From Escherichia phage HelliStehle_Bas95: a DNA stretch of 56,332 nucleotides. The position numbers and the translations under genes were made by a program. Positions within the stretch are counted from its first letter, which is position 1; every line of letters starts with the position of its first letter. Where the stretch lies: the sequence record PQ850607.1, one strand, 5' to 3'. The notes beneath the pieces are model-generated. The model was not told the origin of the DNA. It ran no database searches and was given only the letters and a program-made list of their open reading frames with translations. Shown one piece after another: positions 1 to 56,332 of this stretch.

Positions 1-747
1 ATGACACCAGAAACCCGCGCGGGGTTTATCCTGGAGTACATCGAAGGCGACCTGACCGATCAGTTACTGGCGGCTAAGTACGGCCTGGATGATTACCAGT
101 TTAAGACCGCAGTACATATAGGAACCGGGAACATCATTAAGCCGGAACCGCTAACCCGTGGCCTCAAGCGTGGTATGCATAACAGCGTAGCTGTAACTAA
201 ACTCGCCACCGAAACACTTGACGCTGAAGACATGGCACTCAGTCCTCTACAATCGGCTGAGATTATCGAACCTAAGTCCCGTGACCTGGCGCTCTACCTT
301 AATAACGCGGAACTCAGCTTCGCCAACAACGTGCTCAGGGGAATGAACGCCACCGCCGCCGCCGCCGCCAGCTTTGAGATCTTCAATAAACAACTGGCTG
401 ATAAGAAGGCCGCCGAGTTATTGCGGTCATCTCACGTTGCCGACTACCTGGCGAGCATGAAGGGCCGCAGCTTATTCGCGCCAGTAAGGAACAAAGCGTA
501 TCTTGAGGCCGTGCTATGGCAGGTCATCGACCGTGGCTTACAGCTTAAGCAGGAAGTCGACACGCTTACCGGTATGCCAGTCGAGGGTCAATGCAAATAC
601 GATCCGAAGTCGGTCATTGCCGCAAGTGCGCTACTCTCACGCCTCAAAGGCTGGGATAACGTGGAACAAGGACAAGGCGAAGCAGAAACACAGCGCGACC
701 GCTTACGCCGACTGCAAGCAAACTTTAAACAGATTGGGAGTGAGTAA
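1..747 (+). CDS. hypothetical protein; candidate terminase small subunit (by position only)
   Basis: 248-aa ORF starting at window position 1; stop overlaps terL start at 747; SD AAGGA at 56319-56323 if sequence is circular. Confidence 0.5.
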   Translation: MTPETRAGFILEYIEGDLTDQLLAAKYGLDDYQFKTAVHIGTGNIIKPEPLTRGLKRGMHNSVAVTKLATETLDAEDMALSPLQSAEIIEPKSRDLALYLNNAELSFANNVLRGMNATAAAAASFEIFNKQLADKKAAELLRSSHVADYLASMKGRSLFAPVRNKAYLEAVLWQVIDRGLQLKQEVDTLTGMPVEGQCKYDPKSVIAASALLSRLKGWDNVEQGQGEAETQRDRLRRLQANFKQIGSE

Positions 748-2375
748 TGTCTAAACGTGACGTGTGGGAGTTTGAAACAGACGAAGATGTATGGCTACTG
801 GCCGACTATCTGGAACAGAAAGCCAACAGCGTTAACTTTACATTTGAGGATGACTCAGAGGTAGACGCATTCTTCCTTAAATGTAAGAACGAGTTCCAGT
901 TCTTCGCTGAACGGTGCTGTACCATCCGCACGAAGGATAACACCCTGGAGCCGATACGCCTCAACAAGGCTCAGAAGTATATGTGTGCTATTGCGGCATG
1001 GCAGGCCCATCACACCGGTAAAGTACGCCTCATTATTGTTAAGGGACGTCAGCAAGGGATGAGTACGGTTGTTCAGGCTCGTGCATTCTGGAAGACCATC
1101 CACACTGAAGCGTACAACGCGTTGATCATGGCACACCAGGCTAAGTCCTCCGCTGCACTATTCGATATGACCAAGCGTTACTATCAATATTGCCCAGAGG
1201 ACTTGCAGCCTTCCAAAGGTCACGATAACGGCTTCGTACTTAAGTTTGCTGAACTTGACTCACAATATAGCGTGGCCACCGCTGGTAGCTCTGCCGCTGG
1301 TCGTGGTATGACAGCATCTTATTTTCATGCGTCGGAAGCAGCCTACTTTGCAGATGGTGCCGAGATCGCATCAGGTATCATGCAGGCCATCCCTAACGCT
1401 GACGGTACCGAAGTATTCCTTGAGTCGACCGCTAACGGTGCGTCAGGCTACTTCTATAACCAGTGGATGCAGGCATCCCCGCCACGTGACACGTCGTTGA
1501 AGGATGCTGATAGCTCCGGGTTCATTCGCGTATTCGTACCGTGGTTCTGGCAACCTGAGTACGCTGAACCAGCACCTGAGAGCATGGTGTACACTGACGA
1601 GGAGAGTAAATACGCACGTTTACATGGTCTTACCCGTGATCAGATGTTCTGGCGTCGCATGAAGGTGAAGTCGCTTGATGGTGATACCCGTCGATTTAAC
1701 CGCGATTACCCTGCTACGGCTGAAGAAGCATTCCAGTCTACTGGTGACAACTTGCTGATCAGCGGTGATATGATCGCCTCAGCTCTCTACTGGGCACGCT
1801 CCGGTAAGCTGGACCCGGTAGGTGCTACCGTTATGGGCGTAGACGTTGCTGCTATGGGTGACGACCAGACTGCAATAGTCATTCGCCGTGGCCGCGTGGT
1901 GCAACATGCCGAGACGTTAAGTAAGGCCACCAACAGGGAGATTGCCAACCGTATTCACGTGCTGCGTGAGATGTACGGCGTCAACCACACGTTCATCGAT
2001 GGTACTGGTGGCTTTGGTACAGGTGTACATGACGTAATGACCGAGCGCGGAATGTCCCACGGTGTGACGATGGTTCACTTTGCAGAGAAGGCTACCGAAG
2101 ACCACAAGTACAACAACAAGCGCTCGGAGATGTGGGCGAAAATGCGCGACTGGCTACGTAACGCCGCCGCACTCCCGCCCGGTCATGACTGGGGTCGCGA
2201 CTTATGCGGCGCTACCTATCGCTTTGAAGGTGACAGGTTGAGACTGGAACCGAAGGCTGACATCAAGAAGCGTATCGGTCGCTCGCCGGATATCGGGGAT
2301 GCACTGGCGTTAACCTTCGCGTTCCCTGTGGTCGAGGGTGGCTACAACGACTCTTACGAGCCGGAGTACGCTTAA
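747..2375 (+). CDS. terL: terminase large subunit
   Basis: 542 aa; P-loop-like VKGRQQGMST near N-terminus, acidic nuclease-type C-terminal half; sits upstream of portal/scaffold/capsid. Confidence 0.85.
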   Translation: MSKRDVWEFETDEDVWLLADYLEQKANSVNFTFEDDSEVDAFFLKCKNEFQFFAERCCTIRTKDNTLEPIRLNKAQKYMCAIAAWQAHHTGKVRLIIVKGRQQGMSTVVQARAFWKTIHTEAYNALIMAHQAKSSAALFDMTKRYYQYCPEDLQPSKGHDNGFVLKFAELDSQYSVATAGSSAAGRGMTASYFHASEAAYFADGAEIASGIMQAIPNADGTEVFLESTANGASGYFYNQWMQASPPRDTSLKDADSSGFIRVFVPWFWQPEYAEPAPESMVYTDEESKYARLHGLTRDQMFWRRMKVKSLDGDTRRFNRDYPATAEEAFQSTGDNLLISGDMIASALYWARSGKLDPVGATVMGVDVAAMGDDQTAIVIRRGRVVQHAETLSKATNREIANRIHVLREMYGVNHTFIDGTGGFGTGVHDVMTERGMSHGVTMVHFAEKATEDHKYNNKRSEMWAKMRDWLRNAAALPPGHDWGRDLCGATYRFEGDRLRLEPKADIKKRIGRSPDIGDALALTFAFPVVEGGYNDSYEPEYA

Positions 2376-3910
2376 CGCTCCATACGGGCTGTACCAGAGT
2401 TAAACAACTGGCCGCAGCCCGCTTTCTCCCACGCATCACGCTGAGAAGTGTAGTCGCCTATCACCTTGCCCATCTCCTTCAAAGTTGACTCAATGTTAGC
2501 GTGCTGCCACTTCTGGCGACTCATGAAGTACCCGCGATCGCTCCAGATACGGAACGACTCGACCACGCTCACAACCTTGAAACCTATAGCTTCGTAAGCG
2601 CTACCGGTGAAGTAGTCATAGTCGGTGAACGTGTAGGTACAGGGTGTTCCTTTCAGCAGACGCGACAGGCCACCTTGCACTGTACATGACGTTGCATATC
2701 TCACCAGTTCCCCATCGTTGGCTACACCAATTGCAGCAACCAGACCGAGCGTCGGGTGTACCAGACCTTTGCGGATAGCTGCCACTCGCCCACGCTGAAC
2801 GTGGTTGTCTTCCATGAATGACATGTAGTCACTCGATGACAACTCAACAACCTTACACTTACGTGCGCCAACCTTTGGCTCACTCGACTTACCCAGCGCG
2901 TGCGCAATGATGCGTTCAATCTGCGGGCGACGCTCTGACCAATCCGTGGCCGACACAGAGATTAGACGGTAACCCTGAGCGTTGCAGAGTTCACGTTTCA
3001 TCATATGATAACCCTTGCGGTCCTTATGCCAGTACTCACCGTTAAACTCGATGGCAACCTTGCACGACTCGATGACGATGTCGAGTTCATAAGGTGCGAT
3101 GATGGACTTGACGTTGTGGGCAACTGTTACACCAAGTGACTCGATATACTCACGCACTTCAATCTCACCACGTGAAACCTGCGTTGACTGTGCACAATGA
3201 GGGCAACCGCTCTTATTCACGATGACATTGTTGACCCGAGCAACCCATTGCTTCCCGCAGTCACCGCACTCGAATTCGCTGTCACCCTTACTTTCTTTGT
3301 AGGTGAGTAGGGTGAGGTTGGAAGGTAAACGACGCTCAATCTCTTCACGTGGTATTACTCGCGCTTTCCCATTGCGACGTTGCCCACAACCTTTACAATA
3401 ACGCTGCCCTGTCATCACGCCGTGCGCGGATGTTTCACGCTCACACCCGCAATCAGCACAGGTGAACACGCTCTTACCTTCCGCTGTCCCACAGTATCTG
3501 ACAAGCTTCACGCCTTCCGGTAAGCGTGCAATAACATCAGATTCGCTAAGCGCGTTACGTTGAGCGGCGCACACCTTGCATCCGCTCCCTTTGGTTAACA
3601 GGTCTTTACACGTAGTTTCCCACTCGTGACCCTCAGTGCAACGGAAGGTACTGCGTTCACGCCGTGATCCACCGTAGGTGACCAGGGTGATACCTTCGGG
3701 CATTGCTGGTGCAGGTTTAACGAAGCGTTGACCGCGGTTACGCTCGGAGCACGCAGGGCAACCTGATGATCTGAATTGTGCGTTGGTTGTACGTGACCAA
3801 TGGTGGCCGCACTCGACGCAACGGAATTCACACACCTTGTCAAGTTTCAGGAGCACCACACCTTTCTGTAAGCGCGGGATAACGTCGGCGTGAGTTAGTT
3901 TAGCTGGCAT
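2372..3910 (-). CDS. zinc-ribbon repeat protein with PD-(D/E)xK (DUF559/Vsr-like) nuclease motif; putative free-standing homing endonuclease
   Basis: 512 aa; four tandem CxxC...HxW...CxxC ribbons, then ELDIV ... AIEFNGEYWH motif; opposite strand inserted between terL and tail-fibre genes. Confidence 0.65.
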   Translation of the reverse strand: MPAKLTHADVIPRLQKGVVLLKLDKVCEFRCVECGHHWSRTTNAQFRSSGCPACSERNRGQRFVKPAPAMPEGITLVTYGGSRRERSTFRCTEGHEWETTCKDLLTKGSGCKVCAAQRNALSESDVIARLPEGVKLVRYCGTAEGKSVFTCADCGCERETSAHGVMTGQRYCKGCGQRRNGKARVIPREEIERRLPSNLTLLTYKESKGDSEFECGDCGKQWVARVNNVIVNKSGCPHCAQSTQVSRGEIEVREYIESLGVTVAHNVKSIIAPYELDIVIESCKVAIEFNGEYWHKDRKGYHMMKRELCNAQGYRLISVSATDWSERRPQIERIIAHALGKSSEPKVGARKCKVVELSSSDYMSFMEDNHVQRGRVAAIRKGLVHPTLGLVAAIGVANDGELVRYATSCTVQGGLSRLLKGTPCTYTFTDYDYFTGSAYEAIGFKVVSVVESFRIWSDRGYFMSRQKWQHANIESTLKEMGKVIGDYTSQRDAWEKAGCGQLFNSGTARMER

Positions 3911-3974
3911 TGTTTTAGTCTCTCGATGGTGATATCAGACGATTAGCTTACTCTGTTTGTTTAACGCGCGCAAT

Positions 3975-3987
3975 GACTGTTACAGTC
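3975..3987. promoter_or_regulatory. perfect 13-bp palindrome GACTGTTACAGTC upstream of tail-fibre gene (possible operator)
   Basis: read directly; lies in 133-bp intergenic region. Confidence 0.3.
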
Positions 3988-4043
3988 ACGGGTGGTTATA
4001 TGTTAGGCTACCCGGGCATCATTAACTTAAGGAGATCTTAACA

Positions 4044-4784
4044 ATGCCCGGAATTATCTTACATGATGAGGACGTTTATCGTCTGGCTCAGTCAGTAAAC
4101 GTCAAGCAAACAGAAGGTTACGCGCCAATGGGTGGCATCCTTGCCAACAACGGCATGTACTATCAGCCAATGGTTGAAGGTAGCGTTACCGCTCAGTACG
4201 TGGTGGTCCGCGAGCAGGAGTCACAAAACTTTATTGCTCGCTCGGAGACTACCACAGGATCGGCCCTCGGCGACATCCAGTACGTTGACGGCTTTTTCCT
4301 ACAAGCCTTCGGTGAGGAACCGGGCGGCGGGTCAGCTACCGTAGCGTGGGGCGATGTTACAGGTAAGCCGGCAACCTTCCCGCCAACCACGGGCACCACT
4401 GCGGGTACAGCACTCGCTGGTACACAAACGCTTGCAACCATTCCCGGTACCGTAACCATTGCTAAAGGTGGTACTGGGGCAACTACGGCTGACGCGGCGT
4501 GGACTGCACTCGGCGGCGGTGCTGTCGGCAAACTGGCCTCCCTGCCTGCGGCAACTACTGCTGCTGCTGGTGTGGTGCGTAAAGCTGTGGCCGTTACTGA
4601 CGCTACAAGCTCGGCGTCTACGGTACCCGCAGCACTGGCACCTGACGCTGACCTGGCAACTACTGTGACGGCGGTAAACGCTATCATTACCGCACTGACC
4701 GCAGTGCGCAGCAATTCCGGCAGCAGCGTTACGCAACTTAACGCACTGTTAGCGGCACTGAGGACAGCGCTGGTTGTATCGTAA
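4044..4784 (+). CDS. tail fibre-like protein
   Basis: 246 aa; WGDVTGKPATFPP motif typical of phage side tail fibre proteins; Gly/Thr/Ala-rich repeats. Confidence 0.65.
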   Translation: MPGIILHDEDVYRLAQSVNVKQTEGYAPMGGILANNGMYYQPMVEGSVTAQYVVVREQESQNFIARSETTTGSALGDIQYVDGFFLQAFGEEPGGGSATVAWGDVTGKPATFPPTTGTTAGTALAGTQTLATIPGTVTIAKGGTGATTADAAWTALGGGAVGKLASLPAATTAAAGVVRKAVAVTDATSSASTVPAALAPDADLATTVTAVNAIITALTAVRSNSGSSVTQLNALLAALRTALVVS

Positions 4785-4790
4785 TATCAG

Positions 4791-4804
4791 GGGGCTTCGG
4801 CCCC
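4791..4804 (+). other. GC-rich RNA hairpin GGGGC(UUCG)GCCCC directly after fibre gene
   Basis: C(UUCG)G tetraloop stem-loop; same element recurs after the capsid gene. Confidence 0.5.
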
Positions 4805-4826
4805 TTATTCATGGAGAAGTGACACA

Positions 4827-5129
4827 ATGGAATATCAAATCGTCAAAGGTTATTACCACGCACAAAAGTTACCGCAGATTGGTGACGCTGTAGCACGGGC
4901 GCTGGCGGCTGGCTGGGTACCGTGGGGCACTCCTGTAATAACTCATCCCGGTTGTGTCTGGCAACCGATGGTCAAAGATATGACGCGAGTCATCACTAAA
5001 TATCAAATCGTTGAAGGTTTTATCGACGGGGCCAGGTTGCCAACACTCCACATGCCCGAAGGCTGGACGCCACACGGTGACACGGTGCACGTCGGTAACG
5101 GCTATTTGCTGCAAGCCTGCGTACAGTGA
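4827..5129 (+). CDS. hypothetical protein with internal duplication (YQIVKGYY / YQIVEGFI)
   Basis: 100-aa ORF; N-terminal motif shared with next gene. Confidence 0.5.
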   Translation: MEYQIVKGYYHAQKLPQIGDAVARALAAGWVPWGTPVITHPGCVWQPMVKDMTRVITKYQIVEGFIDGARLPTLHMPEGWTPHGDTVHVGNGYLLQACVQ

Positions 5130-5166
5130 TACTATGGCTTGTCAATAACCAAACCGGAGATTTGCA

Positions 5167-6435
5167 ATGGCAATCACAAGTTATAAGGCGGTCGTGGGCT
5201 ACTACAATAGCGCCGGGACGCCCAGCATTACTACGGCTGTTACAGGCCAGTTGTCGGACGGGTGGATCCCTATCGGTGCGCCTATCCTGACCGACGCATA
5301 CGGGCAGTGTACTCAGATGATGGCAAAGACTGACGCTACGCCAGTTATCGCTACGTCAGCTTACACCGTGGTTACGGCAGCCAACCCGCAGCCGCCGGAC
5401 GCTACCTGGGATGCTCAGGGTGAGCCGCTATGGATTGACACGACCACGTATCTCCAGGCGTACACTAAGGGCGGCGCGTATCTGCAAGGTGTAATCAATT
5501 TAGGGTCCAGTCAGGTGACAGGTACGTTACCTGTTGCTAACGGGGGCACAGGTGCTAATGACGCTGCTACAGCACGTGCAAACTTAGGTTTAGGTGCAGT
5601 AGCCACACTCAACACTATTCCTGTTGCTAACGGGGGTACCGGTGCTAATGACGCTGCTACAGCACGTGCAAACTTAGGTTTAGGTTCGACAGCTACCCTA
5701 AATATCATACCTGTTGCTAATGGTGGTACAGGTGCTAGTGATGCTGCTGGTGCAAGGAGCAATCTAGGAGCACTGAGTAATACCCCAGCAAACACAGGTA
5801 CAGGCGGTATTGGTGCGCGAGTCCAGCATGCCTCCGGGGGCGGTCTGTTTAATTTAGACATGTTTAACTGCTACTGGTACATGCAGCCAGAGGATACTAA
5901 CTTCTGGATTGCCCACGGTGTGTCATATGCAGGAGCTGGTGGCGAAGCCTCAAACTACGGTCGTGTAGCTTACGCAATAAAAATCGCAGATGGAACAATA
6001 AAATATGTCCAGTGTCGTACAGACAAAAATACCACTGTCGACGTAAACGGGTTTATCAAAGCTGCATCTCCGGTAGTTAATATTTATGCCAATGGTCGAT
6101 ATGAAACGAATGATGAATCTGAGAAGGTCAGTGTCATTCGGCAGGGTGTTGGTGAATATCTGATTACCGGTTGCCTCGGTTTAAACGCAGACGCACGCTG
6201 GGGAGGTATCGACGGCGGCTTTGAAATTCCTGTTGACCGGAACAAACAACCCAGGGTTTGGCTGGATTATGATGTTAAAGAAGATGGTTCTATTTTAGTT
6301 AAGACCTATCATAGAACCCATTCAACATCCCCAGCTTTTGCTAGAAACGAGTTGGAAGGTTTTTCTGACGGCGACCCGATCGACATTCCCGCCGATGCTT
6401 TCGTATCAGTTCGTGTCGAAATGCCTTCTGAGTAA
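5167..6435 (+). CDS. tail fibre protein with collagen-like repeats
   Basis: 422 aa; three tandem 30-aa repeats PVANGGTGANDAATARANLGLG...; globular C-terminal domain. Confidence 0.75.
   Translation: MAITSYKAVVGYYNSAGTPSITTAVTGQLSDGWIPIGAPILTDAYGQCTQMMAKTDATPVIATSAYTVVTAANPQPPDATWDAQGEPLWIDTTTYLQAYTKGGAYLQGVINLGSSQVTGTLPVANGGTGANDAATARANLGLGAVATLNTIPVANGGTGANDAATARANLGLGSTATLNIIPVANGGTGASDAAGARSNLGALSNTPANTGTGGIGARVQHASGGGLFNLDMFNCYWYMQPEDTNFWIAHGVSYAGAGGEASNYGRVAYAIKIADGTIKYVQCRTDKNTTVDVNGFIKAASPVVNIYANGRYETNDESEKVSVIRQGVGEYLITGCLGLNADARWGGIDGGFEIPVDRNKQPRVWLDYDVKEDGSILVKTYHRTHSTSPAFARNELEGFSDGDPIDIPADAFVSVRVEMPSE
5530..5799 (+). repeat. 3 x 90-bp in-frame tandem repeat (collagen-like fibre repeat)
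   Basis: CCTGTTGCTAACGGGGG unit starts at 5530, 5620, 5710; third copy diverged. Confidence 0.8.
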
Positions 6436-6557
6436 TTTAACAATGCTTCTTGATTCAATGCGCGTAGTGCCGACTATTCGGCTGAACTGTCCGCTCTCAA
6501 ATCTGGCAAGTAATCCCCAGTCCTGCTATGATGCTCTGATTAACGGAGGATGAAATC

Positions 6558-6737
6558 ATGGCAGGACGTCAAGTTACCTACACAACCCGTAGCTTAGGCG
6601 AGATTGTGAATCGCCTTGATCCTAAACGTTTAACGGAACCTGAAGTAGTTTATGTTCTGGATAACGGGAAGACGATTAAGGAGATTCCAACCTTGCCGGG
6701 CCACGATTATCGCTGGACAAAGGACATTGAAGAATGA
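6558..6737 (+). CDS. small hypothetical protein
   Basis: 59-aa ORF filling gap, ATG at 6558; below six-frame track cutoff. Confidence 0.35.
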   Translation: MAGRQVTYTTRSLGEIVNRLDPKRLTEPEVVYVLDNGKTIKEIPTLPGHDYRWTKDIEE

Positions 6738-7102
6738 CAACAATTAACCACGCAGTCGTCGTAACTCGCGGTACCGGAACGGACCAGATTGAAATTGCAA
6801 ACTACGAACTGGCCTCTATCGTCGGTGAATGTCTGCACACGGCATACCCCGGTTATCTGTGGCGTGTAAACGCTGAGATTGAAGGCGGTGTTGTGAATAT
6901 CATCTGTGGCGACGTATCGTATGAGTCAGGTTGCACTATCATGATCGCTGACCTGGCGGAACCTACGGCGGCCAAGCGTCACGTGCTGAAAGCTGGCGGC
7001 GAAATCCTCGAACGCGCTAAGCTGCACCGTGGTCGTATGCGTGAGCATGAACTGGCGGAAGCCAAACGCGATATTCGCGGCAACATCATCGGTCTGAACT
7101 GA
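6734..7102 (+). CDS. hypothetical protein
   Basis: 122-aa ORF immediately upstream of portal. Confidence 0.55.
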   Translation: MTTINHAVVVTRGTGTDQIEIANYELASIVGECLHTAYPGYLWRVNAEIEGGVVNIICGDVSYESGCTIMIADLAEPTAAKRHVLKAGGEILERAKLHRGRMREHELAEAKRDIRGNIIGLN

Positions 7103-7112
7103 GGAAGCAAAG

Positions 7113-9491
7113 ATGGCTAACGCTGAAAAAGGAATCGCAAGTTCCCTCGTTGGTCGCGCACCGGACACCCAGTCGCCTTACGGCGGCGGGGGTTCTCGCG
7201 GGATTACACAGGTGAACGACAGTCCGTACCGCGCTAACGAAACTATTCCTGGCGCGGCACTGGACATCAACCCGACTGACTTCGGTGAGATGGACTCCTT
7301 CTCGCAATTCGAGAAAGAAGGGGATGTGCTCCAGGTTGAAGAACAAACCTATGATGACGCCGCAACCGACATGTCGGGCATGAGCGAAACCGAGTGGGTA
7401 GACCTCGGTCGTCGTTGCTATGACACCGGGCGTACTTTCTATCGTCAGGGCTACCAGACGCAGCACCTGAACAACACTCGCATGTTTAAAGGTCGCCATG
7501 AGTTCGGCAGCAAGTATGACAGCGAAGCGTTCCGCAATCGGTCTAAGGTATTCCGCCCGTTAACCCGCATGGCCTCCCGTAGCTGGGAAGCAGACATTGC
7601 AACGTCACTGTTCCTGAACGATGACTACATGCACATTTCCCCACGCAACGTATCCGACGTGGATGCTGTGAAAGCTGCGGCTGTGCTGAAAGAAATCGTG
7701 AACATGCGACTGGATAAAATCTGGTACCCGATTTGTATCGGTGCAGCGCAGGACACTTTCATCAACGGTCCGGCAATAGCTAAGGTTTTCTGGTGGCATG
7801 AGACGGCCACGACTACGCGTGAAGTTGCGGTAACCGACGAGATGGGTAACATCATCGGTCTGGAGACTGTGAAGGAAGAGAAGGTTGTTCACGACGAACC
7901 TTACATCGACCTGATCCTGCCGGAAAACTTTATCTTCGACCCGACCGCAAAAGCACACGATGTGATCGGTACTGGCAATTATTTCATTCACAGAAAAATG
8001 ATGTCAGTGGATGACGTTATGGTGCGCATGAACTCCGGCGAATGGAACTTGCTGTCACCTGGTGAAATCCTGACGTGCCGCTGGGCGATGGAAGATGACG
8101 CGGTTAAGCAATCCAAACGCGGGGAAGGTAAACCGGACCCGGTGAACAACGACAACGCTGACACCCGTTACGAAGCTGTGATGGTCAACGAAGTCTTCGT
8201 GCGCCGCAACGGTATCTGGTACACCTATCACATGATGGGTACCCAGTTCCTTCTAGAAGAACCCGTCGAGTTGCCGCAGCGCTATCACCACGGTCGTCTG
8301 CCGTTCGCTTACGGTACCGCGATGATTGAATCTCACAACAACGTGCCGGATTCCAAAACCCAGTTGGGTAGCGAATTGCAGCGCGCGGTGAACGAGATCA
8401 GCAACCAGCGTATCGACAACGTGAAGTTGGCCCTGAACAAACGTTACCTCGCGCGTCGTGGCGCAACTATCGACCTGGCCGCTCTGACACGCTCAACTCC
8501 CGGCGGCGTAATCTTCACCAACGACCCGGTAAACGACCTTGTTGCACAGGAAGTCAGCGACGTTACCGCCAGCAGCTACGAAGAAGTCCAGCGCCTTACG
8601 ATGGAAATGAACGAAGCTCAGGGTACTTTCAGCGGCCAGGCTGTGGCTAACAACCGTGAGATGAACGAGACTGTCGGCGGTATGAAGTTGCTCAGCAACG
8701 CAGCGACTAAAGTCAACGACTTCGACATCCGTACCTTCGTGTTCACCTTCGTTCGCCCGGTGCTGGAATTGTTCATGCTGACCATTCAGTATTATGAGAA
8801 TGATCGGACCATCATGGCGATTGCTGCGGATAACTCGGCATACTTCCCGCGCCTCAAGCTGGAAGACCTGACCGACGACCTCATGACCAAGCAGCTTGAG
8901 ATGAAGGTTGACACTGGCATCGGCGCAACTGACCCGGTACAGCGTGTAAACACCCTCATGTACGGCGTGTCAACGGTAATGAACTTACCTGGCATGGCTG
9001 AGAATATGGATGCTAAAGCAGTCAGTAGCGCTATCTTCTCAACGCTGGGTCAGGGCGACGGTGCTAAATTCTTCCCAAATCTGGCGAAGAACTTCCAGGA
9101 GCCGCCTCCGTCTGAGCCGCCAATGGACCCGCTGGTACAGGCTGCACAGGAAGAAGCAGCAGGTCGAGTACAGGAAGCGCAGATCCGCGCAGAACTGGAA
9201 CTCACCAAGCAGCAAAACCAACTGGCCGCCGAGCGTGAAATCAAACTCCTGCAAATGGCGCTTGATTCAGAACTGCAAGGTAAGCAAGGTCAGCTTGATA
9301 TGTTGCTCGCAATGCTGGACAATGAGACTCGGTTACGGATTGCCAACGCGCAGGATAAGACTAAACGTCAGACCACAGCGTTACAGCACGGAAGCTCATT
9401 GCAACAGACGGCGATGCAGCAGGCGGCCACTATTGGCGCTCAGGTAACGCCGACTCAACAGGAAGTAATCAATGAGTCGAGAAACCAGTAA
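7113..9491 (+). CDS. portal protein (inferred)
   Basis: 792 aa; large acidic protein followed by scaffold and major capsid genes; coiled-coil Q/E-rich C-terminus. Confidence 0.65.
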   Translation: MANAEKGIASSLVGRAPDTQSPYGGGGSRGITQVNDSPYRANETIPGAALDINPTDFGEMDSFSQFEKEGDVLQVEEQTYDDAATDMSGMSETEWVDLGRRCYDTGRTFYRQGYQTQHLNNTRMFKGRHEFGSKYDSEAFRNRSKVFRPLTRMASRSWEADIATSLFLNDDYMHISPRNVSDVDAVKAAAVLKEIVNMRLDKIWYPICIGAAQDTFINGPAIAKVFWWHETATTTREVAVTDEMGNIIGLETVKEEKVVHDEPYIDLILPENFIFDPTAKAHDVIGTGNYFIHRKMMSVDDVMVRMNSGEWNLLSPGEILTCRWAMEDDAVKQSKRGEGKPDPVNNDNADTRYEAVMVNEVFVRRNGIWYTYHMMGTQFLLEEPVELPQRYHHGRLPFAYGTAMIESHNNVPDSKTQLGSELQRAVNEISNQRIDNVKLALNKRYLARRGATIDLAALTRSTPGGVIFTNDPVNDLVAQEVSDVTASSYEEVQRLTMEMNEAQGTFSGQAVANNREMNETVGGMKLLSNAATKVNDFDIRTFVFTFVRPVLELFMLTIQYYENDRTIMAIAADNSAYFPRLKLEDLTDDLMTKQLEMKVDTGIGATDPVQRVNTLMYGVSTVMNLPGMAENMDAKAVSSAIFSTLGQGDGAKFFPNLAKNFQEPPPSEPPMDPLVQAAQEEAAGRVQEAQIRAELELTKQQNQLAAEREIKLLQMALDSELQGKQGQLDMLLAMLDNETRLRIANAQDKTKRQTTALQHGSSLQQTAMQQAATIGAQVTPTQQEVINESRNQ

Positions 9492-9864
9492 GAAACGACC
9501 TACGGATGCGCGCGTGAAATACGCGCGTAACATCGATCAGGTGGACATGCGGCAAGGCGATTTAATGACAGATACCTTGCCGACTAATTTTCTTTACAGT
9601 AAGATAGCAGTCGGTGAGCAGGCAGCAGCTTTCTTCACCGAGACGATGCTGGGCGCAGATTTCGATGTGCGCCTTCGCCAGAAATTCCAGGTGGGCTTTG
9701 AGAAATTACTAAAAGCTAACCCTCAGAATCCCGGCGAAATCGCAGAAGCACAGATAGCTTGCTTGACGGTCATCGAAGTTTACAACACGATCGGCAGTCA
9801 GATTGAGGAAAAGGATTCCAGCGAGCAGCAGTTGATAAATGCACAATTGGAAGAAGAGGAATAA
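9472..9864 (+). CDS. hypothetical acidic protein
   Basis: 130-aa ORF overlapping portal stop. Confidence 0.5.
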   Translation: MSRETSKKRPTDARVKYARNIDQVDMRQGDLMTDTLPTNFLYSKIAVGEQAAAFFTETMLGADFDVRLRQKFQVGFEKLLKANPQNPGEIAEAQIACLTVIEVYNTIGSQIEEKDSSEQQLINAQLEEEE

Positions 9865-9867
9865 GTC

Positions 9868-11148
9868 ATGACTATCCAAAAGGACGCCACGACTCAACCG
9901 TACGGCAATATTACCAAACAATCTGTTGTTGCTGAGAACGAGGCCGCAGCCGCCGCAGCGGGTTACACTGACCCTGAACAAGCTGGCGCAAGCGATAATC
10001 TCGACGCTGACCAGGCTCCGCAAGAAGCTGGCAAAAGCGTGGTCGATACGGTCCGCGAGCAACAAGCAGCACAAGCGAAAGACTCCGAAGACTTCCTCGC
10101 AAACATTGCAGAACGTCGCCGCGCCCACTTACGTGAAGGTGCCGATGAGTCGCAAGATTTATATGGACTTGACATTGAGGACGAAAGTCAGGAAAATCAG
10201 GTACAGGACGTAGGAACCGAGGTTGAGCAGGAAGCTCAGGTGCAGCAGGAAGCCGCTCCAGCACAGGATTTAAATGCACCTCGTTTCTTCACCGATGCCG
10301 ACGGTAGCCAGAAAGTTGAACTTCTGGTAAACGGCAAGGTTCAAGTAGTCGATGCTTCACGCGTAATCGCGGCAGCCCAAAAGCTGGAAGCAGGAGACGA
10401 GCGGTTGCGCCAGGCCGCAGAAGAACGCCAGCGTTTAGAACGCGAACGTGCTGAACTTGAACAGTTGAGACTGGCCTCGCAACAGAATCAACAGCTATCC
10501 AATGCGGACGCTGATCCTGATCTGAAAGCGAAATTGCGACAAGGTTTTGAACGCCTTTATAATGAGGGCGACGAGAGTGCACTGGAAGAACTGGTAGATA
10601 CTCTGGCAAAGGGACGTCAACAGGCTATCCCTCAGATTGATCCTAATCAGTTAGTCGAGCAAGTTCTCGTAAAGCAAAACCATAAAGCATGGGACCATGC
10701 ACTGCAAGTTGACGCTCAGGCTTACGAGACTGATCCAGCATTTGCAGATGTGGTCGGTAACCCGGTGCTCAGTGCTAAAGCTACACAGTACGCTCGGCAG
10801 TTGGTACGTGAAACGAAAGCACGCGACAATAACATCCGCCCGTTGGATATTATGGCTCGCGCAGCAGAAATGGCACGTAACGAAGCGCGTGAACTGGCAG
10901 CAGCTTTGGGTTACACTGACCAGCAGCAGGTTACAACGCAGCAGGTAAGCTCGCGCGCGGCGGCCACGGAAGCCCGTAAGAGTCAGGTAGGAAACACCGT
11001 ATTGGGTAGCGGGACTCAGCGCGGAAACGTGCAGTCGAAACCAGCAGCAGTACCGGATGGTGGTAAGAGTCCGTCTTCTATGGACGCGAAACTTGCAGCC
11101 TTCGCAGGTCTGACGCAGGGCAGAACCGCCCCAGCAATTAAACGTTAA
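9868..11148 (+). CDS. scaffolding protein (inferred)
   Basis: 426 aa, acidic, Q/E/A-rich coiled-coil composition; directly upstream of major capsid gene. Confidence 0.6.
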   Translation: MTIQKDATTQPYGNITKQSVVAENEAAAAAAGYTDPEQAGASDNLDADQAPQEAGKSVVDTVREQQAAQAKDSEDFLANIAERRRAHLREGADESQDLYGLDIEDESQENQVQDVGTEVEQEAQVQQEAAPAQDLNAPRFFTDADGSQKVELLVNGKVQVVDASRVIAAAQKLEAGDERLRQAAEERQRLERERAELEQLRLASQQNQQLSNADADPDLKAKLRQGFERLYNEGDESALEELVDTLAKGRQQAIPQIDPNQLVEQVLVKQNHKAWDHALQVDAQAYETDPAFADVVGNPVLSAKATQYARQLVRETKARDNNIRPLDIMARAAEMARNEARELAAALGYTDQQQVTTQQVSSRAAATEARKSQVGNTVLGSGTQRGNVQSKPAAVPDGGKSPSSMDAKLAAFAGLTQGRTAPAIKR

Positions 11149-11169
11149 ATCGTAAAGGAGAGTAACACT

Positions 11170-12141
11170 ATGGCAGGTCAATTGTGGGGCGTTGAGCGTC
11201 TCGGCGGGTTCATGTACTCAGACCAACTGAGTCAGTATCTGCGTAAAGAAGTGCAGCCGATGATGCGTTTCCGCCAGTTCTGCTCGGCGAAAGAAGCGTT
11301 TACCTACGGTCGCGGTGACATCTTCCATTGGGATATTTTCACCAACGTACGCACCCAGGGTGGCCGCCTGAAAGAAGGTCAAGCTCTGCCAGAAACCAAC
11401 TTCGAAATCCGCCAGGGTTCCTTGCAGATCGACGAGTTTGGTAACTCCGTACCGTACACCAAAAAACTGGACAACCTGTCCAAAGTTCCGGTTGAGAACA
11501 TTATCCAGTCCGCTCTGAAAGATGACTGCGCTAAGACCCTCGACTATGAAGCGTACGCACAGTTCAACCAGACTCGTCTAGTAGCCGTAGCAACTGGCGG
11601 TACCTCTCCGACTTCCGTGACCATCGAAGCAGTGGCCACCGCTGGCGCTCACACCGCTACCGTGAACGACTCTGCTCTGACGCTGGACCACGTGAAAGGC
11701 ATCATCGACGAGATGAAAGAACGTAACATCCCTGGCTACGACGGCGATGACTACTTCGCTCTGGCGCGTCCGACGACTTTCCGTCCGATCCGCAACGAGA
11801 TTGAAGAACTGTCTAAGTACGTAGAAAGCGGCTGGCGTAACATTCGCCTGGGCGAAATCGGTAAGTATGAAGGTTGCCGTTTCGTTGAGCAGACTAACAT
11901 TCCGTCCAAAGGCTGGACCAATGGCAAGTCTGACGAAGCGTTCTTCTTCGGCGGCGATACCGTAACTGAAGCAGTTACCGATCCTGAACAGATTCGTGGT
12001 AAACTGCCTACCGACTACGGTCGTTCCAAAGGTGTTGCATGGTACTACATGGGCGGCTTCGGTATCGTTCACAACCAGTCTCTGGCTGACGATCCGCAGG
12101 CGCTTCAGAACCGCATCATCCGTTGGGATTCCGCATCCTAA
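11170..12141 (+). CDS. major capsid protein
   Basis: 323 aa; strong SD; follows scaffold; followed by stable hairpin and terminator as for highly expressed capsid genes. Confidence 0.75.
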   Translation: MAGQLWGVERLGGFMYSDQLSQYLRKEVQPMMRFRQFCSAKEAFTYGRGDIFHWDIFTNVRTQGGRLKEGQALPETNFEIRQGSLQIDEFGNSVPYTKKLDNLSKVPVENIIQSALKDDCAKTLDYEAYAQFNQTRLVAVATGGTSPTSVTIEAVATAGAHTATVNDSALTLDHVKGIIDEMKERNIPGYDGDDYFALARPTTFRPIRNEIEELSKYVESGWRNIRLGEIGKYEGCRFVEQTNIPSKGWTNGKSDEAFFFGGDTVTEAVTDPEQIRGKLPTDYGRSKGVAWYYMGGFGIVHNQSLADDPQALQNRIIRWDSAS

Positions 12142-12149
12142 TTGACCAC

Positions 12150-12165
12150 GGGGGCTTCGGCCCCC
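12150..12165 (+). other. GC-rich RNA hairpin GGGGGC(UUCG)GCCCCC after capsid gene
   Basis: second copy of the UUCG-tetraloop element. Confidence 0.5.
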
Positions 12166-12184
12166 AAATTTAAGGAGAAGTAAA

Positions 12185-12385
12185 ATGGCTCAGAACAAAG
12201 CATACGGTATGCCTATCAACGATAGCGCAACTGGCATCCACGAAAAAGTAACTGGCGAAGCACGTTGCGGCCTGTCCAGTCTGGAAAAGTTCAAACCGGA
12301 AGAGTATCCGCTGACCGAACAGGCGCGCTTCTCTGCGGGTGAACGTAACGAAGACGTCGGTGGCGGCTTCAAACTCGTACAGTAA
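12185..12385 (+). CDS. small hypothetical virion-module protein
   Basis: 66-aa ORF with SD GGAGAAG. Confidence 0.5.
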   Translation: MAQNKAYGMPINDSATGIHEKVTGEARCGLSSLEKFKPEEYPLTEQARFSAGERNEDVGGGFKLVQ

Positions 12386-12399
12386 TGGAGAATATCTAA

Positions 12400-12774
12400 A
12401 TGGCTTATTCTTACGATGAGACACTTCGCGTCCAGTTCGCTTTAGCAGAGTTCGCATCTCTGCCAGTAGCGATGGCCGCTGAAGGTGGTAACCGTAAACT
12501 GGAAGGCTCTGTTGTTCTCGGTTTCGTTGGCGTCGGTACCACCGCTGGTGCGCTGACTCTGAACATCGGTGACAGCACTTCCGCTACTCGCTACGGCGTG
12601 TTTGTTGCAGACACTGTGGTTGTCGGTCAGCCTATCACTGGTAAACTGACTCTGACCGAAGAAGGTTACCACATGGGCGTCAGCAACGCGGCTACTACTC
12701 CACAGACCTTCGCTATCACAAGTGTTGGTACTGGTGCGGCAACTGGCCTGAAAGCTGTAGTCGGTTACTATTAA
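12400..12774 (+). CDS. hypothetical structural protein (possible decoration/fibre-anchor); C-terminus ...KAVVGYY
   Basis: 124-aa ORF; C-terminal motif matches N-terminus of fibre gene at 5167. Confidence 0.55.
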   Translation: MAYSYDETLRVQFALAEFASLPVAMAAEGGNRKLEGSVVLGFVGVGTTAGALTLNIGDSTSATRYGVFVADTVVVGQPITGKLTLTEEGYHMGVSNAATTPQTFAITSVGTGAATGLKAVVGYY

Positions 12775-12792
12775 TCGACAACGCTCCCGATC

Positions 12793-12822
12793 GGGGTCGC
12801 CTTGTGCGGCCCCTTTTTATTA
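12793..12822 (+). terminator. rho-independent terminator
   Basis: GGGGTCGC-cttgt-GCGGCCCC stem followed by TTTTTATTAT. Confidence 0.7.
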
Positions 12823-12854
12823 TGTATCATTGGTAGACTATTGGAGGACACACT

Positions 12855-13160
12855 ATGAAACCATCGTACAATCAGGATGACGCAATGTCATGGGGCCAGC
12901 GTGCAGAGTTTGACGTTGATGCTCTGAACAGCCAAATGGATTATGGCCGCATGGGTGATTACCTGCCGCCTTCCGATGGCACCCGTGGCGCTGAAGATGA
13001 TCATCCGAATATGGAGAGCTTCGATATTCGTGACGGTTACCTGGCTAACAAAGGTCTGGAATCTTTCCGCCCACACAATGACTGCGGTACTTCGGTCAAA
13101 CCGATGTACGATCAGCAGGCTGTTTACAAAGGTTACGGAGACAAGCGTTATGACAAGTAA
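12855..13160 (+). CDS. hypothetical protein
   Basis: 101-aa ORF. Confidence 0.5.
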   Translation: MKPSYNQDDAMSWGQRAEFDVDALNSQMDYGRMGDYLPPSDGTRGAEDDHPNMESFDIRDGYLANKGLESFRPHNDCGTSVKPMYDQQAVYKGYGDKRYDK

Positions 13161-13395
13161 ATTAGACACGAATAAACCTTACGGTAAAGTGCTCGGTTTT
13201 GTACAGGGTGTTGTTGGTGCTCGCTTCTCACAGGACGGCAAACTCTTTAACGCTCAACACGAACAGGTATTCCCGGTGAAAGAGCCTGAACCGGAAGTGG
13301 TTGAAGAAGTGAAAGAGCCTGAAGTGAAAGCACCAGTGAAGGCCGGTAAAGCTAAAGCAGCGCAACTCCCACCGGGACTGCCAACTAAGGAGTAA
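13148..13395 (+). CDS. hypothetical protein (Pro/Glu/Lys-rich C-terminus)
   Basis: 82-aa ORF, ATG at 13148 overlapping upstream stop. Confidence 0.45.
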
Positions 13396-13399
13396 TACT

Positions 13400-14062
13400 A
13401 TGGCACGGACATATCTTTCAATGGCGCAGGCCGTAGCGAGTGATGCAGGCTACGCCGGAAATATTCAGTCCGTAGCCGCAGTAACTGGCGACGCCGCACG
13501 TATCGTGCGGTTTGTCAGTGAGGCTTGCGAATACGTTGAAGCTCTTTGGGGCGACTGGCGTTTCCTGTGGGGTGGCCTCTACGAAGGTATTACCCTCGCC
13601 AATGTAAAAACCATCGCACCACCTGTCGGACTGTATCGTTGGGATCAGGCCCGAATGTTTATCGGCGACTTCCATTGCTCACCGATTCCTTATCATGAGT
13701 TCCATCCGTATCGGGGTATTGACCGCGCTGGCTACGTTGAAACCGTAGTCATCATGCCGGACAACTCCTTGAACATGTATCCTCATCCAGACAAGGACAT
13801 GAACTTTACGCTGTCATGGTACAAGTCACCTATGGTCCTGGTGAACGATGAAGATGAACCGAATATGCCGGATAAATTCCGCAAGATTATCGAGTCCTAC
13901 GCGCTGTGGCTTTACGCGATGTACGACGATTCTCAGGAACTGGCCGCTAAATCCCAGGGCGAATACGAGAAGTGGTTGCGTCTTCTTGAAGCTGACCAGC
14001 GTCCGGGCGGATACCCCACCAACCAGTCCTACGGCAACCACGTCGTAATTTCTGCGGAGTAA
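13400..14062 (+). CDS. virion structural protein (possibly adaptor / tail tubular A-like, by position)
   Basis: 220 aa; position after capsid module. Confidence 0.45.
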   Translation: MARTYLSMAQAVASDAGYAGNIQSVAAVTGDAARIVRFVSEACEYVEALWGDWRFLWGGLYEGITLANVKTIAPPVGLYRWDQARMFIGDFHCSPIPYHEFHPYRGIDRAGYVETVVIMPDNSLNMYPHPDKDMNFTLSWYKSPMVLVNDEDEPNMPDKFRKIIESYALWLYAMYDDSQELAAKSQGEYEKWLRLLEADQRPGGYPTNQSYGNHVVISAE

Positions 14063-14066
14063 TAAA

Positions 14067-16328
14067 ATGGGTGAATATGATCGCTTCTCGCTGGCGGGCG
14101 GCCTGGATTCGTCCACGCCATACATCGCCCGTACACCGGGAACGCTATTACAAAGCCGTAACTTTTCACCGGACACTGACGGCGGCTACCGCCTGCGTGG
14201 CGGCTTTGAGCGGTACGATGGCCGCCTGTCTCCGTCTTCAGTATCCATCACTAACCTTCATATGACCGACGTTGTGACGGGCATTCTGTGCGGCGATACG
14301 GTGACTGGCGCTACGTCCGGTGCAATCGGCGTCGTCGGTAAAGTGGCGAACCGTGAGATTTGGGTGGACGTACAGTCCGGTGAGTTCCAGTCAGGCGAAC
14401 TGGTGGCAGGTTTCACGCTGGACTTCATCACATTCGAACCGGTGGCAACCAGCAGCTATGTCCCCAACACCGTGGACGAACCGAGCATTATCATCGTCAC
14501 ACCTCAGCCTGGATTTAATCCTGTCGTCGGCGGGAAGATTCGCGGCGACCTGACGGGGGCCACGGCTTCGGTTACCGCAGTGCTGGTATCGGCTACCAAT
14601 ATGTGGATTTATGTAATGCCGCTGGAAGGCACCATCTCCGCTGACGAACCTGTACGCGACCAGGCTGGCGGTTACGCTGATACGTCATACTCCCAAAGCG
14701 TCGAGAACATGATTGCTAACCCCGATACTCCAGCGGGTGTATGGTTTTATCTGTCCGAATTACGCCGTGCAAAAATCCAGCCTGTACCTGGCGACGGTAA
14801 CGTGATGGGCGTGTGGGAACTGGCCGATTCAGTGTACGCCTTCCGTGACCAGAAAATGTTTAAGTCCACAGCTAACGGCTGGTCTGAAGTTGACCTGGGC
14901 TTCCTCATGACCTGGACAGACCGAGCAGCAACCGTGGTGGACAACGACCTGGGAACAGGAGACGTTCTTCGCGGCGCTACATCCGGCGCTACGGGGAAAG
15001 TAGGCTTTGTGGGCTACAGCACGCAGAATCATTCTGACGGTTACTTCTCCGTGACCGATATTACCGGTACTTTCGTGCTGGGTGAAGACCTGGTGAACAC
15101 GTCCGCTGGCGACGAGGTTGTCGGCAAAGTGGGACAACTCCCTGTTGCCAATGAACTCCCAGATTTGTCGCTGGGTATGCGCTTTGTCAACCACAACTTC
15201 TTCGCTACCGTCGACACTATGGCGATGTACGCAACCACAGGTACTGGCCCGGCGTTTGCCTACAACCCTAACATCGGCTTCTGTCCAATCCTGACCGGGC
15301 GCGACGCGGAAGATCCGTACGACGTAATCGTGCACAAGGATCATTTATTCCTGGCCTATCCGAAAGCCAGCTTGCAACATAGCGTCGTCGGCAATCCTTT
15401 CGACTGGTCCGGCAGTATCGGTGCGCTGGAAGTCGGCGTGGGTAGTGACGTGACCAGTCTGGTATCATCCCCTAAATCACTCATCATCTGTACCGAGAAA
15501 GACGTGCAGTCACTGAGCGGTGAAGGTATCGATAGCTGGGTTAAAGACATCGTGACGTCACACAACGGCATTGCCCGGTACTCCGGTCAGTACCAGTCAC
15601 AGACGTTCGTGCTGTCGCGTAACGGCATTGTCGCAATCGACCGTACGGATCAGTTCGGTAACTTTAGCGATAGCGCAACAAGCGACCGTATCCGTAACCT
15701 GCTCCGTCCACGCTATGACAAGTGCGTGTGCGCGGTGGCACGTAAAGACAAAGGTGTGTACGCCGTGTATTATAACGACGGTACGTGCATCGGTATGGCG
15801 ACGTATCAGGGACAACTGATCGGCTTCTACACGTTCGACCACGGCGGCCAGATTGTACGCAATGCGGTGGCCCCCTACAGTCGTGTGTGGTTTTACACTG
15901 ACTCAGGTTTCATCTATCAGGACGACGTTGGCTTCAGTTGTGACGGCGCGCCGAAGGTGGCATCTTTCCGTACATCCTACGCAAACCAGGGTGACCCGGA
16001 CACACGCAAGCGCTTCCGTCGCTGCGACATTACCTTTAATGCTGAATCGTATGTTAACGTGTTCGTCAACTTCAGTTTCGATAAGGGTAACGGTGACGCA
16101 CAGTCGACAATCGACTACGGTCTGATCTCGTCGAACGGCGGTCGCTGGGATTCATCAAACTGGAACCAGGTGTTTTGGGATGCGTCAGAGTTCCCGACTA
16201 TCGCCACGGATATTTCTGGTGTAGGTTTTGACATCAGCACTATGGTTTACATTTCCTCCCGCATTCATCCTGAGTTTGTGGTCGAGGATATTTCCTTCGA
16301 ATGGTCAGCACGCAGGAAGGTACGATAA
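14067..16328 (+). CDS. large tail structural protein (possibly tail tubular B-like, by position and size)
   Basis: 753 aa; follows the 220-aa protein as in podovirus tail modules. Confidence 0.45.
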   Translation: MGEYDRFSLAGGLDSSTPYIARTPGTLLQSRNFSPDTDGGYRLRGGFERYDGRLSPSSVSITNLHMTDVVTGILCGDTVTGATSGAIGVVGKVANREIWVDVQSGEFQSGELVAGFTLDFITFEPVATSSYVPNTVDEPSIIIVTPQPGFNPVVGGKIRGDLTGATASVTAVLVSATNMWIYVMPLEGTISADEPVRDQAGGYADTSYSQSVENMIANPDTPAGVWFYLSELRRAKIQPVPGDGNVMGVWELADSVYAFRDQKMFKSTANGWSEVDLGFLMTWTDRAATVVDNDLGTGDVLRGATSGATGKVGFVGYSTQNHSDGYFSVTDITGTFVLGEDLVNTSAGDEVVGKVGQLPVANELPDLSLGMRFVNHNFFATVDTMAMYATTGTGPAFAYNPNIGFCPILTGRDAEDPYDVIVHKDHLFLAYPKASLQHSVVGNPFDWSGSIGALEVGVGSDVTSLVSSPKSLIICTEKDVQSLSGEGIDSWVKDIVTSHNGIARYSGQYQSQTFVLSRNGIVAIDRTDQFGNFSDSATSDRIRNLLRPRYDKCVCAVARKDKGVYAVYYNDGTCIGMATYQGQLIGFYTFDHGGQIVRNAVAPYSRVWFYTDSGFIYQDDVGFSCDGAPKVASFRTSYANQGDPDTRKRFRRCDITFNAESYVNVFVNFSFDKGNGDAQSTIDYGLISSNGGRWDSSNWNQVFWDASEFPTIATDISGVGFDISTMVYISSRIHPEFVVEDISFEWSARRKVR

Positions 16329-16987
16329 TGGCTAACACTTATTTCAACTACGCAAACCCGGTTACGCCGGGTGCAACAATTCTGTCGAGCAAATACAACG
16401 GTGACTTCCGTGCCGTCGAGCGCGCTTTCGACACGTTACCAGCACCTAACGAACTGGTCGCAAGCTATAAAAACGTGGGGACTACCGCAGGTACCGCTAC
16501 AGCATTCACGCTCAACCTTCCGGCGTTCGACGCGTCGTTCGGTTACACGATGGGGATGCAGGTCGTCGTCAAGCTGCATGTCACCAACACCGGACCGTCA
16601 ACGATTTCGGTGAACGGACTTCCAGCGAAGAACATTCTCAACCTGATTTCTGGCCTCGGTCCGCTGGACTCGGGTGACCTGCGTGCAGGCGCGATGTACT
16701 CGCTGCGTTACGACGGTACCGACTTCCAGTTGATGAACGCCACGTCGAACGTGATCGCTAAGACTGTAGCGAACGCTAATGCTGCGGCAGCCAGTGCGGC
16801 CACGGCTACTAACGCTGTCAACACCGCCATCCCGGCGTACAACAACATGCTCGCTACAGTCCTGAAGGTGGGTAGCGTTAAGTTCTTTGACCCGACGCTC
16901 GACCCCAACCTGTCGTATCCGGGCACTACCTGGGTGCAACTGGCAGGCACATCAGCAGCAGCTAAAGGGTGGAGACGTACAGCATGA
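16328..16987 (+). CDS. virion protein, paralogue 1
   Basis: N-terminus ANTYFNYANPVTPGATI... homologous to next gene. Confidence 0.55.
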   Translation: MANTYFNYANPVTPGATILSSKYNGDFRAVERAFDTLPAPNELVASYKNVGTTAGTATAFTLNLPAFDASFGYTMGMQVVVKLHVTNTGPSTISVNGLPAKNILNLISGLGPLDSGDLRAGAMYSLRYDGTDFQLMNATSNVIAKTVANANAAAASAATATNAVNTAIPAYNNMLATVLKVGSVKFFDPTLDPNLSYPGTTWVQLAGTSAAAKGWRRTA

Positions 16988-17631
16988 GCAACCTGTATTT
17001 TAACTTCACGCTCCCGGCAGTGCCGGGGGCTTTGATTGATGCGGTGATCTACAACGAAGAGATGGTAAACATCTCCGAGGCGTTTGACATCATCCCGCCG
17101 TCTACGCAGTTAATCGACGGTACTCTGATTTACTCTGCCTGCTACGGGTCGGGCAGCAATAAAGCTACGGAACTGACGTTCAGTCCAATTGGCCCTTACA
17201 TCTTCGGTGAGCAGGTGGCGCTCCGGGTGAACATTCCGAACAACTCGCTGTCCACGCTGAGCATCAATCACCGTGGCGCACGTCCGGTATGGTTTGACCA
17301 GGTGGGCGGCTCGGTCGCGGGAGACATGCAGCGCGGCGGATTCTATACCCTGATTTTTGATGGATCGCGCTTTGCGTGTCTGGAGATGTCACGCCGTGGT
17401 ATCGTTGGCGCTGAGATGTTCGCAAACGTGGCCGCCGCTGCCGCTGACAGAATGAAGGGTATGGTGTACGGTGGTACAGTAATAGGTTCGATTGAGTTTT
17501 TCGGCGTTGGCGAAACGCCTTCCGACTATTACCCGCTGACAACCTGGGACATCATGACCGACTCGGTAGATTCGTTGACCGACGGCGTGGTATCATCTAC
17601 GGACCTCGTAGCCTGGATTCGGAGATTATAA
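16984..17631 (+). CDS. virion protein, paralogue 2
   Basis: N-terminus SNLYFNFTLPAVPGALI...; ATGA overlap with paralogue 1. Confidence 0.55.
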   Translation: MSNLYFNFTLPAVPGALIDAVIYNEEMVNISEAFDIIPPSTQLIDGTLIYSACYGSGSNKATELTFSPIGPYIFGEQVALRVNIPNNSLSTLSINHRGARPVWFDQVGGSVAGDMQRGGFYTLIFDGSRFACLEMSRRGIVGAEMFANVAAAAADRMKGMVYGGTVIGSIEFFGVGETPSDYYPLTTWDIMTDSVDSLTDGVVSSTDLVAWIRRL

Positions 17632-17633
17632 AC

Positions 17634-18521
17634 ATGGCACTTGATACACAATCGGCGGTAGCCACCACTACCCCGGATCAGTTACAAACAACCACCACAC
17701 CTTCATCTACTGCGGGTGCTGAGGGTTCAAGCTCTATTCAAAGCGCTATGTCGCAGGCTGCACAACCGCAGCAGACGACCACCAATGGTAACGTTACGGC
17801 GAACAATAACGCCAACAGTGCATACAATTACCAGACTGTAGACCAGGCTTATAACAATCTGGTTGACACCAACAGTCCTATGATGCAGCAAGCAGCGGCC
17901 ACGGCTCAGCGCGAAGCGGCACGTCGCGGGTTGGGTAACTCGTCTATGGCGGTTGGTTCAGCGCAAGGTGCGGTAGCTAACACAGCGGCATCAATGGCCT
18001 CACAGATGGCGCAGCAGTCGCAGAATCAGTCGCAGTTCAACCGTGGTACCGACGTACAGGAATCACAGTATGACCGCAGCCAGACCGAGCAAGAACGCGC
18101 CCAGCAGAAAGCGGAAGAGTTCACAGGTCGTCAGATGACTGAAGCTGAACGTGCCGCACTGGTGGGTGAGTCTCAAAATCAGCAGCAGATCAATAACCAG
18201 AATCAGCAGTTCCAGCAATCCCTGTCTCAACAGCAGCAGGAATTTAACCGGAACATGGAACTCGAAAACCGTAAGATTAGCGAGCAGGCCAAACAGTTTT
18301 CAAATTCTATTCAAGCAAACGCCCGTGGCGCTTATACTGATTCGGTCAACAACCTGTTGAATAACAGTTCGGTGAACATCAACAATATCTCATCGAATGC
18401 GAACATTTCCCAGGCTGACAAGAATGCTCTAATTCAGCAGGAATTGAACAACCGTAACAATGACTTACAGTATCTGCAATCGCTGTACGGCAACGTTACA
18501 TCATGGTCTGACCGTCTGTAA
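17634..18521 (+). CDS. Gln/Asn-rich low-complexity virion protein
   Basis: 295 aa, Q/N/S/A-rich. Confidence 0.5.
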   Translation: MALDTQSAVATTTPDQLQTTTTPSSTAGAEGSSSIQSAMSQAAQPQQTTTNGNVTANNNANSAYNYQTVDQAYNNLVDTNSPMMQQAAATAQREAARRGLGNSSMAVGSAQGAVANTAASMASQMAQQSQNQSQFNRGTDVQESQYDRSQTEQERAQQKAEEFTGRQMTEAERAALVGESQNQQQINNQNQQFQQSLSQQQQEFNRNMELENRKISEQAKQFSNSIQANARGAYTDSVNNLLNNSSVNINNISSNANISQADKNALIQQELNNRNNDLQYLQSLYGNVTSWSDRL

Positions 18522-18532
18522 GGAGACGAACG

Positions 18533-18889
18533 ATGGGTTTCTTCGATAGCTTTCTCGACACCGCCAGCAGCGCTTTCAACTGGTTGGGTAACAACAAGAC
18601 AGCACTGGATTTGATTTCCGGCGCGGCGAAAGGATACGGTACCTACATGCAGTACCAGCAGAACAAGGAGGCGGCCAACCTCCAGAAGCAACAGATGAAA
18701 CAAGCACAGTCGCAGTACGATCAGTCACTGGCCTTCCAGAAGCAGCAGTACGAGGATGAGCAGCGACGAATCAAAGATAACACAGCAGCGCCAACCGCAT
18801 ACAACAACGCGTTACCTATGTCGGCTTTCGAGGCTGGCAATCTACTTTCGGGTAACATGGCTGACGCAATGAAGAAAGGAGCATTCTAA
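18533..18889 (+). CDS. hypothetical protein
   Basis: 118-aa ORF. Confidence 0.5.
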   Translation: MGFFDSFLDTASSAFNWLGNNKTALDLISGAAKGYGTYMQYQQNKEAANLQKQQMKQAQSQYDQSLAFQKQQYEDEQRRIKDNTAAPTAYNNALPMSAFEAGNLLSGNMADAMKKGAF

Positions 18890-19932
18890 TGTCATTCACA
18901 GGATTCGGTGGCGGCAAAGGGTCAATCAACTCCGGTAACCAGAACATGGCTTCCGGCAACCCTTCGTCCGCAAACTACGGCGGTGGCGGCAAGAGTAATA
19001 GCAGCTCATCCGGTAACGGTGGGAAGAACACTGGCGGAAACCTTTCGTCAAGTGCTAAAGCCAGTGACTCAGCTAAATCGTCGGCAACCAAATCGTCATC
19101 GACATCTACCGGTGGTGGAATCATGGGTGGTCTCACCAGTGCTGTACAATCTGCACGGTCAGCTCGCTCCACCACATCAACCACAGGTAAGTCGTCGATG
19201 TCCAGTAATATCGGCAACGCTGTAGCAAATGCGTTCGGTGGAAAGGATCAGTCGTCCAACTCAATGGGTACTGGCGCTTCAGGTTACGGCAACGACACCG
19301 CAGGTAGCGTGAGTAACAGCGTGGGTGCAATGAATACCGGGGAAGCCAAAGCCAAAGCCGCCAGCCAGATGAACGCGTTTAAATCCGGTTACCGTGACCA
19401 GGCTAACTCCAGCATGACGGGCGCAGCGTTCGGTGCTACCGGATCTATCGGTTCAGCTATCGGCGCTGGCATCGGTAAGGTGACAGGTACAGGTTACGCG
19501 CCGGGCAGCGACGAGGCCAATACGGCGTCGCGTGGTGCTGCATATGCTAACCAGAATGGTCTGAGTTCCACCGCGCGCGGATTAGGTTCAATGGCGGCTG
19601 GTATCCTCGGTGGTCCTGTAGGTTCGGCAATCGCCAGCCTGGCGCTGGGCGGTACGTCATATGCAATGCAGCGTAACGCCTTTCCGTCGGCCTTTGATGG
19701 TCAGCAGGATAAAGGGATCACCAGCGGTATGGCTATGAACAACGGCTCGGAAACCATGCGCGAAGGTGGTAATCAGGCAGGTGGCATCGCGGCATCCATG
19801 CAGCAAGCAGCGCAACCTGAACCCGTGGCCGCCGCACAACCAGCGCAGCAGGAACCTAACTTTGAGCACGCCAGCGATTACACTAACCAGCGTAACAGCA
19901 TGTGGAATCTCAACATGGGGAGTATCATCTAA
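18889..19932 (+). CDS. Gly/Ser/Ala-rich low-complexity virion protein (possible internal/ejection protein)
   Basis: 347 aa, extreme G/S/A/N composition. Confidence 0.5.
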   Translation: MSFTGFGGGKGSINSGNQNMASGNPSSANYGGGGKSNSSSSGNGGKNTGGNLSSSAKASDSAKSSATKSSSTSTGGGIMGGLTSAVQSARSARSTTSTTGKSSMSSNIGNAVANAFGGKDQSSNSMGTGASGYGNDTAGSVSNSVGAMNTGEAKAKAASQMNAFKSGYRDQANSSMTGAAFGATGSIGSAIGAGIGKVTGTGYAPGSDEANTASRGAAYANQNGLSSTARGLGSMAAGILGGPVGSAIASLALGGTSYAMQRNAFPSAFDGQQDKGITSGMAMNNGSETMREGGNQAGGIAASMQQAAQPEPVAAAQPAQQEPNFEHASDYTNQRNSMWNLNMGSII

Positions 19933-20450
19933 TGGGACTCAGCCAAGAATACATCCAGCGTCAACAGGCGCTGGCAGCACTGGTAACACAGTACAAAGCC
20001 GACGGCATTGATCATAACCAGGCGTGGAAGAAAGCCGAGCAAGTATACGACAGTGGTCAGTGGCAACCAGCAGTATCCGCTATCCAGAACGGTACCTGGG
20101 ATTCCGCTACGTCAGCACCACAGGCGCAAACCACGCAAACCACCCCGGCTGTAGATCCGGCAGGTAGTTACGCATCCACCGGGTCACAGTCAGTTCGCTA
20201 CCGTGGCTCGACGTCGCAGTCACGCGTCGGTAGTGATACTCGCGTACGTGGTGGTGTTGGCGATGTGGGTGAAGAAACTGCTAACATGGGTACTGCCATG
20301 CAACAGGCTGCTAACGAGGGCAAGCAAGTGGCCACTCCGGTAACCGAGCAAAACGTATCGTGGCAGGCTACACGTCAACCTACCGACCTAGCGTCAGTGC
20401 GTCAACGTGTGTTACAGTCAGTTTCCAATAACGTCAGAGGTGCACAATAA
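19932..20450 (+). CDS. hypothetical protein
   Basis: ATG at 19932 overlapping upstream stop (TAATG). Confidence 0.5.
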   Translation: MGLSQEYIQRQQALAALVTQYKADGIDHNQAWKKAEQVYDSGQWQPAVSAIQNGTWDSATSAPQAQTTQTTPAVDPAGSYASTGSQSVRYRGSTSQSRVGSDTRVRGGVGDVGEETANMGTAMQQAANEGKQVATPVTEQNVSWQATRQPTDLASVRQRVLQSVSNNVRGAQ

Positions 20451-21133
20451 TGTCAATGATGGATGCTATGAGCATGGGCGCACAGCCTGAACAACCTCAG
20501 CAGCCGCAGGGAGGCCAGCAACCGGGGCAATCTTTCATGCGCATGGGTGGCGATGACCCTGAAGAAATGCAGGCGCTTTTCACCAAAGTGATGACGCTCA
20601 TTTCTGAAGAGATTTGGGAAGGTCAGGGTGCCGACCAGGTTACCGCTCAACTGGTACAGGATGACTCCGAACCCGCTGAAGTTGTCGGCAAGTTTGTCGG
20701 ATTCTACATTCTCATGGCGATGTCAGCAGCTAAAACGAAAGGCGGCATGTTGCCCCCAATCGTACTGGTGGCCGCAGCAGGTGAGACGTCAAGCCAGCTT
20801 ACCGACATCGCGTTGATGCTCAAGCTGATCAGTCCTGAAGAAGCTGACGACGTGGCGGATGCCGGGGCGCTGATCGGTCTGGAAGTATTGCTGGCTAACG
20901 GCGGTAACCAGATGGAAGGTGACGAGTACCAGGAGTTTGCCGACATCACTAAGGCGATCATCAATGCTTCACCTGACGCTCAGGAAATGGCAGCAGACGG
21001 CGCTGAAGATGCAATCGAAGACTTCGAAGAAATGGGCGCACCTGAAGACAGCGGTGAAGAAGAAATGGTGCAAGAAGATATTGATGACGACGTTAAACCG
21101 CGGGGCATGGCCGCTGCAATGGGAGGCATGTAA
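20450..21133 (+). CDS. hypothetical acidic protein
   Basis: 227 aa, Asp/Glu-rich. Confidence 0.5.
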   Translation: MSMMDAMSMGAQPEQPQQPQGGQQPGQSFMRMGGDDPEEMQALFTKVMTLISEEIWEGQGADQVTAQLVQDDSEPAEVVGKFVGFYILMAMSAAKTKGGMLPPIVLVAAAGETSSQLTDIALMLKLISPEEADDVADAGALIGLEVLLANGGNQMEGDEYQEFADITKAIINASPDAQEMAADGAEDAIEDFEEMGAPEDSGEEEMVQEDIDDDVKPRGMAAAMGGM

Positions 21134-22116
21134 TGAGCATCGGTGAAGCACTGGCGTCAATGTTTGCGGGTGCCGCTGGCGAAGCAGCAGGTAATCGGGC
21201 GGTAGAGATCCGCGACGAAGAAAAGGCACGCATCGCTGAAGCACGCGAAATGAAAATGATGGCACTCCAGCAGAAGTACCAGACGTCCGAGCGTGAGGCC
21301 AGTCAGGCTTACGGCACCGCTGAGCGTCAGGATACTCAGGGTTGGCAGTCTGGCGAGAAGCAGAAAGACCGTGACTTCCAGTCGTCTGAACGTGCTGCGT
21401 CTCAATCCTTCCAGGCGGTACAATCGGATAAAGCGCGTGCTTACCAGGACGCTAAAGAGAAGAAAGCGCAACTGGCGGCACAACAAGAATCCGCAGCGGC
21501 GGTAGGTAGTGTTGACGATTTAGGTAACGCTATCAAACTCGACGGTACACCTTATAAATTGGGTGGCCAGTGGTTGCGCGCTAAACAGTATGCTAACGGT
21601 CGCATTGTGGCTGAACCGCTGGGTGCTACCGCTGCCGAGAAGATGGATAGACGCGTAGCGCTTGAGAATGACGACGGTGACACGCAGAAGTCTCGTGATC
21701 TCACAATCGTTAAAGAAGGTATTAAATCCGGCGACACAACAGGTGTATTCGGTTCGTTTATCAACGCAGGCAACATGGCAGGTGACCTGGCGAGTGCTAA
21801 ACTCGGTAGCGAGAAATCACGCGATGTTTACAACGCTGTAAACCGTATCAATGGTGCGTTGTTGGCACAAGGCGTGGCCGATGCGAAAGCGATGGGTGCA
21901 TCGGGCATCAACACCGCGGCAGAAGCACAGATGTACTTCAAAGGATTGCCGTCGCTTGACTTGTCAAGCCCCGAAGCAGCAATGCGTGCCATTAACCAAA
22001 TCGATGCGTATAATAAAGACTTCAAGCAAAAGCAGCGGCAAGAAGTCGGGCTACCAGCGAACCCCGTGTCTAAACAAAGTAGCGACGGGTCGTTCGGTAG
22101 CAAATACGGTTATTGA
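21133..22116 (+). CDS. hypothetical virion protein
   Basis: 327 aa. Confidence 0.5.
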   Translation: MSIGEALASMFAGAAGEAAGNRAVEIRDEEKARIAEAREMKMMALQQKYQTSEREASQAYGTAERQDTQGWQSGEKQKDRDFQSSERAASQSFQAVQSDKARAYQDAKEKKAQLAAQQESAAAVGSVDDLGNAIKLDGTPYKLGGQWLRAKQYANGRIVAEPLGATAAEKMDRRVALENDDGDTQKSRDLTIVKEGIKSGDTTGVFGSFINAGNMAGDLASAKLGSEKSRDVYNAVNRINGALLAQGVADAKAMGASGINTAAEAQMYFKGLPSLDLSSPEAAMRAINQIDAYNKDFKQKQRQEVGLPANPVSKQSSDGSFGSKYGY

Positions 22117-22122
22117 TTCAAG

Positions 22123-22142
22123 CCGCCCTACGGGGCGGTTTT
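22123..22142 (+). terminator. intra-operon terminator/attenuator hairpin
   Basis: CCGCCC-tacg-GGGCGG followed by TTTT. Confidence 0.5.
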
Positions 22143-22157
22143 CACAGGAGTACTATC

Positions 22158-24362
22158 ATGGCACGTCCTTTTTCTGAAATCGCAGCATCCCCCGAGTTTC
22201 AGGCTGAAACACCGGAGACTCAGGAAGCAATCAAACAAGACTATTTCAATAAGGTGATCCGCCCACAGGTTGAGGCCAATGGGGACGACCCTGACGAGGT
22301 TTTCAACGACTTCTCGTCAAAGTACACATTCAAACAACCTGAAGCGCCTGTGCAGCAACCTGAAGCGCCTGTGCCGCAACAACAGGTTCAACCTTCACCG
22401 GAAGAACAGCAGGCCGCAGCAACCGTTCAGAACTATCTGAACAAGCCCGCTGAAACAGGTTACACCCTGGCCTCATCAGGTAGTGAACCACAGGAAACTA
22501 ATACCGGTATCATCGGTGCTATCAAAAATGCTGTTACTGGTGGTGACGCGGCGGAAGGTAGTGCCGCAAGTTTACCTCTGGCAGGTGAAGCGCCTGAGTT
22601 CTTTGGTAACGGTGTGGACGAAGAACTGAAGAACGGCGACGCACTAGACCAAATGCTCAATTGGGCTGGCAACAGGCTCGGAGGCATCGCTACGAATATG
22701 TTTGGTGGTGACGATTCAATCATCAAACGTGCGGAGTCTCGCGGTGGTAAGGTGTCACAGGATGAGCAGGGTAATGTAATCATTACTTTCCCGTCGGGTA
22801 AATATCAGGTTAACAAACCCGGTCTGGACATCAACGACGTTGCTAAATTTACGGCACAGGCAGCCCCTGCGGTCGCTACAGGTGGAGCGGGTGCAGCATT
22901 AGGTCTCGGCGGACGAATGGTCGCGCAGGGAGCGATTCAGGGCGGTTTAAACTACGCTCAGCAAAAAGCTGTAGAAGCTGGCGACGGTCAGAATGTTGAC
23001 ATGGGTGATGTTGCACTTAACGCGACACTGGGTGGTACTGGTGAGTTACTTGGCCCGGCCCTGCGCGGTGGTCGTGAAATTTTCAAACGCGGCTTAGGTA
23101 ATGCTGACGAGGCCACGAAAGAAGCGTTGAAGATTGCCGACGAAACAGGTATCCCAATCGCCACTTCCGACATGATTGCCGCAGGTGATCTCGGTGGCGG
23201 TGTAACAAAATACGCATCTGCGGTTACAGACAAGCTCGACCCGTTTGCCGCAGGTCGCCTGCGGCAACAGGAACTGATCCCGGAAAAGACCGCCGACATT
23301 TTTGTTGACCCTGAAGTCGCCGCAAAATATACAGACGAAGCTATGATTGAAGCGCTTGATAAAGGTAGTCGCGCACGCATGGCCGACGCTGGTAAACGCT
23401 TCGAAGAAGTGAAGACAGCTATGGGTGACCAGCCGATTCCCGTCCGAAATACCTCAGCGGCTATTGACGACGTGCTGAAAGAATGGGAACGCCCTGGGAC
23501 ACTCGTCGACAAAGGTGACATTGAATACCTGAAAGACATTCAGGCGAAGCTCACAGAAGCGCCACAAGATGTGATTATGCTTCGCGAAAACCGCACGCGC
23601 CTGCGTCAGTCGTTCGGATCCGGTATGAACAAAATGCTGGGTAAAAATGACCTTCAGAAAGCAGGGCGTAAAATTTACGACGCTTTGACTAAGGACATGC
23701 ACGAAGGTGTTGAAAACACGCTGGGTGCTGATGCTTTGACAACGCTCAAATCGGCCGACAAAGACTGGGCGTCTATCAATAGCGATTTAGGTTTCCAGAA
23801 AATTGCGGCAGCCGTTAAGAAAGGCGAGGCCGACCCCGCGCGACTGCGTGAAACGTTAACATCATTCGGCACGGGCGATCTACAAGCGCTTGACCGCAAT
23901 CTCAACGCCGAAGGTCGGAATATGATCAAAGGCGCTGTACATAAAAACTTAATGGCAGCTGCAACCAACGCTGACGGAGAATTTCAACCAGGGGCAATGT
24001 TGCGTGCCATTGAGAAAAACAAGGACGTCATCAAGCAGTTCTACACTCCCGAACAGGCCAAGCAGATTGAAGGTGTGAAGAAACTTCTGTCCACTGCGCG
24101 CGGTGCTAAGGCTGCAACGACCATTGCTAACAACGGTGGCTTGATGCTTCCTATCACTGCGGCGATGGGTGTTGGTTCGGCGGGAATCGGTGGTATTGCG
24201 GCGGCTGCGGGTGGTATTGCGGCTAAACGTTTGAGTAACTCTCGCCCAATGCGAAACGCGCTGATTCGTCTGTCCACCATGAAACCCGGCAGCATGGCCT
24301 ATTACAAGACAGTGAGACAAATCAACGCGATCATCGCGAATCAAGCATCTACCGACGAGTGA
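22158..24362 (+). CDS. large virion protein (possible internal/injection protein)
   Basis: 735 aa from ATG 22158 with SD ACAGGAG; last gene of the + morphogenesis block. Confidence 0.5.
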   Translation: MARPFSEIAASPEFQAETPETQEAIKQDYFNKVIRPQVEANGDDPDEVFNDFSSKYTFKQPEAPVQQPEAPVPQQQVQPSPEEQQAAATVQNYLNKPAETGYTLASSGSEPQETNTGIIGAIKNAVTGGDAAEGSAASLPLAGEAPEFFGNGVDEELKNGDALDQMLNWAGNRLGGIATNMFGGDDSIIKRAESRGGKVSQDEQGNVIITFPSGKYQVNKPGLDINDVAKFTAQAAPAVATGGAGAALGLGGRMVAQGAIQGGLNYAQQKAVEAGDGQNVDMGDVALNATLGGTGELLGPALRGGREIFKRGLGNADEATKEALKIADETGIPIATSDMIAAGDLGGGVTKYASAVTDKLDPFAAGRLRQQELIPEKTADIFVDPEVAAKYTDEAMIEALDKGSRARMADAGKRFEEVKTAMGDQPIPVRNTSAAIDDVLKEWERPGTLVDKGDIEYLKDIQAKLTEAPQDVIMLRENRTRLRQSFGSGMNKMLGKNDLQKAGRKIYDALTKDMHEGVENTLGADALTTLKSADKDWASINSDLGFQKIAAAVKKGEADPARLRETLTSFGTGDLQALDRNLNAEGRNMIKGAVHKNLMAAATNADGEFQPGAMLRAIEKNKDVIKQFYTPEQAKQIEGVKKLLSTARGAKAATTIANNGGLMLPITAAMGVGSAGIGGIAAAAGGIAAKRLSNSRPMRNALIRLSTMKPGSMAYYKTVRQINAIIANQASTDE

Positions 24363-24964
24363 TTACGGAAAGGGGTGTTGTACAGCCCCTTAATTTCTTT
24401 AATTGCTGCGGTCACGTTCGTAAACCAGACGATTCTAGCAAAGAACACGACCCCCAACGTACACCATGAAATGAACCATGTCATCGGGTCCATAACACCG
24501 AAGAATGCTGGCGCAAACGTCAGGGTGAACGCCATACCGACATAACCTACAACATTCATGACAGCATTAAACCACGACTTTTTAAGCATCTCGGTCATAG
24601 CAAAACGCATGGCTTCTTCTGTCAACTCTCCGCGATTAGTGCGCTTGATTTTGGATACGGTAGGTGTTTTCGACATGTTCAGGACAAACCACACACCACC
24701 AGTGATCACTAAAGTACCAACACTCAGTACATCAAAGGATAAACCTGCGACGATAAGTAACAGACCTACAGTCCAGTTGAAGGTGCGGGATGTACCGAAC
24801 AATGCGCCAAACACCGCCTGTGTAGTCCGCTGACCAACGTATTTCTTCAACGTCTCCAGGTCTTCAACTTTATAGCGATTTAACGACACTACGCGTACAG
24901 CGTGCAATCTGTTGTCAGCACCGTAGTATTTAACGTTTCTGTTTTTCTTCTCTGAATATTTCAT
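24341..24964 (-). CDS. polytopic membrane protein of unknown function
   Basis: 207 aa with about 4 hydrophobic helices; 3' end overlaps the convergent 735-aa gene. Confidence 0.5.
   Translation of the reverse strand: MKYSEKKNRNVKYYGADNRLHAVRVVSLNRYKVEDLETLKKYVGQRTTQAVFGALFGTSRTFNWTVGLLLIVAGLSFDVLSVGTLVITGGVWFVLNMSKTPTVSKIKRTNRGELTEEAMRFAMTEMLKKSWFNAVMNVVGYVGMAFTLTFAPAFFGVMDPMTWFISWCTLGVVFFARIVWFTNVTAAIKEIKGLYNTPFRNHSSVDA
24370..24391 (+). terminator. terminator hairpin closing the morphogenesis block
   Basis: AAGGGG...CCCCTT stem followed by AATTTCTTT. Confidence 0.5.
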
Positions 24965-25472
24965 AATTTTCTCTCACTATTCGTGTATAGCCGCGATTGT
25001 ATTTGAACTCTGGTCCCCAGTCTGTGACACGTGCCACATTGTGGAAATTATGCATTTCGATTCTGATTTGCGATTCTTTACAGCCAAACATGGCCGCTAT
25101 CTTGTCGCACCAGCTGAGATCCGTTTCAGCAATTCTGGCGACAACCTCATCGGCCACGGTTTGTGGAGAATCGATACCGTAAAGGTCTTCTATTTCCAGC
25201 CATAACTTAGTACCTGCCAGCCGCCTGGTCACCGACCACAACCATTGTGTATGTGCTGTTTGACCCAATGCTTTACGGGGTGACATATGCCCCAGTATTT
25301 CGTGCCTGGCGACTTCTTTCAGTCTGTAGGCAGGCATCGGGAAGAACACTACAGCTTCCTCACTGTACAGCGCCACCGCCTCAACGTTATAGGGCATCGG
25401 GTGAAACGACTCACACTTCAGATAATGAACGTCACATATACCGTCAACCAACCTGTCTACATAAGCACTCAT
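24930..25472 (-). CDS. HExxH-motif protein (putative ImmA/SprT-like zinc metallopeptidase)
   Basis: 180 aa containing VARHEILGHM; strong SD AAGGAGG; overlaps downstream membrane-protein gene. Confidence 0.45.
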   Translation of the reverse strand: MSAYVDRLVDGICDVHYLKCESFHPMPYNVEAVALYSEEAVVFFPMPAYRLKEVARHEILGHMSPRKALGQTAHTQWLWSVTRRLAGTKLWLEIEDLYGIDSPQTVADEVVARIAETDLSWCDKIAAMFGCKESQIRIEMHNFHNVARVTDWGPEFKYNRGYTRIVRENYEIFREEKQKR

Positions 25473-25492
25473 AGAGCCTCCTTTTCACGTCA

Positions 25493-25528
25493 AATATACT
25501 TGACGATGTTAACGCTGTCAAGTATATT
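25493..25528. promoter_or_regulatory. overlapping divergent sigma70-type promoters embedded in a 12-bp perfect inverted repeat
   Basis: + strand TTGACG-17-TATATT (25500-25528); - strand TTGACA-17-TATATT (25493-25522); AATATACTTGAC/GTCAAGTATATT dyad around GTTAAC. Confidence 0.6.
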
Positions 25529-25557
25529 CGGAAAACCACTAAACGGAGATCACATCA

Positions 25558-25769
25558 TGAATTTACCACCGTTACCACCATCGTCACAGATATTCAGAGA
25601 AACCCTGAAAATTGTCAGTGACGCTAAGTCACGCGGAGTAACCATCGGCAGCACTGTAAACTACGGCGGGTCGACGTATGTCGTCGATAAGTTTCACGGT
25701 AGGGCGGTACGTCTTCTTAACGACACAGGTGGCGCGATTATAGTTGACGTCAGAGAGGTCAACCGATAA
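25558..25769 (+). CDS. small hypothetical protein
   Basis: 70 aa; SD ACGGAG; downstream of + promoter. Confidence 0.5.
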
Positions 25770-25810
25770 GCTGTAGTTTCTCGATGACATTCCCTGTAGA
25801 TTGATAGCGC

Positions 25811-25841
25811 GCCCTTTCCACTTTGGTTAGGGCTTTTTTTT
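25811..25841 (+). terminator. rho-independent terminator
   Basis: GCCCT...AGGGC stem followed by T8. Confidence 0.5.
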
Positions 25842-25887
25842 GTGCTATTCTCTAGTCTGGAGTTACAGGGTGCATGGAGCATTTCAT

Positions 25888-26262
25888 ATGGACATGGGAT
25901 ATTACAACATGAACAAGCAGATTAGAGTGGAAATGCTTGTCGGCATGGTGACACTTGCATGGTCAATCGTGGCGGCAGTCTTCAAACAGCCGATCATTAT
26001 CGACGAGTTATCTGGTGTTATGCCGGGCGCATATTGGGTATTCTCAGGTATCGTAATCGGAGGCGCACAAATCTTCATCTCCCGCAATCCCGACCGATGG
26101 ATGGGAACATTCAGTCACTGGTGTGTAGCGTTCTTCAGTTGTATCTTCTGGTGTTATCTCGGCATGGCCGCACAGGCTGCCGCAGTAGGAGTTCTTCCCG
26201 TCCTGATTTTCTGGTCAACCGCTGGTATCACTTTATGGGAGTTGGCTCATGTTCGAACTTAG
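25888..26262 (+). CDS. membrane protein
   Basis: about 125 aa, several hydrophobic helices; start codon uncertain. Confidence 0.45.
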   Translation: MDMGYYNMNKQIRVEMLVGMVTLAWSIVAAVFKQPIIIDELSGVMPGAYWVFSGIVIGGAQIFISRNPDRWMGTFSHWCVAFFSCIFWCYLGMAAQAAAVGVLPVLIFWSTAGITLWELAHVRT

Positions 26263-26482
26263 TTCAATTCCTGTGGATGCGCCGTTACCTTTCATTGCCA
26301 TCGCTGTGTTATTCAACCTGGTGCGCCATGCGTTGAATCTTCACCACGAACGTAAGAAGGAAGCTGCGGAAGAGGCCACGAACGAAAGGATTGTTTTGTT
26401 GTCAGCTAAACTGGCGAGGGCGGAACAGACTATCGAGCACTTGAGGGAAGAAGTGGAACGCTTAGTAAACAAAGGGGCTTAA
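26249..26482 (+). CDS. small membrane-anchored coiled-coil protein
   Basis: 77 aa; N-terminal hydrophobic helix then charged helical region. Confidence 0.45.
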   Translation: MFELSSIPVDAPLPFIAIAVLFNLVRHALNLHHERKKEAAEEATNERIVLLSAKLARAEQTIEHLREEVERLVNKGA

Positions 26483-26493
26483 CGCCCCTTTTT
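26471..26493. terminator. bidirectional terminator shared by convergent genes
   Basis: AAAGGGGC-ttaac-GCCCCTTTTT; both stop codons (TAA 26480-26482 on +, TAA at 26479-26481 on -) lie in the loop. Confidence 0.6.
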
Positions 26494-26679
26494 AATACTC
26501 GCTGCAATTTTTAACTGCACAGGTACACGGTCAGGATCGCGGTGAATACCTACATCCGACGGTGCGGAAATGCGTAGACCGACGTTACCGTTCTCGGAGT
26601 TCTCCACCGTCACGACAATATCGTTACCGATGTAAACACTCTGACCTTCACGTCTGGTAATACGAAGTCCCTTAGCCAT
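26479..26679 (-). CDS. csrA: CsrA/RsmA-family RNA-binding regulator homologue
   Basis: 66 aa MAKGLRITRREGQSVYIGNDIVVTVENSENGNVGLRISAPSDVGIHRD matches CsrA pattern L-I-T-R-R-x-G-x4-I-G-x4-V-T-V...AP..V..HR. Confidence 0.75.
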   Translation of the reverse strand: MAKGLRITRREGQSVYIGNDIVVTVENSENGNVGLRISAPSDVGIHRDPDRVPVQLKIAASIKKGR

Positions 26680-26905
26680 TGATCTCCGCCTTAGCTTTCT
26701 TAGCTTTGATGACGCGACTAATCGCCACCAGTAAAGTGATAACACCAGACACGACCGGGAGATATTCCTCCGGTACCACAGCCTGGAATAAATGTGGGGC
26801 AGTTTGCCACACGATGAGTGCTGCGTCAGGTACGGTGGTCAGTACGGTGGTCACAGCGATACCAATAGTAATACCAGCATCATGCAATGCTTTAGATTTA
26901 TCCAT
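26672..26905 (-). CDS. holin-like small membrane protein
   Basis: 77 aa, two hydrophobic helices and basic C-terminus; immediately downstream of endolysin. Confidence 0.55.
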   Translation of the reverse strand: MDKSKALHDAGITIGIAVTTVLTTVPDAALIVWQTAPHLFQAVVPEEYLPVVSGVITLLVAISRVIKAKKAKAEING

Positions 26906-26961
26906 CGTGGATACTCCTTGATTTGGCGTCCTTGCCAGGATGAGCGACCCCGACTGGCCGC

Positions 26962-27492
26962 TTAGATATTGACGCGATTAGCAACCCACCCGTAAATGAA
27001 CGAGCGATTTTTAGCGTTGCTTTCGGTAAGCTCAATATACCGTACGCACTGGAGACTGTTAAGCATTTTCAGTAATACTTTAGTGCCAACGCTACCGCGT
27101 GAACGCAGGAAGTCTGCGAGGGCATTCACTGTACGCTTACCGATAGCACCATCCACTACGAGGCCAGCGCCTGACACAGCGTTGAGTGCACGCTGGAGGA
27201 ATTTACCAGCCACCGTCGGACCCATGTTCACGCCAGTGTCCACCACTTCCGCAGCTACAGCCGGGTCAAGTTCAGCCAGTCGGTGATAGCCGGGATTGAT
27301 CACGTAGTCTTTGTAGTAGATGTCGTAGGCTGTGGTAACAGGTAAGTCCCGCATGTTACCTTTATATCCGGCAGCACGGGCAACCTTTTCAGTGATGCCG
27401 TATTTGGTAGCGCCGCCCGGATCATTCGGATGGTCTACGTATCCACCTTCAACGCGAATAATCTCGTCGATGATTTCACGGATGCTTGTCAT
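26962..27492 (-). CDS. endolysin, glycoside hydrolase family 108 with C-terminal peptidoglycan-binding domain
   Basis: EGGYVDHPNDPGGATKYGIT signature near N-terminus; 176 aa. Confidence 0.8.
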   Translation of the reverse strand: MTSIREIIDEIIRVEGGYVDHPNDPGGATKYGITEKVARAAGYKGNMRDLPVTTAYDIYYKDYVINPGYHRLAELDPAVAAEVVDTGVNMGPTVAGKFLQRALNAVSGAGLVVDGAIGKRTVNALADFLRSRGSVGTKVLLKMLNSLQCVRYIELTESNAKNRSFIYGWVANRVNI

Positions 27493-28343
27493 AGCGTTGC
27501 TCCTTTTTCAGTTACGTATGGCTCGCAAACTTCTGCGAGGATGTCAAGATACCGACTGGCCTTGTCGTACTGCAACAGGATGTCGCCGCAGTCATCAGCT
27601 TCCTTATCCTTATCGTACGGTACCACCATATCGGTGTACCGGGTACACGCGAAGTAACCTTCGTCACCCGCGTAAGAGAAGTTGGCCGCCTGCACATTCG
27701 GGAAGTCCTTCAGCGTGGAGAACACCTTGTCGTTGCCTGACAGGTTTTCCATTTTGCGGAAGGTTGCCGTAGCTTTGAAAGCACCGTACAGGTCCAGGCT
27801 GTCGCCCAGTTCCAGAGGATGCTCATCTTCCCGGTCGATGTTCAGCGTAGCTCGTACCATTTGGCAAAACGCCGTAGGCTGGAGATAACTTTCAATCGGC
27901 AGGCTGTTAAAAGCCTGACGCAATAGTTGCGTGACCTTTTCAACCACACGGGGAGAAGCGCCCACAAAAAGAGCATCTCGATCTGGGTCATACGCCACCC
28001 AGCCGTAGTCGTTAGAAGGGAGTACGTTCTCCCACATTTCCGCTTTAACTTGTTCATAAATGGCATTGGATTCATCCCGGTTAAAAGTTTTATCTTTAGT
28101 GCGGCGAGCGAACTCAGCACGCAACCACTTGTCCGGCACCTTGCGTTTCTGGTACTGGAACTGTAGGAAGGTGATGCCCTTGTGTACCCAGGTCATCTCG
28201 TCCTGCATAGGGTTAGCCGCGATGAGGCCAATGCTTTCTTCGTTCCCTGCAGTGCACGGTTTGAAGTACGCATCCTCATTCGGCTTCGACAGGTCAAGTT
28301 CCTTCTCGACCGTGAACGCGGTGACTTTAAATTTTGCCGTCAT
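27489..28343 (-). CDS. hypothetical protein (weak resemblance to recombination-associated RdgC)
   Basis: 284 aa; call is tentative. Confidence 0.45.
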   Translation of the reverse strand: MTAKFKVTAFTVEKELDLSKPNEDAYFKPCTAGNEESIGLIAANPMQDEMTWVHKGITFLQFQYQKRKVPDKWLRAEFARRTKDKTFNRDESNAIYEQVKAEMWENVLPSNDYGWVAYDPDRDALFVGASPRVVEKVTQLLRQAFNSLPIESYLQPTAFCQMVRATLNIDREDEHPLELGDSLDLYGAFKATATFRKMENLSGNDKVFSTLKDFPNVQAANFSYAGDEGYFACTRYTDMVVPYDKDKEADDCGDILLQYDKASRYLDILAEVCEPYVTEKGATL

Positions 28344-28692
28344 GTTCTTCCCACCAGATTAATTTTTCCAGGCAGTCTTTCGCCTTGTTCAAATCTTCCA
28401 GACGCTTCGCCTTGTCGCCTTTCTTGCGCAGGTATTTAACCACGCTGAACTCCAGGCTACTCAGGTTGTTCACCATTGCATATTCGAAAGGTTGAATGCC
28501 TTTCTTATAGTGCTGGCCGCCCACCTGGTTATCCCACGGATTGACACGCGGCGCGACACTGAATGAATTACCAAACACTGTACCGGTATCAGTTTTCGGT
28601 ATACCCAGGTCGACACCACTGACCGCAGGCTTCCACGGGCAGTCAACGTTGTCGTGGTTTTTACCACAGGCTGAGCAATATGATTGAGTCAT
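28327..28692 (-). CDS. DUF3310-like phage protein with N-terminal zinc ribbon
   Basis: GGQHY..GIQP.EY ... KYLRKKGDKAKRLEDLNKA pattern. Confidence 0.55.
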   Translation of the reverse strand: MTQSYCSACGKNHDNVDCPWKPAVSGVDLGIPKTDTGTVFGNSFSVAPRVNPWDNQVGGQHYKKGIQPFEYAMVNNLSSLEFSVVKYLRKKGDKAKRLEDLNKAKDCLEKLIWWEEHDGKI

Positions 28693-29255
28693 CAGAATTT
28701 CTTCCCATGTGCTTCAGCGCGAGCGCCAGGTTGATGGTCGGCACGCTTACGGTTGTAAGCAACCTTCTCCATGATGGCCCCGATGATATCCAGGTTTTCG
28801 CTTTCGGCGATGTCGAGAATGCGGATGATTGCGTCGGCCAGTTCCACTTCCAGCATGGAGCGGTTCGGCAGGTGGTCATCCATCAGGTTCTTACGTGCAC
28901 CTTCCATCGCTTCAGAGATCTCACTGTGCACCAGGCACAACAGAGTACCCATCTCACGCGGCTTATCCCACCAACCCATCTGACGATTCTGACGGTGGAT
29001 GCGACGTTGCAGGATAGCGAACGGGATACTGCGGTACAGTTCGGTGCTGGCCGACTCGACACGCTTGCAACCCATCACTTCAGACTCAACTTCCACTTTC
29101 CCATCTTCAGCTTTGATCGGATTAATACTCATCTTTTCGGAATCCTTATTAGGTTGATTGTCTTTCATGAAACTGTGACCACCATGAATCGATTGATTGC
29201 AGCCGGGTGATGCACCAACTTCGTTTACACCACAGTGTATGCAAGATCTACTCAT
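28692..29255 (-). CDS. MazG-like nucleoside triphosphate pyrophosphohydrolase
   Basis: C-terminal EMGTLLCLVHSEISEAMEGARK...ELADAIIRILDIAE; start placed at ATG 29255 with SD GGGGA. Confidence 0.6.
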   Translation of the reverse strand: MSRSCIHCGVNEVGASPGCNQSIHGGHSFMKDNQPNKDSEKMSINPIKAEDGKVEVESEVMGCKRVESASTELYRSIPFAILQRRIHRQNRQMGWWDKPREMGTLLCLVHSEISEAMEGARKNLMDDHLPNRSMLEVELADAIIRILDIAESENLDIIGAIMEKVAYNRKRADHQPGARAEAHGKKF

Positions 29256-29382
29256 CTTTTTCATTCCCCTTTTTACGACCGATTTTACCACTGCATACAG
29301 GGCATTCCTCGCCCCACTTCTTAGCACTGTAATGACCGTGCTCGCCACACTTCCGTAAATCGTTAAGCCATAAGATAGCCAT
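29248..29382 (-). CDS. small zinc-ribbon protein
   Basis: 44 aa MAILWLNDLRKCGEHGHY...CPVCSG; below six-frame track cutoff; downstream of promoter at 29416-29444. Confidence 0.4.
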   Translation of the reverse strand: MAILWLNDLRKCGEHGHYSAKKWGEECPVCSGKIGRKKGNEKDE

Positions 29383-29415
29383 TGTATTTTCCTAGCTGGT
29401 TTACTTGACGGGGCT

Positions 29416-29444
29416 AATGTACCCCGCATTGAAACTTGTGTCAA
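29416..29444 (-). promoter_or_regulatory. sigma70-type promoter TTGACA-17-TACATT
   Basis: read on - strand; GGGG...CCCC palindrome in spacer. Confidence 0.5.
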
Positions 29445-29448
29445 TTAA

Positions 29449-30039
29449 TTATTTTATTAAAAGTTTGTGCGCTTGAAAAATGTACCAAAGGTAATTCACA
29501 TTATTCCAGTCGAGACGGGAGGCCAGGCTACAATCTGATACAAGTTGACCTGAGCACATGCTTGATTCTGTCACATCACCCCATCGACTTTTATTCTTCG
29601 TGTGGATGCGCTCGTCGTGCGGCACCCCGGCAGCGTCCAGCTTGCGCAACATGGCGATCACCGGGTCAGCCAGCAGTTCCGCAACCACGCTGTCGTAATA
29701 CTGGTCCGTCAGTTTGTTCTTACGCTTCCACGTTCCGGGCGTACCCTTCGGTGCCGTGCGCTTAACTAGTGTGCCGCCGGACTGCGCGACGTAATACCGG
29801 ATAGTGTTGGACAACTTCTCTTCGTGGCCGTCCGGGTAAACCAGATGCAGCGACGAGTCACGGTTAACCTTGCCACGTAACATGAAGTCGTAAGGGTCAC
29901 GGTGGTTGATAATGAACGACGTTAAGTCTTTACCATAAACCATATGCTCCACCACCGCCTTCTGCACCACCAGGGCGGAGTGATCTTTATGCCACTCACG
30001 ATCGAATGCGTAAGCGCCTTTCAATTTCAACTTGCTCAT
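29449..30039 (-). CDS. hypothetical protein downstream of DNA polymerase
   Basis: 196-aa ORF, different frame from polymerase ORF, in-frame TGA 7 codons upstream of its ATG. Confidence 0.5.
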   Translation of the reverse strand: MSKLKLKGAYAFDREWHKDHSALVVQKAVVEHMVYGKDLTSFIINHRDPYDFMLRGKVNRDSSLHLVYPDGHEEKLSNTIRYYVAQSGGTLVKRTAPKGTPGTWKRKNKLTDQYYDSVVAELLADPVIAMLRKLDAAGVPHDERIHTKNKSRWGDVTESSMCSGQLVSDCSLASRLDWNNVNYLWYIFQAHKLLIK

Positions 30040-30169
30040 ACAGCCACCCTCTCGACGTCATAACCTTTACACTCGTGTCTATCACCAGCATGTCTGTGGA
30101 AATACGACGGTACCGATGTATGTAGTTTCATTTTCACCAAACCTTAATTACTTGACGATAGCAATATAG

Positions 30170-31711
30170 TTATTCGTACTCCGCAATATAATTGTTGCAA
30201 TCTCGAATGAACATTCGACTGTAACACGCTTCTTCAAGCTCTAACTGGGTAACCTGTTCCCACCACTTACACACGTTGTCAACATGTTCCAGATATTCCA
30301 CCGGACAGTAGTACGTGATACCGTCGGTATTACACTGAATCATCCGAAGGCCCGGAACTTTCAGTAATTGCTCAACCAACATACACAGTGAAAGCTGGCC
30401 TGATACAGTAATCGTGAGTGTGTACTGAGAATCGTAAAACGGGCTGTACGCATTGTTACTGTTGCCGTACGTACCGTTGAGGGCCAGCTTGAAAGCTCCG
30501 CCCATCATCGTCTTTTTACCTACACGCAGACGTTCGTTATACAAAAACTCGTATATCTCACAAAACTTTTCTGACAGGTGCGCAGGGTAAATCTTATTTT
30601 TGATTGCAAGGTTTGGGTAATAACTCGCAACGTCACGATCCCGCACTTTCATCTTATCGTCACTAACTATTATTTCTCTGTGTAACGATGCGTGCAATCC
30701 CCCTGTACCGAAGTCGTAATTGAAATCGTTGATACGACAATGCAAGCTGGCCGCCACAAACTTCGCACCCTCAAGGTCTGTACCCTCTGGCAAGTTGCAT
30801 AAGCGACGTGGCTTTTTAGAACCCTTCACCCACACTTTGATACGCTTCGGGTCCATCCACTTAATCATCTCAGGTGTACATACAATGTCTGAAAACGCAC
30901 CTTTAGTTTCCTTGATTGTCTGAGCGGCCAGGTAGTTCATTACCATTTGAAACGCGGGATGTTCCAGTTTGATGTAAGGTATGATGCATTCTTTCAGCGG
31001 TATCTCTTTACGAATGGTCTGACGAGGTACACGTTTACCGCCTTTCTTTTCGTAACACGGTACACCAGATTTCTCCAGTTCCGTGATGAACACCTCGGCC
31101 CCGATCTTAGTGTCATTATGGTTCATGAAGTCTTTTCCGTATTTCTCGGTAAGCTCTTCACGAAATTGAATCATGTCGTACGACGCCTTGTAAAACTCTA
31201 ATGTCGCATCAACGTCATGGTCGTTGTACGCCCACAGAATTTTCTTTTGGTCATCGTCCAGATGGGTACCGACCGGGAACGGCAGGTCTTCCACACTGTC
31301 CATACGCATTGATATCTCCAGCGCCTTCAGACTGGTAGCCTTAGCCTTGTTATCGAAGTGGTGGATCTTCAGCAGGTCAATCTGCGGTATCAGTCGAGCG
31401 TCAGCCCACATCGGGTAAGCGTTGTCACCTTTAATACGCTGCATGGCCTTCTGATAAATACCTGCTACGGATGCCCACGGATTTTCGTACAACCACTGCA
31501 AAATTTCCCAGTCAAACCACAGGTTGTTGTAACCTACCATACGCTGGTCGTTGTTACGCAGGTAGTTCATGAAATAGAAAAGTTTCTCCCTATCATCTCG
31601 ACGGTCAGATATTTCATAACGGTATCTGTTACCAGACACAGCATGAACCGCACTGAACGTGAAGATGTTGGGGTACGTTTCCAAATCGTAAACATAATCG
31701 CGAGCATCCAT
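30170..31711 (-). CDS. family B DNA polymerase (compact, exonuclease + polymerase motifs)
   Basis: YDLETYPN (Exo I), YNNLWFDWE (Exo II), DVASYYPNL (motif A), KLALNGTYGNSNN (motif B), NTDG in place of DTDS (motif C); 513 aa. Confidence 0.75.
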   Translation of the reverse strand: MDARDYVYDLETYPNIFTFSAVHAVSGNRYRYEISDRRDDREKLFYFMNYLRNNDQRMVGYNNLWFDWEILQWLYENPWASVAGIYQKAMQRIKGDNAYPMWADARLIPQIDLLKIHHFDNKAKATSLKALEISMRMDSVEDLPFPVGTHLDDDQKKILWAYNDHDVDATLEFYKASYDMIQFREELTEKYGKDFMNHNDTKIGAEVFITELEKSGVPCYEKKGGKRVPRQTIRKEIPLKECIIPYIKLEHPAFQMVMNYLAAQTIKETKGAFSDIVCTPEMIKWMDPKRIKVWVKGSKKPRRLCNLPEGTDLEGAKFVAASLHCRINDFNYDFGTGGLHASLHREIIVSDDKMKVRDRDVASYYPNLAIKNKIYPAHLSEKFCEIYEFLYNERLRVGKKTMMGGAFKLALNGTYGNSNNAYSPFYDSQYTLTITVSGQLSLCMLVEQLLKVPGLRMIQCNTDGITYYCPVEYLEHVDNVCKWWEQVTQLELEEACYSRMFIRDCNNYIAEYE

Positions 31712-31720
31712 TTTAAGTCC

Positions 31721-32401
31721 TTACATTTTCGGCAGTGGTGGTAAACCTGGTGCGTCCGGCAGCTTCGGTGGTAATGACGGTGCGCCCGGTAGCGGTGGTA
31801 ATGATGGTGTCGCCAGTGACGGTGCGGCAGTCTTCAGGATCTTCACGTTCGGACTGTCAACGTCATGCCCCAGCAGCTTCTTAGCTTTGTAGAAGAGTTC
31901 TTCCAGCATCGCCAGACCTTTGTCCGGGCTATCGGTCATCGTCGGGATACTGCGTTCTTGCTCAGCGACAAAACGGTTGGCCGCGTTAAGTGTCGAGCCG
32001 TCAAAGTTGTGACCCTTCAGCATCAGTTGCTTCTTGTCATTCGTCACCGCGTACAGATAAGCGTAGTGGCTGACGTGTGACTCGTAGTGATTCTGCCAGA
32101 TGGTAGCGTTGCACTGGTGCTGAGTCTGGCGACCGACGATGCGGGAGGCCATCATATTGGCGCCAATCAATTCGGCCCCGGAGTTTACCAGCGTCTGCAC
32201 GTTGGAGTAAATGAACTTTTTGAAAACGTCATCACCGTAGTGGTCTGTAACTTTCTCCCAGTCCTGCAACACGTAATCGTAGCGGTGTTTCTCTTCACCG
32301 AAGATTGAGATGGATGCAGCGATAACGGGAGAACCTAATACGGCGTTGGCGGTGATGAGGTGTATTGCAGCGATTCGTTGTGCCATGATTTCGGATTCCA
32401 T
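31721..32401 (-). CDS. hypothetical protein with Pro-rich C-terminal tail
   Basis: 226-aa ORF directly upstream of polymerase. Confidence 0.5.
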   Translation of the reverse strand: MESEIMAQRIAAIHLITANAVLGSPVIAASISIFGEEKHRYDYVLQDWEKVTDHYGDDVFKKFIYSNVQTLVNSGAELIGANMMASRIVGRQTQHQCNATIWQNHYESHVSHYAYLYAVTNDKKQLMLKGHNFDGSTLNAANRFVAEQERSIPTMTDSPDKGLAMLEELFYKAKKLLGHDVDSPNVKILKTAAPSLATPSLPPLPGAPSLPPKLPDAPGLPPLPKM

Positions 32402-32427
32402 AAAACGCCATCCGTGGCGTGGGATTA

Positions 32428-32742
32428 TTATAAGCAGTTGACCAGGTATGCCAGCTTGTCACCCAAATCATTCAACTTGATAGAAAGCTCTTTGGCATGA
32501 CCTGTCAGACTGGCAAGACTTTTCGTGTCAGCTACAGCGAACTCAGCGACCGAAACAGTGTTACAGTTGTTGCCGTGGAGACGACAGTGTAATACTTCGA
32601 GCAAACCTTCGATGCGGTCCTGACTCATCGCCAGGTTATTCAGATGATCCTGAAGCTCGTCGGTCATGGTCATAGGCATGGCCTTTTCGCTGTACTGTGA
32701 TTCCAAAGCTGCCTTCAGTTCTTTCTCGTTGCACATAATCAT
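32428..32742 (-). CDS. hypothetical protein
   Basis: 104-aa ORF. Confidence 0.5.
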   Translation of the reverse strand: MIMCNEKELKAALESQYSEKAMPMTMTDELQDHLNNLAMSQDRIEGLLEVLHCRLHGNNCNTVSVAEFAVADTKSLASLTGHAKELSIKLNDLGDKLAYLVNCL

Positions 32743-32781
32743 TTCCTCTTCAATGATGGCCCCTTGCGGGGCCGGGAGTGG

Positions 32782-33819
32782 TTACGCGTTGTAAGGGTGA
32801 CCGCCTGGTGCAGCAGGTGCTGCAGGTGCCGCAGGTGCTGCCGGAGGTGTCATCGGTGCTGCGGCTGCCGCAGGTTGCATCTTACCGTTAGCGACCAGGG
32901 CTTCTTCTGTCCAGCCGCTTGCGATGTACTGATCGTAAGTGTAATCAGTAGCAATCATGCGGCTCTGCGGCGTCGGTGCTACAGGCGCAGCAGGAGGTAC
33001 AGCAGGAGCGGCGGCAGGTGCAGGAGCAGCAGGAGGCATACCAGCACCCGGAGTAACCGGAGCAGCGGGAGTTGCCGGAGGCATACCAGCGCCCGGTAAA
33101 CCAGGCATCCCGCCAGCAGCCGGAGGCATACCAGGTTGTGCACTCATCGCCGGAGTAGTACCGCCCACAGGCATAGTGCTCATGCCAGTCAGTGATGCAG
33201 CAGGTTCCTGATTCAGAATGCTGGTGTAGTCAGGACCGCTCACGATCGGCGTACCGTAACCCACACGCTGAATCATGTGGAAGTTAATGTAAATGCCGGA
33301 CTGCGGTGGCGCTGAGTCGTTGCACTTGATAGAGCACAGTACGCGAACATAGTGGCCGCACGGGAAAGTGTGAGCGCCTTTAAGCTGTTGCACTTTCTTA
33401 CCGTCAGGACCAACGGTGTCGTTGTACGGAGATGGTACCGCAGACTGATCAACGTCGAACACCTGTGGCTGGAAGCCGTTCTTGAATTTGATAACCCAGC
33501 AACCTTTCCAGCCAGGCTTGTTCACGTTTTGCGGAGCGTCGCCATCTTCCATCTTCCAGTGAAAACCTACCCACTGAGTCGCCTGATATGACGCAGCGTA
33601 TTTATGCTTAGCAGCTTCCTGTTGCATCAGCGCATACAGTTCATCAAAGCGCGTGGCCGCTGGCTGGTCTTTCGGGAAGGCCACTGCGCAGAAATATTCC
33701 TCACGACCGTCCTTCAGCGCAACGCCCTGGAAGCCAGTGGTGTTAGCACGGAACGGGTCGCCGGATACCAGGATGCCAGTACCAGTCAGGAATTGATCAG
33801 CAGAGTTTTGAATAGCCAT
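32782..33819 (-). CDS. putative ssDNA-binding protein (DUF2815-like) with Pro/Ala/Gly/Met-rich linker
   Basis: 345 aa; low-complexity PAAPGMP linker and aromatic/acidic C-terminus; adjacent to Cas4-like nuclease and polymerase. Confidence 0.5.
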   Translation of the reverse strand: MAIQNSADQFLTGTGILVSGDPFRANTTGFQGVALKDGREEYFCAVAFPKDQPAATRFDELYALMQQEAAKHKYAASYQATQWVGFHWKMEDGDAPQNVNKPGWKGCWVIKFKNGFQPQVFDVDQSAVPSPYNDTVGPDGKKVQQLKGAHTFPCGHYVRVLCSIKCNDSAPPQSGIYINFHMIQRVGYGTPIVSGPDYTSILNQEPAASLTGMSTMPVGGTTPAMSAQPGMPPAAGGMPGLPGAGMPPATPAAPVTPGAGMPPAAPAPAAAPAVPPAAPVAPTPQSRMIATDYTYDQYIASGWTEEALVANGKMQPAAAAAPMTPPAAPAAPAAPAAPGGHPYNA

Positions 33820-33822
33820 TAA

Positions 33823-34998
33823 TTACTTCTCCAGTTTTGTAATAGGTTGGTTTAGTGCAATCATCATCGGGCTTTGTTCCGGGGTACCAGCTTCTTCGAT
33901 ACCACGTAGCGCCAACGTTTCGGTTTTCGGTTCGCTCAGCATCTTAGCCACGGCGTCACCGTACGTCTTCCTTATTTCTGACAGCGCCCCAATCTTACGC
34001 GGTGCTATCTTGTCCATGTCTGGTTCCATCCCGGTCACCAGCTTAATTGCTTTGGCCGCTTCCTCGACCGTGATGTTTTTCTTAGGCGCTTCCCTGGATT
34101 TTACTTTGACCATCTTCAGGTCTTTCATCACCGTGCCTTGACGCGCTAACTGTAATCCCCACTGATACGCCCCGTCAATAAAATTCTTCACCAATTTTGA
34201 TTGTTTGATGATTTTCTGAACTTCTTCCGAGGATAACAGGTTCGGGTTAAACTTCACTGGCTCAGCCATGCTCATGACATACTCAGCATTAGCGCGGCAC
34301 CGACCGATAGCTTCACACCAGATACAGTGTGGGCCAGCGGTTGCTAACTGGATTTCGTTGCTGTGGTTAGCGGTTTGATATTCTGCCGCCACACCTGCAA
34401 ATAACTCCAGTTCAGCACGCGTATACGTTGCTGTGCGTATTGCTCCCGTTGCGCCGAGGCATCGTGGCTGGATGATTTCAAAGCGTACTTCCTCCACGTT
34501 CGGGTAACGCAATACGATGTCCAGCGCATAGCACATTAGCTGGCGGTTATCTTCAGCCGACACAAACGTCCTGCCGAATTTTAGATCCGCAACAATGGCC
34601 CAGTTACTGTGTATCGCAATCGCATGTAAATCTCGGGTGCCGAAGAAGCCTGGGTGAATGTGGGTCAGGTCGACCCGATACTCCGATCTAATGTCGACCG
34701 GAACATCCAAAGCGCTACACATGTCGACTAGTTGCTTGACGCGGCCAGTGTACACGTTGCAGAACTCTGCCATTTCCTCAGTGCATTCTATCCCTGTGCG
34801 GTCATAGACTTGTCCAACAAATTGATGAACATCGTAATGACCGCGCTTGATTGCTTCTTCTGAAAAGTGGTGAGCAGTAGTCCCTTCCTGGGCTGCGTAC
34901 CCGGATTCTTCTTCCGGGCAGTTGCGGCGCATCTGGAGATAGGCTTTACAGTTCGACCACAATTCGGCACTCGATGGTCCGGTTATAAAGTGTTCCAT
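33823..34998 (-). CDS. PD-(D/E)xK nuclease, Cas4/RecB-like (DUF2800-type)
   Basis: IVADLKFG motif plus Cys cluster HCIWCEAIGRC; 391 aa. Confidence 0.65.
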   Translation of the reverse strand: MEHFITGPSSAELWSNCKAYLQMRRNCPEEESGYAAQEGTTAHHFSEEAIKRGHYDVHQFVGQVYDRTGIECTEEMAEFCNVYTGRVKQLVDMCSALDVPVDIRSEYRVDLTHIHPGFFGTRDLHAIAIHSNWAIVADLKFGRTFVSAEDNRQLMCYALDIVLRYPNVEEVRFEIIQPRCLGATGAIRTATYTRAELELFAGVAAEYQTANHSNEIQLATAGPHCIWCEAIGRCRANAEYVMSMAEPVKFNPNLLSSEEVQKIIKQSKLVKNFIDGAYQWGLQLARQGTVMKDLKMVKVKSREAPKKNITVEEAAKAIKLVTGMEPDMDKIAPRKIGALSEIRKTYGDAVAKMLSEPKTETLALRGIEEAGTPEQSPMMIALNQPITKLEK

Positions 34999-35010
34999 CG
35001 AGTGATCCCC

Positions 35011-35727
35011 TTAGATAACTGACTGGCTACGCAGGAAGTCATCGTTGGTGGCGTACTGCCAGAAGGTAAATTTATAACCCGCCTGGATGTCTTTCGCAGT
35101 CTTACCGCCAGCGATACCGAACAGGCCGTACAGTTTTTCCAGTGCATCGGCACCATGCTTGTGGGCCAGCGCCGCAGCGGTCTGTTCCATCGCTTCGTCG
35201 GTAGCACCGGACTCATCAGCGATTGTCGGGAAGTCGATCGCAACAGGCATTTGTGGTACCAGCGGCGGCAGACCTACACCAGTCAGCGGCGGTAAACCCG
35301 GTTGCGGTGCAACAGGTGCCTGTGGCGCTTCGACAGCAGGTGCCTGCGGTGCTTCAACCTCTTCAGCAGTGGCAACTTCACCACGTAGTTCAGCTTCAAC
35401 CTGTGGTACCAGCACTTCACGGTCAACACCACGCAGATATTTCCAGGTGCCGTCTGCGTTGAAGGTCTTAGCGGCAGAGTGAATACGGGAGTCCCACGGT
35501 AGACCGTTCTTATCCAGCGTGGTAGCATCCGTTTCCTGGCCGATTGACTGAGCTACTTCTTCAGCAACTTCGTCAGCCGCATCAGCGAATGACTGTTGGT
35601 TACCAGCTACCGTATCGACTACGGTCAGCGTACAGCGTTGTTCTTTACCGTAAGCGCCAGCGATGACTTCCAACAGGGAAATGATTTTGGTATTTTGTTC
35701 GACCAGCGTTTCAAAGATTCCAGACAT
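35011..35727 (-). CDS. hypothetical protein
   Basis: ATG at 35727 with SD CCTGGAG; longer annotated ORF would overrun the divergent promoter. Confidence 0.5.
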   Translation of the reverse strand: MSGIFETLVEQNTKIISLLEVIAGAYGKEQRCTLTVVDTVAGNQQSFADAADEVAEEVAQSIGQETDATTLDKNGLPWDSRIHSAAKTFNADGTWKYLRGVDREVLVPQVEAELRGEVATAEEVEAPQAPAVEAPQAPVAPQPGLPPLTGVGLPPLVPQMPVAIDFPTIADESGATDEAMEQTAAALAHKHGADALEKLYGLFGIAGGKTAKDIQAGYKFTFWQYATNDDFLRSQSVI

Positions 35728-35779
35728 TTGTATTACTCCAGGTTGATTAAAGTTTTGTTGTGTCGTGTTGACGGAATGA

Positions 35780-35832
35780 ATCATACACTCAACCAAAAAC
35801 CGATTGCAATACTTTTTTAAAAATTTTATTAT
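35780..35832. promoter_or_regulatory. back-to-back divergent promoters sharing one palindromic -35 hexamer TTGCAA
   Basis: + strand TTGCAA(35804-35809)-17-TATTAT; - strand TTGCAA-18-TATGAT (35780-35785). Confidence 0.55.
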
Positions 35833-35867
35833 CCTCCTCGTCAACACACATATAAGAGAACATCGAG

Positions 35868-38732
35868 ATGGCAAAACGTACCGCACGCCCCTATCAGGCG
35901 AAGGTTATCAATGAGTATTTCACCTGCCTACACGCAGGCTATAAGGCACCTGTGGTGATTCTCCCTACAGGCGGCGGCAAGTGCCTGGGTAAAGACACAC
36001 CCGTAATGTTAGCTGACGGAACAGTCGTTCCCGTGCAAAACATCAAGGTTGGCGATCAGTTAATGGGGCCGGATTCCAAACCGCGCAACGTGCTGTCATT
36101 AGCCCGTGGCCGCGAGGAGTTGTTCCGCGTGACTCCTGTTAAAGGCGACAGCTATGTTGTGAACCGTAGTCACATCCTCAGTGTTCGTCACACTGAGACG
36201 GGTGAAATTGTAAACCTGTCAATTGACGAGTGGTTGAGTAAGTCCAACTGGTTCCGTCATTGTCACAAAGGGTGGCGTACAGGTGTCAACTTCAGCGGCC
36301 AGGTTGATGACCCGTATCTCCCACCTTACCTGTTAGGTCTGTGGTTGGGTGACGGAACCAGCATTCACGCGGAGATAACGTCCGAAGACAGAGAGATTGC
36401 TGACTATCTTCGCAACTTCGCTAACGAAACAGGTCAGGAAATCCGCATCTGCGAACAACCAGGAAACAATTCTCACATCATAAAGATTGTGAATAACTGG
36501 TCGCGCGGTAAAACCATGACATCTTTACGCGACAATAATCTTGTAGACAACAAGCATATACCTCACGTTTACCTGACAGCATCAGCAGATCAACGTAAAC
36601 AACTGTTAGCAGGTCTGATTGATTCCGATGGTTGCGAACATCACGGAGGTTACGACTTCTGTTTCAAATCGGAAGCACTGGTTGACGATGTAGCGTACCT
36701 GTGTCGTTCACTCGGTCTGGCTGCATACGTCACTCCGTGCAAGAAGACAATCAAGTCTCGTAACTTCACGGGCAATTACTTCCGTCTGTCAGTGTCCGGC
36801 GACTGTTCAGATATTCCGGTTCTGTTACCACGTAAAAAGTGTGAACCACGTCAACAAAAGAAAAATGTTTTGAACACAGGTATCACGGTCGAGTCAATCG
36901 GTGAAGGTGACTACTACGGATTTGAGATTGACGGTGATCACTTGTTCCTGTTGGGTGACTTCACTGTCACACATAACACATTCATCTTTACTGAGATCAT
37001 CTCCATGATGGCCGCCGCAGGACACCGCTGCATAGTAATGTGTCACCGCTCGGAACTGGTGCGCCAAATTTCAATGAGTCTGGCAACACAGGAGTTGCAT
37101 CACGACTTTATATGCAGCGACAAGACTCGCGCGATCTGCGGTAACGTGCAGCAGGCAGAGTTCGGTCGCACATATTATCGTCCCGGCGCACCTATCGTTG
37201 TCGCTTCAGTACAGACAATCAACGCACGTATCAAAGAAAACCTGAAGGCTACCCCTCAGCGTAAAGCTATGCGCGAGGCCACGTTGCGGTTACTCGACAA
37301 CACCACGTTCGCCGTATTCGATGAGTCGCACCACCTCACCCGTGAGAATACTTTCGGTCGCCCTCTACAATACATGCGTGACACCACAAAGTTTTTGCTG
37401 GTGACAGCAACACCGGAACGTGCCGACGGTAAAGGTATGGGTGCTGTGTCAATGCAGGGTAGCGGGATTGCCGACGTGGTAATCAAAGGACCGGAAATGC
37501 GCTGGCTGATTGACCAGGGCAACTTATGCGACTATAAAATTTATGAGCCACCTACGGAACAGGCGGACTTTACTAAGGTGCGCGTGACGGCCAGCGGGGA
37601 CTACAACCAGCAGGACCAGGCGCGTGAAATGGACAAGGCTAAAATCACTGGCGATGTAGTGCGCCACTACCAGGAACTCATCAATGGAAAACTCACAATT
37701 GTATTTTGCTGTGACATCTCCCACGCTCAGTCTGTGGCCGACGCTTACCAACGGGCTGGCATTCCTGCCGCCGTACTCCACGGCGGAGACGACGAATCGA
37801 CGCGTTTCAAGACCCTCCAGTCTTTCGAGCGTCGTGAAATACTCGTGCTGGTTACCGTCGATCTTGTCTCAGAAGGGTTCGACTTACCAGCGATTGAAGC
37901 AGCCCAATTCTTACGACGTACAATGTCGCTATCCTGGTTCATGCAGGCGTTCGGTCGTGTCCTACGCCCGTCGCCAGGAAAAGAATATGCTGTTATTCTC
38001 GACCATGTGGGAAACTGGAGGGAGCATGGCCTTCCCGATAAGCCACGCGTCTGGTCAATGGCAGACAGAAAAGGCGGCAAGTCTTCGAGCAGCGATGATG
38101 ACACAGTTCCGGTTACCCGTTGTCGTGTCCCTGTCGACAAGTCCGGCAGGTTCACACCTGAGCAATGCGCAGTTATGTCGGCTGACGAACAATTTAACAA
38201 CGGGATTCGACCATGTGGATACATCTACGAAATTACCGAGTCACGCTGTCCTGATTGCGGCTGCCGACAGCCTCTGGCCCCACGTGGTGAACCCGTCATG
38301 GTTAAAGGTCAATTAGTGGAAGTGTCCGCTGAAGAACTGGCAAAGATGCGAGCGGGTGACGAGTCCATCAGCGACCAGGCTGCGGTGTGGCGTCAGGAGA
38401 TTCAGGAAGATTTACTCAAACTGAAGATGTCACCCGAAGAATACGTAGCCCGGATGCACGTACCAGCTATCGCTAAGAACACTCAGATCAATAACCATCG
38501 CCGCTGGCGCGCAATGCACGCTACTCGTCAACTATTACAGGACGAATGGATGGAGCACCACCAGAAAGGTGATGTGACTAAGGAAGCCGCACAACAGCTT
38601 TTCTTAAACCGCTTCGGCATCAACGTCTACTATGCGCAGGTGCTGAAACCTAAAGAGTGCTTTGAACTGATTGAGAAAATCAAAGCACACCTCGAAGAGA
38701 TTCATGCCAAAGGAGGCTTGACCTATGCGTAA
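35868..38732 (+). CDS. SF2 DNA helicase interrupted by an intein
   Basis: Walker A ILPTGGGK|(intein)|TFIF restored as GGGKT; DESHH motif II; VTATPER motif III; QAFGRVLR motif VI. Confidence 0.85.
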   Translation: MAKRTARPYQAKVINEYFTCLHAGYKAPVVILPTGGGKCLGKDTPVMLADGTVVPVQNIKVGDQLMGPDSKPRNVLSLARGREELFRVTPVKGDSYVVNRSHILSVRHTETGEIVNLSIDEWLSKSNWFRHCHKGWRTGVNFSGQVDDPYLPPYLLGLWLGDGTSIHAEITSEDREIADYLRNFANETGQEIRICEQPGNNSHIIKIVNNWSRGKTMTSLRDNNLVDNKHIPHVYLTASADQRKQLLAGLIDSDGCEHHGGYDFCFKSEALVDDVAYLCRSLGLAAYVTPCKKTIKSRNFTGNYFRLSVSGDCSDIPVLLPRKKCEPRQQKKNVLNTGITVESIGEGDYYGFEIDGDHLFLLGDFTVTHNTFIFTEIISMMAAAGHRCIVMCHRSELVRQISMSLATQELHHDFICSDKTRAICGNVQQAEFGRTYYRPGAPIVVASVQTINARIKENLKATPQRKAMREATLRLLDNTTFAVFDESHHLTRENTFGRPLQYMRDTTKFLLVTATPERADGKGMGAVSMQGSGIADVVIKGPEMRWLIDQGNLCDYKIYEPPTEQADFTKVRVTASGDYNQQDQAREMDKAKITGDVVRHYQELINGKLTIVFCCDISHAQSVADAYQRAGIPAAVLHGGDDESTRFKTLQSFERREILVLVTVDLVSEGFDLPAIEAAQFLRRTMSLSWFMQAFGRVLRPSPGKEYAVILDHVGNWREHGLPDKPRVWSMADRKGGKSSSSDDDTVPVTRCRVPVDKSGRFTPEQCAVMSADEQFNNGIRPCGYIYEITESRCPDCGCRQPLAPRGEPVMVKGQLVEVSAEELAKMRAGDESISDQAAVWRQEIQEDLLKLKMSPEEYVARMHVPAIAKNTQINNHRRWRAMHATRQLLQDEWMEHHQKGDVTKEAAQQLFLNRFGINVYYAQVLKPKECFELIEKIKAHLEEIHAKGGLTYA
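35982..36977 (+). mobile_element. intein (332 aa) with LAGLIDADG homing endonuclease domain
   Basis: Starts with Cys after GGGK, ends His-Asn before Thr; two LAGLIDADG motifs LLGLWLGDGTS and LLAGLIDSDGC. Confidence 0.85.
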
Positions 38733-38807
38733 ACTATGGGAGTGGGTGTTTGTTAGTACAGTCATCGCATGTTTCGTGATTGATTTACTTTACGGCTTAT
38801 AAATAGT

Positions 38808-38836
38808 TTGCAAGTTTCTTGTAAGCTGTGTATGCT
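38808..38836 (+). promoter_or_regulatory. sigma70-type promoter TTGCAA-17-TATGCT
   Basis: upstream of VRR-NUC gene. Confidence 0.45.
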
Positions 38837-38860
38837 CGGTTTCTCACTGGAGGAATTACC

Positions 38861-39271
38861 ATGTCACAAGCAGAGAAAAAGCTATTCGACCACAGCGCGA
38901 TGAAGATGCAGCGCGAGTACAAAGGGTTGTTGTATCGCAACAACTCCGGTGCATTACCCGACCGCAACGGTACGCTCGTTCGCTTTGGACTCGGCAATGA
39001 CTCCAAGCAACTCAACGAAGTGTGGAAGTCACCCGACTCCATCGGCGGCACGCCAATCACCATTACGCCTGAGATGGTAGGTCGCACGTTTCTTGTGTTA
39101 ACCGGATTCGAATTTAAGAAACCAGGCTGGCACATGACACCGGGGGACAAACGAGCGAAAGCCCAGCACGCCTGCATCCTCGACTGGCGACAGGCAGGTG
39201 GTATCGCAGGCTTCGTAACCGACGTTACCCATATCGACTACTACATTCAGGAATTTAAAAATGGCAAGTAA
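38861..39271 (+). CDS. VRR-NUC domain nuclease
   Basis: 136 aa; D...GFEFKK PD-(D/E)xK-type motif; SD GGAGGA. Confidence 0.55.
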   Translation: MSQAEKKLFDHSAMKMQREYKGLLYRNNSGALPDRNGTLVRFGLGNDSKQLNEVWKSPDSIGGTPITITPEMVGRTFLVLTGFEFKKPGWHMTPGDKRAKAQHACILDWRQAGGIAGFVTDVTHIDYYIQEFKNGK

Positions 39272-39455
39272 TAAAGAGTTACACCCGAACACTCAGAAGC
39301 TGGCTGAACTTATCGAAACGCACGGTCTGGAAAAAGTGATGGCCGCTACCGGATACAAGATTAGTACGCTTGTCCAGTACATGAAAGGCCATTGCGGTGT
39401 TATCCCTGACGCGCGCCTGAACATTGCTATCGTGGTATTGAACTCTAATAAATAA
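39261..39455 (+). CDS. small hypothetical protein
   Basis: 64-aa ORF. Confidence 0.45.
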   Translation: MASNKELHPNTQKLAELIETHGLEKVMAATGYKISTLVQYMKGHCGVIPDARLNIAIVVLNSNK

Positions 39456-39464
39456 GGTTATCTC

Positions 39465-41885
39465 ATGACCTATAAGCCTGAACAGGCGCAGTTGTTTTAT
39501 GCCGCGCTAACTGGAATGCAAAACCCGCCGCTTGTATGGCAGTGGTTCTGTGACTATGACAAAGACCGACGCGACCTGGCTGGCTGGGAATACGCGTATA
39601 TGAATCCGACAAAGCTGGCTGACCTTCAGGCTCGCGGCTGCGGCGTGTTCACGTCTGTCAATGGTTCGACTACAGGCGGTCGTGGTAAGAATGACATCGA
39701 CATCTTCCGCGCTGTCTTCATGGACAGTGACGGTGCTCCGTTCCCGGACCAGTGGCCTATTCCACCACACGCTATCGTCAAGCGCGACGACACGCACTTC
39801 CACGCTTACTGGTTTATCGACGGCGACTGCTCTGCTATGGAGTGGATGATCGCACAGAAGCAGATCGCTCTGCACTTCGGTAGCGACGAGTCAATGGTAA
39901 ACCCTGACCGCGTTATGCGTGTACCGGGATTCATGCACCAGAAGTCACTGAACAACCGCGTTCTCTACGAACTGGCGGAACTCCACGCTGACATGCCACG
40001 CTACAAACTGCGCGACGTTATCTCACGCTTCACGTTGACCGACGAGAAGATGATGAAGATGGGCGAGTGGGTACGCCAGCGCAGCGCTCAGTACGTGGGC
40101 GGTATGGATGATTTCGACGACAACGATCACAACTGCAAACAGTTTATCACCTACCTGAAGGAGCGCGCCGAGCAATCCATCAGCGGCCAGGGTGGTAACC
40201 ATGTGCTGTTCAAGACTGCCGCCGCCGGACGTGACTACCAACTGTCACCGCAGAAAACCTACGAGTTAATGATTGACTACTGGGACGCTAACAACGAACC
40301 GCCGTGGGGCGATGAGATGTGGCCGACCGTCCAAAACGTTTACAAGTACAGCCAGAATGGTGTCGGTGCGCGCTCTTTCGCTGCACGTATCACTGAGCAG
40401 GCCGCTATGCTGCCGGGTATGTCACTGACTCCGGTTGAGCAGGCTATCTATGTGCCGGAAGCGCCAGTCGTTGACGAGAAGCAGCAAATGGCCGAGTCAG
40501 TAGCACGCCTGGCTGCGGCAATCGAGTCCGGCGATGACAGCATGATGCAGCCTGACGACATGGTTTACAGTTCCAACCATACGCGTAACGCTATGCTGTT
40601 TATGTGGTTGCACTGCCGCAACGGTGAGTACCTTGTCGACGATGGTATCATGTACCAGTTCAACGGTAAGATTTACGAAGCTCAAGCGCCGGACTTCCTG
40701 AAGGTTAAACTGGCTACTGAGATGCAACTCAGCTTCCCTTCGGAGTCAACCATCAACGGTACCGCCAACCTCATCAAGCTGTTACTGGCACGCTCTGCTC
40801 CGTCCAAATGGCCTGAGTGGAAAGGTGATCCCGATAAGGATACATCCGGCTTGATATGCTTCAACAATGGCATTCTGGATATTAACGAGAATCTCTGGTA
40901 TGAACACACGCACTTACTGCGCATTCGTACCATTCTCCCGTTCGATTATGATCATCAGGCCACTTGCCCTACGTGGGAAAACTTCCTGCGTGACGTGTGG
41001 GGTAACAGCAAATACGAACCACTGATTGAACAGTTACAGATGTGGTTTGGCTATATGCTTATGGATGATACCAGTCAGCAGAAGATGCTCATCATGTCCG
41101 GTACCGGGGGCGCTGGTAAGTCGACCATCATGCGCACGCTTAACAAAATGGTAGGCGACTACAACTGCGCGTTCCCTAACCTGAACGGCTTAACTAAAGA
41201 TTCGCAACTGGCAGCTTTATTCGACAAGCCTGTGGCAATCCTGAACGACGTGTCTGATCCGTCACCATCTAACGCTACAGCAGTGGTTGAACGTATCAAA
41301 GGTATCGTAGGTCAGGACAAGTTAACGATTGACCGCAAGTACCTGACGTCAATCGAGGTCAGTTTCCGGTGCCGTCTGAACGTTACCTGCAACGCCTTCC
41401 CGCGTTTGTCAGAGTCATCAAACGCTATGCTTCGTCGTGGTCTGTTCTTCACAACCAAGCGTTCGTTTGTCGGCAAGGAAGACATGACGCTGGAACCGCG
41501 CATCGAAAAAGAGATGACAGGCATTATCAACTGGGCGATCACAGGTATCAAAAAGTTACAGAAGATTGGCAAGCTGGAAAACCACCCTTGCATGAATGAC
41601 GACATTGAAATCTTCCGTATGTTGACGTCGCCGCTTGAAACGTTCGTGCAGGATGCGCTGGTATACCGTGAGGATGCTTACATCACCATCTCAGATCTGT
41701 GCAAGCGTTACAAAGCATGGTCAACCCTGAACGAAGGTTCGCGCATGTTCAGTAACCAGTCATTTATAAGTAAGATCGGTGTGTTCCCTGGTTTGAGTCT
41801 GGCGAAACGTGGCCGCGACTATGTACTGGAAGGTGCTTACCTTCGACCGGATGACGAACCAGACAACGGAGTTATTTACCAGTGA
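39465..41885 (+). CDS. DNA primase / D5-type NTPase (primase-helicase)
   Basis: 806 aa; N-terminal primase-polymerase-like region (GCGVFTSVNG, FMDSDGAP), C-terminal P-loop SGTGGAGKST. Confidence 0.7.
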   Translation: MTYKPEQAQLFYAALTGMQNPPLVWQWFCDYDKDRRDLAGWEYAYMNPTKLADLQARGCGVFTSVNGSTTGGRGKNDIDIFRAVFMDSDGAPFPDQWPIPPHAIVKRDDTHFHAYWFIDGDCSAMEWMIAQKQIALHFGSDESMVNPDRVMRVPGFMHQKSLNNRVLYELAELHADMPRYKLRDVISRFTLTDEKMMKMGEWVRQRSAQYVGGMDDFDDNDHNCKQFITYLKERAEQSISGQGGNHVLFKTAAAGRDYQLSPQKTYELMIDYWDANNEPPWGDEMWPTVQNVYKYSQNGVGARSFAARITEQAAMLPGMSLTPVEQAIYVPEAPVVDEKQQMAESVARLAAAIESGDDSMMQPDDMVYSSNHTRNAMLFMWLHCRNGEYLVDDGIMYQFNGKIYEAQAPDFLKVKLATEMQLSFPSESTINGTANLIKLLLARSAPSKWPEWKGDPDKDTSGLICFNNGILDINENLWYEHTHLLRIRTILPFDYDHQATCPTWENFLRDVWGNSKYEPLIEQLQMWFGYMLMDDTSQQKMLIMSGTGGAGKSTIMRTLNKMVGDYNCAFPNLNGLTKDSQLAALFDKPVAILNDVSDPSPSNATAVVERIKGIVGQDKLTIDRKYLTSIEVSFRCRLNVTCNAFPRLSESSNAMLRRGLFFTTKRSFVGKEDMTLEPRIEKEMTGIINWAITGIKKLQKIGKLENHPCMNDDIEIFRMLTSPLETFVQDALVYREDAYITISDLCKRYKAWSTLNEGSRMFSNQSFISKIGVFPGLSLAKRGRDYVLEGAYLRPDDEPDNGVIYQ

Positions 41886-42376
41886 AACCTTTCTACGCAA
41901 GCAAGACACCAAAGGAGTTACGCGATTGCTGGGGTACGCCCCAGTGGTTGATTGATCGCCTGTCGCTGGAGTTTGATTTCGCAATCGACGCGGCGGCAGA
42001 TGAGCACAACAGAAAGTTCCCCCTGTATTTTAAGCAGGGGTTGGGCTTTAACTGGGCGGACTTCTGCCCGGAAGGTAAATGGGTATGGAACAACCCGCCG
42101 TTCTCTGACGTCGACCCGTGGGTGGATCAGTGGATACAGTGCAGCGAATCGGACCGTGGCGTGGTGTCAATCGTCAACGCACAGACGAGCAGCCGCTGGT
42201 TTCATAAGGCGCTGGAGGCTTGCTCAGAGGCCAGGTTTAGTATCGGGCGTGTGGCCTTCATTCACCCCGTTACCGGAAAGCGTGTAGCCGGAAACAACCT
42301 GGGGCAAGTGCTGTTCGTATTTGAACCGGGCAAGCTGGGTGAAAAAAGAATTGGCACTTTCAAAGGAACCAAGTAG
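41882..42376 (+). CDS. phage Dam-like DNA N6-adenine methyltransferase
   Basis: DCWGTPQWL and NPPF motifs; GTG start overlapping primase stop. Confidence 0.65.
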   Translation: MKPFYASKTPKELRDCWGTPQWLIDRLSLEFDFAIDAAADEHNRKFPLYFKQGLGFNWADFCPEGKWVWNNPPFSDVDPWVDQWIQCSESDRGVVSIVNAQTSSRWFHKALEACSEARFSIGRVAFIHPVTGKRVAGNNLGQVLFVFEPGKLGEKRIGTFKGTK

Positions 42377-42403
42377 AATGGATTACTTGACAAAGGAGGA
42401 TGT

Positions 42404-42592
42404 ATGAAAATCACACCACTGAAGGAATGGATTGAAGGTCACCGCTCGTTAACGGCTGCGGCTGAAGTGCTCGACGTTCCAAAACAAAACCTGTCGTTTG
42501 CTTTGAACAAAGTGAAGGGCGCTACGTTTGTGCTGGAGGAAGACGACGGGACACTGCGGTTGTTACGTGAGGTTGCAAAAAGGGGCGCATAA
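42404..42592 (+). CDS. small hypothetical protein
   Basis: 62 aa; SD AAGGAGGA. Confidence 0.5.
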   Translation: MKITPLKEWIEGHRSLTAAAEVLDVPKQNLSFALNKVKGATFVLEEDDGTLRLLREVAKRGA

Positions 42593-42617
42593 GCGCCCTT
42601 AGTTTTTTTTTTTTTTT
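42582..42617. terminator. strong terminator separating + replication block from - early block
   Basis: GGGCGC-ataa-GCGCCC stem followed by T15 and preceded by A5. Confidence 0.8.
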
Positions 42618-42810
42618 ATGATGCCAGGTGTATCAACACTTGAATTGCTGCAACACCCAGTCCGGTTAGTATTCCAATGAATGACCCACCGATCGCACCC
42701 AATGTACGCTCACGCCAGTTAACACTTTCGAATGTTTCAGCCAGGATGTAAGCCACTACACTGAACATCAGACACGCGAACGACGATAAAATTATGGCTA
42801 CAGAAAACAT
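42616..42810 (-). CDS. small membrane protein
   Basis: 64 aa, two hydrophobic helices. Confidence 0.5.
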   Translation of the reverse strand: MFSVAIILSSFACLMFSVVAYILAETFESVNWRERTLGAIGGSFIGILTGLGVAAIQVLIHLAS

Positions 42811-42819
42811 AATTACCTC

Positions 42820-43071
42820 TTAGTGAAACGTTAGTTTGAGTTGCTCAAAGATTACCGGATCATCAAGCTGAATCTCCAGTTCTTCATCATGCACCTGATA
42901 CTCATCGACATCACTCGCCGCCAGCACCAGTTGCACACCGTCAACCACACCCAGTATAGCAAAGACTCCCTGGCTACGGTCGCTGTTTACGATACTGAGC
43001 ATGTCGCTCAGCACTTCCCCCAGTCCGTTTGGGTCAACACAAAGGTCGATATGTTTCGCTTCATCTGACAT
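42820..43071 (-). CDS. hypothetical acidic protein
   Basis: start placed at internal ATG; uncertain. Confidence 0.4.
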   Translation of the reverse strand: MSDEAKHIDLCVDPNGLGEVLSDMLSIVNSDRSQGVFAILGVVDGVQLVLAASDVDEYQVHDEELEIQLDDPVIFEQLKLTFH

Positions 43072-43372
43072 GGCGGCTGGCCTCCTGTGCATCAACGATT
43101 GCTTCGTTTGTGGCGACAATGAGATCCACCACATGTTTTGCGAGTACGGTAAGATTCCCGTGTCGCGCTTGATTCACCACGTTGATCGCGGTGTTCTCAT
43201 CCGTCATCATTTCCACGCCGTCAATCAGGTCGACGATGAATTTGTGGCGGTCATACTCCCGGTTAAAGCTGGCGATGTCCGGGTGGTTATCAAGATGAAA
43301 GCAACACCTGTATCCTTTAGGTAAATTGGTAACGCGATCACCTACTCGCGGCCCGTCGATTAAAAGAATCAT
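43061..43372 (-). CDS. hypothetical protein
   Basis: start at MILLIDGP...; ATGA overlap with HNH gene. Confidence 0.45.
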   Translation of the reverse strand: MILLIDGPRVGDRVTNLPKGYRCCFHLDNHPDIASFNREYDRHKFIVDLIDGVEMMTDENTAINVVNQARHGNLTVLAKHVVDLIVATNEAIVDAQEASRHVR

Positions 43373-43974
43373 GCTTTGTGTTCTCCGTGGTTGGCAAATT
43401 CTCCATGTGCCAGTCGTTGAGCCTGTAACCATTCCACGGCGAGGCGTTTACCTTCTTCAGTTAAAGGGAAGTATTTAACATTCTTGCATACTCCCGCACG
43501 ATAACACTTTCCTTTATTTACAGACAAACCTTTGATACCCGTCGAACTATCAAACCGCGTTTGTCTATTCCAACTGTTCTCGTCCGGTTCAGCTTCCCGT
43601 AAATTAGAGATTCGATTATCATCACGAATCCCGTTAAGATGGTCTAACCATCCGTTAGGTGGTTCACCGTAATACATTTCCCATATAATACGGTGAACCT
43701 TCCAACACTTGCCGTCAAACGTGCATTGTCTATAACCTTTCGGATCAAGCGAACCAACCTCATCACCAGCTTTAACGCGACGAGCCGTTGGTCTTTTCCA
43801 GAACAGCTTCCCGGTAACAGGGTCGTAACGAAAATGATGCTCAAATAAATGTAGCGACAATTTGAGCCTCCTTGCGATGTGATCTGTGAATGGTAACGAC
43901 TCCAGCCGTTTCAAGTTTCTTCGCCGCCTTGCGCACATGCTCTTTGTCATAGCCGGTATAGGAGGCCAGTTCAT
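43369..43974 (-). CDS. HNH homing endonuclease with AP2-like DNA-binding domain
   Basis: GKLFWK...GYRQC..DGK.WKVHRIIWEMYYGEPP.GW.DHLNG.RDDNR.SNL; start uncertain (overlaps upstream ORF). Confidence 0.7.
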   Translation of the reverse strand: MNWPPIPAMTKSMCARRRRNLKRLESLPFTDHIARRLKLSLHLFEHHFRYDPVTGKLFWKRPTARRVKAGDEVGSLDPKGYRQCTFDGKCWKVHRIIWEMYYGEPPNGWLDHLNGIRDDNRISNLREAEPDENSWNRQTRFDSSTGIKGLSVNKGKCYRAGVCKNVKYFPLTEEGKRLAVEWLQAQRLAHGEFANHGEHKA

Positions 43975-44092
43975 CGAACGTTACAGGTGCGTCAGCCGAT
44001 GCTATACAGCATAGCAGGTAACGACCCAGGGTGTTAATGTTGTGTACGTCCAGCGCGGCGCGCTCGCCCGGCGTGAATACCTTAATTGCCAA
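43841..44092 (-). CDS. small winged-helix/HTH-like protein
   Basis: 83 aa; DELASYTGYDKEHVRKAAKKLETAGVV. Confidence 0.45.
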   Translation of the reverse strand: MAIKVFTPGERAALDVHNINTLGRYLLCCIASADAPVTFDELASYTGYDKEHVRKAAKKLETAGVVTIHRSHRKEAQIVATFI

Positions 44093-44432
44093 GATAGTAA
44101 CCCTCCACGATTTTTCTAACGTCGAGCATTTTCACGTCATCATATTTTCGCTCATCATCATAAACACCTTTGACGTTAGCGATCACGTCGTTGGCTTTCA
44201 CCAGTTTGGATTCCAGGTCAGCGGCACGCTCATAGTCATACACCTGTTGGTTTGCTAACTTCAGGTTTTGCTTTACAACTTCGTTGTCATACTGCGTGAA
44301 CTGAGTATTGGTAGCCGCGACAGGTGCGTCAGCGTTACGCAGCTTGTTAGCCAGCGACTTGACGTTATTCATCGTCATGCCTTCGGCAATCAGGACCAGT
44401 GCTTCATTAAAGGTAAGGGTGATAGTTTTCAT
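44082..44432 (-). CDS. hypothetical protein
   Basis: 116-aa ORF. Confidence 0.5.
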   Translation of the reverse strand: MKTITLTFNEALVLIAEGMTMNNVKSLANKLRNADAPVAATNTQFTQYDNEVVKQNLKLANQQVYDYERAADLESKLVKANDVIANVKGVYDDERKYDDVKMLDVRKIVEGYYLGN

Positions 44433-44695
44433 TTAATACGCTCCACTTCATATGCAAACGCAGAGTAGGTGTTGGCCGCCAGCAGTCCGGCGGTCGGTGA
44501 TGCGGGTAAACGCAGTTTCTTGAGTGCCAGGCGCACGACGAGTACGCGCAGCCAGACTACAGATTGCTCCTTGTCAGGTGTGGTTTGAGTGATACGACGG
44601 TGCCTGTCGTCGACAACGTAGTAGCCGGCGGCTTCACGTTTGATGTGGTAGGTTGCTTCTGCTTCACGCAGGATATTGATTTGGAATCTGAACAT
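44429..44695 (-). CDS. hypothetical protein
   Basis: 88-aa ORF downstream of consensus promoter. Confidence 0.5.
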   Translation of the reverse strand: MFRFQINILREAEATYHIKREAAGYYVVDDRHRRITQTTPDKEQSVVWLRVLVVRLALKKLRLPASPTAGLLAANTYSAFAYEVERIK

Positions 44696-44730
44696 GACTA
44701 TTTACCCCATTGCTCGTTAGCGATAGGGTA

Positions 44731-44759
44731 AATATAGGTTAGTTAAATCTGACTGTCAA
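44731..44759 (-). promoter_or_regulatory. near-consensus sigma70 promoter TTGACA-17-TATATT
   Basis: read on - strand. Confidence 0.6.
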
Positions 44760-44764
44760 TAGAT

Positions 44765-45460
44765 TTATTTATAGGCTTCCAGTGCTAGTCTACAAATATG
44801 TGATCTAACGCAATCATTTTCATGGAAGAGAATACCCTGAACGTCGTCAGAGTCATGGAAACGGGCCAGCGCGTCGCTCAGACCGTCTTGCATACCTTTC
44901 GGTAAATCACACTGAGTGACGTCACCGTTGACGACCACGATACAGTTTTCCCCGATACGCGTGAGGAAAGTTTTCATCTGTTTTACGGTTGTGTTCTGCG
45001 CTTCGTCGAGGATGATGAACGCGTTGTCAAAGCTGCGGCCACGCATGTAGGCGAACGGTGCAATCTCAATCTTACCGTGGTCCATGCAGTATTTGAAATG
45101 CGTCTCGCCCAAGCGTCGCTTCAGGGTTTCGGATACAGGTTTAAAATACGGATCAAACTTAGCGTTAATGTCACCCGGCAGGAAGCCCATGTCTTCATCC
45201 GCGTTGAGTACAGGGCGGGTAACGATGATTCGTTCAACGACTTTGTCAGTGAGGTACTCAGCAGCCTTACACGCCGCGATAAATGTCTTCCCGCATCCGG
45301 CAGCACCGCTGGCGAAAATAAGGGATTTGGTTCGAATGGCCTCAAGATATGACTCCTGATTTACGGTGCGCGGTTCAATCGGTGATTTATCTGCGCGGGT
45401 GACGGGGGAAGGGTTGGTGTTAAGCTCGACAACTTCAGCAGTGTTGCGTTTCTTACCCAT
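44765..45460 (-). CDS. phoH: PhoH-like ATPase
   Basis: GAAGCGKTF Walker A, IILDEAQN, GDVTQCDL; start at ATG 45460 with SD GAGGTG. Confidence 0.8.
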   Translation of the reverse strand: MGKKRNTAEVVELNTNPSPVTRADKSPIEPRTVNQESYLEAIRTKSLIFASGAAGCGKTFIAACKAAEYLTDKVVERIIVTRPVLNADEDMGFLPGDINAKFDPYFKPVSETLKRRLGETHFKYCMDHGKIEIAPFAYMRGRSFDNAFIILDEAQNTTVKQMKTFLTRIGENCIVVVNGDVTQCDLPKGMQDGLSDALARFHDSDDVQGILFHENDCVRSHICRLALEAYK

Positions 45461-45505
45461 AGAGCACCTCGTTTGAGAGGGGCGCGGGATTGCGCCCATC
45501 GTTTA

Positions 45506-45706
45506 CTACATCCAGCCAGCAATCGCCCCCGGTAACCAGGTGAAAATGCCTACGATGCGTATGACAGTTTCAGCCGTGGAGTCGGACGCGTTACCACCAC
45601 CAATATACGCCAGGCAGTGTGCAAGGTTCAAGAACCAGCCAATCCAGCCGAATATAAAGAGTCCGACGGTACTGAACGCTGCGAACAACCCGAGGTATTT
45701 ACCCAT
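45506..45706 (-). CDS. small membrane protein
   Basis: 66 aa hydrophobic. Confidence 0.5.
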   Translation of the reverse strand: MGKYLGLFAAFSTVGLFIFGWIGWFLNLAHCLAYIGGGNASDSTAETVIRIVGIFTWLPGAIAGWM

Positions 45707-45960
45707 TACTCCGTCTCCACGCTGTAACCCTGATCGCGAACGTAGTCTAAGATTTCGTTCAGACTAACGCCACCTTTGTTAATCCAGTCTTCAAAACCAC
45801 CCATAGCGTTTAGAAGCGTATCCGCACCGTATTCATCAACAATGATTTCGGCGTCCACGCAGTCGGCCAGTGCAAGACCTTCGATTGCCATTGTGATTTC
45901 GGCATAGTTTGCTACTTCAACTTTAACGCTTTGTGCTACAACCTGAATGTCGATACTCAT
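45706..45960 (-). CDS. hypothetical acidic protein
   Basis: 84-aa ORF. Confidence 0.5.
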   Translation of the reverse strand: MSIDIQVVAQSVKVEVANYAEITMAIEGLALADCVDAEIIVDEYGADTLLNAMGGFEDWINKGGVSLNEILDYVRDQGYSVETE

Positions 45961-46442
45961 GATTTATGACTCCCGCGTGGTCGCGTCACGTGACGCGTGA
46001 TGTTATGCTGTTTACACAGCTTGTAAATGCGTTCCGGGTACACCCCAATCTCACCAGCGTAATCGCTGGCGGTCATGGTTAACATCGCGTGACGCAGATG
46101 ATTAATGTCGACCTTCACGCCCTTCTCAGGACTTTTCCAGCCGTACTTCTTGCGCACTGTGTCAAGCTGGCGCGGGAGTATTCCCAGCAGTTCGGCAGCT
46201 TCAGCACGCGGCTTACGCTCGACAATCATTTTGTTCATCGGCGTGTTTGCCACTGGCACCCGGTACCGTTCGATAGGCTCCCAGTTCTGCCAGACTACCC
46301 GCAGCCTGTAACGATGGTTAACGCGCTGGACCGCCCGGTATTTCCCCTTATACGTCACGACACAATAAGGTTTACCGAGTACCGCAGACATGCGTTCAGC
46401 CTGCTTGATGGCCTCGTCCAGTGTGTCACAGGTGATTGCCAT
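45957..46442 (-). CDS. hypothetical protein (possible DNA-binding)
   Basis: 161-aa ORF. Confidence 0.5.
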   Translation of the reverse strand: MAITCDTLDEAIKQAERMSAVLGKPYCVVTYKGKYRAVQRVNHRYRLRVVWQNWEPIERYRVPVANTPMNKMIVERKPRAEAAELLGILPRQLDTVRKKYGWKSPEKGVKVDINHLRHAMLTMTASDYAGEIGVYPERIYKLCKQHNITRHVTRPRGSHKS

Positions 46443-46633
46443 TAGCGACGCGCCTTACCACGGCTATTGCCAGGGAGCGTACGGACTTCTAAAGGAATGA
46501 TGCGAACACCTTTACGGGTATAGCGCTTCGTGTACGTTACGATCTCGGTGCGCTGCGGTGGTGCCAGGTCACGCAAAGCGGCGGAGAAAGGTGTAGAGAA
46601 AGCGTTACCGAACAGCATTTTAAATAAGCTCAT
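46442..46633 (-). CDS. small basic protein
   Basis: 63 aa. Confidence 0.45.
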   Translation of the reverse strand: MSLFKMLFGNAFSTPFSAALRDLAPPQRTEIVTYTKRYTRKGVRIIPLEVRTLPGNSRGKARR

Positions 46634-46668
46634 TTTGATTTTCCTATTGTCGCGTTTGTAGAATAATG

Positions 46669-46697
46669 AATTTAGTATAGTCGTCCCTGACTGTCAA
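46669..46697 (-). promoter_or_regulatory. sigma70-type promoter TTGACA-17-TAAATT
   Basis: shares ACTTGACAGTCAG core with promoter at 44731-44759. Confidence 0.5.
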
Positions 46698-46701
46698 GTA
46701 A

Positions 46702-47331
46702 TTAATCCGCAGTAATGAAAGAATCTACATCCGGCGGCCACGTGTCTTGCGGCTGCGGCGGTAATGCAGGTTTGTTATTGAGTTTGGCGTAAGCCTTGCA
46801 CACCCACTCAACCTGGTACCGGGCATCATGCAGCGCGTTATGATACTGGATGTGCGCTGGACGCGTGCGGGGCATCTGCATACCTGCAAGCCACATGATA
46901 GTTCTGACGTCTCGCACGTTCCAGAATTTGTACGGGTATTCGTGACCAAACTTCCCAATCTGCGGCGTTGTCTGACGCATCCACCACTCGATAATCGGAA
47001 TGTCAAATACGCTACCATTAGCCCACACCTGACAATCACTCAGGTTGTATTTGACAAACCAGTCACGGAACGACCGTGATGCGTGGCGCGGATCGGACTT
47101 CCCGTTGTAGGCTTCTTCGCGTGCGGCGGCGTCCTGACCTTCCCACCACTTCAAGGTATTGATGTCAGCCAGACCATACTGTTGCGCTTTGTCTTTATCC
47201 ATGCGCTCGTAGAACTCTGCTACAATATCGCCCGTGGTGATGTCGAACGCACAGGCACCGATCGTTAACAGTGGTGCGTTAGGCGTGGTCGCCAACGTTT
47301 CACAGTCAATCATTACATGAAGGTTACTCAT
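46702..47331 (-). CDS. DnaQ-like 3'-5' exonuclease (DEDDh)
   Basis: VMIDCETLA (Exo I), FDIPIIEWW (Exo II), YHNALHDARY (Exo III). Confidence 0.7.
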   Translation of the reverse strand: MSNLHVMIDCETLATTPNAPLLTIGACAFDITTGDIVAEFYERMDKDKAQQYGLADINTLKWWEGQDAAAREEAYNGKSDPRHASRSFRDWFVKYNLSDCQVWANGSVFDIPIIEWWMRQTTPQIGKFGHEYPYKFWNVRDVRTIMWLAGMQMPRTRPAHIQYHNALHDARYQVEWVCKAYAKLNNKPALPPQPQDTWPPDVDSFITAD

Positions 47332-47558
47332 GGTTTAATCTCCATTAATGAGTCTTCGTATTCAATGTCACCAGGGCGGACATAATCGACAGCGTGACAT
47401 TGAGAATCATCACCCAGCTTGATTCTCGGCAACCACACGCCGCCTGATAACTTAGGTTCACGATAGAACGCGTAAATTTCCCCGTCGTGATCAGTTGCCA
47501 GGTGTGTAGCGTTATCCGGTACATTAACGTCATGACCAAAGTATTTTACAGTTTTCAT
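47328..47558 (-). CDS. hypothetical protein
   Basis: 76-aa ORF. Confidence 0.45.
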   Translation of the reverse strand: MKTVKYFGHDVNVPDNATHLATDHDGEIYAFYREPKLSGGVWLPRIKLGDDSQCHAVDYVRPGDIEYEDSLMEIKP

Positions 47559-48049
47559 TTATTGCTATCCTCATCCAGTACAGCAGCACACAGGCTATCA
47601 ACCTGCACCACGATCACCCGGTCTGAAAGCGCTTCGAACGCTGCGCAAACTTCAGGGTCATCATCAAAGCACATAAACTTCTCAGTGCCGTAGGTCTTCA
47701 GCAGGCGGCGCAGGGCGTCAGTTTTGAAATCAGCCGCGCTGCGGTGGTCGTCCATCGGTCGCATCTGCAACTCAATGAGCGTGCGGCTCAACTCCAGATC
47801 GTTATGCAGACGGTCCATCGTCGGCAGGTAGGCAGACTTGCCGCGCCCGGTGAGGAAGCGCACATCTTCACCATTAGCCAACAGTTGCTTGATGATAGCC
47901 AGCGTATTAGGGATCGGCTTATCACCACGGCACGCCCCGTTAAACTGCGCCCAGGCTTCGGTGTCGTTGCGTTTGTCGCCAGTCGGCATCAGGTGCGCGC
48001 GGTGGCGATTGTCGTACAAGGTGCCGTCCAAATCACAGATGTAAATCAT
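47555..48049 (-). CDS. HAD-superfamily phosphatase (nucleotidase / 3'-phosphatase-like)
   Basis: DLDGTL motif I, LTGR motif II, FDDD motif IV. Confidence 0.65.
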   Translation of the reverse strand: MIYICDLDGTLYDNRHRAHLMPTGDKRNDTEAWAQFNGACRGDKPIPNTLAIIKQLLANGEDVRFLTGRGKSAYLPTMDRLHNDLELSRTLIELQMRPMDDHRSAADFKTDALRRLLKTYGTEKFMCFDDDPEVCAAFEALSDRVIVVQVDSLCAAVLDEDSNK

Positions 48050-48384
48050 TTACGCTTACTCCACAGTTTTAAGGTTTCGGTAAAAATATACTCGGCCAGG
48101 TAGGTTAACGCTTCATGGTTGTCATATTCAACCTTAATCCCTACGTGATTTAAAACATCCCATGCTGAGTGTATAGCTTCGTGCATCACCAGCGACGGTG
48201 AAGGCTCCCTGATATACACCACGCACGGCCCTATGTGCTCAACGGTAGCGAAGGCGTTTGTTAACACATAGTCATCACCCTTGCGGTCCGGGAAGTCCTT
48301 CAGGTATTTTTCAAGGCTGAAGTAGACCCGGAGTTTTCCGGGGTATATTTTGAATTTGATGATACCGTCTACCATAGTACCCAC
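48046..48384 (-). CDS. hypothetical protein
   Basis: 112-aa ORF. Confidence 0.5.
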   Translation of the reverse strand: MGTMVDGIIKFKIYPGKLRVYFSLEKYLKDFPDRKGDDYVLTNAFATVEHIGPCVVYIREPSPSLVMHEAIHSAWDVLNHVGIKVEYDNHEALTYLAEYIFTETLKLWSKRK

Positions 48385-48569
48385 TCGTTTCTCTCTTCAC
48401 CCGGTACCAGCCAGCCTTCTTTGACCAGTTGATCACACGTTTCATCAAGACTGGCGGGGACAACCTTCGCCCCTGTCAGCGCCCAGCGGTGGCCGCCTAC
48501 TTGCTGCGGGTAGTGGTGCAGTTTCGCACCCGCTTTAAGCTCGACCGTCAGCACGTAGCCGCGCATCAT
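48369..48569 (-). CDS. hypothetical protein
   Basis: 66-aa ORF. Confidence 0.45.
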   Translation of the reverse strand: MMRGYVLTVELKAGAKLHHYPQQVGGHRWALTGAKVVPASLDETCDQLVKEGWLVPGEERNEWVLW

Positions 48570-48847
48570 GATTTGTTGATTTCCACGCCGTTGATAGTGA
48601 CGTGCAGGATAACGTTCGGTTCATCCTTACGCAACGTGTTTACGGTACGTTTCGCCAGGTCCGCGCAGTCTGCCACGTATACGCGTTGTTCACCGTTAAC
48701 ATCAACCAGACAACCTTCAACTGTGCGATCGTTACCGACAATATCAATGTTGTCGAACTTCATTTCGACAACACCGTTAGCGTGCGCTACGTTCATACCT
48801 ACAGCCATTGCCGCGTATGCAGCCGCAATCATAACAATGTATTTCAT
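48566..48847 (-). CDS. secreted protein with N-terminal signal peptide
   Basis: MKYIVMIAAAYAAMAVGMNVAHA signal-like N-terminus; 93 aa. Confidence 0.5.
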   Translation of the reverse strand: MKYIVMIAAAYAAMAVGMNVAHANGVVEMKFDNIDIVGNDRTVEGCLVDVNGEQRVYVADCADLAKRTVNTLRKDEPNVILHVTINGVEINKS

Positions 48848-48877
48848 CTCGATACCCTCTGTGTTGTTGGTGAACTA

Positions 48878-48906
48878 AATATAATTGATGGCTTCCATGC
48901 CGTCAA
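48878..48906 (-). promoter_or_regulatory. near-consensus sigma70 promoter TTGACG-17-TATATT
   Basis: TACTTGACG core as in other early promoters. Confidence 0.55.
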
Positions 48907-48915
48907 GTAAATCAT

Positions 48916-49125
48916 TTACCAACTAGCTAAACATTTATCAGTCGGTTGGCGAATAATCCAGTTACCATCAGTAAACTTAATCGTCAAAAATGTTTCGTGG
49001 CGGTTGCCTTTAATCTCCTTAACTTTTAGCGATACTTTAATGCACCAGCGCGGTTCGAAAACACGATCACCCGGATTAAGTTTGCCGTAGGTAGTCAGGC
49101 GGAAGTGTGGTTTATTTGTTGCCAT
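48916..49125 (-). CDS. hypothetical protein
   Basis: start at MATNKPHF; uncertain. Confidence 0.4.
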   Translation of the reverse strand: MATNKPHFRLTTYGKLNPGDRVFEPRWCIKVSLKVKEIKGNRHETFLTIKFTDGNWIIRQPTDKCLASW

Positions 49126-49768
49126 CAGAAGGTACCCCGCACAGTGCGTTAAGCGTGGAGACATCAAGCGCAATCTCGGTAGACTTAGGTTTCGGCTGTT
49201 CGGCTTCCGGTAAAAGCTCCACCGCTTCAGGCCACACTTTTAACAGTGCCTTGATGGTGCGTACGGGTTTGACCTGGGCGGTGATGGTGGCGCACAAGGT
49301 ATCATACTCAGCGCGCAGCTTCTTAGCCTCCCCATCCAGCGCCATCAACTCATCGCGTGCGGAGTCGAACGGGTAAACAAGTGTGCGGCCACTATTCCAG
49401 CATGGGGCGAAATGGTGGTCTACTGTTGCTCCACTGTCGCCAAAGAGCGTGGCGGCTTCGTCGTAGCGGCTCCATTTGGTACCGTCCAGCCGCAGATCGT
49501 GATAGTGGCCGCCAACGTTAACACTGAAGCTACTGGTTTCCACACGCAGATCCACGTAGCCAAAGTTTTTGACGAGTTCGTTAATGTGCTCGACGTCACG
49601 CTTTAATTCTGATATTTCCTCAACGCTTAAACCAGCTTGCTTGAGGAAATAATCACGGATACGCAGTGTCACGGCAGAGCGACGGGCGCAGATGTCTTTG
49701 TCGCGTGCGGCAATACCGGACTTGATTGCAGCGTTACAGATGATTGCGTCGATGATAGATTGTTTCAT
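49112..49768 (-). CDS. hypothetical protein
   Basis: 218-aa ORF. Confidence 0.5.
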   Translation of the reverse strand: MKQSIIDAIICNAAIKSGIAARDKDICARRSAVTLRIRDYFLKQAGLSVEEISELKRDVEHINELVKNFGYVDLRVETSSFSVNVGGHYHDLRLDGTKWSRYDEAATLFGDSGATVDHHFAPCWNSGRTLVYPFDSARDELMALDGEAKKLRAEYDTLCATITAQVKPVRTIKALLKVWPEAVELLPEAEQPKPKSTEIALDVSTLNALCGVPSDGNK

Positions 49769-49986
49769 TATTTAATACTCTCCAGGTAGTCAACGTTCCA
49801 GTTACGAAGGTGATAGATTTTGTTGGTGTCGTATTTATAGCGAGTAAGGCACTGTGCGATTTGCTCACCGGCTGATGTGGTATACACGTTCACCACGATA
49901 CAAGGGAATACCAGTTGCTCGGCCAGAGCGCCAATCATACCTTGCGCTTCCGGTTTGAGTTTTACTACGTCGCCGTCAGTTAACAT
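49768..49986 (-). CDS. hypothetical protein
   Basis: start at internal ATG 49986 (TAATG overlap). Confidence 0.45.
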   Translation of the reverse strand: MLTDGDVVKLKPEAQGMIGALAEQLVFPCIVVNVYTTSAGEQIAQCLTRYKYDTNKIYHLRNWNVDYLESIK

Positions 49987-50213
49987 TAGTCTTTCCACCA
50001 TTTCTTTTTTGATTCCAGCCAGGCGCAAGCCTCGTTGATAGTGTCGCAGTTTGACGACATCTCACCGTTGAACCGGGAGAAATACCCCTCGTAAAACTTA
50101 ACGACCGTATTCCCGTTGCGGTCTTCCCATACGGCCGAGTCGTTGCGACCGTCAAAGCTGGTCAGTTTGAAGCCGCCCGGTGTTAATGCTAATGCCTGCT
50201 CAATAGTCATCAT
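49986..50213 (-). CDS. hypothetical protein
   Basis: 75-aa ORF. Confidence 0.45.
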   Translation of the reverse strand: MMTIEQALALTPGGFKLTSFDGRNDSAVWEDRNGNTVVKFYEGYFSRFNGEMSSNCDTINEACAWLESKKKWWKD

Positions 50214-50404
50214 GATATTAATTCCCCTACTGTTACGTTGAGCGCCGCCGCCAGTGCTACCAGCGTTTGAAGGCGCGGATTGTTTGCTTTCAGTACCATG
50301 AACAGTGCGCCACGTTTCCAGCCTGCTCGCCGTTCAACCTCTGATAAACTTATGGCCTCCTTCTCGGCCAGGAGTTGCACACGTTGCTTTAAATTCACTG
50401 CCAC
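50210..50404 (-). CDS. HTH (XRE/Cro-like) transcriptional regulator
   Basis: 64 aa; ISLSEVERRAGWKRGALFMVLK helix-turn-helix pattern; GTG start. Confidence 0.5.
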   Translation of the reverse strand: MAVNLKQRVQLLAEKEAISLSEVERRAGWKRGALFMVLKANNPRLQTLVALAAALNVTVGELIS

Positions 50405-50574
50405 TTAAATTCTCCCATAATGTCGATTGCTTTGATGGGATCCCGCTCACACATTGCCACTAATACAGCGGCGGTGGCGACAATCCCGTTATGTGCTGCG
50501 TTTGTACACCCGATAAGCGCAAATACGATGACCGAGCATACAATCCATAAACAGATATTAAATGTCATCGCCAT
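50395..50574 (-). CDS. small hydrophobic peptide
   Basis: 59-aa ORF MAMTFNICLWIVCSVIVFALIG...; below six-frame track cutoff. Confidence 0.3.
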   Translation of the reverse strand: MAMTFNICLWIVCSVIVFALIGCTNAAHNGIVATAAVLVAMCERDPIKAIDIMGEFKWQ

Positions 50575-50681
50575 AACTCCACCGGAAGGTTAAAGACAAA
50601 GCGGAGAACCGCCCACACCGCCACCATTGACGCCACCCATAACACCAGGGAGACGGTGAGACCTGTGATTATTCCTTGCAT
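50565..50681 (-). CDS. small hydrophobic peptide
   Basis: 38-aa ORF MQGIITGLTVSLVLWVASMVAVWAVL...; ATGA overlap with next ORF. Confidence 0.3.
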   Translation of the reverse strand: MQGIITGLTVSLVLWVASMVAVWAVLRFVFNLPVELWR

Positions 50682-50801
50682 TACAACCGCCTTAATTGCG
50701 TGATGATGTCGTGAAAGGTGCCGTAGTCACATGTCATGATGTACAGCGTCGACAGAATAAACAGCGCGATTGACAGTTTAAGCGCCGCGCTTGCGAATAC
50801 G

Positions 50802-51173
50802 TTAAATCCAGCCATGTGTGCCCCCGCAGTGCGTCATTGCATCATAAAGGTTGGTGAAGACCTGGCCGCGTGTGTCGCCCGTGTAGGTTTCCCAGCGGCC
50901 CGTTTTGTCCAGCTTGATACCACGCTTTAACGTGTCGTGATAGACAGCATTGTTACCATATACCCGAAGCTCGTAAAGAACATTGCGCCCTTTCCGGACA
51001 GTGATCAGATAGCCGCCAAACGTGGTAGATCCGATTAACGTTAAATCGTCGAGTGTGTACACCTGGTACATCTCATCCTGCATACTACCGTACTTGCTAC
51101 GCTCAATCGGAAAGTCGGTAATGTGCGCCACGGCGGCGATGAATCTCGGCAAGTTGTTCACAGGAACCCCCAC
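50802..51173 (-). CDS. hypothetical protein
   Basis: 123-aa ORF. Confidence 0.5.
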   Translation of the reverse strand: MGVPVNNLPRFIAAVAHITDFPIERSKYGSMQDEMYQVYTLDDLTLIGSTTFGGYLITVRKGRNVLYELRVYGNNAVYHDTLKRGIKLDKTGRWETYTGDTRGQVFTNLYDAMTHCGGTHGWI

Positions 51174-51228
51174 AATGTTAAGGACAGATAGCCCAGCGTT
51201 ACGTAGAAACCGATTGTTAATGTAGTGC

Positions 51229-51552
51229 TCACTGGCTGACCTCCTTAACCATCCGGGCAGCCTCGCGCATTATCTTAGCGCGGTTGGCTACTGTGGACTT
51301 AATGCCGTGCATAGCTAACAGGCGGCGCGTCGTAGTAAACTGGTGCGGCGGGAAGATAGCCGCAAAAAAGTTATCGTCGTAACGCTCCAGGCGGTCGAGG
51401 TCCACCAGGTCAGCCACTGCCTGACGCATGGCCTTTGATACAAAGATTGACCAGTCGGTACCAGCCGGAGCCTGGCGCATTAATGCGTTGCGCCCGGTGT
51501 TTTCTGCATAGGCCAGTGCTTCTTGCGGCGTTGGGTATTTAATGTTAGTCAT
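51229..51552 (-). CDS. hypothetical protein
   Basis: 107-aa ORF. Confidence 0.5.
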
Positions 51553-51686
51553 TTTCCCAGCACTCCTTTAGTTTTCAGGTTGTGACGGTAAAACTGCATT
51601 ACGTGTTCGTTAAAGAAATTGCTCATGGTTGTCTCTCCGTTAAGGGGTTTTAATAAGGCACCCCGCGAGATGCCTGATAAAACTAC

Positions 51687-51905
51687 TTACTGCGGCGCTA
51701 CTACCCGGAAGAAATCGAAATCTTTCGGTGTAGCCTTTTTAAGTTTATCCAGTCTGGTGATAGTCATCGGTTCACAGGGCCAACTTACCGTCGCGCCTAA
51801 CTGTGGCTTGCTTGCCAGCACGCTAAACGTTTCCGGTTCCTCGTCGAAAACATAACCCAGGGTGTGACCGTTCATTACGTAATATGTAGCGTTGAAGTGT
51901 TTCAT
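51687..51905 (-). CDS. hypothetical protein
   Basis: 72-aa ORF downstream of repeated promoter/hairpin cassette. Confidence 0.5.
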   Translation of the reverse strand: MKHFNATYYVMNGHTLGYVFDEEPETFSVLASKPQLGATVSWPCEPMTITRLDKLKKATPKDFDFFRVVAPQ

Positions 51906-51917
51906 GATGTTTCTCTC

Positions 51918-51995
51918 TCTGTTTGAGGTGCGAAGCGGTATCGCCTCCCGATGAATTAAAGATACTACTAAACAGATTTAGCGTCAAGTAATTTG
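51918..51995 (-). repeat. about 78-bp promoter + leader-hairpin cassette, copy 1
   Basis: TTGACG(51981-51986)-17-TATCTT(51958-51963), then hairpin GAGGTGCGAAGCGGTATCGCCTC in leader. Confidence 0.6.
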
Positions 51996-52324
51996 TTTAA
52001 ATTAATTACCAATTTGATGTAGTCGATGGCGTCATCCAGTGTCCTGACGTGTACCGGGGGACGGTCCCGCAGATGCACAATCACGTAATTGGTGTGTCGA
52101 ATGCAGCGCGCGAACTCGTCGCCGTCCGGGTAACGCACAGACACAACCGGACCGACTTGCGATACTACGTAACCCTCGATAACCGGATTGCGCACCGGGC
52201 GCTCAGCAGGCGGTGCCAAATCTATGATCGCATCCTTAAGCCAGGCGGTGACCTCTGCGGCTGATTTGCCGTTTTCCAGGGCGTGCAGTGCATTGATAAT
52301 ATTTGCGCGTGCCGTATTACACAT
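51968..52324 (-). CDS. hypothetical protein
   Basis: 118-aa ORF. Confidence 0.5.
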   Translation of the reverse strand: MCNTARANIINALHALENGKSAAEVTAWLKDAIIDLAPPAERPVRNPVIEGYVVSQVGPVVSVRYPDGDEFARCIRHTNYVIVHLRDRPPVHVRTLDDAIDYIKLVINLNKLLDAKSV

Positions 52325-52718
52325 AATTGGTACCTTTGATTGAGCAGGTTAGAAATAGATCCATTATTGTATTAGTCCACTGTTCCCGGTCGCCTTCCTG
52401 ATCGGCCAGTTTGAACATTTCCACGTTAGGCGCTACCAGGTAGACGGCGTTCGACGTGAACGACAGGCGCACGCTGGAGTAATTGAGGCACTCATTGACA
52501 GCGTGACGCGTGTCATCGGTGCAATGTCTGGTACTCCACATGAAATCAAATTTACTATCAGGGCGGTGAACGCGTACAGCAATCTCGCCGCCTTCCATCT
52601 GTACGATCCCGTAGTGTCGCCCGGTTGACTGGTTGCGCACCCTGGCCGCTTTGATAGCCGCCGGAATGGACGAGTAGTGCCGATAACCTGGCGCACCTTT
52701 AAGCTGGTTAGCGTGCAT
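52317..52718 (-). CDS. hypothetical protein
   Basis: 133-aa ORF. Confidence 0.5.
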   Translation of the reverse strand: MHANQLKGAPGYRHYSSIPAAIKAARVRNQSTGRHYGIVQMEGGEIAVRVHRPDSKFDFMWSTRHCTDDTRHAVNECLNYSSVRLSFTSNAVYLVAPNVEMFKLADQEGDREQWTNTIMDLFLTCSIKGTNYV

Positions 52719-52826
52719 TGGTGTTAGCCTTATCGCAAAGCCATTCGATTAGCTCATAAGCCGGGGCCGTCTTAGGGATAATGCAGGCGTAATCTTCACG
52801 CAGTTTTTGATAGTGGCTTAACGTTT

Positions 52827-53081
52827 TCATTTGGTTAACTCCTTGATAGCTGCGTTAGCGTAACGCTTTGCGTCACCGTAAGCGTTGGGTGTATGGCGTG
52901 ACTCGCGGTGACCTGCAAACCACGCGTTGACTAATAGCTCTTTGACTAACTCACTGTTGAGCAGGTCAAACGCGCCGCTAGTGTAAGGATGCGTGTAAGG
53001 GTTGGCCTTATCACGCTGCGTCGGGTCGCGGTCCTTGTCCGTCATGTGGGCGTTGTTGATCCACTTCTCGAACTCTGTCAT
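52827..53081 (-). CDS. hypothetical protein
   Basis: 84-aa ORF. Confidence 0.5.
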   Translation of the reverse strand: MTEFEKWINNAHMTDKDRDPTQRDKANPYTHPYTSGAFDLLNSELVKELLVNAWFAGHRESRHTPNAYGDAKRYANAAIKELTK

Positions 53082-53237
53082 TTAAATTTACCCTCCAGTA
53101 TTTTAGCGATGACCGCATCAATCCACATGTCACGCTGCGATGGCTCATAGGTCTGGCTGAGAACCTGGCCGATAGTGGCACCGGGGGCAAACGTGGTAAT
53201 CAGGATCACCGTTTGCCCGATAAACTTTAGCTTAAGG

Positions 53238-53528
53238 TTACTGATTGTTTGCATGGTCTTTCACCCACTTGATGCGCTCAGGGTTAGTGTGCATAGCCCG
53301 ATTCTTTAAATCTATATCGAACTGAGGTACGCCGCCGAACGGGTACAATGAATCGAGTCCGGCCTCTACGAATTGCTTTTTGATTTCCCTAAGACGTACG
53401 CGGTATGGTCGTTTCATTGCTTGCGAGCATAACCCTTCGCCGCGCGTGAACTGTTTATCGTCTTCCGGTGCGCCAGCGTCAAGCCAGGTCGCATAGTCGT
53501 TATAGAATTGCTGAAGTGTTTTATTCAT
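53238..53528 (-). CDS. hypothetical protein
   Basis: 96-aa ORF. Confidence 0.5.
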   Translation of the reverse strand: MNKTLQQFYNDYATWLDAGAPEDDKQFTRGEGLCSQAMKRPYRVRLREIKKQFVEAGLDSLYPFGGVPQFDIDLKNRAMHTNPERIKWVKDHANNQ

Positions 53529-53663
53529 TTGATGAGATCCTCTATAGCTAAGTGGATACCTACCAGCCGCGCCCGGTCACGCTGGGCTTTAATGCGGCTT
53601 ACTACAGTGGCGAGGGACTCCCCGCCGTTCAGGGTGATTTTAAATATGGCCGTTACCCGGCTG

Positions 53664-53957
53664 TTATATTTTACGCAGAGCGTTAATGGCGTCATTGTAA
53701 TACCCCATCATTTCTATAATAAGGCGCTGACTCACGTCCTCGCCGGTCCAGATTAGCCAGTCGCCGGGTGACGCGTTGGCGATAAACTCCTCCCAGTAGC
53801 CCAGGTCACGCGCCGAGAGTACCTGGCGTGCGGCAAACTGGTGGCGGCAATCGAAGCCAGCGTCAAAGATTTGCTGACAGATAGCGGCCAGGGTGGGGCG
53901 TAATGCAAGTTTGCGGAAGTAGCGCGCGGCTTCAGCGTCGATAATTTGATTGGTCAT
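53664..53957 (-). CDS. hypothetical protein
   Basis: 97-aa ORF downstream of cassette copy 2. Confidence 0.5.
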   Translation of the reverse strand: MTNQIIDAEAARYFRKLALRPTLAAICQQIFDAGFDCRHQFAARQVLSARDLGYWEEFIANASPGDWLIWTGEDVSQRLIIEMMGYYNDAINALRKI

Positions 53958-53974
53958 GATATTTCTCGCTCTTA

Positions 53975-54052
53975 GTTGAGGTGGGAAGCCGTATTGCCTC
54001 CCGATGAATTAAAGATACTACTAATTAGAGTTAGCGTCAAGTAATTTGTTTA
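53975..54052 (-). repeat. about 78-bp promoter + leader-hairpin cassette, copy 2
   Basis: TTGACG(54035-54040)-17-TATCTT(54012-54017), then hairpin GAGGTGGGAAGCCGTATTGCCTC. Confidence 0.6.
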
Positions 54053-54373
54053 TGAGTTTGCGTGATAGATTTCGGGTAATGCATCATAACGCGTATTGTG
54101 GTCAATAGCCGCGAAGCATTCACTAGGCCCCGAAAGGTTGTGATACTCGGTACCGTCCAGCAATGTGACGCTCCACACGTTACCCAGACAACGGATGTGA
54201 ATGTCGCCCAGCTTATAATCGCCAGAGTCACACTTAACGAAACCGCGCGAGGTTAACATGTGGTTGATTGCGTAAGCGAGTAGCGAATCATAGTTAACGT
54301 CAATCATCCCGTTATACTGGTATTCAAGATACATGCGCCAGGATGGTAATGCCGTGCGATTGTGAATGAACAT
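54050..54373 (-). CDS. hypothetical protein
   Basis: 107-aa ORF. Confidence 0.5.
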   Translation of the reverse strand: MFIHNRTALPSWRMYLEYQYNGMIDVNYDSLLAYAINHMLTSRGFVKCDSGDYKLGDIHIRCLGNVWSVTLLDGTEYHNLSGPSECFAAIDHNTRYDALPEIYHANS

Positions 54374-54519
54374 ACCAATCCTTAACGCCGAGGAATGTTT
54401 CCACCTGGTCGCGCTCTACTGGTCCGCGAGCGGCATAGTTTGCGAAGTCTGCCTGATGACCTTTGTGGTTGATATACGATTTGAACATGTTTATTGCCTC
54501 TTTAAGTTAGATTAGTTGC

Positions 54520-54774
54520 TTACTTATGCTTAGGTTGCCAGTGTTTTAAGAGCACCTCCTTATCTTCAGGGTAATTTAACGAAGCACTCGCCGAAAATGT
54601 GCTCATGGTTGTGTAAACCTTACCGCCTACCATAAAACTTTCACTGCGTTGATGCGGTACCTCGACACGGCGACCGGAAGGTAGTACGCCTACAAAGGTA
54701 TCTCCGACTATTGACGACTTACCAAGCTGTAACCCACCCGGACAAACGTTATTGAACACGTCGTAAGGTCTCAT
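54520..54774 (-). CDS. hypothetical protein
   Basis: 84-aa ORF. Confidence 0.5.
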   Translation of the reverse strand: MRPYDVFNNVCPGGLQLGKSSIVGDTFVGVLPSGRRVEVPHQRSESFMVGGKVYTTMSTFSASASLNYPEDKEVLLKHWQPKHK

Positions 54775-55814
54775 AATTTAATCTCCCGTTTAAAGTTATC
54801 AGCTTTATTAGCGTTACTGGCATTGCGCATCAACATATAAGCCTGCATGGCCTCGCGGATCACGTGGCGGATGTGCTGCAGTATATCGAAGTGTCCCCCG
54901 GTTAAGCCTGGAGTGGTCAAAGCAATATTATTAATCCACGCCATATCTTCAGGGTATTCCATCACATCCTTACCCGTCTTGAGTCTGCCGCCAACACCAA
55001 CACCCTTGGCGTCCGTGTAGCGCAGGCTCCAGTCTTTGCGACCCTGGAGGCAAGGCAACTTATCATAAAGGTAAGCTACCGCAGGCGCTGGCGGCTCATT
55101 AACCCACATAAAAGCCATAGTGTCATGATGGTAGACGCTGGCCCGTGCCTGGCGGTAACGCTCAGACGCTGAATCAACGCACTTAACACAGCCGCCGTTG
55201 GACGTGTAGCGTTGAGTGGATGCGCAACGTTTGCAGGGTGTCGACTCGTAGAACTTTAAGCCCTGCTCTAAAGCCTGGCCTCGCGGCGACTCAACGCTTG
55301 GCCCTTTAATGCACATCACACAGCCGCCGTTAGAGGTGAAGCGCTCCGTAGTCCCACACTTACCACAAGGTGAACCGTCGTACCTTTTGAGGCCATTGGC
55401 TTTAGCTAACTGGCGGGGAGTCGGTGTACGGTCAAGCGGCTTTAAGCTGGCAATATGACATTGCTGACATTTTGTGGTTGTCACCAGTCTTGTGGTTGAA
55501 CCACATTTAACGCACGGCTGCCCTTCATATGTTTTAGCACCCGACGCTTTAGCTGCGATGCGTGCATCTACTATCGGCGACGGTCGACCGCCTCCACATC
55601 CTTTGCGCTGACACTCAACACAGGAACCGTTAGCTGTGTAACGTTCAGATCGCACACCTTCAAAACATTGTATACAAGGGCGTCCCCAGTAACGAGGGTT
55701 GCGCTCGGCGCGCGCTTCTCTTCTTGAGTCGGCTGGCGGTTGCCGCTTCCCTTTCTCCTCAGGTACGTTCTCATCCATCCAGGCGAAAACTTCGTTCATG
55801 TCTAACTCTTCCAT
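54771..55814 (-). CDS. early protein with five tandem zinc-ribbon repeats
   Basis: 347 aa; repeats of Y-x-G-x-PC-x-KCG-(S/T)-T-x-R-(Y/F)-T-S-N-G-x-C-V-x-C; first gene after the leftward early promoter. Confidence 0.6.
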   Translation of the reverse strand: MEELDMNEVFAWMDENVPEEKGKRQPPADSRREARAERNPRYWGRPCIQCFEGVRSERYTANGSCVECQRKGCGGGRPSPIVDARIAAKASGAKTYEGQPCVKCGSTTRLVTTTKCQQCHIASLKPLDRTPTPRQLAKANGLKRYDGSPCGKCGTTERFTSNGGCVMCIKGPSVESPRGQALEQGLKFYESTPCKRCASTQRYTSNGGCVKCVDSASERYRQARASVYHHDTMAFMWVNEPPAPAVAYLYDKLPCLQGRKDWSLRYTDAKGVGVGGRLKTGKDVMEYPEDMAWINNIALTTPGLTGGHFDILQHIRHVIREAMQAYMLMRNASNANKADNFKREIKL

Positions 55815-55846
55815 TGGTATACCTCCAGTTGTTTAGTTGAGATTGC

Positions 55847-55875
55847 AGTTTACTACAGGTTAGATAGCAGGTCAA
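55847..55875 (-). promoter_or_regulatory. leftward early promoter TTGACC-17-TAAACT
   Basis: read on - strand; AT-rich upstream region; about 26-nt leader with SD GGAGGT. Confidence 0.45.
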
Positions 55876-55881
55876 CTAACC

Positions 55882-56055
55882 AAACTCGTAGCCCTCCTAA
55901 AATATTCAAAAACTTTCTTAGAAATTTTGTAGAACACTAACTAAGTAATACTTATATATCTAACTTAATATACTATAATCTATTGCTTGCGATAATATAT
56001 ATCTAACTTAATGTACTATTCAGCAGCTTAAATATTTTGGGTGGGCTACGAGTTT
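55882..56055. repeat. control-region repeats: 13-bp inverted repeat pair flanking two 24-bp direct repeats
   Basis: AAACTCGTAGCCC (55882-55894) / GGGCTACGAGTTT (56043-56055); TATATATCTAACTTAAT(A/G)TACTAT at 55953-55976 and 55996-56019; CTAACTAAGTAA at 55937 and 56141. Confidence 0.6.
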
Positions 56056-56267
56056 AATACTTTAACGTTAGGTCTAACCTATACGTGGGTCTTCTTCTCT
56101 TCCTTCCAAATATTTTCAGGGTGCTAACACCCGTGGCCCCCTAACTAAGTAAAGCAGCCGTTAGCATCTAACTAAGCTCAAAGTTTAGCCAATTCCTGTA
56201 GCGCTATGCGAAATCTAAGAAAGCAGCAGGGTAAGACATCTGGCCTTTTTACGCAGACGCGCGATAT

Positions 56268-56311
56268 TTGTGTGACACGCATCACACTGTTATGATGTGC
56301 AGGTGATCACA
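56268..56311 (+). promoter_or_regulatory. candidate rightward promoter for gene 1, overlapped by two CRP-like sites
   Basis: TTGTGT-17-TATGAT (56268-56296); TGTGA-N6-TCACA at 56271-56286 (perfect half-sites) and TGTGC-N6-TCACA at 56296-56311. Confidence 0.4.
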
Positions 56312-56332
56312 AACACCTAAAGGAATGACGTC

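What the first reader, a model, noticed from the sequence alone, without database searches (positions are those of the whole stretch)
54771..55814. First early gene encodes five tandem zinc-ribbon repeats
The promoter-proximal gene of the leftward early block contains five copies of a roughly 40-aa unit (PC-x-KCGST-x-RYTSNGGCV-x-C), followed by a non-repetitive C-terminal domain. First-injected early genes commonly encode anti-defence or host-takeover factors; an array of zinc ribbons suggests nucleic-acid or protein binding with multivalency. I cannot assign a family by eye.
Basis: inference. Interest (0 to 1): 0.55.

Follow-up and report, generated by a model that had tools for sequence, protein, structure and literature searches.

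The report
Four-zinc-module early phage DNA-binding protein
The first gene of this coliphage's leftward small-gene block encodes four (not five) tandem four-cysteine zinc modules joined to a domain with no known relatives; its counterpart in phage PTXU04 is needed for infection, so it is more likely a core DNA-binding control protein than an accessory anti-defence factor.

Summary
The ORF at 54771-55814 (-) is real and has homologues, but it holds four Cys4 units, not five. A unit profile built only from other proteins hits it four times (i-E 1e-10 to 6e-20) and hits none of 200 shuffles. A conserved 126-aa C-terminal domain follows. It models well (pLDDT 86) but has no match by sequence or fold in Pfam, PHROGs, PDB or BFVD.

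The window is a relative of Xuquatrovirus (PTXU04, Pondi). The family is rare: 12 credible representatives among 1.84 billion proteins. Every full-length member with this domain has 2-4 units.

The same zinc unit occurs alone in small phage proteins. It also forms the N-terminus of 'endonuclease VII'/HNH-type phage nucleases. This probably explains the weak 'endonuclease' label given to PTXU04 gp92. No nuclease domain is present here.

In a published genome-wide knockdown screen, gp92 is one of 17 genes required for infection and the only one in its small-gene block.

My best reading is an early, zinc-dependent DNA-binding protein acting on phage DNA. The adjacent control region offers candidate targets: clustered TAGTTAG repeats and a long inverted repeat. 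The function is inferred, not shown. Anti-defence and nuclease readings are not supported.

The parts
54771..55814 (-). CDS, 347 aa: acidic N-terminus, four Cys4 zinc units, orphan C-terminal domain
   Evidence: ORF list. Full-length homologues at 90, 79 and 58% identity, and a shorter PTXU04/Pondi-type group at about 41%.
55725..55814 (-). N-terminal acidic segment (aa 1-30; aa 1-40 has pI 4.6), predicted helix aa 6-15
   Evidence: Composition and AF2 secondary structure. Read by eye from the sequences: a similar acidic start in P0003, P0014 and PTXU04 gp92, absent in Pondi.
55602..55724 (-). Zinc unit 1 (aa 31-71; C47, C50, C65, C68), diverged, 14-residue spacer
   Evidence: Unit HMM i-E 1.7e-10; cysteine positions.
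55455..55556 (-). Zinc unit 2 (aa 87-120; C101, C104, C116, C119), diverged hairpin (RLVTTTK)
   Evidence: Unit HMM i-E 1.2e-11; cysteine positions.
55302..55415 (-). Zinc unit 3 (aa 134-171; C150, C153, C165, C168); aligns with unit 1 of the two-unit orthologues
   Evidence: Unit HMM i-E 6.2e-20; alignment A1.
55164..55280 (-). Zinc unit 4 (aa 179-217; C194, C197, C209, C212); aligns with unit 2 of the two-unit orthologues
   Evidence: Unit HMM i-E 1.5e-18; alignment A1.
54774..55151 (-). C-terminal domain (aa 222-347): small alpha/beta core plus a 39-residue terminal helix; no known relatives
55822..55826 (-). Shine-Dalgarno GGAGG, 7 nt before the ATG
   Evidence: Sequence. CTGGAGG is shared by 4 relatives' upstream regions.
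55847..55875 (-). Sigma70-like promoter TTGACC-17-TAAACT (candidate early promoter)
   Evidence: Consensus scan (the number of such sites in the region is not above the shuffle expectation). Equivalent hexamers lie at the same aligned position in L008 (TTGATT/TAAAAT) and L004. Function not shown.
55937..56175 (-). Cluster of five T[AT]AGTTAG motifs, all in the gene's orientation: candidate binding sites (inference only)
   Evidence: 5 of the genome's 6 TWAGTTAG copies and 5 of its 10 WAGTTAG copies lie here. TAGTTAG is the top shared 7-mer of the variable upstream regions of five relatives.
55854..56083 (.). Long inverted repeat (arms 55854-55909 and 56028-56083) enclosing two 24-nt direct repeats; the proximal arm overlaps the candidate promoter
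   Evidence: A long inverted repeat was found in all five upstream regions scanned (window, L004, L008, Pondi, L009), with unrelated sequence. PTXU04 was inspected by eye only. ssDNA fold z = -5.1.
54520..54774 (-). Downstream 84-aa ORF overlapping the stop codon by ATGA (possible translational coupling); unknown function
   Evidence: No PHROG or PADLOC hit. ORFs of 85 and 80 aa occupy the same position in L004 and L008.

Best explanation
The gene encodes a zinc-dependent nucleic-acid-binding protein made from the host-polymerase promoter at one edge of the phage's divergent control region.

Proposed parts and roles:
- Four tandem Cys4 modules form a basic, modular DNA-binding array. Each module is a helix, a strand, a CxxC knuckle, a strand carrying a conserved Arg-Tyr-Thr/Ser-x-Asn-Gly hairpin, and a second CxxC that starts a helix.
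- The orphan C-terminal domain, with its long terminal helix, provides oligomerisation or the contact to an effector such as host RNA polymerase or the replication machinery.

Proposed function: the protein acts on the phage's own DNA to drive a step every infection needs. The most likely step is switching transcription beyond the early class and/or controlling its own promoter. The most plausible targets are the TAGTTAG repeats and the long inverted repeat directly upstream of the gene.

Shown: the domain architecture, its conservation, the sharing of the unit with nuclease families, and the requirement for the orthologue in PTXU04.

Inferred: zinc binding, DNA binding, the target sites and the process controlled.
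For: - Four significant Cys4 units with invariant cysteines. The array is basic, pI 9.3.
- The same unit is the N-terminal module of proteins matching phrog_1035 'endonuclease VII' (E 1.4e-19 and 2.8e-21), phrog_3322 'endonuclease' and phrog_3118 'HNH endonuclease'. A 68-aa single-unit protein aligns to positions 49-111 of phrog_1035. The unit therefore travels with DNA-acting enzymes.
- Sub-threshold but recurrent similarity of the GxPCxxCG knuckle to the Fpg/IleRS zinc finger PF06827 (E 0.0056-0.3).
- Unit number varies from 2 to 4 among orthologues while the C-terminal domain stays constant, as expected for a modular binding array.
- PTXU04 gp92 is 'Fit' (score 1.82, KS p 5.5e-4). It is one of 17 such genes and the only one in that phage's leftward small-gene block, gp47-gp92. 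The screen was run in BL21, and the method was shown to avoid major polar effects (PMC11879866).
- PTXU04 has no annotated RNA polymerase, sigma factor or late activator, so a phage-encoded regulator of host RNAP is expected.
- The upstream region carries a motif cluster found almost nowhere else in the genome. A degenerate inverted copy sits in the promoter spacer; it is an exact copy in L008.
- The C-terminal domain has no conserved catalytic-type residue set. Its invariant positions are Y, P, G and D.
Against: - There is no direct evidence of DNA binding, of zinc binding or of timing of expression.
- The unit has no solved or annotated DNA-binding homologue above threshold.
- Small Cys4 modules can also bind RNA or proteins.
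- The TAGTTAG cluster could be bound by one of the other small predicted DNA-binding proteins of the early block. It could instead be promoter or origin sequence.
- The motif is missing from the diverged relative L009, and only one exact copy is present in the four-unit relative L004.
- The motif is confined to one region rather than found at several operons. That fits a local role (autoregulation, origin, terminus) better than a global late activator.
- Essentiality was measured on a 41%-identical two-unit orthologue, not on this protein.
Confidence: 0.4

Rival explanations
1. Origin- or terminus-binding protein. The array binds the adjacent inverted repeat and repeat region, which would be the replication origin or lie next to the physical genome end. 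It would be needed for replication initiation, end protection, genome entry or terminase recognition, not for transcription.
For: - A long inverted repeat is kept at this place in the relatives examined while its sequence changes. It encloses AT-rich direct repeats and has strong hairpin potential.
- PTXU04 is not circularly permuted (PMC6563267).
- The PTXU04 GenBank record is cut inside a GGCCACGGG that is exact in four of the five upstream regions; Pondi has GGCCACCCG.
- The gene is always divergent from terS-terL.
- No origin-binding protein is annotated in PTXU04.
- The unit is shared with endonuclease VII-type proteins, which recognise branched DNA.
- The motif is local to this region.
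Against: - The origin and the physical ends are not mapped.
- Synteny is uninformative within one collinear lineage.
- No similarity to known initiators or terminase accessory proteins.
- The inverted-repeat arms overlap the candidate promoter, so they may be transcriptional elements.
Confidence: 0.22
2. Host-takeover or anti-defence factor. The protein binds a host protein or host nucleic acid to shut down a host process or an immune system.
For: - Position as first gene behind a host-type promoter.
- Acidic N-terminal peptide.
- Orphan C-terminal domain typical of fast-evolving phage-host interface proteins.
- An essential takeover function would also give a 'Fit' phenotype.
Against: - Required in BL21. 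By my own knowledge, not tested here, BL21 is restriction-deficient (hsdS).
- All other genes of the small-gene block are dispensable or only semi-fit in the same screen.
- No PADLOC hit.
- Overall basic, not a DNA mimic.
- Relative HelliStehle is very sensitive to RM systems (PMC11990801).
- The unit co-occurs with DNA enzymes.
Confidence: 0.18
3. Endonuclease, as labelled with low confidence by HHpred for PTXU04 gp92. The protein would cut DNA, for example host DNA or phage concatemer junctions.
For: - 'Endonuclease' annotation with quality 'Unknown'/weak in PMC11879866.
- Unit shared with phrog_1035, phrog_3322 and phrog_3118 nucleases.
- Location next to terminase genes is reminiscent of HNH packaging accessory proteins (my own knowledge).
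Against: - The similarity is confined to the zinc unit.
- The window protein does not hit phrog_1035, phrog_3322 or phrog_3118. Its C-terminal domain hits no PHROG or Pfam family.
- hhalign of the C-terminal profile against the two nuclease-fused proteins gives probability below 1%.
- No invariant His or Asn in the C-terminal domain.
- The gene is divergent from, not co-oriented with, the terminase genes.
Confidence: 0.07
4. RNA-binding post-transcriptional regulator. The zinc modules bind phage or host mRNA or tRNA.
For: Small Cys4 ribbons bind RNA in several systems (my own knowledge). Weak similarity to the Fpg/IleRS finger, which in IleRS lies in a tRNA-binding enzyme.
Against: No specific evidence. 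The co-occurring enzymes are annotated as DNA nucleases. No structured RNA family is detected nearby.
Confidence: 0.05

Closest known systems
PTXU04 gp92 (PTXU04_00092 / HOV50_gp92) and Pondi_00016, Xuquatrovirus
   Same: - Same C-terminal domain, about 41% identity over the C-terminal half.
- Same zinc unit.
- Same position as first gene of the leftward block, divergent from terS.
- gp92 is required for infection in a genome-wide knockdown screen.
   Different: These orthologues have two units instead of four. They lack window units 1 and 2. Their function is unknown apart from a weak 'endonuclease' label.
Phage 'endonuclease VII'/HNH-type proteins with N-terminal Cys4 unit(s) (phrog_1035, phrog_3322, phrog_3118; examples P0009, P0010)
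   Same: The same Cys4 unit, in 1-3 copies, at the N-terminus.
   Different: Their C-terminus is a nuclease domain. The window protein has an unrelated orphan domain with no nuclease signature.
Stand-alone single- or double-unit phage proteins (phrog_1081, phrog_23777, phrog_15231; e.g. Vibrio phage NVP1251O_18)
   Same: Same unit. The Vibrio phage protein also heads a small-gene operon at a divergent junction.
   Different: They are 54-146 aa, have no orphan C-terminal domain, have unknown function, and none has four units.
Fpg/Nei/IleRS zinc finger (Pfam PF06827)
   Same: A GxPCxxCG first knuckle followed by a beta-hairpin and a second CxxC. In Fpg/Nei this finger contacts DNA (my own knowledge).
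   Different: The matches are below Pfam's threshold, cover only the first knuckle, and were found in homologues, not in the window protein. PF06827 is a single finger at the end of an enzyme, not an array.
Zinc-finger phage transcription regulators (P2 Ogr / P4 Delta, lambda Q) and essential first-entry DNA-binding proteins (T5 A2): functional analogies only
   Same: Small phage-encoded zinc-containing or DNA-binding proteins that are indispensable for progression of infection (my own knowledge; the T5 A1/A2 phenotype is in PMC11879866).
   Different: No sequence or fold similarity was detected. Architecture and unit type are different.

Membership tests
Xuquatrovirus gp92-type family (Cys4 units + orphan C-terminal domain) | C-terminal domain with the YHS..WVxEPP...LY..P...W..Y.DA...TG.DV.ERP signature | tested here: met
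   Alignments A1-A3. A profile search recovers only this family, 12 credible representatives.
Xuquatrovirus gp92-type family (Cys4 units + orphan C-terminal domain) | Two or more N-terminal Cys4 units | tested here: met
   Four units in the window protein; 2-4 in the other full-length members.
Xuquatrovirus gp92-type family (Cys4 units + orphan C-terminal domain) | First gene of the small-gene block, divergent from terS-terL | tested here: met
   Window, PTXU04, Pondi, L004, L008, L009 and L011.
Phage Cys4 unit families phrog_15231 / phrog_1081 / phrog_23777 | Significant match to the family profile | tested here: met
   E 3.7e-36 (4 stretches), 5.3e-19 and 1.8e-18.
Zinc ribbon / Cys4 zinc finger in general | Two CxxC knuckles with conserved cysteines flanking a beta-hairpin | tested here: met
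   Three cysteines are invariant and the fourth is over 90% conserved across 44 units. The AF2 secondary structure is strand-knuckle-strand-knuckle-helix. The second knuckle starts a helix, so the unit may be closer to a treble clef than to a classical ribbon.
Zinc ribbon / Cys4 zinc finger in general | Binds one zinc ion per unit | not testable with these tools
   Needs metal analysis of purified protein.
HNH / endonuclease VII nucleases | Beta-beta-alpha-metal catalytic core with conserved His/Asn (H-N-H/N) residues | tested here: not met
Fpg/IleRS zinc finger PF06827 | Score above Pfam's gathering threshold (21.3 bits) | tested here: not met
   The window protein gives no hit. Homologues reach 11.3-16.9 bits, covering only profile positions 1-14.
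DNA-mimic anti-restriction proteins (Ocr/ArdA type) | Strongly acidic protein mimicking DNA | tested here: not met
   Whole protein pI 9.15; only aa 1-40 are acidic. No family hit.
Known zinc-finger phage regulators (Ogr/Delta PF04606, DksA/TraR PF01258) | Match to the Pfam family | tested here: not met
   These families do not appear in the Pfam scan at E<=10.

The most novel reading that the evidence does not exclude
The protein is a nuclease-less derivative of the zinc module used by endonuclease VII-type enzymes. It recognises DNA shape rather than sequence. Its target would be the long inverted repeat, which can form a cruciform or hairpin and which every examined relative keeps next to the gene (and possibly next to the physical genome end) while its sequence drifts. 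Binding of this structure would be the essential step that licenses genome entry, replication or packaging. This would be a previously undescribed type of essential phage terminus/cruciform-binding protein.
Probability: 0.12. Interest if true: 0.75.

Novelty: new variant of a known kind. Interest (0 to 1): 0.5.

Why it matters
Xuquatrovirus-type podoviruses are almost uncharacterised. A published screen showed that most of their essential genes have no known function, and gp92 is the only required gene in the whole small-gene block.

This analysis removes the misleading 'endonuclease' label. It defines the domain architecture: an acidic tip, 2-4 zinc modules and an orphan domain. It also points to concrete candidate DNA targets next to the gene. 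The essential function is therefore directly testable by gel shift, footprinting, or transcript and DNA time courses under knockdown.

It also shows that a small phage-specific Cys4 module occurs alone, in arrays and on nucleases. That would help annotate several PHROG families of unknown function if its ligand were determined.

Tried and rejected
- Near-identity DNA search of the locus against phages gave no match. The window is not in that collection; the closest relatives are PTXU04 and Pondi at about 82% over the structural genes.
- Pfam, NCBIfam and PADLOC on the full protein gave nothing meaningful.
- PDB sequence searches with the full-family, unit and C-terminal profiles, and with the nuclease-fused relatives, gave nothing below E 0.1.
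- Foldseek of the full model against PDB gave nothing. That model has low global confidence (pTM 0.34).
- AFDB50 was unavailable.
They returned almost no candidates, so the spread of the single unit is under-sampled.
- Locus searches with the C-terminal profile found none in IMG/VR, none in 185,579 species genomes and 3 in metagenomes. Alignment A3 was too diverse for the tool.
- The idea that the C-terminal domain is a degenerate HNH domain was rejected.
- The idea that the Vibrio phage two-unit protein shares the C-terminal domain was rejected.
- A fifth, degenerate unit was not found by the unit HMM, even at E up to 1000.
- A terminal repeat in the PTXU04 record or in the window was not found.
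- No Rfam family in the locus and no tRNA in the window.
- The count of units against the count of TAGTTAG motifs is suggestive: 4 units with 5-6 motifs in two phages, and 2 units with 2-3 motifs in two phages. L004 (4 units, 1 exact motif) and L009 (none) break it, and the sample is tiny. It is not used as evidence.
Full report
**1. The observation**

A GGAGG ribosome-binding site lies 7 nt upstream. The protein has eight CxxC pairs arranged as four CxxC-x11-14-CxxC units: C47/50/65/68, C101/104/116/119, C150/153/165/168 and C194/197/209/212. Two further solitary cysteines are present.

To test the repeats against chance without circularity, I built a profile from 39 units of other proteins. 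Units of the window protein and of its three closest homologues were left out.
- The profile hits the window protein exactly four times, at aa 31-71, 87-120, 134-171 and 179-217.
- The independent E-values are 1.7e-10, 1.2e-11, 6.2e-20 and 1.5e-18.
- The best hit in 200 shuffles of the protein is 0.92, and no fifth, degenerate unit appears.
- phrog_15231 also matches in four stretches.
- Three unit cores are still 67-83% identical at DNA level.

So the repeats are real, but there are four, not five. Units 3 and 4 carry the quoted motif, and units 1 and 2 are diverged.

**2. Where the window comes from, and the gene's setting**

The structural module of the window is about 82% identical at DNA level to Escherichia phages PTXU04 and Pondi (genus Xuquatrovirus) and is collinear with them. 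The locus itself has no near match in the phage collection.
- Window ORF 1..747 corresponds to PTXU04 gp01, a putative small terminase (weak phrog_51 hit; HHpred annotation in PMC11879866). ORF 747..2375 corresponds to the large terminase.
- In circularly permuted metagenome assemblies the zinc gene and terS are divergent neighbours, separated by 475-520 nt. The right end of the window therefore abuts its left end, and 55815-56332 is a divergent control region.
- The zinc gene is the first of a long run of tightly packed small minus-strand ORFs reaching down to about 42.6 kb.
- A sigma70-like TTGACC-17-TAAACT lies at 55875-55847. Equivalent hexamers occupy the same aligned position in relatives L008 (TTGATT/TAAAAT) and L004.
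- The consensus scan as such is not enriched over shuffles. The promoter is a conserved candidate, not a demonstrated one.
- 'Early' and 'first injected' remain inferences from layout.

**3. The family**

A search of 5.8 billion proteins found nine relatives:
- three full-length four-unit proteins at 90, 79 and 58% identity;
- a group of two-unit proteins that includes Pondi_00016;
- one protein (P0009) with three units and a different C-terminus.

An exhaustive profile search with the C-terminal domain against 1.84 billion cluster representatives found only 14 hits. Of these, 12 are credible. One of the other two is a low-complexity artefact, and a second, weak 134-aa hit lacks units. Every full-length credible hit combines 2-4 N-terminal units with this domain.

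The domain was not found in IMG/VR contigs or in one genome for each of 185,579 prokaryotic species. Three loci turned up in metagenomes. It is therefore a rare module with no copy found in bacterial genomes, and all known carriers belong to this collinear lineage. In all seven loci examined the gene is divergent from terS-terL. Because these phages are collinear throughout, this says little beyond common descent.

In the family alignment the two units of the short orthologues align with window units 3 and 4. Units 1 and 2 are therefore an N-terminal extension of the array.

**4. The zinc unit**

Across 44 units, three cysteines are invariant, the fourth is over 90% conserved, and an arginine in the hairpin between the knuckles is nearly invariant. 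The consensus is R..A...G...Y.G.PCK.CG.TERYTSNGGCV.C.

The full-length AlphaFold model has modest confidence (pLDDT 71.8, pTM 0.34). It gives each unit the same secondary structure: helix, strand, knuckle, strand, then a second knuckle at the start of a helix. The array is basic (pI 9.3), and the first 40 residues are acidic (pI 4.6).

There is no Pfam, NCBIfam or PDB sequence match. The only recurrent hint is a sub-threshold match of the GxPCxxCG knuckle to the Fpg/IleRS zinc finger, seen in homologues only.

The informative result comes from PHROGs.
- The unit defines families of unknown function: phrog_15231, phrog_1081 and phrog_23777. These include 54-68-aa single-unit proteins.
- The two proteins that carry the unit with a different C-terminus match phrog_1035 'endonuclease VII' (E 1.4e-19 and 2.8e-21). 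One of them also matches phrog_3322 'endonuclease' and phrog_3118 'HNH endonuclease'.
- A single-unit protein aligns to positions 49-111 of phrog_1035.

The unit is thus a mobile module that accompanies DNA-cutting enzymes. This is the main argument that it binds DNA.

**5. The C-terminal domain**

Modelled alone with an 18-sequence alignment, the domain gives a confident model (pLDDT 86, pTM 0.76). It has a few short strands and helices and ends in a 39-residue helix.
- Foldseek against BFVD gives nothing at E<=0.001.
- No Pfam, PHROG or PDB sequence hit appears for any member.
- The invariant positions are a Tyr, a Pro, a Gly and an Asp. No His or Asn is invariant.
- Profile comparison with the nuclease-bearing relatives gives probabilities below 1%.

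The domain is therefore not a recognisable nuclease and has no known fold relative within the libraries available. AFDB50 could not be searched.

**6. Published functional evidence on the orthologue**

Adler et al. (Nat Microbiol 2025, PMC11879866) ran a transcriptome-wide dCas13d knockdown screen on PTXU04.
- gp92 (PTXU04_00092) has two units plus the C-terminal domain and is about 41% identical to the window protein over the C-terminal half.
- gp92 is one of 17 'Fit' genes, meaning its knockdown impairs infection (score 1.82, KS p 5.5e-4).
- It is the only Fit gene in the leftward small-gene block gp47-gp92.
- The assay host was BL21. The authors report that all guides against Fit genes reduced plating or plaque size, and that the method avoids major polar effects.
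- Their HHpred annotation of gp92 is 'endonuclease', graded as unknown or weak. Section 4 suggests this label reflects the zinc unit only.
- The same annotation table lists no RNA polymerase, sigma factor, late activator or origin-binding protein for PTXU04.

Humolli et al. (PLoS Biol 2025, PMC11990801) report that a Xuquatrovirus relative is very sensitive to restriction-modification systems.

**7. The adjacent control region (candidate targets)**

- The octamer T[AT]AGTTAG occurs six times in the 56-kb window. Five copies lie at 55937-56175, all in the gene's orientation. The sixth lies in the next intergenic gap at 54503. With the relaxed WAGTTAG, five of ten copies lie in this 0.9% of the genome.
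- In an unbiased count, TAGTTAG is the most widely shared 7-mer of the otherwise unalignable variable parts of the upstream regions of five coliphage relatives.
- An inverted copy lies in the spacer of the candidate promoter. It is exact in L008 and degenerate in the window.
- All five upstream regions scanned for repeats (window, L004, L008, Pondi, L009) have a long inverted repeat just upstream of the gene, with arms of 30-72 nt set 47-118 nt apart. A similar repeat was seen by eye in PTXU04.
- The arm sequences are unrelated between phages: within-locus complementarity scores 20-38, against between-locus arm similarity of 4-13. The window's element folds far better than shuffles (z = -5.1).
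- These features suit operators, an origin or a terminus. Nothing shows that the zinc protein binds them. The motif is absent from the diverged relative L009, and only one exact copy is present in L004.

**8. Explanation and rivals**

The best-supported reading is an early zinc-dependent DNA-binding protein with a modular array and an orphan effector or oligomerisation domain. It would be required in every infection, most likely as a regulator of the phage programme acting on phage DNA (confidence 0.4).

A closely related rival is an origin- or terminus-binding role at the adjacent inverted repeat (0.22). It is favoured by three things:
- the motif is local to this region;
- PTXU04 is not circularly permuted (PMC6563267);
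- the PTXU04 record is cut inside a GGCCACGGG shared by four of the five upstream regions.

A host-takeover or anti-defence role (0.18) is weakened by four points: the requirement in BL21, the dispensability of the neighbouring small genes, the basic charge, and the RM sensitivity of a relative. A nuclease role (0.07) fails its defining test. An RNA-binding role (0.05) has no specific support.

**9. Novelty and verdict**

The protein belongs to an uncharacterised, rare family whose existence and importance for infection are already on record through PTXU04 gp92. What is new here:
- the correct architecture, with four units in this lineage against two in the type phage;
- the recognition that the unit is a widespread phage module shared with endonuclease VII-type proteins;
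- the evidence that the C-terminal domain is an orphan and not a nuclease;
- the concrete candidate DNA targets.

I class it as a new variant of a known kind, a zinc-finger DNA-binding phage protein, of moderate interest. It would rise if the protein proved to recognise the structurally conserved inverted repeat.

Noticed in passing
window 55854-55909 and 56028-56083 (also L004 5767-5802/5912-5947, L008 2732-2803/2888-2959, L001 3776-3833/3881-3938, L009 4831-4860/4968-4997): A long inverted repeat sits just upstream of the zinc gene in all five upstream regions scanned, but the arm sequences are unrelated between phages. Within-locus complementarity scores are 20-38, against between-locus similarity of 4-13. 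The window's element folds with z = -5.1 as ssDNA. The structure is conserved while the sequence is not, which suggests a cruciform or hairpin element or concerted evolution of two promoter/operator arms.
   Followed up: partly
window 55937-56175 (five copies) and 54503-54510: T[AT]AGTTAG is almost confined to this control region: 5 of the genome's 6 copies, all on one strand. TAGTTAG is the top shared 7-mer of the relatives' variable upstream regions. Two of the copies lie inside 24-nt direct repeats at 55953-55976 and 55996-56019.
   Followed up: partly
window 56271-56286, within about 56200-56332: A perfect TGTGA-N6-TCACA dyad (the CRP-site consensus, from my own knowledge) is the only copy in the genome. 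It lies in a block of about 130 nt next to terS that is nearly identical in five phages whose remaining intergenic DNA is unalignable. The spacer varies between phages while the half-sites are kept. TGtTATGAT (extended -10-like) follows directly. The diverged relative L009 has three such dyads. It may be the late-operon control site or a terminase recognition site.
   Followed up: partly
window 56131-56139: GGCCACGGG (read on the minus strand) is exact in four of the five upstream regions compared; Pondi has GGCCACCCG. The PTXU04 GenBank record begins and ends exactly inside it, and PTXU04 is reported as not circularly permuted. The physical genome end may therefore lie in this intergenic region. 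No terminal repeat was found in the PTXU04 record or in the window.
   Followed up: partly
window 2372-3910 (-): A 512-aa ORF on the opposite strand, just after the large terminase gene, matches HNH/homing endonuclease families (phrog_559 E 4.7e-78, phrog_3339 E 8e-54). PTXU04 has a forward tail-protein gene at the corresponding place. It is probably a homing-endonuclease insertion; the same ORF is present in relative L004.
   Followed up: no
window about 22113-24362 compared with PTXU04 22690-29283: PTXU04's essential 2,198-aa 'polyvalent' protein gp25 has no ORF of comparable length in the window; the longest ORF anywhere is 954 aa. The window genome is about 5 kb shorter than PTXU04.
   Followed up: no
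window 54520-54774 (-): An 84-aa ORF overlaps the zinc gene's stop codon by ATGA, which suggests translational coupling. ORFs of 85 and 80 aa occupy the same position in L004 and L008. It has no PHROG or PADLOC hit.
   Followed up: partly
L003 2986-3426 (Vibrio phage 1.251.O, NVP1251O_18): About 37 marine Vibrio phages of about 60 kb carry a 146-aa two-unit protein. The first unit has CxxG in place of the first CxxC. In the one locus examined it heads a small-gene operon at a divergent junction. It lacks the orphan C-terminal domain.
   Followed up: partly

What the first reader, a model, noticed from the sequence alone, without database searches (positions are those of the whole stretch)
55815..56332. 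518-bp non-coding control region with nested repeats between divergent early and late blocks
The region contains a 13-bp inverted repeat pair (55882-55894 / 56043-56055) enclosing two 24-bp direct repeats (55953-55976, 55996-56019) and three copies of CTAACTAAG(T/C). It is flanked by a leftward early promoter and a rightward promoter for gene 1. This architecture is typical of a replication origin, packaging site or regulatory hub; it is the largest gene-free stretch in the genome.
Basis: seen in the sequence. Interest (0 to 1): 0.5.

Follow-up and report, generated by a model that had tools for sequence, protein, structure and literature searches.

The report
Phage genome-end control region with palindrome
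The 518-bp gene-free stretch is the control region of a little-studied E. coli podophage, holding the early and late promoters, a long palindrome whose two arms change together, short repeated motifs and the probable cutting site for genome ends; it is a real, conserved element of a broadly familiar kind with some unusual details.

Summary
The window is a complete Xuquatrovirus-like podophage genome that starts at the small-terminase gene. The region is therefore the spacer between the leftward early genes and terS/terL.

Sixteen related loci keep the same layout:
- a sigma-70 early promoter;
- an interrupted palindrome that folds into a 145-190 nt hairpin. The arm sequences are not conserved, but 10 stem pairs change on both sides in each of three close pairs of relatives;
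- an AT-rich centre with same-sense 9-bp iterons (5 of the 9 genome copies lie here) and a small conserved core;
- a universal GTGGCC box;
- a conserved late promoter overlapped by TGTGA-N6-TCACA (CRP-type) palindromes.

PTXU04 has a non-permuted genome, and its record was linearised at read ends. The record starts 8 nt before the GTGGCC box, which places the genome end here by inference.

The palindrome always adjoins a Zn-ribbon early gene that is essential in PTXU04.

Best reading: a DNA-level genome-end, replication and packaging hub, T7-like in logic. The origin and packaging roles are inferred, not shown. Novelty is moderate.

The parts
55847..55875 (-). Leftward sigma-70-type early promoter (-35 TTGACC, 17-nt spacer, -10 TAAACT). 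It drives the first early gene (54771-55814), with a Shine-Dalgarno GGAGGT at 55821-55826 on the minus strand.
   Evidence: Promoter scan. Similar sites at the same place in PTXU04 and L005. Its -35 lies in the outer left arm of the palindrome.
55854..56083 (.). Interrupted palindrome. Outer arms are 55854-55909 / 56028-56083. The core stem is 55882-55906 / 56031-56055 (25 positions: 23 Watson-Crick, 1 G.T, 1 T.T).
   Evidence: z = -6.0. Homologous palindromes occur in 11 further loci. There are 10 both-sided changes against L019 with none broken.
55910..56027 (+). AT-rich centre of the palindrome. It holds the two 24-bp direct repeats (55953-55976, 55996-56019), three same-sense iterons (55936-55944, 55959-55967, 56002-56010) and the conserved apex core TTGCTTGCGATAATA (55983-55997).
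   Evidence: The centre is 89% identical to L019, against 50-60% for the arms. The core alignment of 12 loci has invariant GA and near-invariant G.GAA.
56090..56107 (+). 18-nt all-pyrimidine tract between the palindrome and the GC box.
   Evidence: Read. Conserved in L019, L015 and L016.
56123..56138 (+). GC-rich box GCTAACACCCGTGGCC. GTGGCC (56133-56138) is present in every relative. Position ~56123 corresponds to base 1 of the PTXU04 record, so it is the probable virion DNA end or terminase cutting zone.
   Evidence: GTGGCC in all loci. PTXU04 record start and methods. That this is the genome end is an inference.
56140..56175 (+). Two further same-sense iterons: CCTAACTAA (56140-56148) and TCTAACTAA (56167-56175).
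   Evidence: Relatives carry their own iteron pair at this position.
56176..56332 (+). Conserved block. It contains a second CTGGCC box (56240-56245); the gene 1 promoter (-35 TTGTGT 56268-56273, TG 56288-56289, -10 TATGAT 56291-56296); palindromic operator-like sites TGTGA-N6-TCACA at 56271-56286 (perfect) and 56296-56311 (TGTGC half-site); and a Shine-Dalgarno AAGGAA (56320-56325) before the gene 1 ATG at window position 1.
   Evidence: 88% identical to PTXU04 over window 56176-56332. Alignment of 10 relatives with invariant half-sites and a variable N6. Motif counts.
54771..55814 (-). First early gene: 347 aa, four Zn-ribbon repeats plus a conserved C-terminal domain. It is the constant neighbour of the palindrome and the candidate trans-acting partner.
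   Evidence: Its PTXU04 homologue gp92 scores 'Fit' in the CRISPRi-ART screen (PMC11879866 source data). No family or fold match was found.

Best explanation
The region is the composite, DNA-level control region at the junction of the genome ends of a Xuquatrovirus-like podophage. It has two modules.

Module A (left, fast-evolving)
- It contains the sigma-70 early promoter and the interrupted palindrome, whose AT-rich centre carries same-sense iterons and a small conserved core.
- It always sits next to an essential early Zn-ribbon gene.
- I take it to be a cis-acting DNA element that acts when the duplex is opened or under-wound and the arms pair as a hairpin or cruciform. Its role would be to start replication or to process and duplicate the genome end. 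This is comparable to the hairpin intermediate and the end-proximal origins of T7. The Zn-ribbon protein is the likely partner.

Module B (right, conserved)
- It contains the GTGGCC box, two more iterons and a 157-bp conserved block.
- I take it to be the zone where terminase recognises and cuts concatemers, because the virion DNA end maps here in PTXU04.
- It also holds the host-RNA-polymerase promoter for terS/terL. Two TGTGA-N6-TCACA palindromes, centred near -24.5 and +1, would shut this promoter when bound by CRP-cAMP or a phage mimic.

Shown:
- the anatomy and its conservation;
- co-variation of the arms;
- enrichment of the motifs;
- linkage to the Zn-ribbon gene.

Inferred:
- the position of the genome end in this phage;
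- hairpin or cruciform use;
- the replication and packaging roles;
- which proteins bind.
For: 1. Conserved architecture without conserved sequence.
- Each of 10 loci folds into a single 145-190 nt hairpin, with z from -3.6 to -10.3. An eleventh palindrome lies in L013.
- The window's palindrome gives z = -6.0.

2. Arm co-variation.
- Against the closest relative, L019, the arms are 50-60% identical. Four-fold sites of the flanking genes are 70-76% identical, the centre 89% and the right part 88-92%.
- L019's arms nonetheless match at 31 of 32 positions.
- Each of three independent close pairs shows 10 both-sided changes and 0-1 one-sided changes.

3. DNA level rather than RNA level.
- No promoter-like site is placed to transcribe both arms.
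- There is no wobble excess.
- There is no Rfam match above chance.

4. Iterons.
- 5 of 9 genome copies lie in the region, all same-sense and on both sides of the GC box.
- Each lineage has its own version.
- T7 has an analogous array, with 11 CCTAAAG copies in its first 340 bp.

5. Genome end.
- PTXU04 is not permuted according to BAL-31 digestion, and contigs in that study were linearised where reads ended abruptly (PMC6563267).
- The PTXU04 record starts 30 bp right of the palindrome and 8 nt before GTGGCC.
- L014 and L017 run seamlessly across that junction.
- GTGGCC is present in every locus.

6. Linkage to the Zn-ribbon gene.
- The palindrome lies next to the Zn-ribbon gene in 13 of 13 loci where its left flank is held. 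This includes L013, where 1.6 kb of genes separate it from terS.
- The PTXU04 homologue is essential-like.

7. Late promoter and operators.
- The promoter and the half-sites are invariant while N6 varies.
- There are 31 such sites in 8.5 kb of spacers, against 5 in the whole 56-kb genome.
- In distant relatives, TGTGA starts at the last T of the -10 hexamer at most rightward promoters (read by eye).
Against: - There are no end-mapping data for this phage. The PTXU04 paper reports no terminal repeat and no cos site, and the record ends carry no duplication.
- In five assemblies the region lies inside the contig. This fits a collapsed terminal repeat, but it also fits ends that lie elsewhere.
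- TerL is too divergent to assign a packaging type.
- Iteron sequence differs between phages whose TerS is 95% identical, so TerS is unlikely to read the iterons.
- The Zn-ribbon protein has no detectable family or fold, so its role as partner rests on position alone.
- The replication genes lie 14-30 kb away.
- GC skew only follows gene orientation.
- The palindrome could be maintained by arm-to-arm copying without selection for a hairpin.
Confidence: 0.45

Rival explanations
1. Replication origin only. Like the origin of lactococcal Ceduovirus (c2-type) phages or the promoter-plus-AT-rich origins of T7 and T4, the early promoter region and the AT-rich iteron/palindrome centre start replication. 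The genome ends and the packaging signal lie elsewhere.
For: - The region lies between divergent early and late blocks, as does the Ceduovirus origin. That origin is also non-coding and falls into sequence types with no similarity to each other (PMC7150918).
- It has an AT-rich centre, iterons and an adjacent essential early gene.
- The replication proteins are T7-like: a gp2.5-like SSB, an exonuclease, a DNA polymerase and a primase/helicase.
Against: - The PTXU04 record start falls in this spacer, and that genome is non-permuted.
- No promoter is placed to transcribe through the palindrome as c2's PE1 does.
- No known initiator domain is present in the neighbouring protein.
Confidence: 0.2
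2. Transcriptional switch only. The arms and iterons are binding sites for an early regulator, perhaps the Zn-ribbon protein, which loops or occludes the DNA to turn early transcription off and late transcription on. The palindrome has no role in replication or packaging.
For: - The -35 of the early promoter lies in the outer left arm.
- Operator-like palindromes sit on the late promoter.
- Lineage-specific iterons accompany a fast-evolving neighbouring protein: 30-44% identity, against 59-98% for TerS.
Against: - 25-60 nt of continuous complementarity that co-varies base by base is what base pairing requires. It is not what two protein sites 150 bp apart require.
- The arm sequence turns over between phages whose Zn-ribbon proteins are 90% identical.
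Confidence: 0.15
3. Structured RNA. The palindrome is transcribed as a long hairpin, for example an RNase III-processed leader of the early operon or a small RNA.
For: - Strong predicted hairpins occur in all relatives.
- Many compensatory changes are present.
- There is a slight excess of A.C over G.T oppositions, 13 against 5, p about 0.1. This would allow G.U pairs in a leftward transcript.
Against: - The only leftward promoter-like site lies left of the core stem and points away from the palindrome, so its transcript carries no pairing partner. No site to the right of the palindrome would transcribe both arms.
- Almost no one-sided changes of the G.U-intermediate type occur.
- Most stem mismatches are transversion-type.
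- There is no Rfam match above chance.
Confidence: 0.07
4. Invertible switch or a mobile/selfish inverted-repeat element (inverton or MITE-like).
For: - Inverted repeats flank a 118-bp segment.
- Several assemblies break inside the palindrome.
Against: - The centre has the same orientation in all 13 loci where it is held.
- The element sits at the same place next to the same gene across relatives whose TerS is only 59-66% identical.
- No recombinase or transposase was found among the ORFs screened.
- Assembly breaks are expected at any long inverted repeat.
Confidence: 0.03

Closest known systems
Terminal non-coding region / concatemer junction of phage T7 (160-bp terminal repeat, CCTAAAG short-repeat arrays, A0, phiOL and A1-A3 promoters, hairpin intermediate in end duplication)
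   Same: - In T7 a non-permuted podovirus genome has a gene-free end region that combines same-sense short repeats (11 CCTAAAG in the first 340 bp), strong host-polymerase early promoters pointing inward and end-proximal origin promoters.
- A DNA hairpin is proposed as an intermediate in T7 terminal-repeat duplication (as summarised in PMC4281155).
- The window phage has T7-like replication proteins.
- Its early promoter spacer even resembles that of T7 A1.
   Different: - No phage RNA polymerase or its promoters were found among the ORFs screened.
- No terminal repeat is demonstrated.
- There are far fewer repeat copies (5).
- The long co-varying palindrome has no described T7 counterpart of this size.
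- terS/terL sit directly at the other side of the junction.
Origin and cos regions of lactococcal Ceduovirus (c2-type) phages
   Same: - The c2-type origin lies in the non-coding spacer between divergent early and late modules. It is flanked by early promoters and comes in sequence types with no mutual similarity but the same function (PMC7150918).
- The c2-type cos region carries direct repeats, inverted repeats, palindromes and putative terminase-binding repeats.
   Different: - In c2 the origin (central spacer) and cos (genome ends) are separate loci.
- The c2 origin works through an untranslated early transcript (title of Schiemann 2004, cited). No such transcript is predicted here.
- The host and the phage lineage are unrelated.
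Lambda cos (cosQ-cosN-cosB immediately upstream of the small-terminase gene Nu1)
   Same: The order is cut site, then short repeated protein-binding sites, then the promoter-proximal small-terminase gene. This matches GTGGCC box, then two iterons, then terS. The lambda layout is from my own knowledge.
   Different: - Cohesive ends are not shown here.
- The box has no cosN-like symmetry.
- Iterons differ between phages with 95% identical TerS.
- Only one L018 iteron fits the IHF consensus (WATCAANNNNTTR); the others checked by eye do not.
Quasi-palindrome (template-switch) correction of imperfect inverted repeats in E. coli
   Same: Clustered changes appear on both arms at once and restore complementarity, with almost no one-sided intermediates. 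This is what arm-to-arm templated copying predicts. The mechanism is from my own knowledge.
   Different: That mechanism is a mutational process, not a function. It explains how the arms stay paired, not why the palindrome is kept at one locus across the whole clade.
CRP-cAMP operator sites of E. coli
   Same: A perfect TGTGA-N6-TCACA core is present at 56271-56286, and two to four such sites occur per spacer in relatives. Several are close to the full consensus, for example TGTGATCTCCATCACA.
   Different: - The sites are centred near -24.5 and +1 of the promoter. These are repressing positions, not the -41.5 or -61.5 activating positions.
- The 3' flank is asymmetric (TCACACT).
- Binding has not been tested, and a phage protein with the same specificity is not excluded.

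Membership tests
T7-type genome-end / concatemer-junction region | Defined (non-permuted) virion DNA ends lying in this region | not testable with these tools
   No reads are available for this phage. Indirect evidence comes from PTXU04: it is non-permuted by BAL-31, its contig was linearised at read ends (PMC6563267), and its record starts inside the homologous spacer.
T7-type genome-end / concatemer-junction region | Short direct terminal repeat | tested here: inconclusive
   The ends of the PTXU04 record carry no duplication, and L014/L017 cross the junction seamlessly. Assemblies collapse terminal repeats, so this does not exclude one. Two GTGGCC/CTGGCC boxes 107 bp apart could mark its borders, which is an untested idea.
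T7-type genome-end / concatemer-junction region | Arrays of short same-sense repeats flanking the end | tested here: met
   Five same-sense YCTAACTWA copies lie on both sides of the GC box, which is 5 of 9 genome copies. L018 has 8 copies. The T7 array was verified.
T7-type genome-end / concatemer-junction region | Phage RNA polymerase and its end-proximal promoters (phiOL/phiOR) | tested here: not met
   No RNA polymerase or sigma factor was found among about 45 ORFs screened with PHROGs or Pfam. The screen was not exhaustive.
Transcription-dependent phage origin in the early-late spacer (Ceduovirus c2 type) | Non-coding region between divergent early and late modules | tested here: met
   ORF map and greedy ORF cover.
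Transcription-dependent phage origin in the early-late spacer (Ceduovirus c2 type) | An early promoter that transcribes the origin as an untranslated RNA | tested here: not met
   The only leftward promoter-like site (55875->55847) lies left of the core stem and points away from the palindrome. No consistent site lies to its right in 13 loci. This was a consensus scan only.
Transcription-dependent phage origin in the early-late spacer (Ceduovirus c2 type) | Supports plasmid replication | not testable with these tools
   This needs cloning into an ori-less vector and infection.
Lambda-type cos site | Cohesive single-stranded ends produced at a symmetric nicking site | not testable with these tools
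   No end data are available. By inspection the GTGGCC box has no extended two-fold symmetry.
Lambda-type cos site | Small-terminase binding repeats between the cut site and the terS gene | tested here: inconclusive
   Two iterons lie in the right place (56140, 56167). However, the iteron sequence differs between the window and PTXU04, whose TerS proteins are 95% identical.
CRP-cAMP binding site | TGTGA-N6-TCACA core | tested here: met
   56271-56286 is a perfect match and 56296-56311 has one mismatch. There are 31 sites in 8.5 kb of related spacers, about 41-fold over the genome density. Half-sites are invariant and N6 is variable.
CRP-cAMP binding site | Activating position (-41.5, -61.5 and so on) relative to the promoter | tested here: not met
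   With the -10 at 56291-56296, the site centres fall near -24.5 and +1 (coordinates). In distant relatives TGTGA starts at the last T of the -10 at most of the rightward promoters. This is repressor geometry.
CRP-cAMP binding site | Bound by CRP-cAMP | not testable with these tools
   This needs a gel-shift or footprint assay, or infection of crp/cya hosts. No CRP-like phage protein was found among the early ORFs screened.
Structured RNA (Rfam family / RNase III hairpin) | Match to a curated RNA family | tested here: not met
   Only two chance-level matches (E = 5.3 and 9.9), far below the gathering scores.
Structured RNA (Rfam family / RNase III hairpin) | Covariation with G.U-tolerant, stepwise changes on the transcribed strand | tested here: not met
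   0-1 one-sided changes against 10 both-sided changes in each of three pairs. Stem mismatches were 13 A.C, 5 G.T and 33 other.
Invertible DNA switch | Both orientations of the segment observed, with a recombinase nearby | tested here: not met
   The centre has the same orientation in all 13 loci where it is held. No recombinase was found among the ORFs screened.

The most novel reading that the evidence does not exclude
The palindrome-iteron module and the adjacent essential Zn-ribbon early protein form a previously undescribed replication-start or end-processing system of podophages. In it, a long DNA hairpin or cruciform next to the genome end is the substrate. Its stem is free to change, is kept paired by arm-to-arm copying, and turns over faster than synonymous sites. 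Its loop carries the recognition elements (iterons plus the G.GAA core).
Probability: 0.25. Interest if true: 0.7.

Novelty: new variant of a known kind. Interest (0 to 1): 0.45.

Why it matters
Xuquatrovirus-like phages are almost unstudied. Most of the 17 genes that matter for PTXU04 infection have no known function, and nothing is known about how these phages replicate, cut or package their DNA.

This analysis makes three contributions:
- It pins down a single conserved 0.5-kb region in which early transcription, late transcription and probably the genome ends meet.
- It links the region to one essential gene of unknown function.
- It gives precise coordinates for mutational and biochemical tests.

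The fast-changing but always complementary arms are a clean natural case of selection, or templated repair, acting on DNA pairing rather than on sequence.

The CRP-type operators on the terminase promoter suggest that host nutritional state may gate late gene expression in a virulent phage.

All of this is useful for phage engineering, for example in choosing safe insertion sites and packaging signals. None of it overturns current concepts.

Tried and rejected
- **Rfam scan of the region:** only chance-level matches.
- **RNAalifold on the conserved right block:** no convincing structure on either strand.
- **Search for the 24-bp repeat in IMG/VR:** no match.
- **Search for the conserved promoter block in IMG/VR and JGI metagenomes:** a first pattern with a wrong spacer length found nothing. 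The corrected pattern returned only PTXU04 itself and one already known contig. No contig-end evidence for termini came from this.
- **Logan contigs ending in the spacer (L010, L015-L017):** they stop at different points inside the palindrome. I read these as assembly breaks, not physical ends.
- **TerL typing:** only a weak T4 gp17 ATPase similarity, and below 31% identity to any characterised phage terminase over most of its length. The packaging class could not be assigned.
- **GC skew:** it follows gene orientation only.
- **Zn-ribbon early protein:** no Pfam hit, no PDB sequence hit, and an AlphaFold model (pLDDT 72) with no Foldseek match at E <= 0.001. The 'endonuclease' label given to the PTXU04 homologue by others could not be reproduced.
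- **Screen of 20 early ORFs for a CRP-like or other regulator:** only a sub-threshold RHH hit.
- **The 24-bp repeats as a phage-specific promoter (phiEco32-like TAATGTATA, recalled from memory):** rejected, because the motif occurs nowhere else in the genome and no sigma factor was found.
- **MITE or inverton:** rejected on constant position and orientation.
- **Second inverted repeat at 48963-49093:** it lies in a probable coding stretch and was not pursued.
- **TGTGA-like site at 25023:** it lies inside an ORF and is probably chance.
Full report
**What the window is**

The 56,332-bp window starts at the ATG of a gene whose product weakly matches small terminases (phrog_51). It is followed by a large terminase and structural genes on the + strand. 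Replication genes lie in the middle: DNA polymerase, a gp2.5-like SSB, an exonuclease, a helicase and a primase. A long block of small leftward early genes ends at 55814.

The nearest database records are Escherichia phages PTXU04 and Pondi (genus Xuquatrovirus), with patchy 79-86% nucleotide identity. The BASEL paper describes a Xuquatrovirus relative, HelliStehle (Bas95), that is 58% identical to PTXU04 and aligns these genomes with the small terminase as starting point (PMC11990801). The window is probably that phage or a close relative; this is an inference.

Because the window is a circular representation cut at gene 1, the region 55815-56332 is the full spacer between the first early gene (leftward) and gene 1 (rightward).

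**Check of the observation**

- The 13-bp inverted repeat is the core of a 25-bp stem (55882-55906 / 56031-56055). It also sits within 56-nt arms that are 73% complementary, the longest inverted repeat in the genome.
- As single-stranded DNA, 55850-56090 folds at -34.1 kcal/mol (z = -6.0), and none of 200 dinucleotide shuffles folds as well.
- CTAACTAAG occurs only here (3 of 3 copies). Relaxed to TCTAACTAA with one mismatch, 5 of 9 genome copies are here (0.08 expected), all on the + strand.
- The stretch is the largest ORF-free region. Its GC content is 38%, against 51.5% for the genome.

**Relatives**

Homologues of gene 1 led to 15 further loci from public assemblies and from the two GenBank phages, with TerS identity of 59-98%. 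All loci that span it keep a 450-740 bp spacer with the same order of elements.

(a) Long imperfect palindrome
- It lies 20-70 bp from the leftward gene. Each of ten loci folds into one 145-190 nt hairpin, with z from -3.6 to -10.3.
- The arm sequences are not alignable between lineages.

(b) Loop
- It is AT-rich and carries copies of a short lineage-specific motif. One class is CTAACTAA (window, L019, Pondi, L009, L005). The other is C(C/T)TAATCA (PTXU04, L014, L017, L018).
- It also carries a small conserved core: a pyrimidine run, then (C/T)G(C/T)GAA(G/A), then an ATA-rich stretch.

(c) GTGGCC box
- It lies 25-50 nt to the right of the palindrome and is present in every locus. A second copy often lies 56-150 bp further on.

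(d) More copies of the lineage's iteron, in the same sense.

(e) Conserved promoter block upstream of gene 1.

**The palindrome co-varies**

L019 is the closest relative of the window's spacer. Its Zn-ribbon protein is 90% identical.

| Segment (window vs L019) | Identity |
|---|---|
| Centre of the palindrome | 89% |
| Right part of the spacer | 88-92% |
| Four-fold sites of the flanking genes | 70-76% |
| Palindrome arms | 50-60% |

Despite the arm divergence, L019's arms pair at 31 of 32 positions.

I mapped the stem pairs of one phage onto its close relative for three independent pairs: window/L019, Pondi/L009 and PTXU04/L014. Each pair shows 10 both-sided changes that keep pairing and 0-1 one-sided changes. 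So pairing, not sequence, is maintained, and the arms turn over at least as fast as neutral sites.

Three observations argue for maintenance at the DNA level, by arm-to-arm templated copying plus selection, rather than for an RNA helix:
- one-sided intermediates are nearly absent;
- there is no G.T excess in the stems (13 A.C, 5 G.T, 33 other);
- no promoter-like site would transcribe both arms.

Rfam gives nothing.

**Linkage to a gene**

The gene next to the palindrome is always a member of one family. It has two to four Zn-ribbon repeats (Y.G.PC..CG.TERYTSN.GC..C) and a conserved C-terminal domain, with 30-44% identity among lineages.

In L013, three extra leftward genes separate the palindrome from terS by 1.6 kb. 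Even there, the palindrome and the first GTGGCC box stay with the Zn-ribbon gene.

The PTXU04 homologue, gp92, is one of the 17 'Fit' genes in a transcriptome-wide knock-down screen. Those authors labelled it 'endonuclease' from HHpred, at their lowest annotation quality (PMC11879866 and its source data). My own Pfam, PDB-sequence and fold searches found no relative, so its biochemical role is open.

**Genome ends**

Korf et al. showed by BAL-31 digestion that PTXU04 DNA is not circularly permuted. [quoted passage not shown] PTXU04 had no relatives to copy an arrangement from.

The record starts inside the homologous spacer:
- the start is 30 bp right of the palindrome and 8 nt before GTGGCC;
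- the independent contigs L014 and L017 read straight through that junction, so nothing is missing or duplicated there.

The equivalent point in the window is about 56123. No terminal repeat or cos site was reported. Assemblies that run through the spacer fit a collapsed short terminal repeat, but they do not prove one. Contigs that stop inside the palindrome stop at different points and are assembly breaks. TerL is too divergent to classify.

That the virion ends lie here is therefore an inference from one relative.

**Promoters**

A leftward TTGACC-17-TAAACT site (55875->55847) precedes the early gene. Similar sites occur in PTXU04 and L005.

Upstream of gene 1, TTGTGT-17-TG-n-TATGAT (56268-56296) lies in a block whose -10 region is invariant in ten relatives. 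Two palindromes overlap it:
- TGTGACACGCATCACA (56271-56286), centred near -24.5;
- TGTGCAGGTGATCACA (56296-56311), centred near +1.

The half-sites are invariant while the six central bases vary, which is the mark of a dimeric protein site. Such sites are about 41-fold enriched in the spacers. In distant relatives TGTGA starts at the last T of the -10 hexamer at most rightward promoters (read by eye). The core equals that of the E. coli CRP consensus (my own knowledge), but the positions are repressing, and no CRP-like phage gene was found among the early ORFs screened.

**Interpretation**

I read the spacer as two modules.

- *The fast-evolving left module* comprises the early promoter, the palindrome with its iteron-bearing loop, and the neighbouring essential Zn-ribbon gene. 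It looks like a cis element and its partner. The need for 25-60 nt of pairing points to a hairpin or cruciform formed when the DNA is unwound, used either to start replication or to process or duplicate the nearby end.
- *The conserved right module* comprises the GTGGCC box, the conserved block and the terS promoter. It goes with the conserved terminase and is the likely recognition and cutting zone.

TerS is unlikely to read the iterons, because these differ between phages whose TerS is 95% identical.

The closest analogue is the T7 genome end. It has same-sense short repeats (11 CCTAAAG), early host promoters, end-proximal origin promoters, and a hairpin intermediate in repeat duplication (summarised in PMC4281155). 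The lactococcal c2-type origin, in the early-late spacer and diverse in sequence (PMC7150918), is the closest analogue for the origin reading.

Membership in any of these families fails or cannot be tested on at least one defining feature, so I file the region as a new variant of a known kind of element.

**Confidence**

| Claim | Probability |
|---|---|
| The region is a conserved composite control region | about 0.9 |
| The virion ends or the terminase site lie in it | about 0.55 |
| The palindrome acts as DNA rather than RNA | about 0.6-0.7 |
| The palindrome is specifically an origin | about 0.3 |
| The composite explanation as stated | 0.45 |

Noticed in passing
window 56271-56286 and 56296-56311; L005, L007, L008, L010, L012 and L013 spacers: TGTGA-N6-TCACA palindromes, the core of the E. 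coli CRP consensus, overlap the rightward promoters. In distant relatives they start at the last T of the -10 hexamer at most of these promoters, so they are centred on the transcription start. There are 31 sites in 8.5 kb of spacers against 5 in the whole 56-kb genome. This suggests repression of the terminase/late promoter by CRP-cAMP or a phage mimic.
   Followed up: partly
window 54771-55814 (-): The first early gene encodes four Zn-ribbon repeats (two in most relatives) plus a conserved C-terminal domain. Its PTXU04 homologue gp92 is essential-like in a published knock-down screen. No family or fold match was found.
   Followed up: partly
window 2372-3910 (-): A 512-aa HNH/homing endonuclease gene (phrog_559, E = 5e-78) lies antisense directly after terL, inside the rightward late block. 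PTXU04 has no gene at that place.
   Followed up: no
window 55853-55869 (minus strand) and 56072-56083: The early promoter spacer (TGCTATCTAACCTGTAG) and the outer right arm (GTCTAACCTATA) resemble the spacer of the T7 A1 promoter (TAAAGTCTAACCTATAG). The 12-mer identity has about 0.06 expected by chance and was noticed post hoc.
   Followed up: partly
window 56090-56107: An 18-nt all-pyrimidine tract lies between the palindrome and the GC box. It is conserved in L019, L015 and L016.
   Followed up: no
L007 2772-2909, L010 347-496, L013 1693-1830: Distant relatives carry a conserved 45-49 aa ORF (MV.KVPGG.QFGNNPPTT.EKA..QM.AAYANGWKGPGR) inside the spacer, downstream of one of the operator-bearing promoters. 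L005 and L012 carry a different small ORF there. The window has none.
   Followed up: no
L010, L015, L016, L017 (contig ends): Four independent public assemblies break inside the palindrome, at different points. This is an assembly artefact of the inverted repeat and could be mistaken for genome ends.
   Followed up: yes
window 56133-56138 and 56240-56245: Two copies of a (G/C)TGGCC box lie 107 bp apart, and relatives also have two copies 56-150 bp apart. They could mark the borders of a short terminal repeat; this is untested.
   Followed up: no
window 49112-49768, 46702-47331, 44765-45499, 43369-43974 (all -): The early block encodes an Nmad5 (nucleotide-modification-associated) domain protein, an Rv2179c-like 3'-5' exoribonuclease, a PhoH-like ATPase and an HNH endonuclease.
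   Followed up: no

What the first reader, a model, noticed from the sequence alone, without database searches (positions are those of the whole stretch)
56268..56311. CRP-like sites overlapping the putative promoter of the morphogenesis operon
TGTGA-cacgca-TCACA (56271-56286) matches both half-sites of the CRP consensus with the correct 6-bp spacing and overlaps a TTGTGT-17-TATGAT promoter. A second site with one mismatch lies at 56296-56311. If functional, late gene expression would be coupled to host cAMP/carbon status. Together with the phage CsrA gene this hints at carbon-state sensing.
Basis: partly seen in the sequence, partly recalled or inferred. Interest (0 to 1): 0.45.

Follow-up and report, generated by a model that had tools for sequence, protein, structure and literature searches.

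The report
CRP-type operators on phage late promoter
Two sequences that look like binding sites for the host sugar-sensing regulator CRP really do sit on the promoter of this phage's DNA-packaging and structural genes; related phages conserve them, and their position implies they switch the promoter off, not on.

Summary
TGTGAcacgcaTCACA (56271-56286) and TGTGCaggtgaTCACA (56296-56311) lie 21-64 bp upstream of gene 1 (small terminase), across the junction of this whole-genome window. They overlap TTGTGT-17-TGtTATGAT, an extended -10 sigma-70 promoter.

It is not chance. In 13 related phage sequences (206 kb) there are 32 perfect TGTGA-N6-TCACA sites against 0.17 expected. Where gene calls were available (about 20 kb each of two relatives), 13 of 14 sites with at most one mismatch are intergenic.

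Site 1 is perfect in all five Xuquatrovirus-clade genomes, with four different spacers. Site 2 is the degraded homologue of a perfect site that abuts the -10 hexamer in more distant relatives.

The sites are centred near -24.5 and +1.5, which are occlusion (repressor) positions and not CRP activation positions.

In relatives the same motif sits exactly 18 nt upstream of the -35 of strong early promoters. That is 40-41 nt from the -10, the geometry of lac P1 (-61.5), and it points to host CRP.

A conserved phage-encoded 64-aa XRE-type protein remains a rival binder. No binding data exist. A CsrA homologue is present, but nothing links it to these sites.

Verdict: a real, conserved regulatory element, most likely cAMP-CRP repression of the late promoter. 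Phage T1 is a precedent.

The parts
56271..56286 (.). Site 1 (O1): perfect CRP-type core TGTGA-cacgca-TCACA. The 22-mer is 56268-56289. Centre is about -24.5 relative to the predicted start site. It is the homologue of the 'PB' operator of divergent relatives.
   Evidence: Perfect in all five Xuquatrovirus-clade sequences, with spacers CACGCA/CGCAGG/CTTGCA/CACCGA.
56296..56311 (.). Site 2 (O2): TGTGC-aggtga-TCACA, 9 of 10 core positions. Its first T is the last T of the -10 hexamer, and its centre is about +1.5. It is the homologue of the perfect 'PC' operator (TGTGAccaggaTCACA) of divergent relatives.
   Evidence: GATCACA is invariant in 12 phages. The left half is TGTGA in 7 phages, TGTGC here and TATGC in the 4 close relatives.
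56268..56273 (+). Weak -35-like hexamer TTGTGT (3 of 6), overlapped by site 1.
   Evidence: It aligns in position with the TTTACA -35 of relatives.
56288..56296 (+). Extended -10 element TGtTATGAT. Close relatives have TGtTAAGCT.
   Evidence: Relatives have TATGAT/TAGTAT/TACTAT/TACACT at the same place. The promoter scan tool detects these in L005 and L014.
56302..56304 (+). Predicted transcription start, about 7 nt after the -10. This is inferred and has not been mapped.
   Evidence: Inference from standard sigma-70 geometry.
56320..56325 (+). Shine-Dalgarno AAGGAA, 7 nt before the ATG at window position 1.
1..747 (+). Gene 1, small terminase subunit: the first gene of the packaging and structural operon that this promoter controls.
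   Evidence: A distant homologue, P0055, carries PF03592. The PTXU04 orthologue is annotated as terminase small subunit by HHpred and scored 'Fit' (PMC11879866 supplements).
56176..56270 (+). Conserved non-coding block upstream of site 1. It includes GTAGCGCTATGCGAAATCT (56198-56216), TGGCCT (56241-56246) and GATATT (56263-56268). It is a remnant of the PA-PB promoter module of relatives.
   Evidence: 87.9% identity to PTXU04, against 78.6% for the adjacent terS-terL DNA.
50210..50404 (-). 64-aa XRE/Cro-type HTH protein, the main phage-encoded rival candidate for binding the palindromes.
   Evidence: HTH_26/HTH_3 hits within the protein set. It is 58-86% identical in PTXU04, L014 and L015.

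Best explanation
The two palindromes are operators for the host cAMP receptor protein (CRP-cAMP). They lie on the sigma-70 promoter of the terminase and structural operon. Site 1 covers the -35/spacer region (centre about -24.5) and site 2 covers the -10 edge and the start site (centre about +1.5). A bound CRP dimer would therefore exclude RNA polymerase, so late-gene transcription would be repressed when cAMP is high (poor carbon) and released when cAMP-CRP is low or titrated away.

What is shown: the sites exist, they are conserved, they sit on a conserved promoter, and the same motif is a genome-wide intergenic regulatory motif in relatives.

What is inferred: that CRP is the binder, the position of the start site, and that the effect is repression.
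For: 1. Exact CRP core in site 1 and 9 of 10 positions in site 2.

2. 32 perfect sites in 206 kb of 13 related sequences against 0.17 expected. In L014 and L015, 13 of 14 sites with at most one mismatch are intergenic.

3. Footprint pattern: half-sites are invariant and spacers are free.

4. Site turnover. Divergent relatives have a perfect site at +1.5. The Xuquatrovirus clade has let that site decay but keeps a perfect one 25 bp upstream.

5. Position at relatives' late-side promoters. At the terS-proximal promoter (PC), the tool-called -10 hexamer ends on the first T of TGTGA in L014 and L005, and my reading gives the same register in the other relatives. At PB, by my reading, the register is the same in most relatives.

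6. Position at relatives' early promoters. The site lies exactly 18 nt upstream of TTGACA/TTGACG-type -35 hexamers. With 16-17 nt spacers that puts it 40-41 nt from the -10. About ten promoters show this: in L014, L015, L020, L021, L024 and L019, and PTXU04 60626. This is the spacing of lac P1 (17+6+18 = 41 nt); the lac sequence was verified at 100% identity in E. coli genomes. It corresponds to the canonical class I position, -61.5.

7. Several sites extend toward the 22-bp CRP consensus, e.g. TAATGTGATCTCCATCACACTA at 17 of 22.

8. No CRP homologue is encoded in the window (tblastn).

9. The closest relatives infect E. coli, which has CRP.

10. Precedent: cAMP-CRP represses the pir, dam and recE promoters of phage T1 (PMC6737242).
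Against: - There are no binding or expression data, and the start site is not mapped.
- A conserved phage XRE-type HTH protein exists and could recognise the same palindrome.
- The early promoters that carry the -61.5 site in relatives are already near consensus and have A/T-rich upstream stretches, so they should not need CRP.
- The window's own strongest predicted early promoters (at least 10 of 12 consensus matches) lack the site.
- The flanks of many sites (TTT-TGTGA...TCACA-AAA or TCACAC) do not follow the AAA...TTT flank preference of the consensus.
- More distant relatives (43-50% terS identity) have no such site at the terS promoter.
- A lytic phage whose late operon is shut off by high cAMP needs a release mechanism, and none is evident.
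- The many sites are partly homologous copies, so the counts overstate independent events.
Confidence: 0.55

Rival explanations
1. The palindromes are operators of a phage-encoded regulator. The most likely candidate is the conserved 64-aa XRE/Cro-type HTH protein (window 50210-50404, minus strand). It would repress the late promoter early in infection, and the resemblance to the CRP consensus would be coincidental or a case of mimicry.
For: - Operators overlapping the core promoter are the classic arrangement for phage repressors.
- An XRE-type protein is encoded in the window. It is conserved at 58-86% identity, with an invariant SLSEVERR helix, in PTXU04, L014 and L015, all of which carry the motif.
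- The motif is absent from the terS promoter of the most distant relatives, as expected for a clade-specific regulator.
Against: - An independent phage protein matching TGTGA-N6-TCACA exactly, spacing included, is improbable a priori.
- A repressor gains nothing from sites fixed at -61.5 of strong early promoters, a position that matches CRP class I geometry.
- No promoter-associated site was found next to the XRE gene. The one-mismatch site 32 nt upstream of it in the window lies inside a small ORF and has no plausible promoter.
- Knock-down of the PTXU04 orthologue (gp70) had no fitness effect (PMC11879866 supplement).
- Vibrio relatives with a one-mismatch site just upstream of terS or terL have no XRE homologue.
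Confidence: 0.27
2. CRP binds and activates the late promoter. This is the implicit reading of 'late expression coupled to cAMP'.
For: Same sequence evidence for CRP binding as in the best explanation. The promoter has a weak -35 (TTGTGT), which is typical of activator-dependent promoters.
Against: - The site centres (-24.5 and +1.5) are not at -41.5, -61.5 or any other helical-phase activation position.
- Placing site 1 at -41.5 would need a -10 at 56308-56313 (CACAAA, no T at -7) and would leave about 12 nt of leader.
- The extended -10 TG makes a good -35 unnecessary.
- In relatives the same operator abuts good TTTACA-18-TATGAT promoters.
Confidence: 0.07
3. The sites serve DNA packaging rather than transcription. 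They would be recognition or bending sites next to the genome end and the terS gene, analogous to cosB/IHF or pac sites.
For: - The sites lie immediately upstream of terS in every relative, including Vibrio phages.
- The PTXU04 genome is reported as not circularly permuted, and its record starts about 180 bp upstream of site 1 (PMC6563267).
Against: - In relatives the same motif occurs at many other intergenic places, with fixed spacing to promoter hexamers. A packaging signal should be unique.
- The register with the -10 hexamer is conserved.
Confidence: 0.05
4. Chance matches, or decaying relics with no present function in this genome. An RNA hairpin or terminator is a related variant of this reading.
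For: - Genome-wide, the count of sites with at most one mismatch in the window is not significant.
- Site 2 is degraded in the close relatives.
- The window's strongest predicted early promoters have lost, or never had, the motif.
Against: - Site 1 is perfect in five genomes despite spacer turnover, and the block is more conserved than the adjacent coding DNA.
- The simulated probability of the observed placement is about 0.1-0.4%.
- The stems never covary, they are only 5 bp long, and no U-run follows.
- The predicted start site lies inside site 2, so the full hairpin would not be transcribed.
- No Rfam family matches the region.
Confidence: 0.04

Closest known systems
cAMP-CRP repression of phage T1 promoters (pir, dam, recE); Laganenka et al. 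2019, PMC6737242
   Same: A host carbon-state regulator acts negatively on phage promoters, coupling lytic development to sugar availability.
   Different: In T1 the effect was shown experimentally, on a regulator gene. Here the evidence is sequence only, and the target is the terminase and structural operon of a virulent podovirus. Two operators overlap the core promoter, and relatives add class I-type sites on early promoters.
E. coli promoters repressed by CRP through sites overlapping the core promoter (e.g. cyaA P2, spf). This is from my own knowledge and was not checked here.
   Same: A CRP-type site overlaps the -10 and start-site region, implying steric exclusion of RNA polymerase.
   Different: Here there are two sites 25 bp apart, on a phage promoter with an extended -10.
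lac P1, the class I CRP-dependent promoter (site at -61.5)
   Same: The early promoters of relatives (not of this window) carry the motif 40-41 nt upstream of the -10 hexamer. lac P1 has 41 nt.
   Different: The phage promoters have consensus -35/-10 hexamers and A/T-rich, UP-like linkers, so they are not obviously activator-dependent. The window's own sites are not at this position.
Phage repressor/operator modules (Cro/CI-type HTH with palindromic operators on promoters)
   Same: Palindromic operators in fixed register with the -10 hexamer of several promoters, and a conserved small XRE-type HTH gene in the early region.
   Different: The operator sequence and spacing equal the host CRP consensus. 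Additional sites sit at -61.5, where a repressor would be ineffective.

Membership tests
CRP (cAMP receptor protein) binding site | Two-fold symmetric site with core TGTGA-N6-TCACA inside a 22-bp element | tested here: met
   Site 1 matches 10 of 10 core positions and site 2 matches 9 of 10. The 22-mers match the consensus AAATGTGATCTAGATCACATTT at only 12-13 of 22 positions in this clade, and at up to 17 of 22 in relatives.
CRP (cAMP receptor protein) binding site | Half-sites under selection while the spacer is free, in orthologous promoters | tested here: met
   Site 1 has no half-site changes in five genomes, with four different spacers. The GATCACA of site 2 is invariant in 12 genomes.
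CRP (cAMP receptor protein) binding site | Position relative to a sigma-70 promoter that fits a known CRP mechanism | tested here: met
   The window sites are centred near -24.5 and +1.5, which fit occlusion (repression) and do not fit class I/II activation. In relatives the motif is 18 nt upstream of the -35 at about 10 promoters. That is 40-41 nt from the -10, as in lac P1. Start sites are inferred, not mapped.
CRP (cAMP receptor protein) binding site | Binding by CRP-cAMP, and crp/cya dependence of promoter activity | not testable with these tools
   Needs EMSA or footprinting, in vitro transcription, and reporters in crp/cya hosts.
CRP (cAMP receptor protein) binding site | Host possesses CRP with TGTGA specificity | tested here: inconclusive
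   The window's host is not given. Its closest relatives, PTXU04 and Pondi, infect E. coli, which has CRP. The hosts of the metagenomic relatives are unknown.
Phage-encoded repressor/operator system (XRE/Cro type) | A phage-encoded DNA-binding protein that co-occurs with the operators | tested here: inconclusive
   A 64-aa HTH_26 protein is present in the window, PTXU04, L014 and L015. It is absent from the Vibrio relatives that have a weaker site. Co-occurrence does not show binding.
Phage-encoded repressor/operator system (XRE/Cro type) | All operator positions are explained by repression or autoregulation | tested here: not met
   The sites fixed at -61.5 of early promoters are not repressor positions. 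No promoter-associated site lies at the XRE gene: the one-mismatch match 32 nt upstream in the window sits inside a small ORF.
Terminase recognition site (pac/cosB-like) | A unique signal next to the terminase genes or the genome end | tested here: not met
   The motif recurs at many intergenic promoters in relatives.
Intrinsic terminator or structured RNA element | A stable stem with covariation, followed by a U-run, or a match to a known RNA family | tested here: not met
   The 5-bp stems are invariant in sequence and no T-run follows. There is no Rfam hit, and no terminator is called at the site.

The most novel reading that the evidence does not exclude
A family of virulent podoviruses wires its whole temporal programme to host cAMP-CRP. 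CRP bound at -61.5 would boost early promoters. The same protein, sitting on the start sites of the promoters upstream of the terminase gene, would hold packaging and structural genes off until it is removed. Removal could come from titration by replicating genomes, from phage Dam methylation of the GATC inside many operators, or from a phage-induced fall in cAMP or CRP. One host factor would then be the early-to-late switch and a nutritional checkpoint.

An alternative novel reading is that the phage XRE protein is a CRP-site mimic that competes with CRP on both phage and host promoters.
Probability: 0.15. Interest if true: 0.75.

Novelty: new member of a known kind. Interest (0 to 1): 0.55.

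Why it matters
If CRP binds here, virion production by this phage group would depend on the host's carbon state. Burst timing and yield would then differ between rich and poor media, which matters for phage therapy and for phage ecology in the gut and in sewage. It would also give a simple, testable example of a virulent phage using a pre-existing host repressor on its late operon.

The comparative data also supply an annotated promoter/operator grammar for Xuquatrovirus, a genus that is barely characterised. CRISPRi-ART work on PTXU04 has shown that most of its important genes are of unknown function.

Tried and rejected
- Megablast of the last 933 bp against phage records found nothing. Only sensitive blastn found PTXU04 and Pondi.
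- The IMG/VR scan with the terS protein returned only PTXU04 itself.
- A search for a phage-encoded CRP homologue by tblastn found none.
- Pfam on the first early genes and on the small ORFs of relatives between PB and PC gave no DNA-binding domains.
- The other one-mismatch sites in the window (25023, 25400, 50436) lie inside predicted ORFs and were dismissed.
- The window's strongest predicted early promoters (at least 10 of 12 consensus matches) have 5-7 mismatches at the -61.5 position.
- I considered a class II reading of site 1 and promoters on the opposite strand. No usable -10 hexamer exists for either.
- RNA hairpin, terminator or known RNA family: rejected, because there is no covariation, no U-run and no Rfam hit.
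- An IMG/VR scan for the full class I pattern (site-18-TTGACR-17-TATAWT) gave one contig (L018). It is unrelated to this phage and close to chance expectation, so it is uninformative.
- Distant relatives (L023-L025) have neither the motif nor another palindrome at the terS promoter, so there is no evidence of operator co-evolution in either direction.
- Literature: no paper in the library mentions CRP or promoters for PTXU04.

Full report
**1. What the window is**

The 56,332-bp window is a complete phage genome opened at the ATG of its first gene. Its last bases (…AAAGGAATGACGTC) join its first (ATGACACC…) exactly as in Escherichia phage PTXU04.

- The closest records are PTXU04 and Pondi, genus Xuquatrovirus, both E. 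coli podoviruses. Genome-wide DNA identity to PTXU04 is mosaic, 67-93%.
- Gene 1 (1-747) is the small terminase. A distant homologue carries PF03592. The PTXU04 orthologue is called terminase small subunit by HHpred and is a 'Fit' gene (PMC11879866 supplements).
- The finding therefore lies in the 518-bp non-coding region (55815-56332) between the leftward early genes and the rightward packaging and structural operon.

**2.

- 56271-56286 is TGTGAcacgcaTCACA, an exact match.
- 56296-56311 is TGTGCaggtgaTCACA, one mismatch.
- TTGTGT (56268-73), then 17 nt, then TATGAT (56291-96) is present. It is preceded by TG (56288-89), which makes an extended -10.

On the window alone the statistics are mixed:
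- Five sites with at most one mismatch were found against 2.4 expected, which is not significant.
- An exact site inside the last 518 bp arises in about 0.1% of simulated genomes. Two sites with at most one mismatch within 50 bp arise in about 0.4%.
- The other three near-matches lie inside predicted ORFs.

**3. Relatives settle the question of reality**

Fifty-five homologues of the gene-1 protein exist in public data. I fetched the DNA around a graded series of them.

- In 13 non-redundant sequences (206 kb) there are 32 perfect TGTGA-N6-TCACA sites against 0.17 expected.
- In two 20-kb stretches, 13 of 14 sites with at most one mismatch are intergenic.
- Within the Xuquatrovirus clade (window, PTXU04, Pondi, L004, L019), site 1 is perfect in all five, with four different spacers.
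- The 157 bp upstream of gene 1 is 87.9% identical to PTXU04, more than the adjacent terS-terL coding DNA at 78.6%.

**4. Homology of the two sites**

Divergent relatives (58-73% terS identity) carry three promoter-plus-palindrome modules upstream of terS. I call them PA, PB and PC.

- PC is TTTACA-18-TATGAT/TACACT. In L005 and L014 the scanning tool places the last base of the -10 on the first T of a perfect TGTGAccaggaTCACA. By my reading the other relatives have the same register.
- The window's site 2 is the homologue of that PC site. GATCACA is invariant in 12 phages. The left half has decayed to TGTGC here and to TATGC in the four close relatives.
- The window's site 1 is the homologue of the PB site. 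The block GTAGCGCTAYGCGAAATCT…TGGCCT upstream of it aligns with the PA-PB interval of relatives.
- In the Xuquatrovirus clade the small ORF(s) between PB and PC have been lost, which brings the two operators 25 bp apart.
Its -35 has degenerated (TTGTGT), and a conserved TGn extended -10 compensates.

**5. Position implies repression**

With the -10 at 56291-56296 the start site should be near 56303. This is inferred, not mapped.

- Site 1 then spans about -32 to -17, and site 2 about -7 to +9.
- Neither is at -41.5, -61.5 or another activating position.
- Forcing site 1 to -41.5 needs a -10 of CACAAA and leaves about 12 nt of leader.
- A protein bound at either site would exclude RNA polymerase.

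**6. Who binds?**

The evidence for host CRP is as follows.

- (a) The motif equals the CRP core, including the 6-bp spacing. Several sites in relatives extend to 16-17 of the 22 consensus positions.
- (b) At about ten strong leftward early promoters in relatives, the site lies exactly 18 nt upstream of the -35 hexamer, through non-conserved A/T-rich linkers. These are in L014, L015, L020, L021, L024 and L019, plus PTXU04 position 60626. With 16-17 nt spacers the site is 40-41 nt from the -10. lac P1 has 17+6+18 = 41 nt; I confirmed my recalled lac sequence at 100% identity in E. coli genomes. This is the class I position, -61.5.
- (c) No CRP homologue is encoded by the phage.
- (d) cAMP-CRP is known to repress phage T1 promoters (PMC6737242).

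The evidence against, or in favour of a rival, is as follows.

- A 64-aa XRE/Cro-type HTH protein (50210-50404, minus strand) is conserved in the motif-bearing relatives.
- The early promoters with the -61.5 site are already near consensus.
- The window's own early promoters lack the site.
- Relatives at 43-50% terS identity lack it at the terS promoter.
- Knock-down of the PTXU04 XRE orthologue had no fitness effect. That neither supports nor excludes the rival.
- Vibrio relatives that lack the XRE gene still have a one-mismatch site 23-24 nt upstream of terS or terL.

Weighing these, I put CRP binding with a repressive outcome at about 0.55 and a phage-encoded binder at about 0.27.

**7. Other readings**

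- A packaging signal is unlikely, because the motif recurs at many promoters in relatives.
- An RNA hairpin or terminator is unlikely. The stems are invariant rather than covarying, no U-run follows, the predicted start lies inside site 2, and Rfam finds nothing.

**8. The CsrA remark**

A CsrA homologue is present (26479-26745, minus strand; PF02599, E = 2.6e-12). Its PTXU04 orthologue is 'Semi-fit' (PMC11879866). I found nothing that ties it to these sites.

**9. Novelty and score**

No paper in the searchable library describes promoters or CRP sites for this genus. Host CRP control of phage promoters is a known kind (T1), so this is a new member of that kind.

The family-wide pattern would be more interesting if shown experimentally: class I-type sites on early promoters and start-site operators on the promoters upstream of terS.

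Interest is 0.55. The evidence that this is a real, selected regulatory element is strong. The binder and the physiology are untested.

Noticed in passing
window 55854-55909 / 56028-56083, with 55953-55976 and 55996-56019: A 56-nt imperfect inverted repeat (73%) brackets an AT-rich core. The core holds two 24-nt direct repeats, TATATATCTAACTTAATrTACTAT, 43 bp apart. The left arm contains the first early promoter (TTGACC-17-TAAACT, minus strand). The region could be divergent early promoters, an origin, or a genome-end region.
   Followed up: partly
window 55937-55948, 56141-56152, 56168-56176: The motif CTAACTAAG(TAA) recurs three times in the non-coding region. Its function is unknown. It is absent from the divergent relatives, which instead repeat CTCTACAG-like motifs (L023-L025).
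   Followed up: no
window 56198-56216 (GTAGCGCTATGCGAAATCT), and the same element in L005-L025: This element is conserved upstream of terS even in the most distant relatives (CGCTACAGATTTCACGTAGCG in L023/L025), which lack the CRP-type sites. It could be a packaging or terminase signal, or part of a short transcript from the PA promoter of relatives.
   Followed up: partly
window 56241-56246, the start of the PTXU04 record, and L005-L021: GTGGCCTC(C/T)TCT recurs about 45-50 nt upstream of each PA/PB operator in relatives. It is also the very first sequence of the PTXU04 record, a genome reported as not circularly permuted. It may mark a genome end, or be part of a roughly 96-bp duplicated promoter module.
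   Followed up: no
window 26479-26745 (-): CsrA homologue (PF02599, E = 2.6e-12) at the end of the lysis cassette. Its PTXU04 orthologue (gp28) is 'Semi-fit', and knocking it down gives small plaques (PMC11879866). A Vibrio relative (431E45.1) also encodes csrA.
   Followed up: partly
PB and PC operators (window 56304-56307 GATC in site 2) and window 41882-42376 (+): Every PC operator, and the PB operators of most divergent relatives, contain a GATC that overlaps a half-site (TGTGATC… or …GATCACA). The phage encodes a Dam-type methyltransferase (PF05869). Methylation could modulate operator occupancy.
   Followed up: no
window 22113-24362 (+), compared with PTXU04 22690-29283: The window has no DNA match to most of PTXU04 gp25 (protein-level similarity was not checked). 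gp25 is a 2,198-aa putative polyvalent protein that is essential in PTXU04. A 749-aa ORF occupies the corresponding place in the window, and the genome is about 5 kb shorter.
   Followed up: partly
window 2372-3910 (-), and the replication genes: A 512-aa ORF on the opposite strand sits inside the rightward structural block, between terL and the next gene. Pfam hits to Hom_end_hint, LAGLIDADG_3 and several HNH families indicate homing endonucleases or an intein in this genome. Two ORFs hit the same DNA-polymerase PHROG, which suggests a split polymerase.
   Followed up: no
window 6519-6527 (TGcTATGAT upstream of 6558), and L014 14980, L015 16037, L020 8019, L021 6105: A conserved internal extended -10 promoter lies upstream of the small gene that precedes the portal gene. 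In L015 a perfect CRP-type site ends 7 nt before its -10. In the window no such site is present.
   Followed up: partly
window 54771-55814 (-): The first early gene encodes a protein with four or more repeated CxxC…CxxC treble-clef-like zinc fingers. It is conserved in all relatives, and its PTXU04 orthologue gp92 is 'Fit'. Its function is unknown.
   Followed up: no
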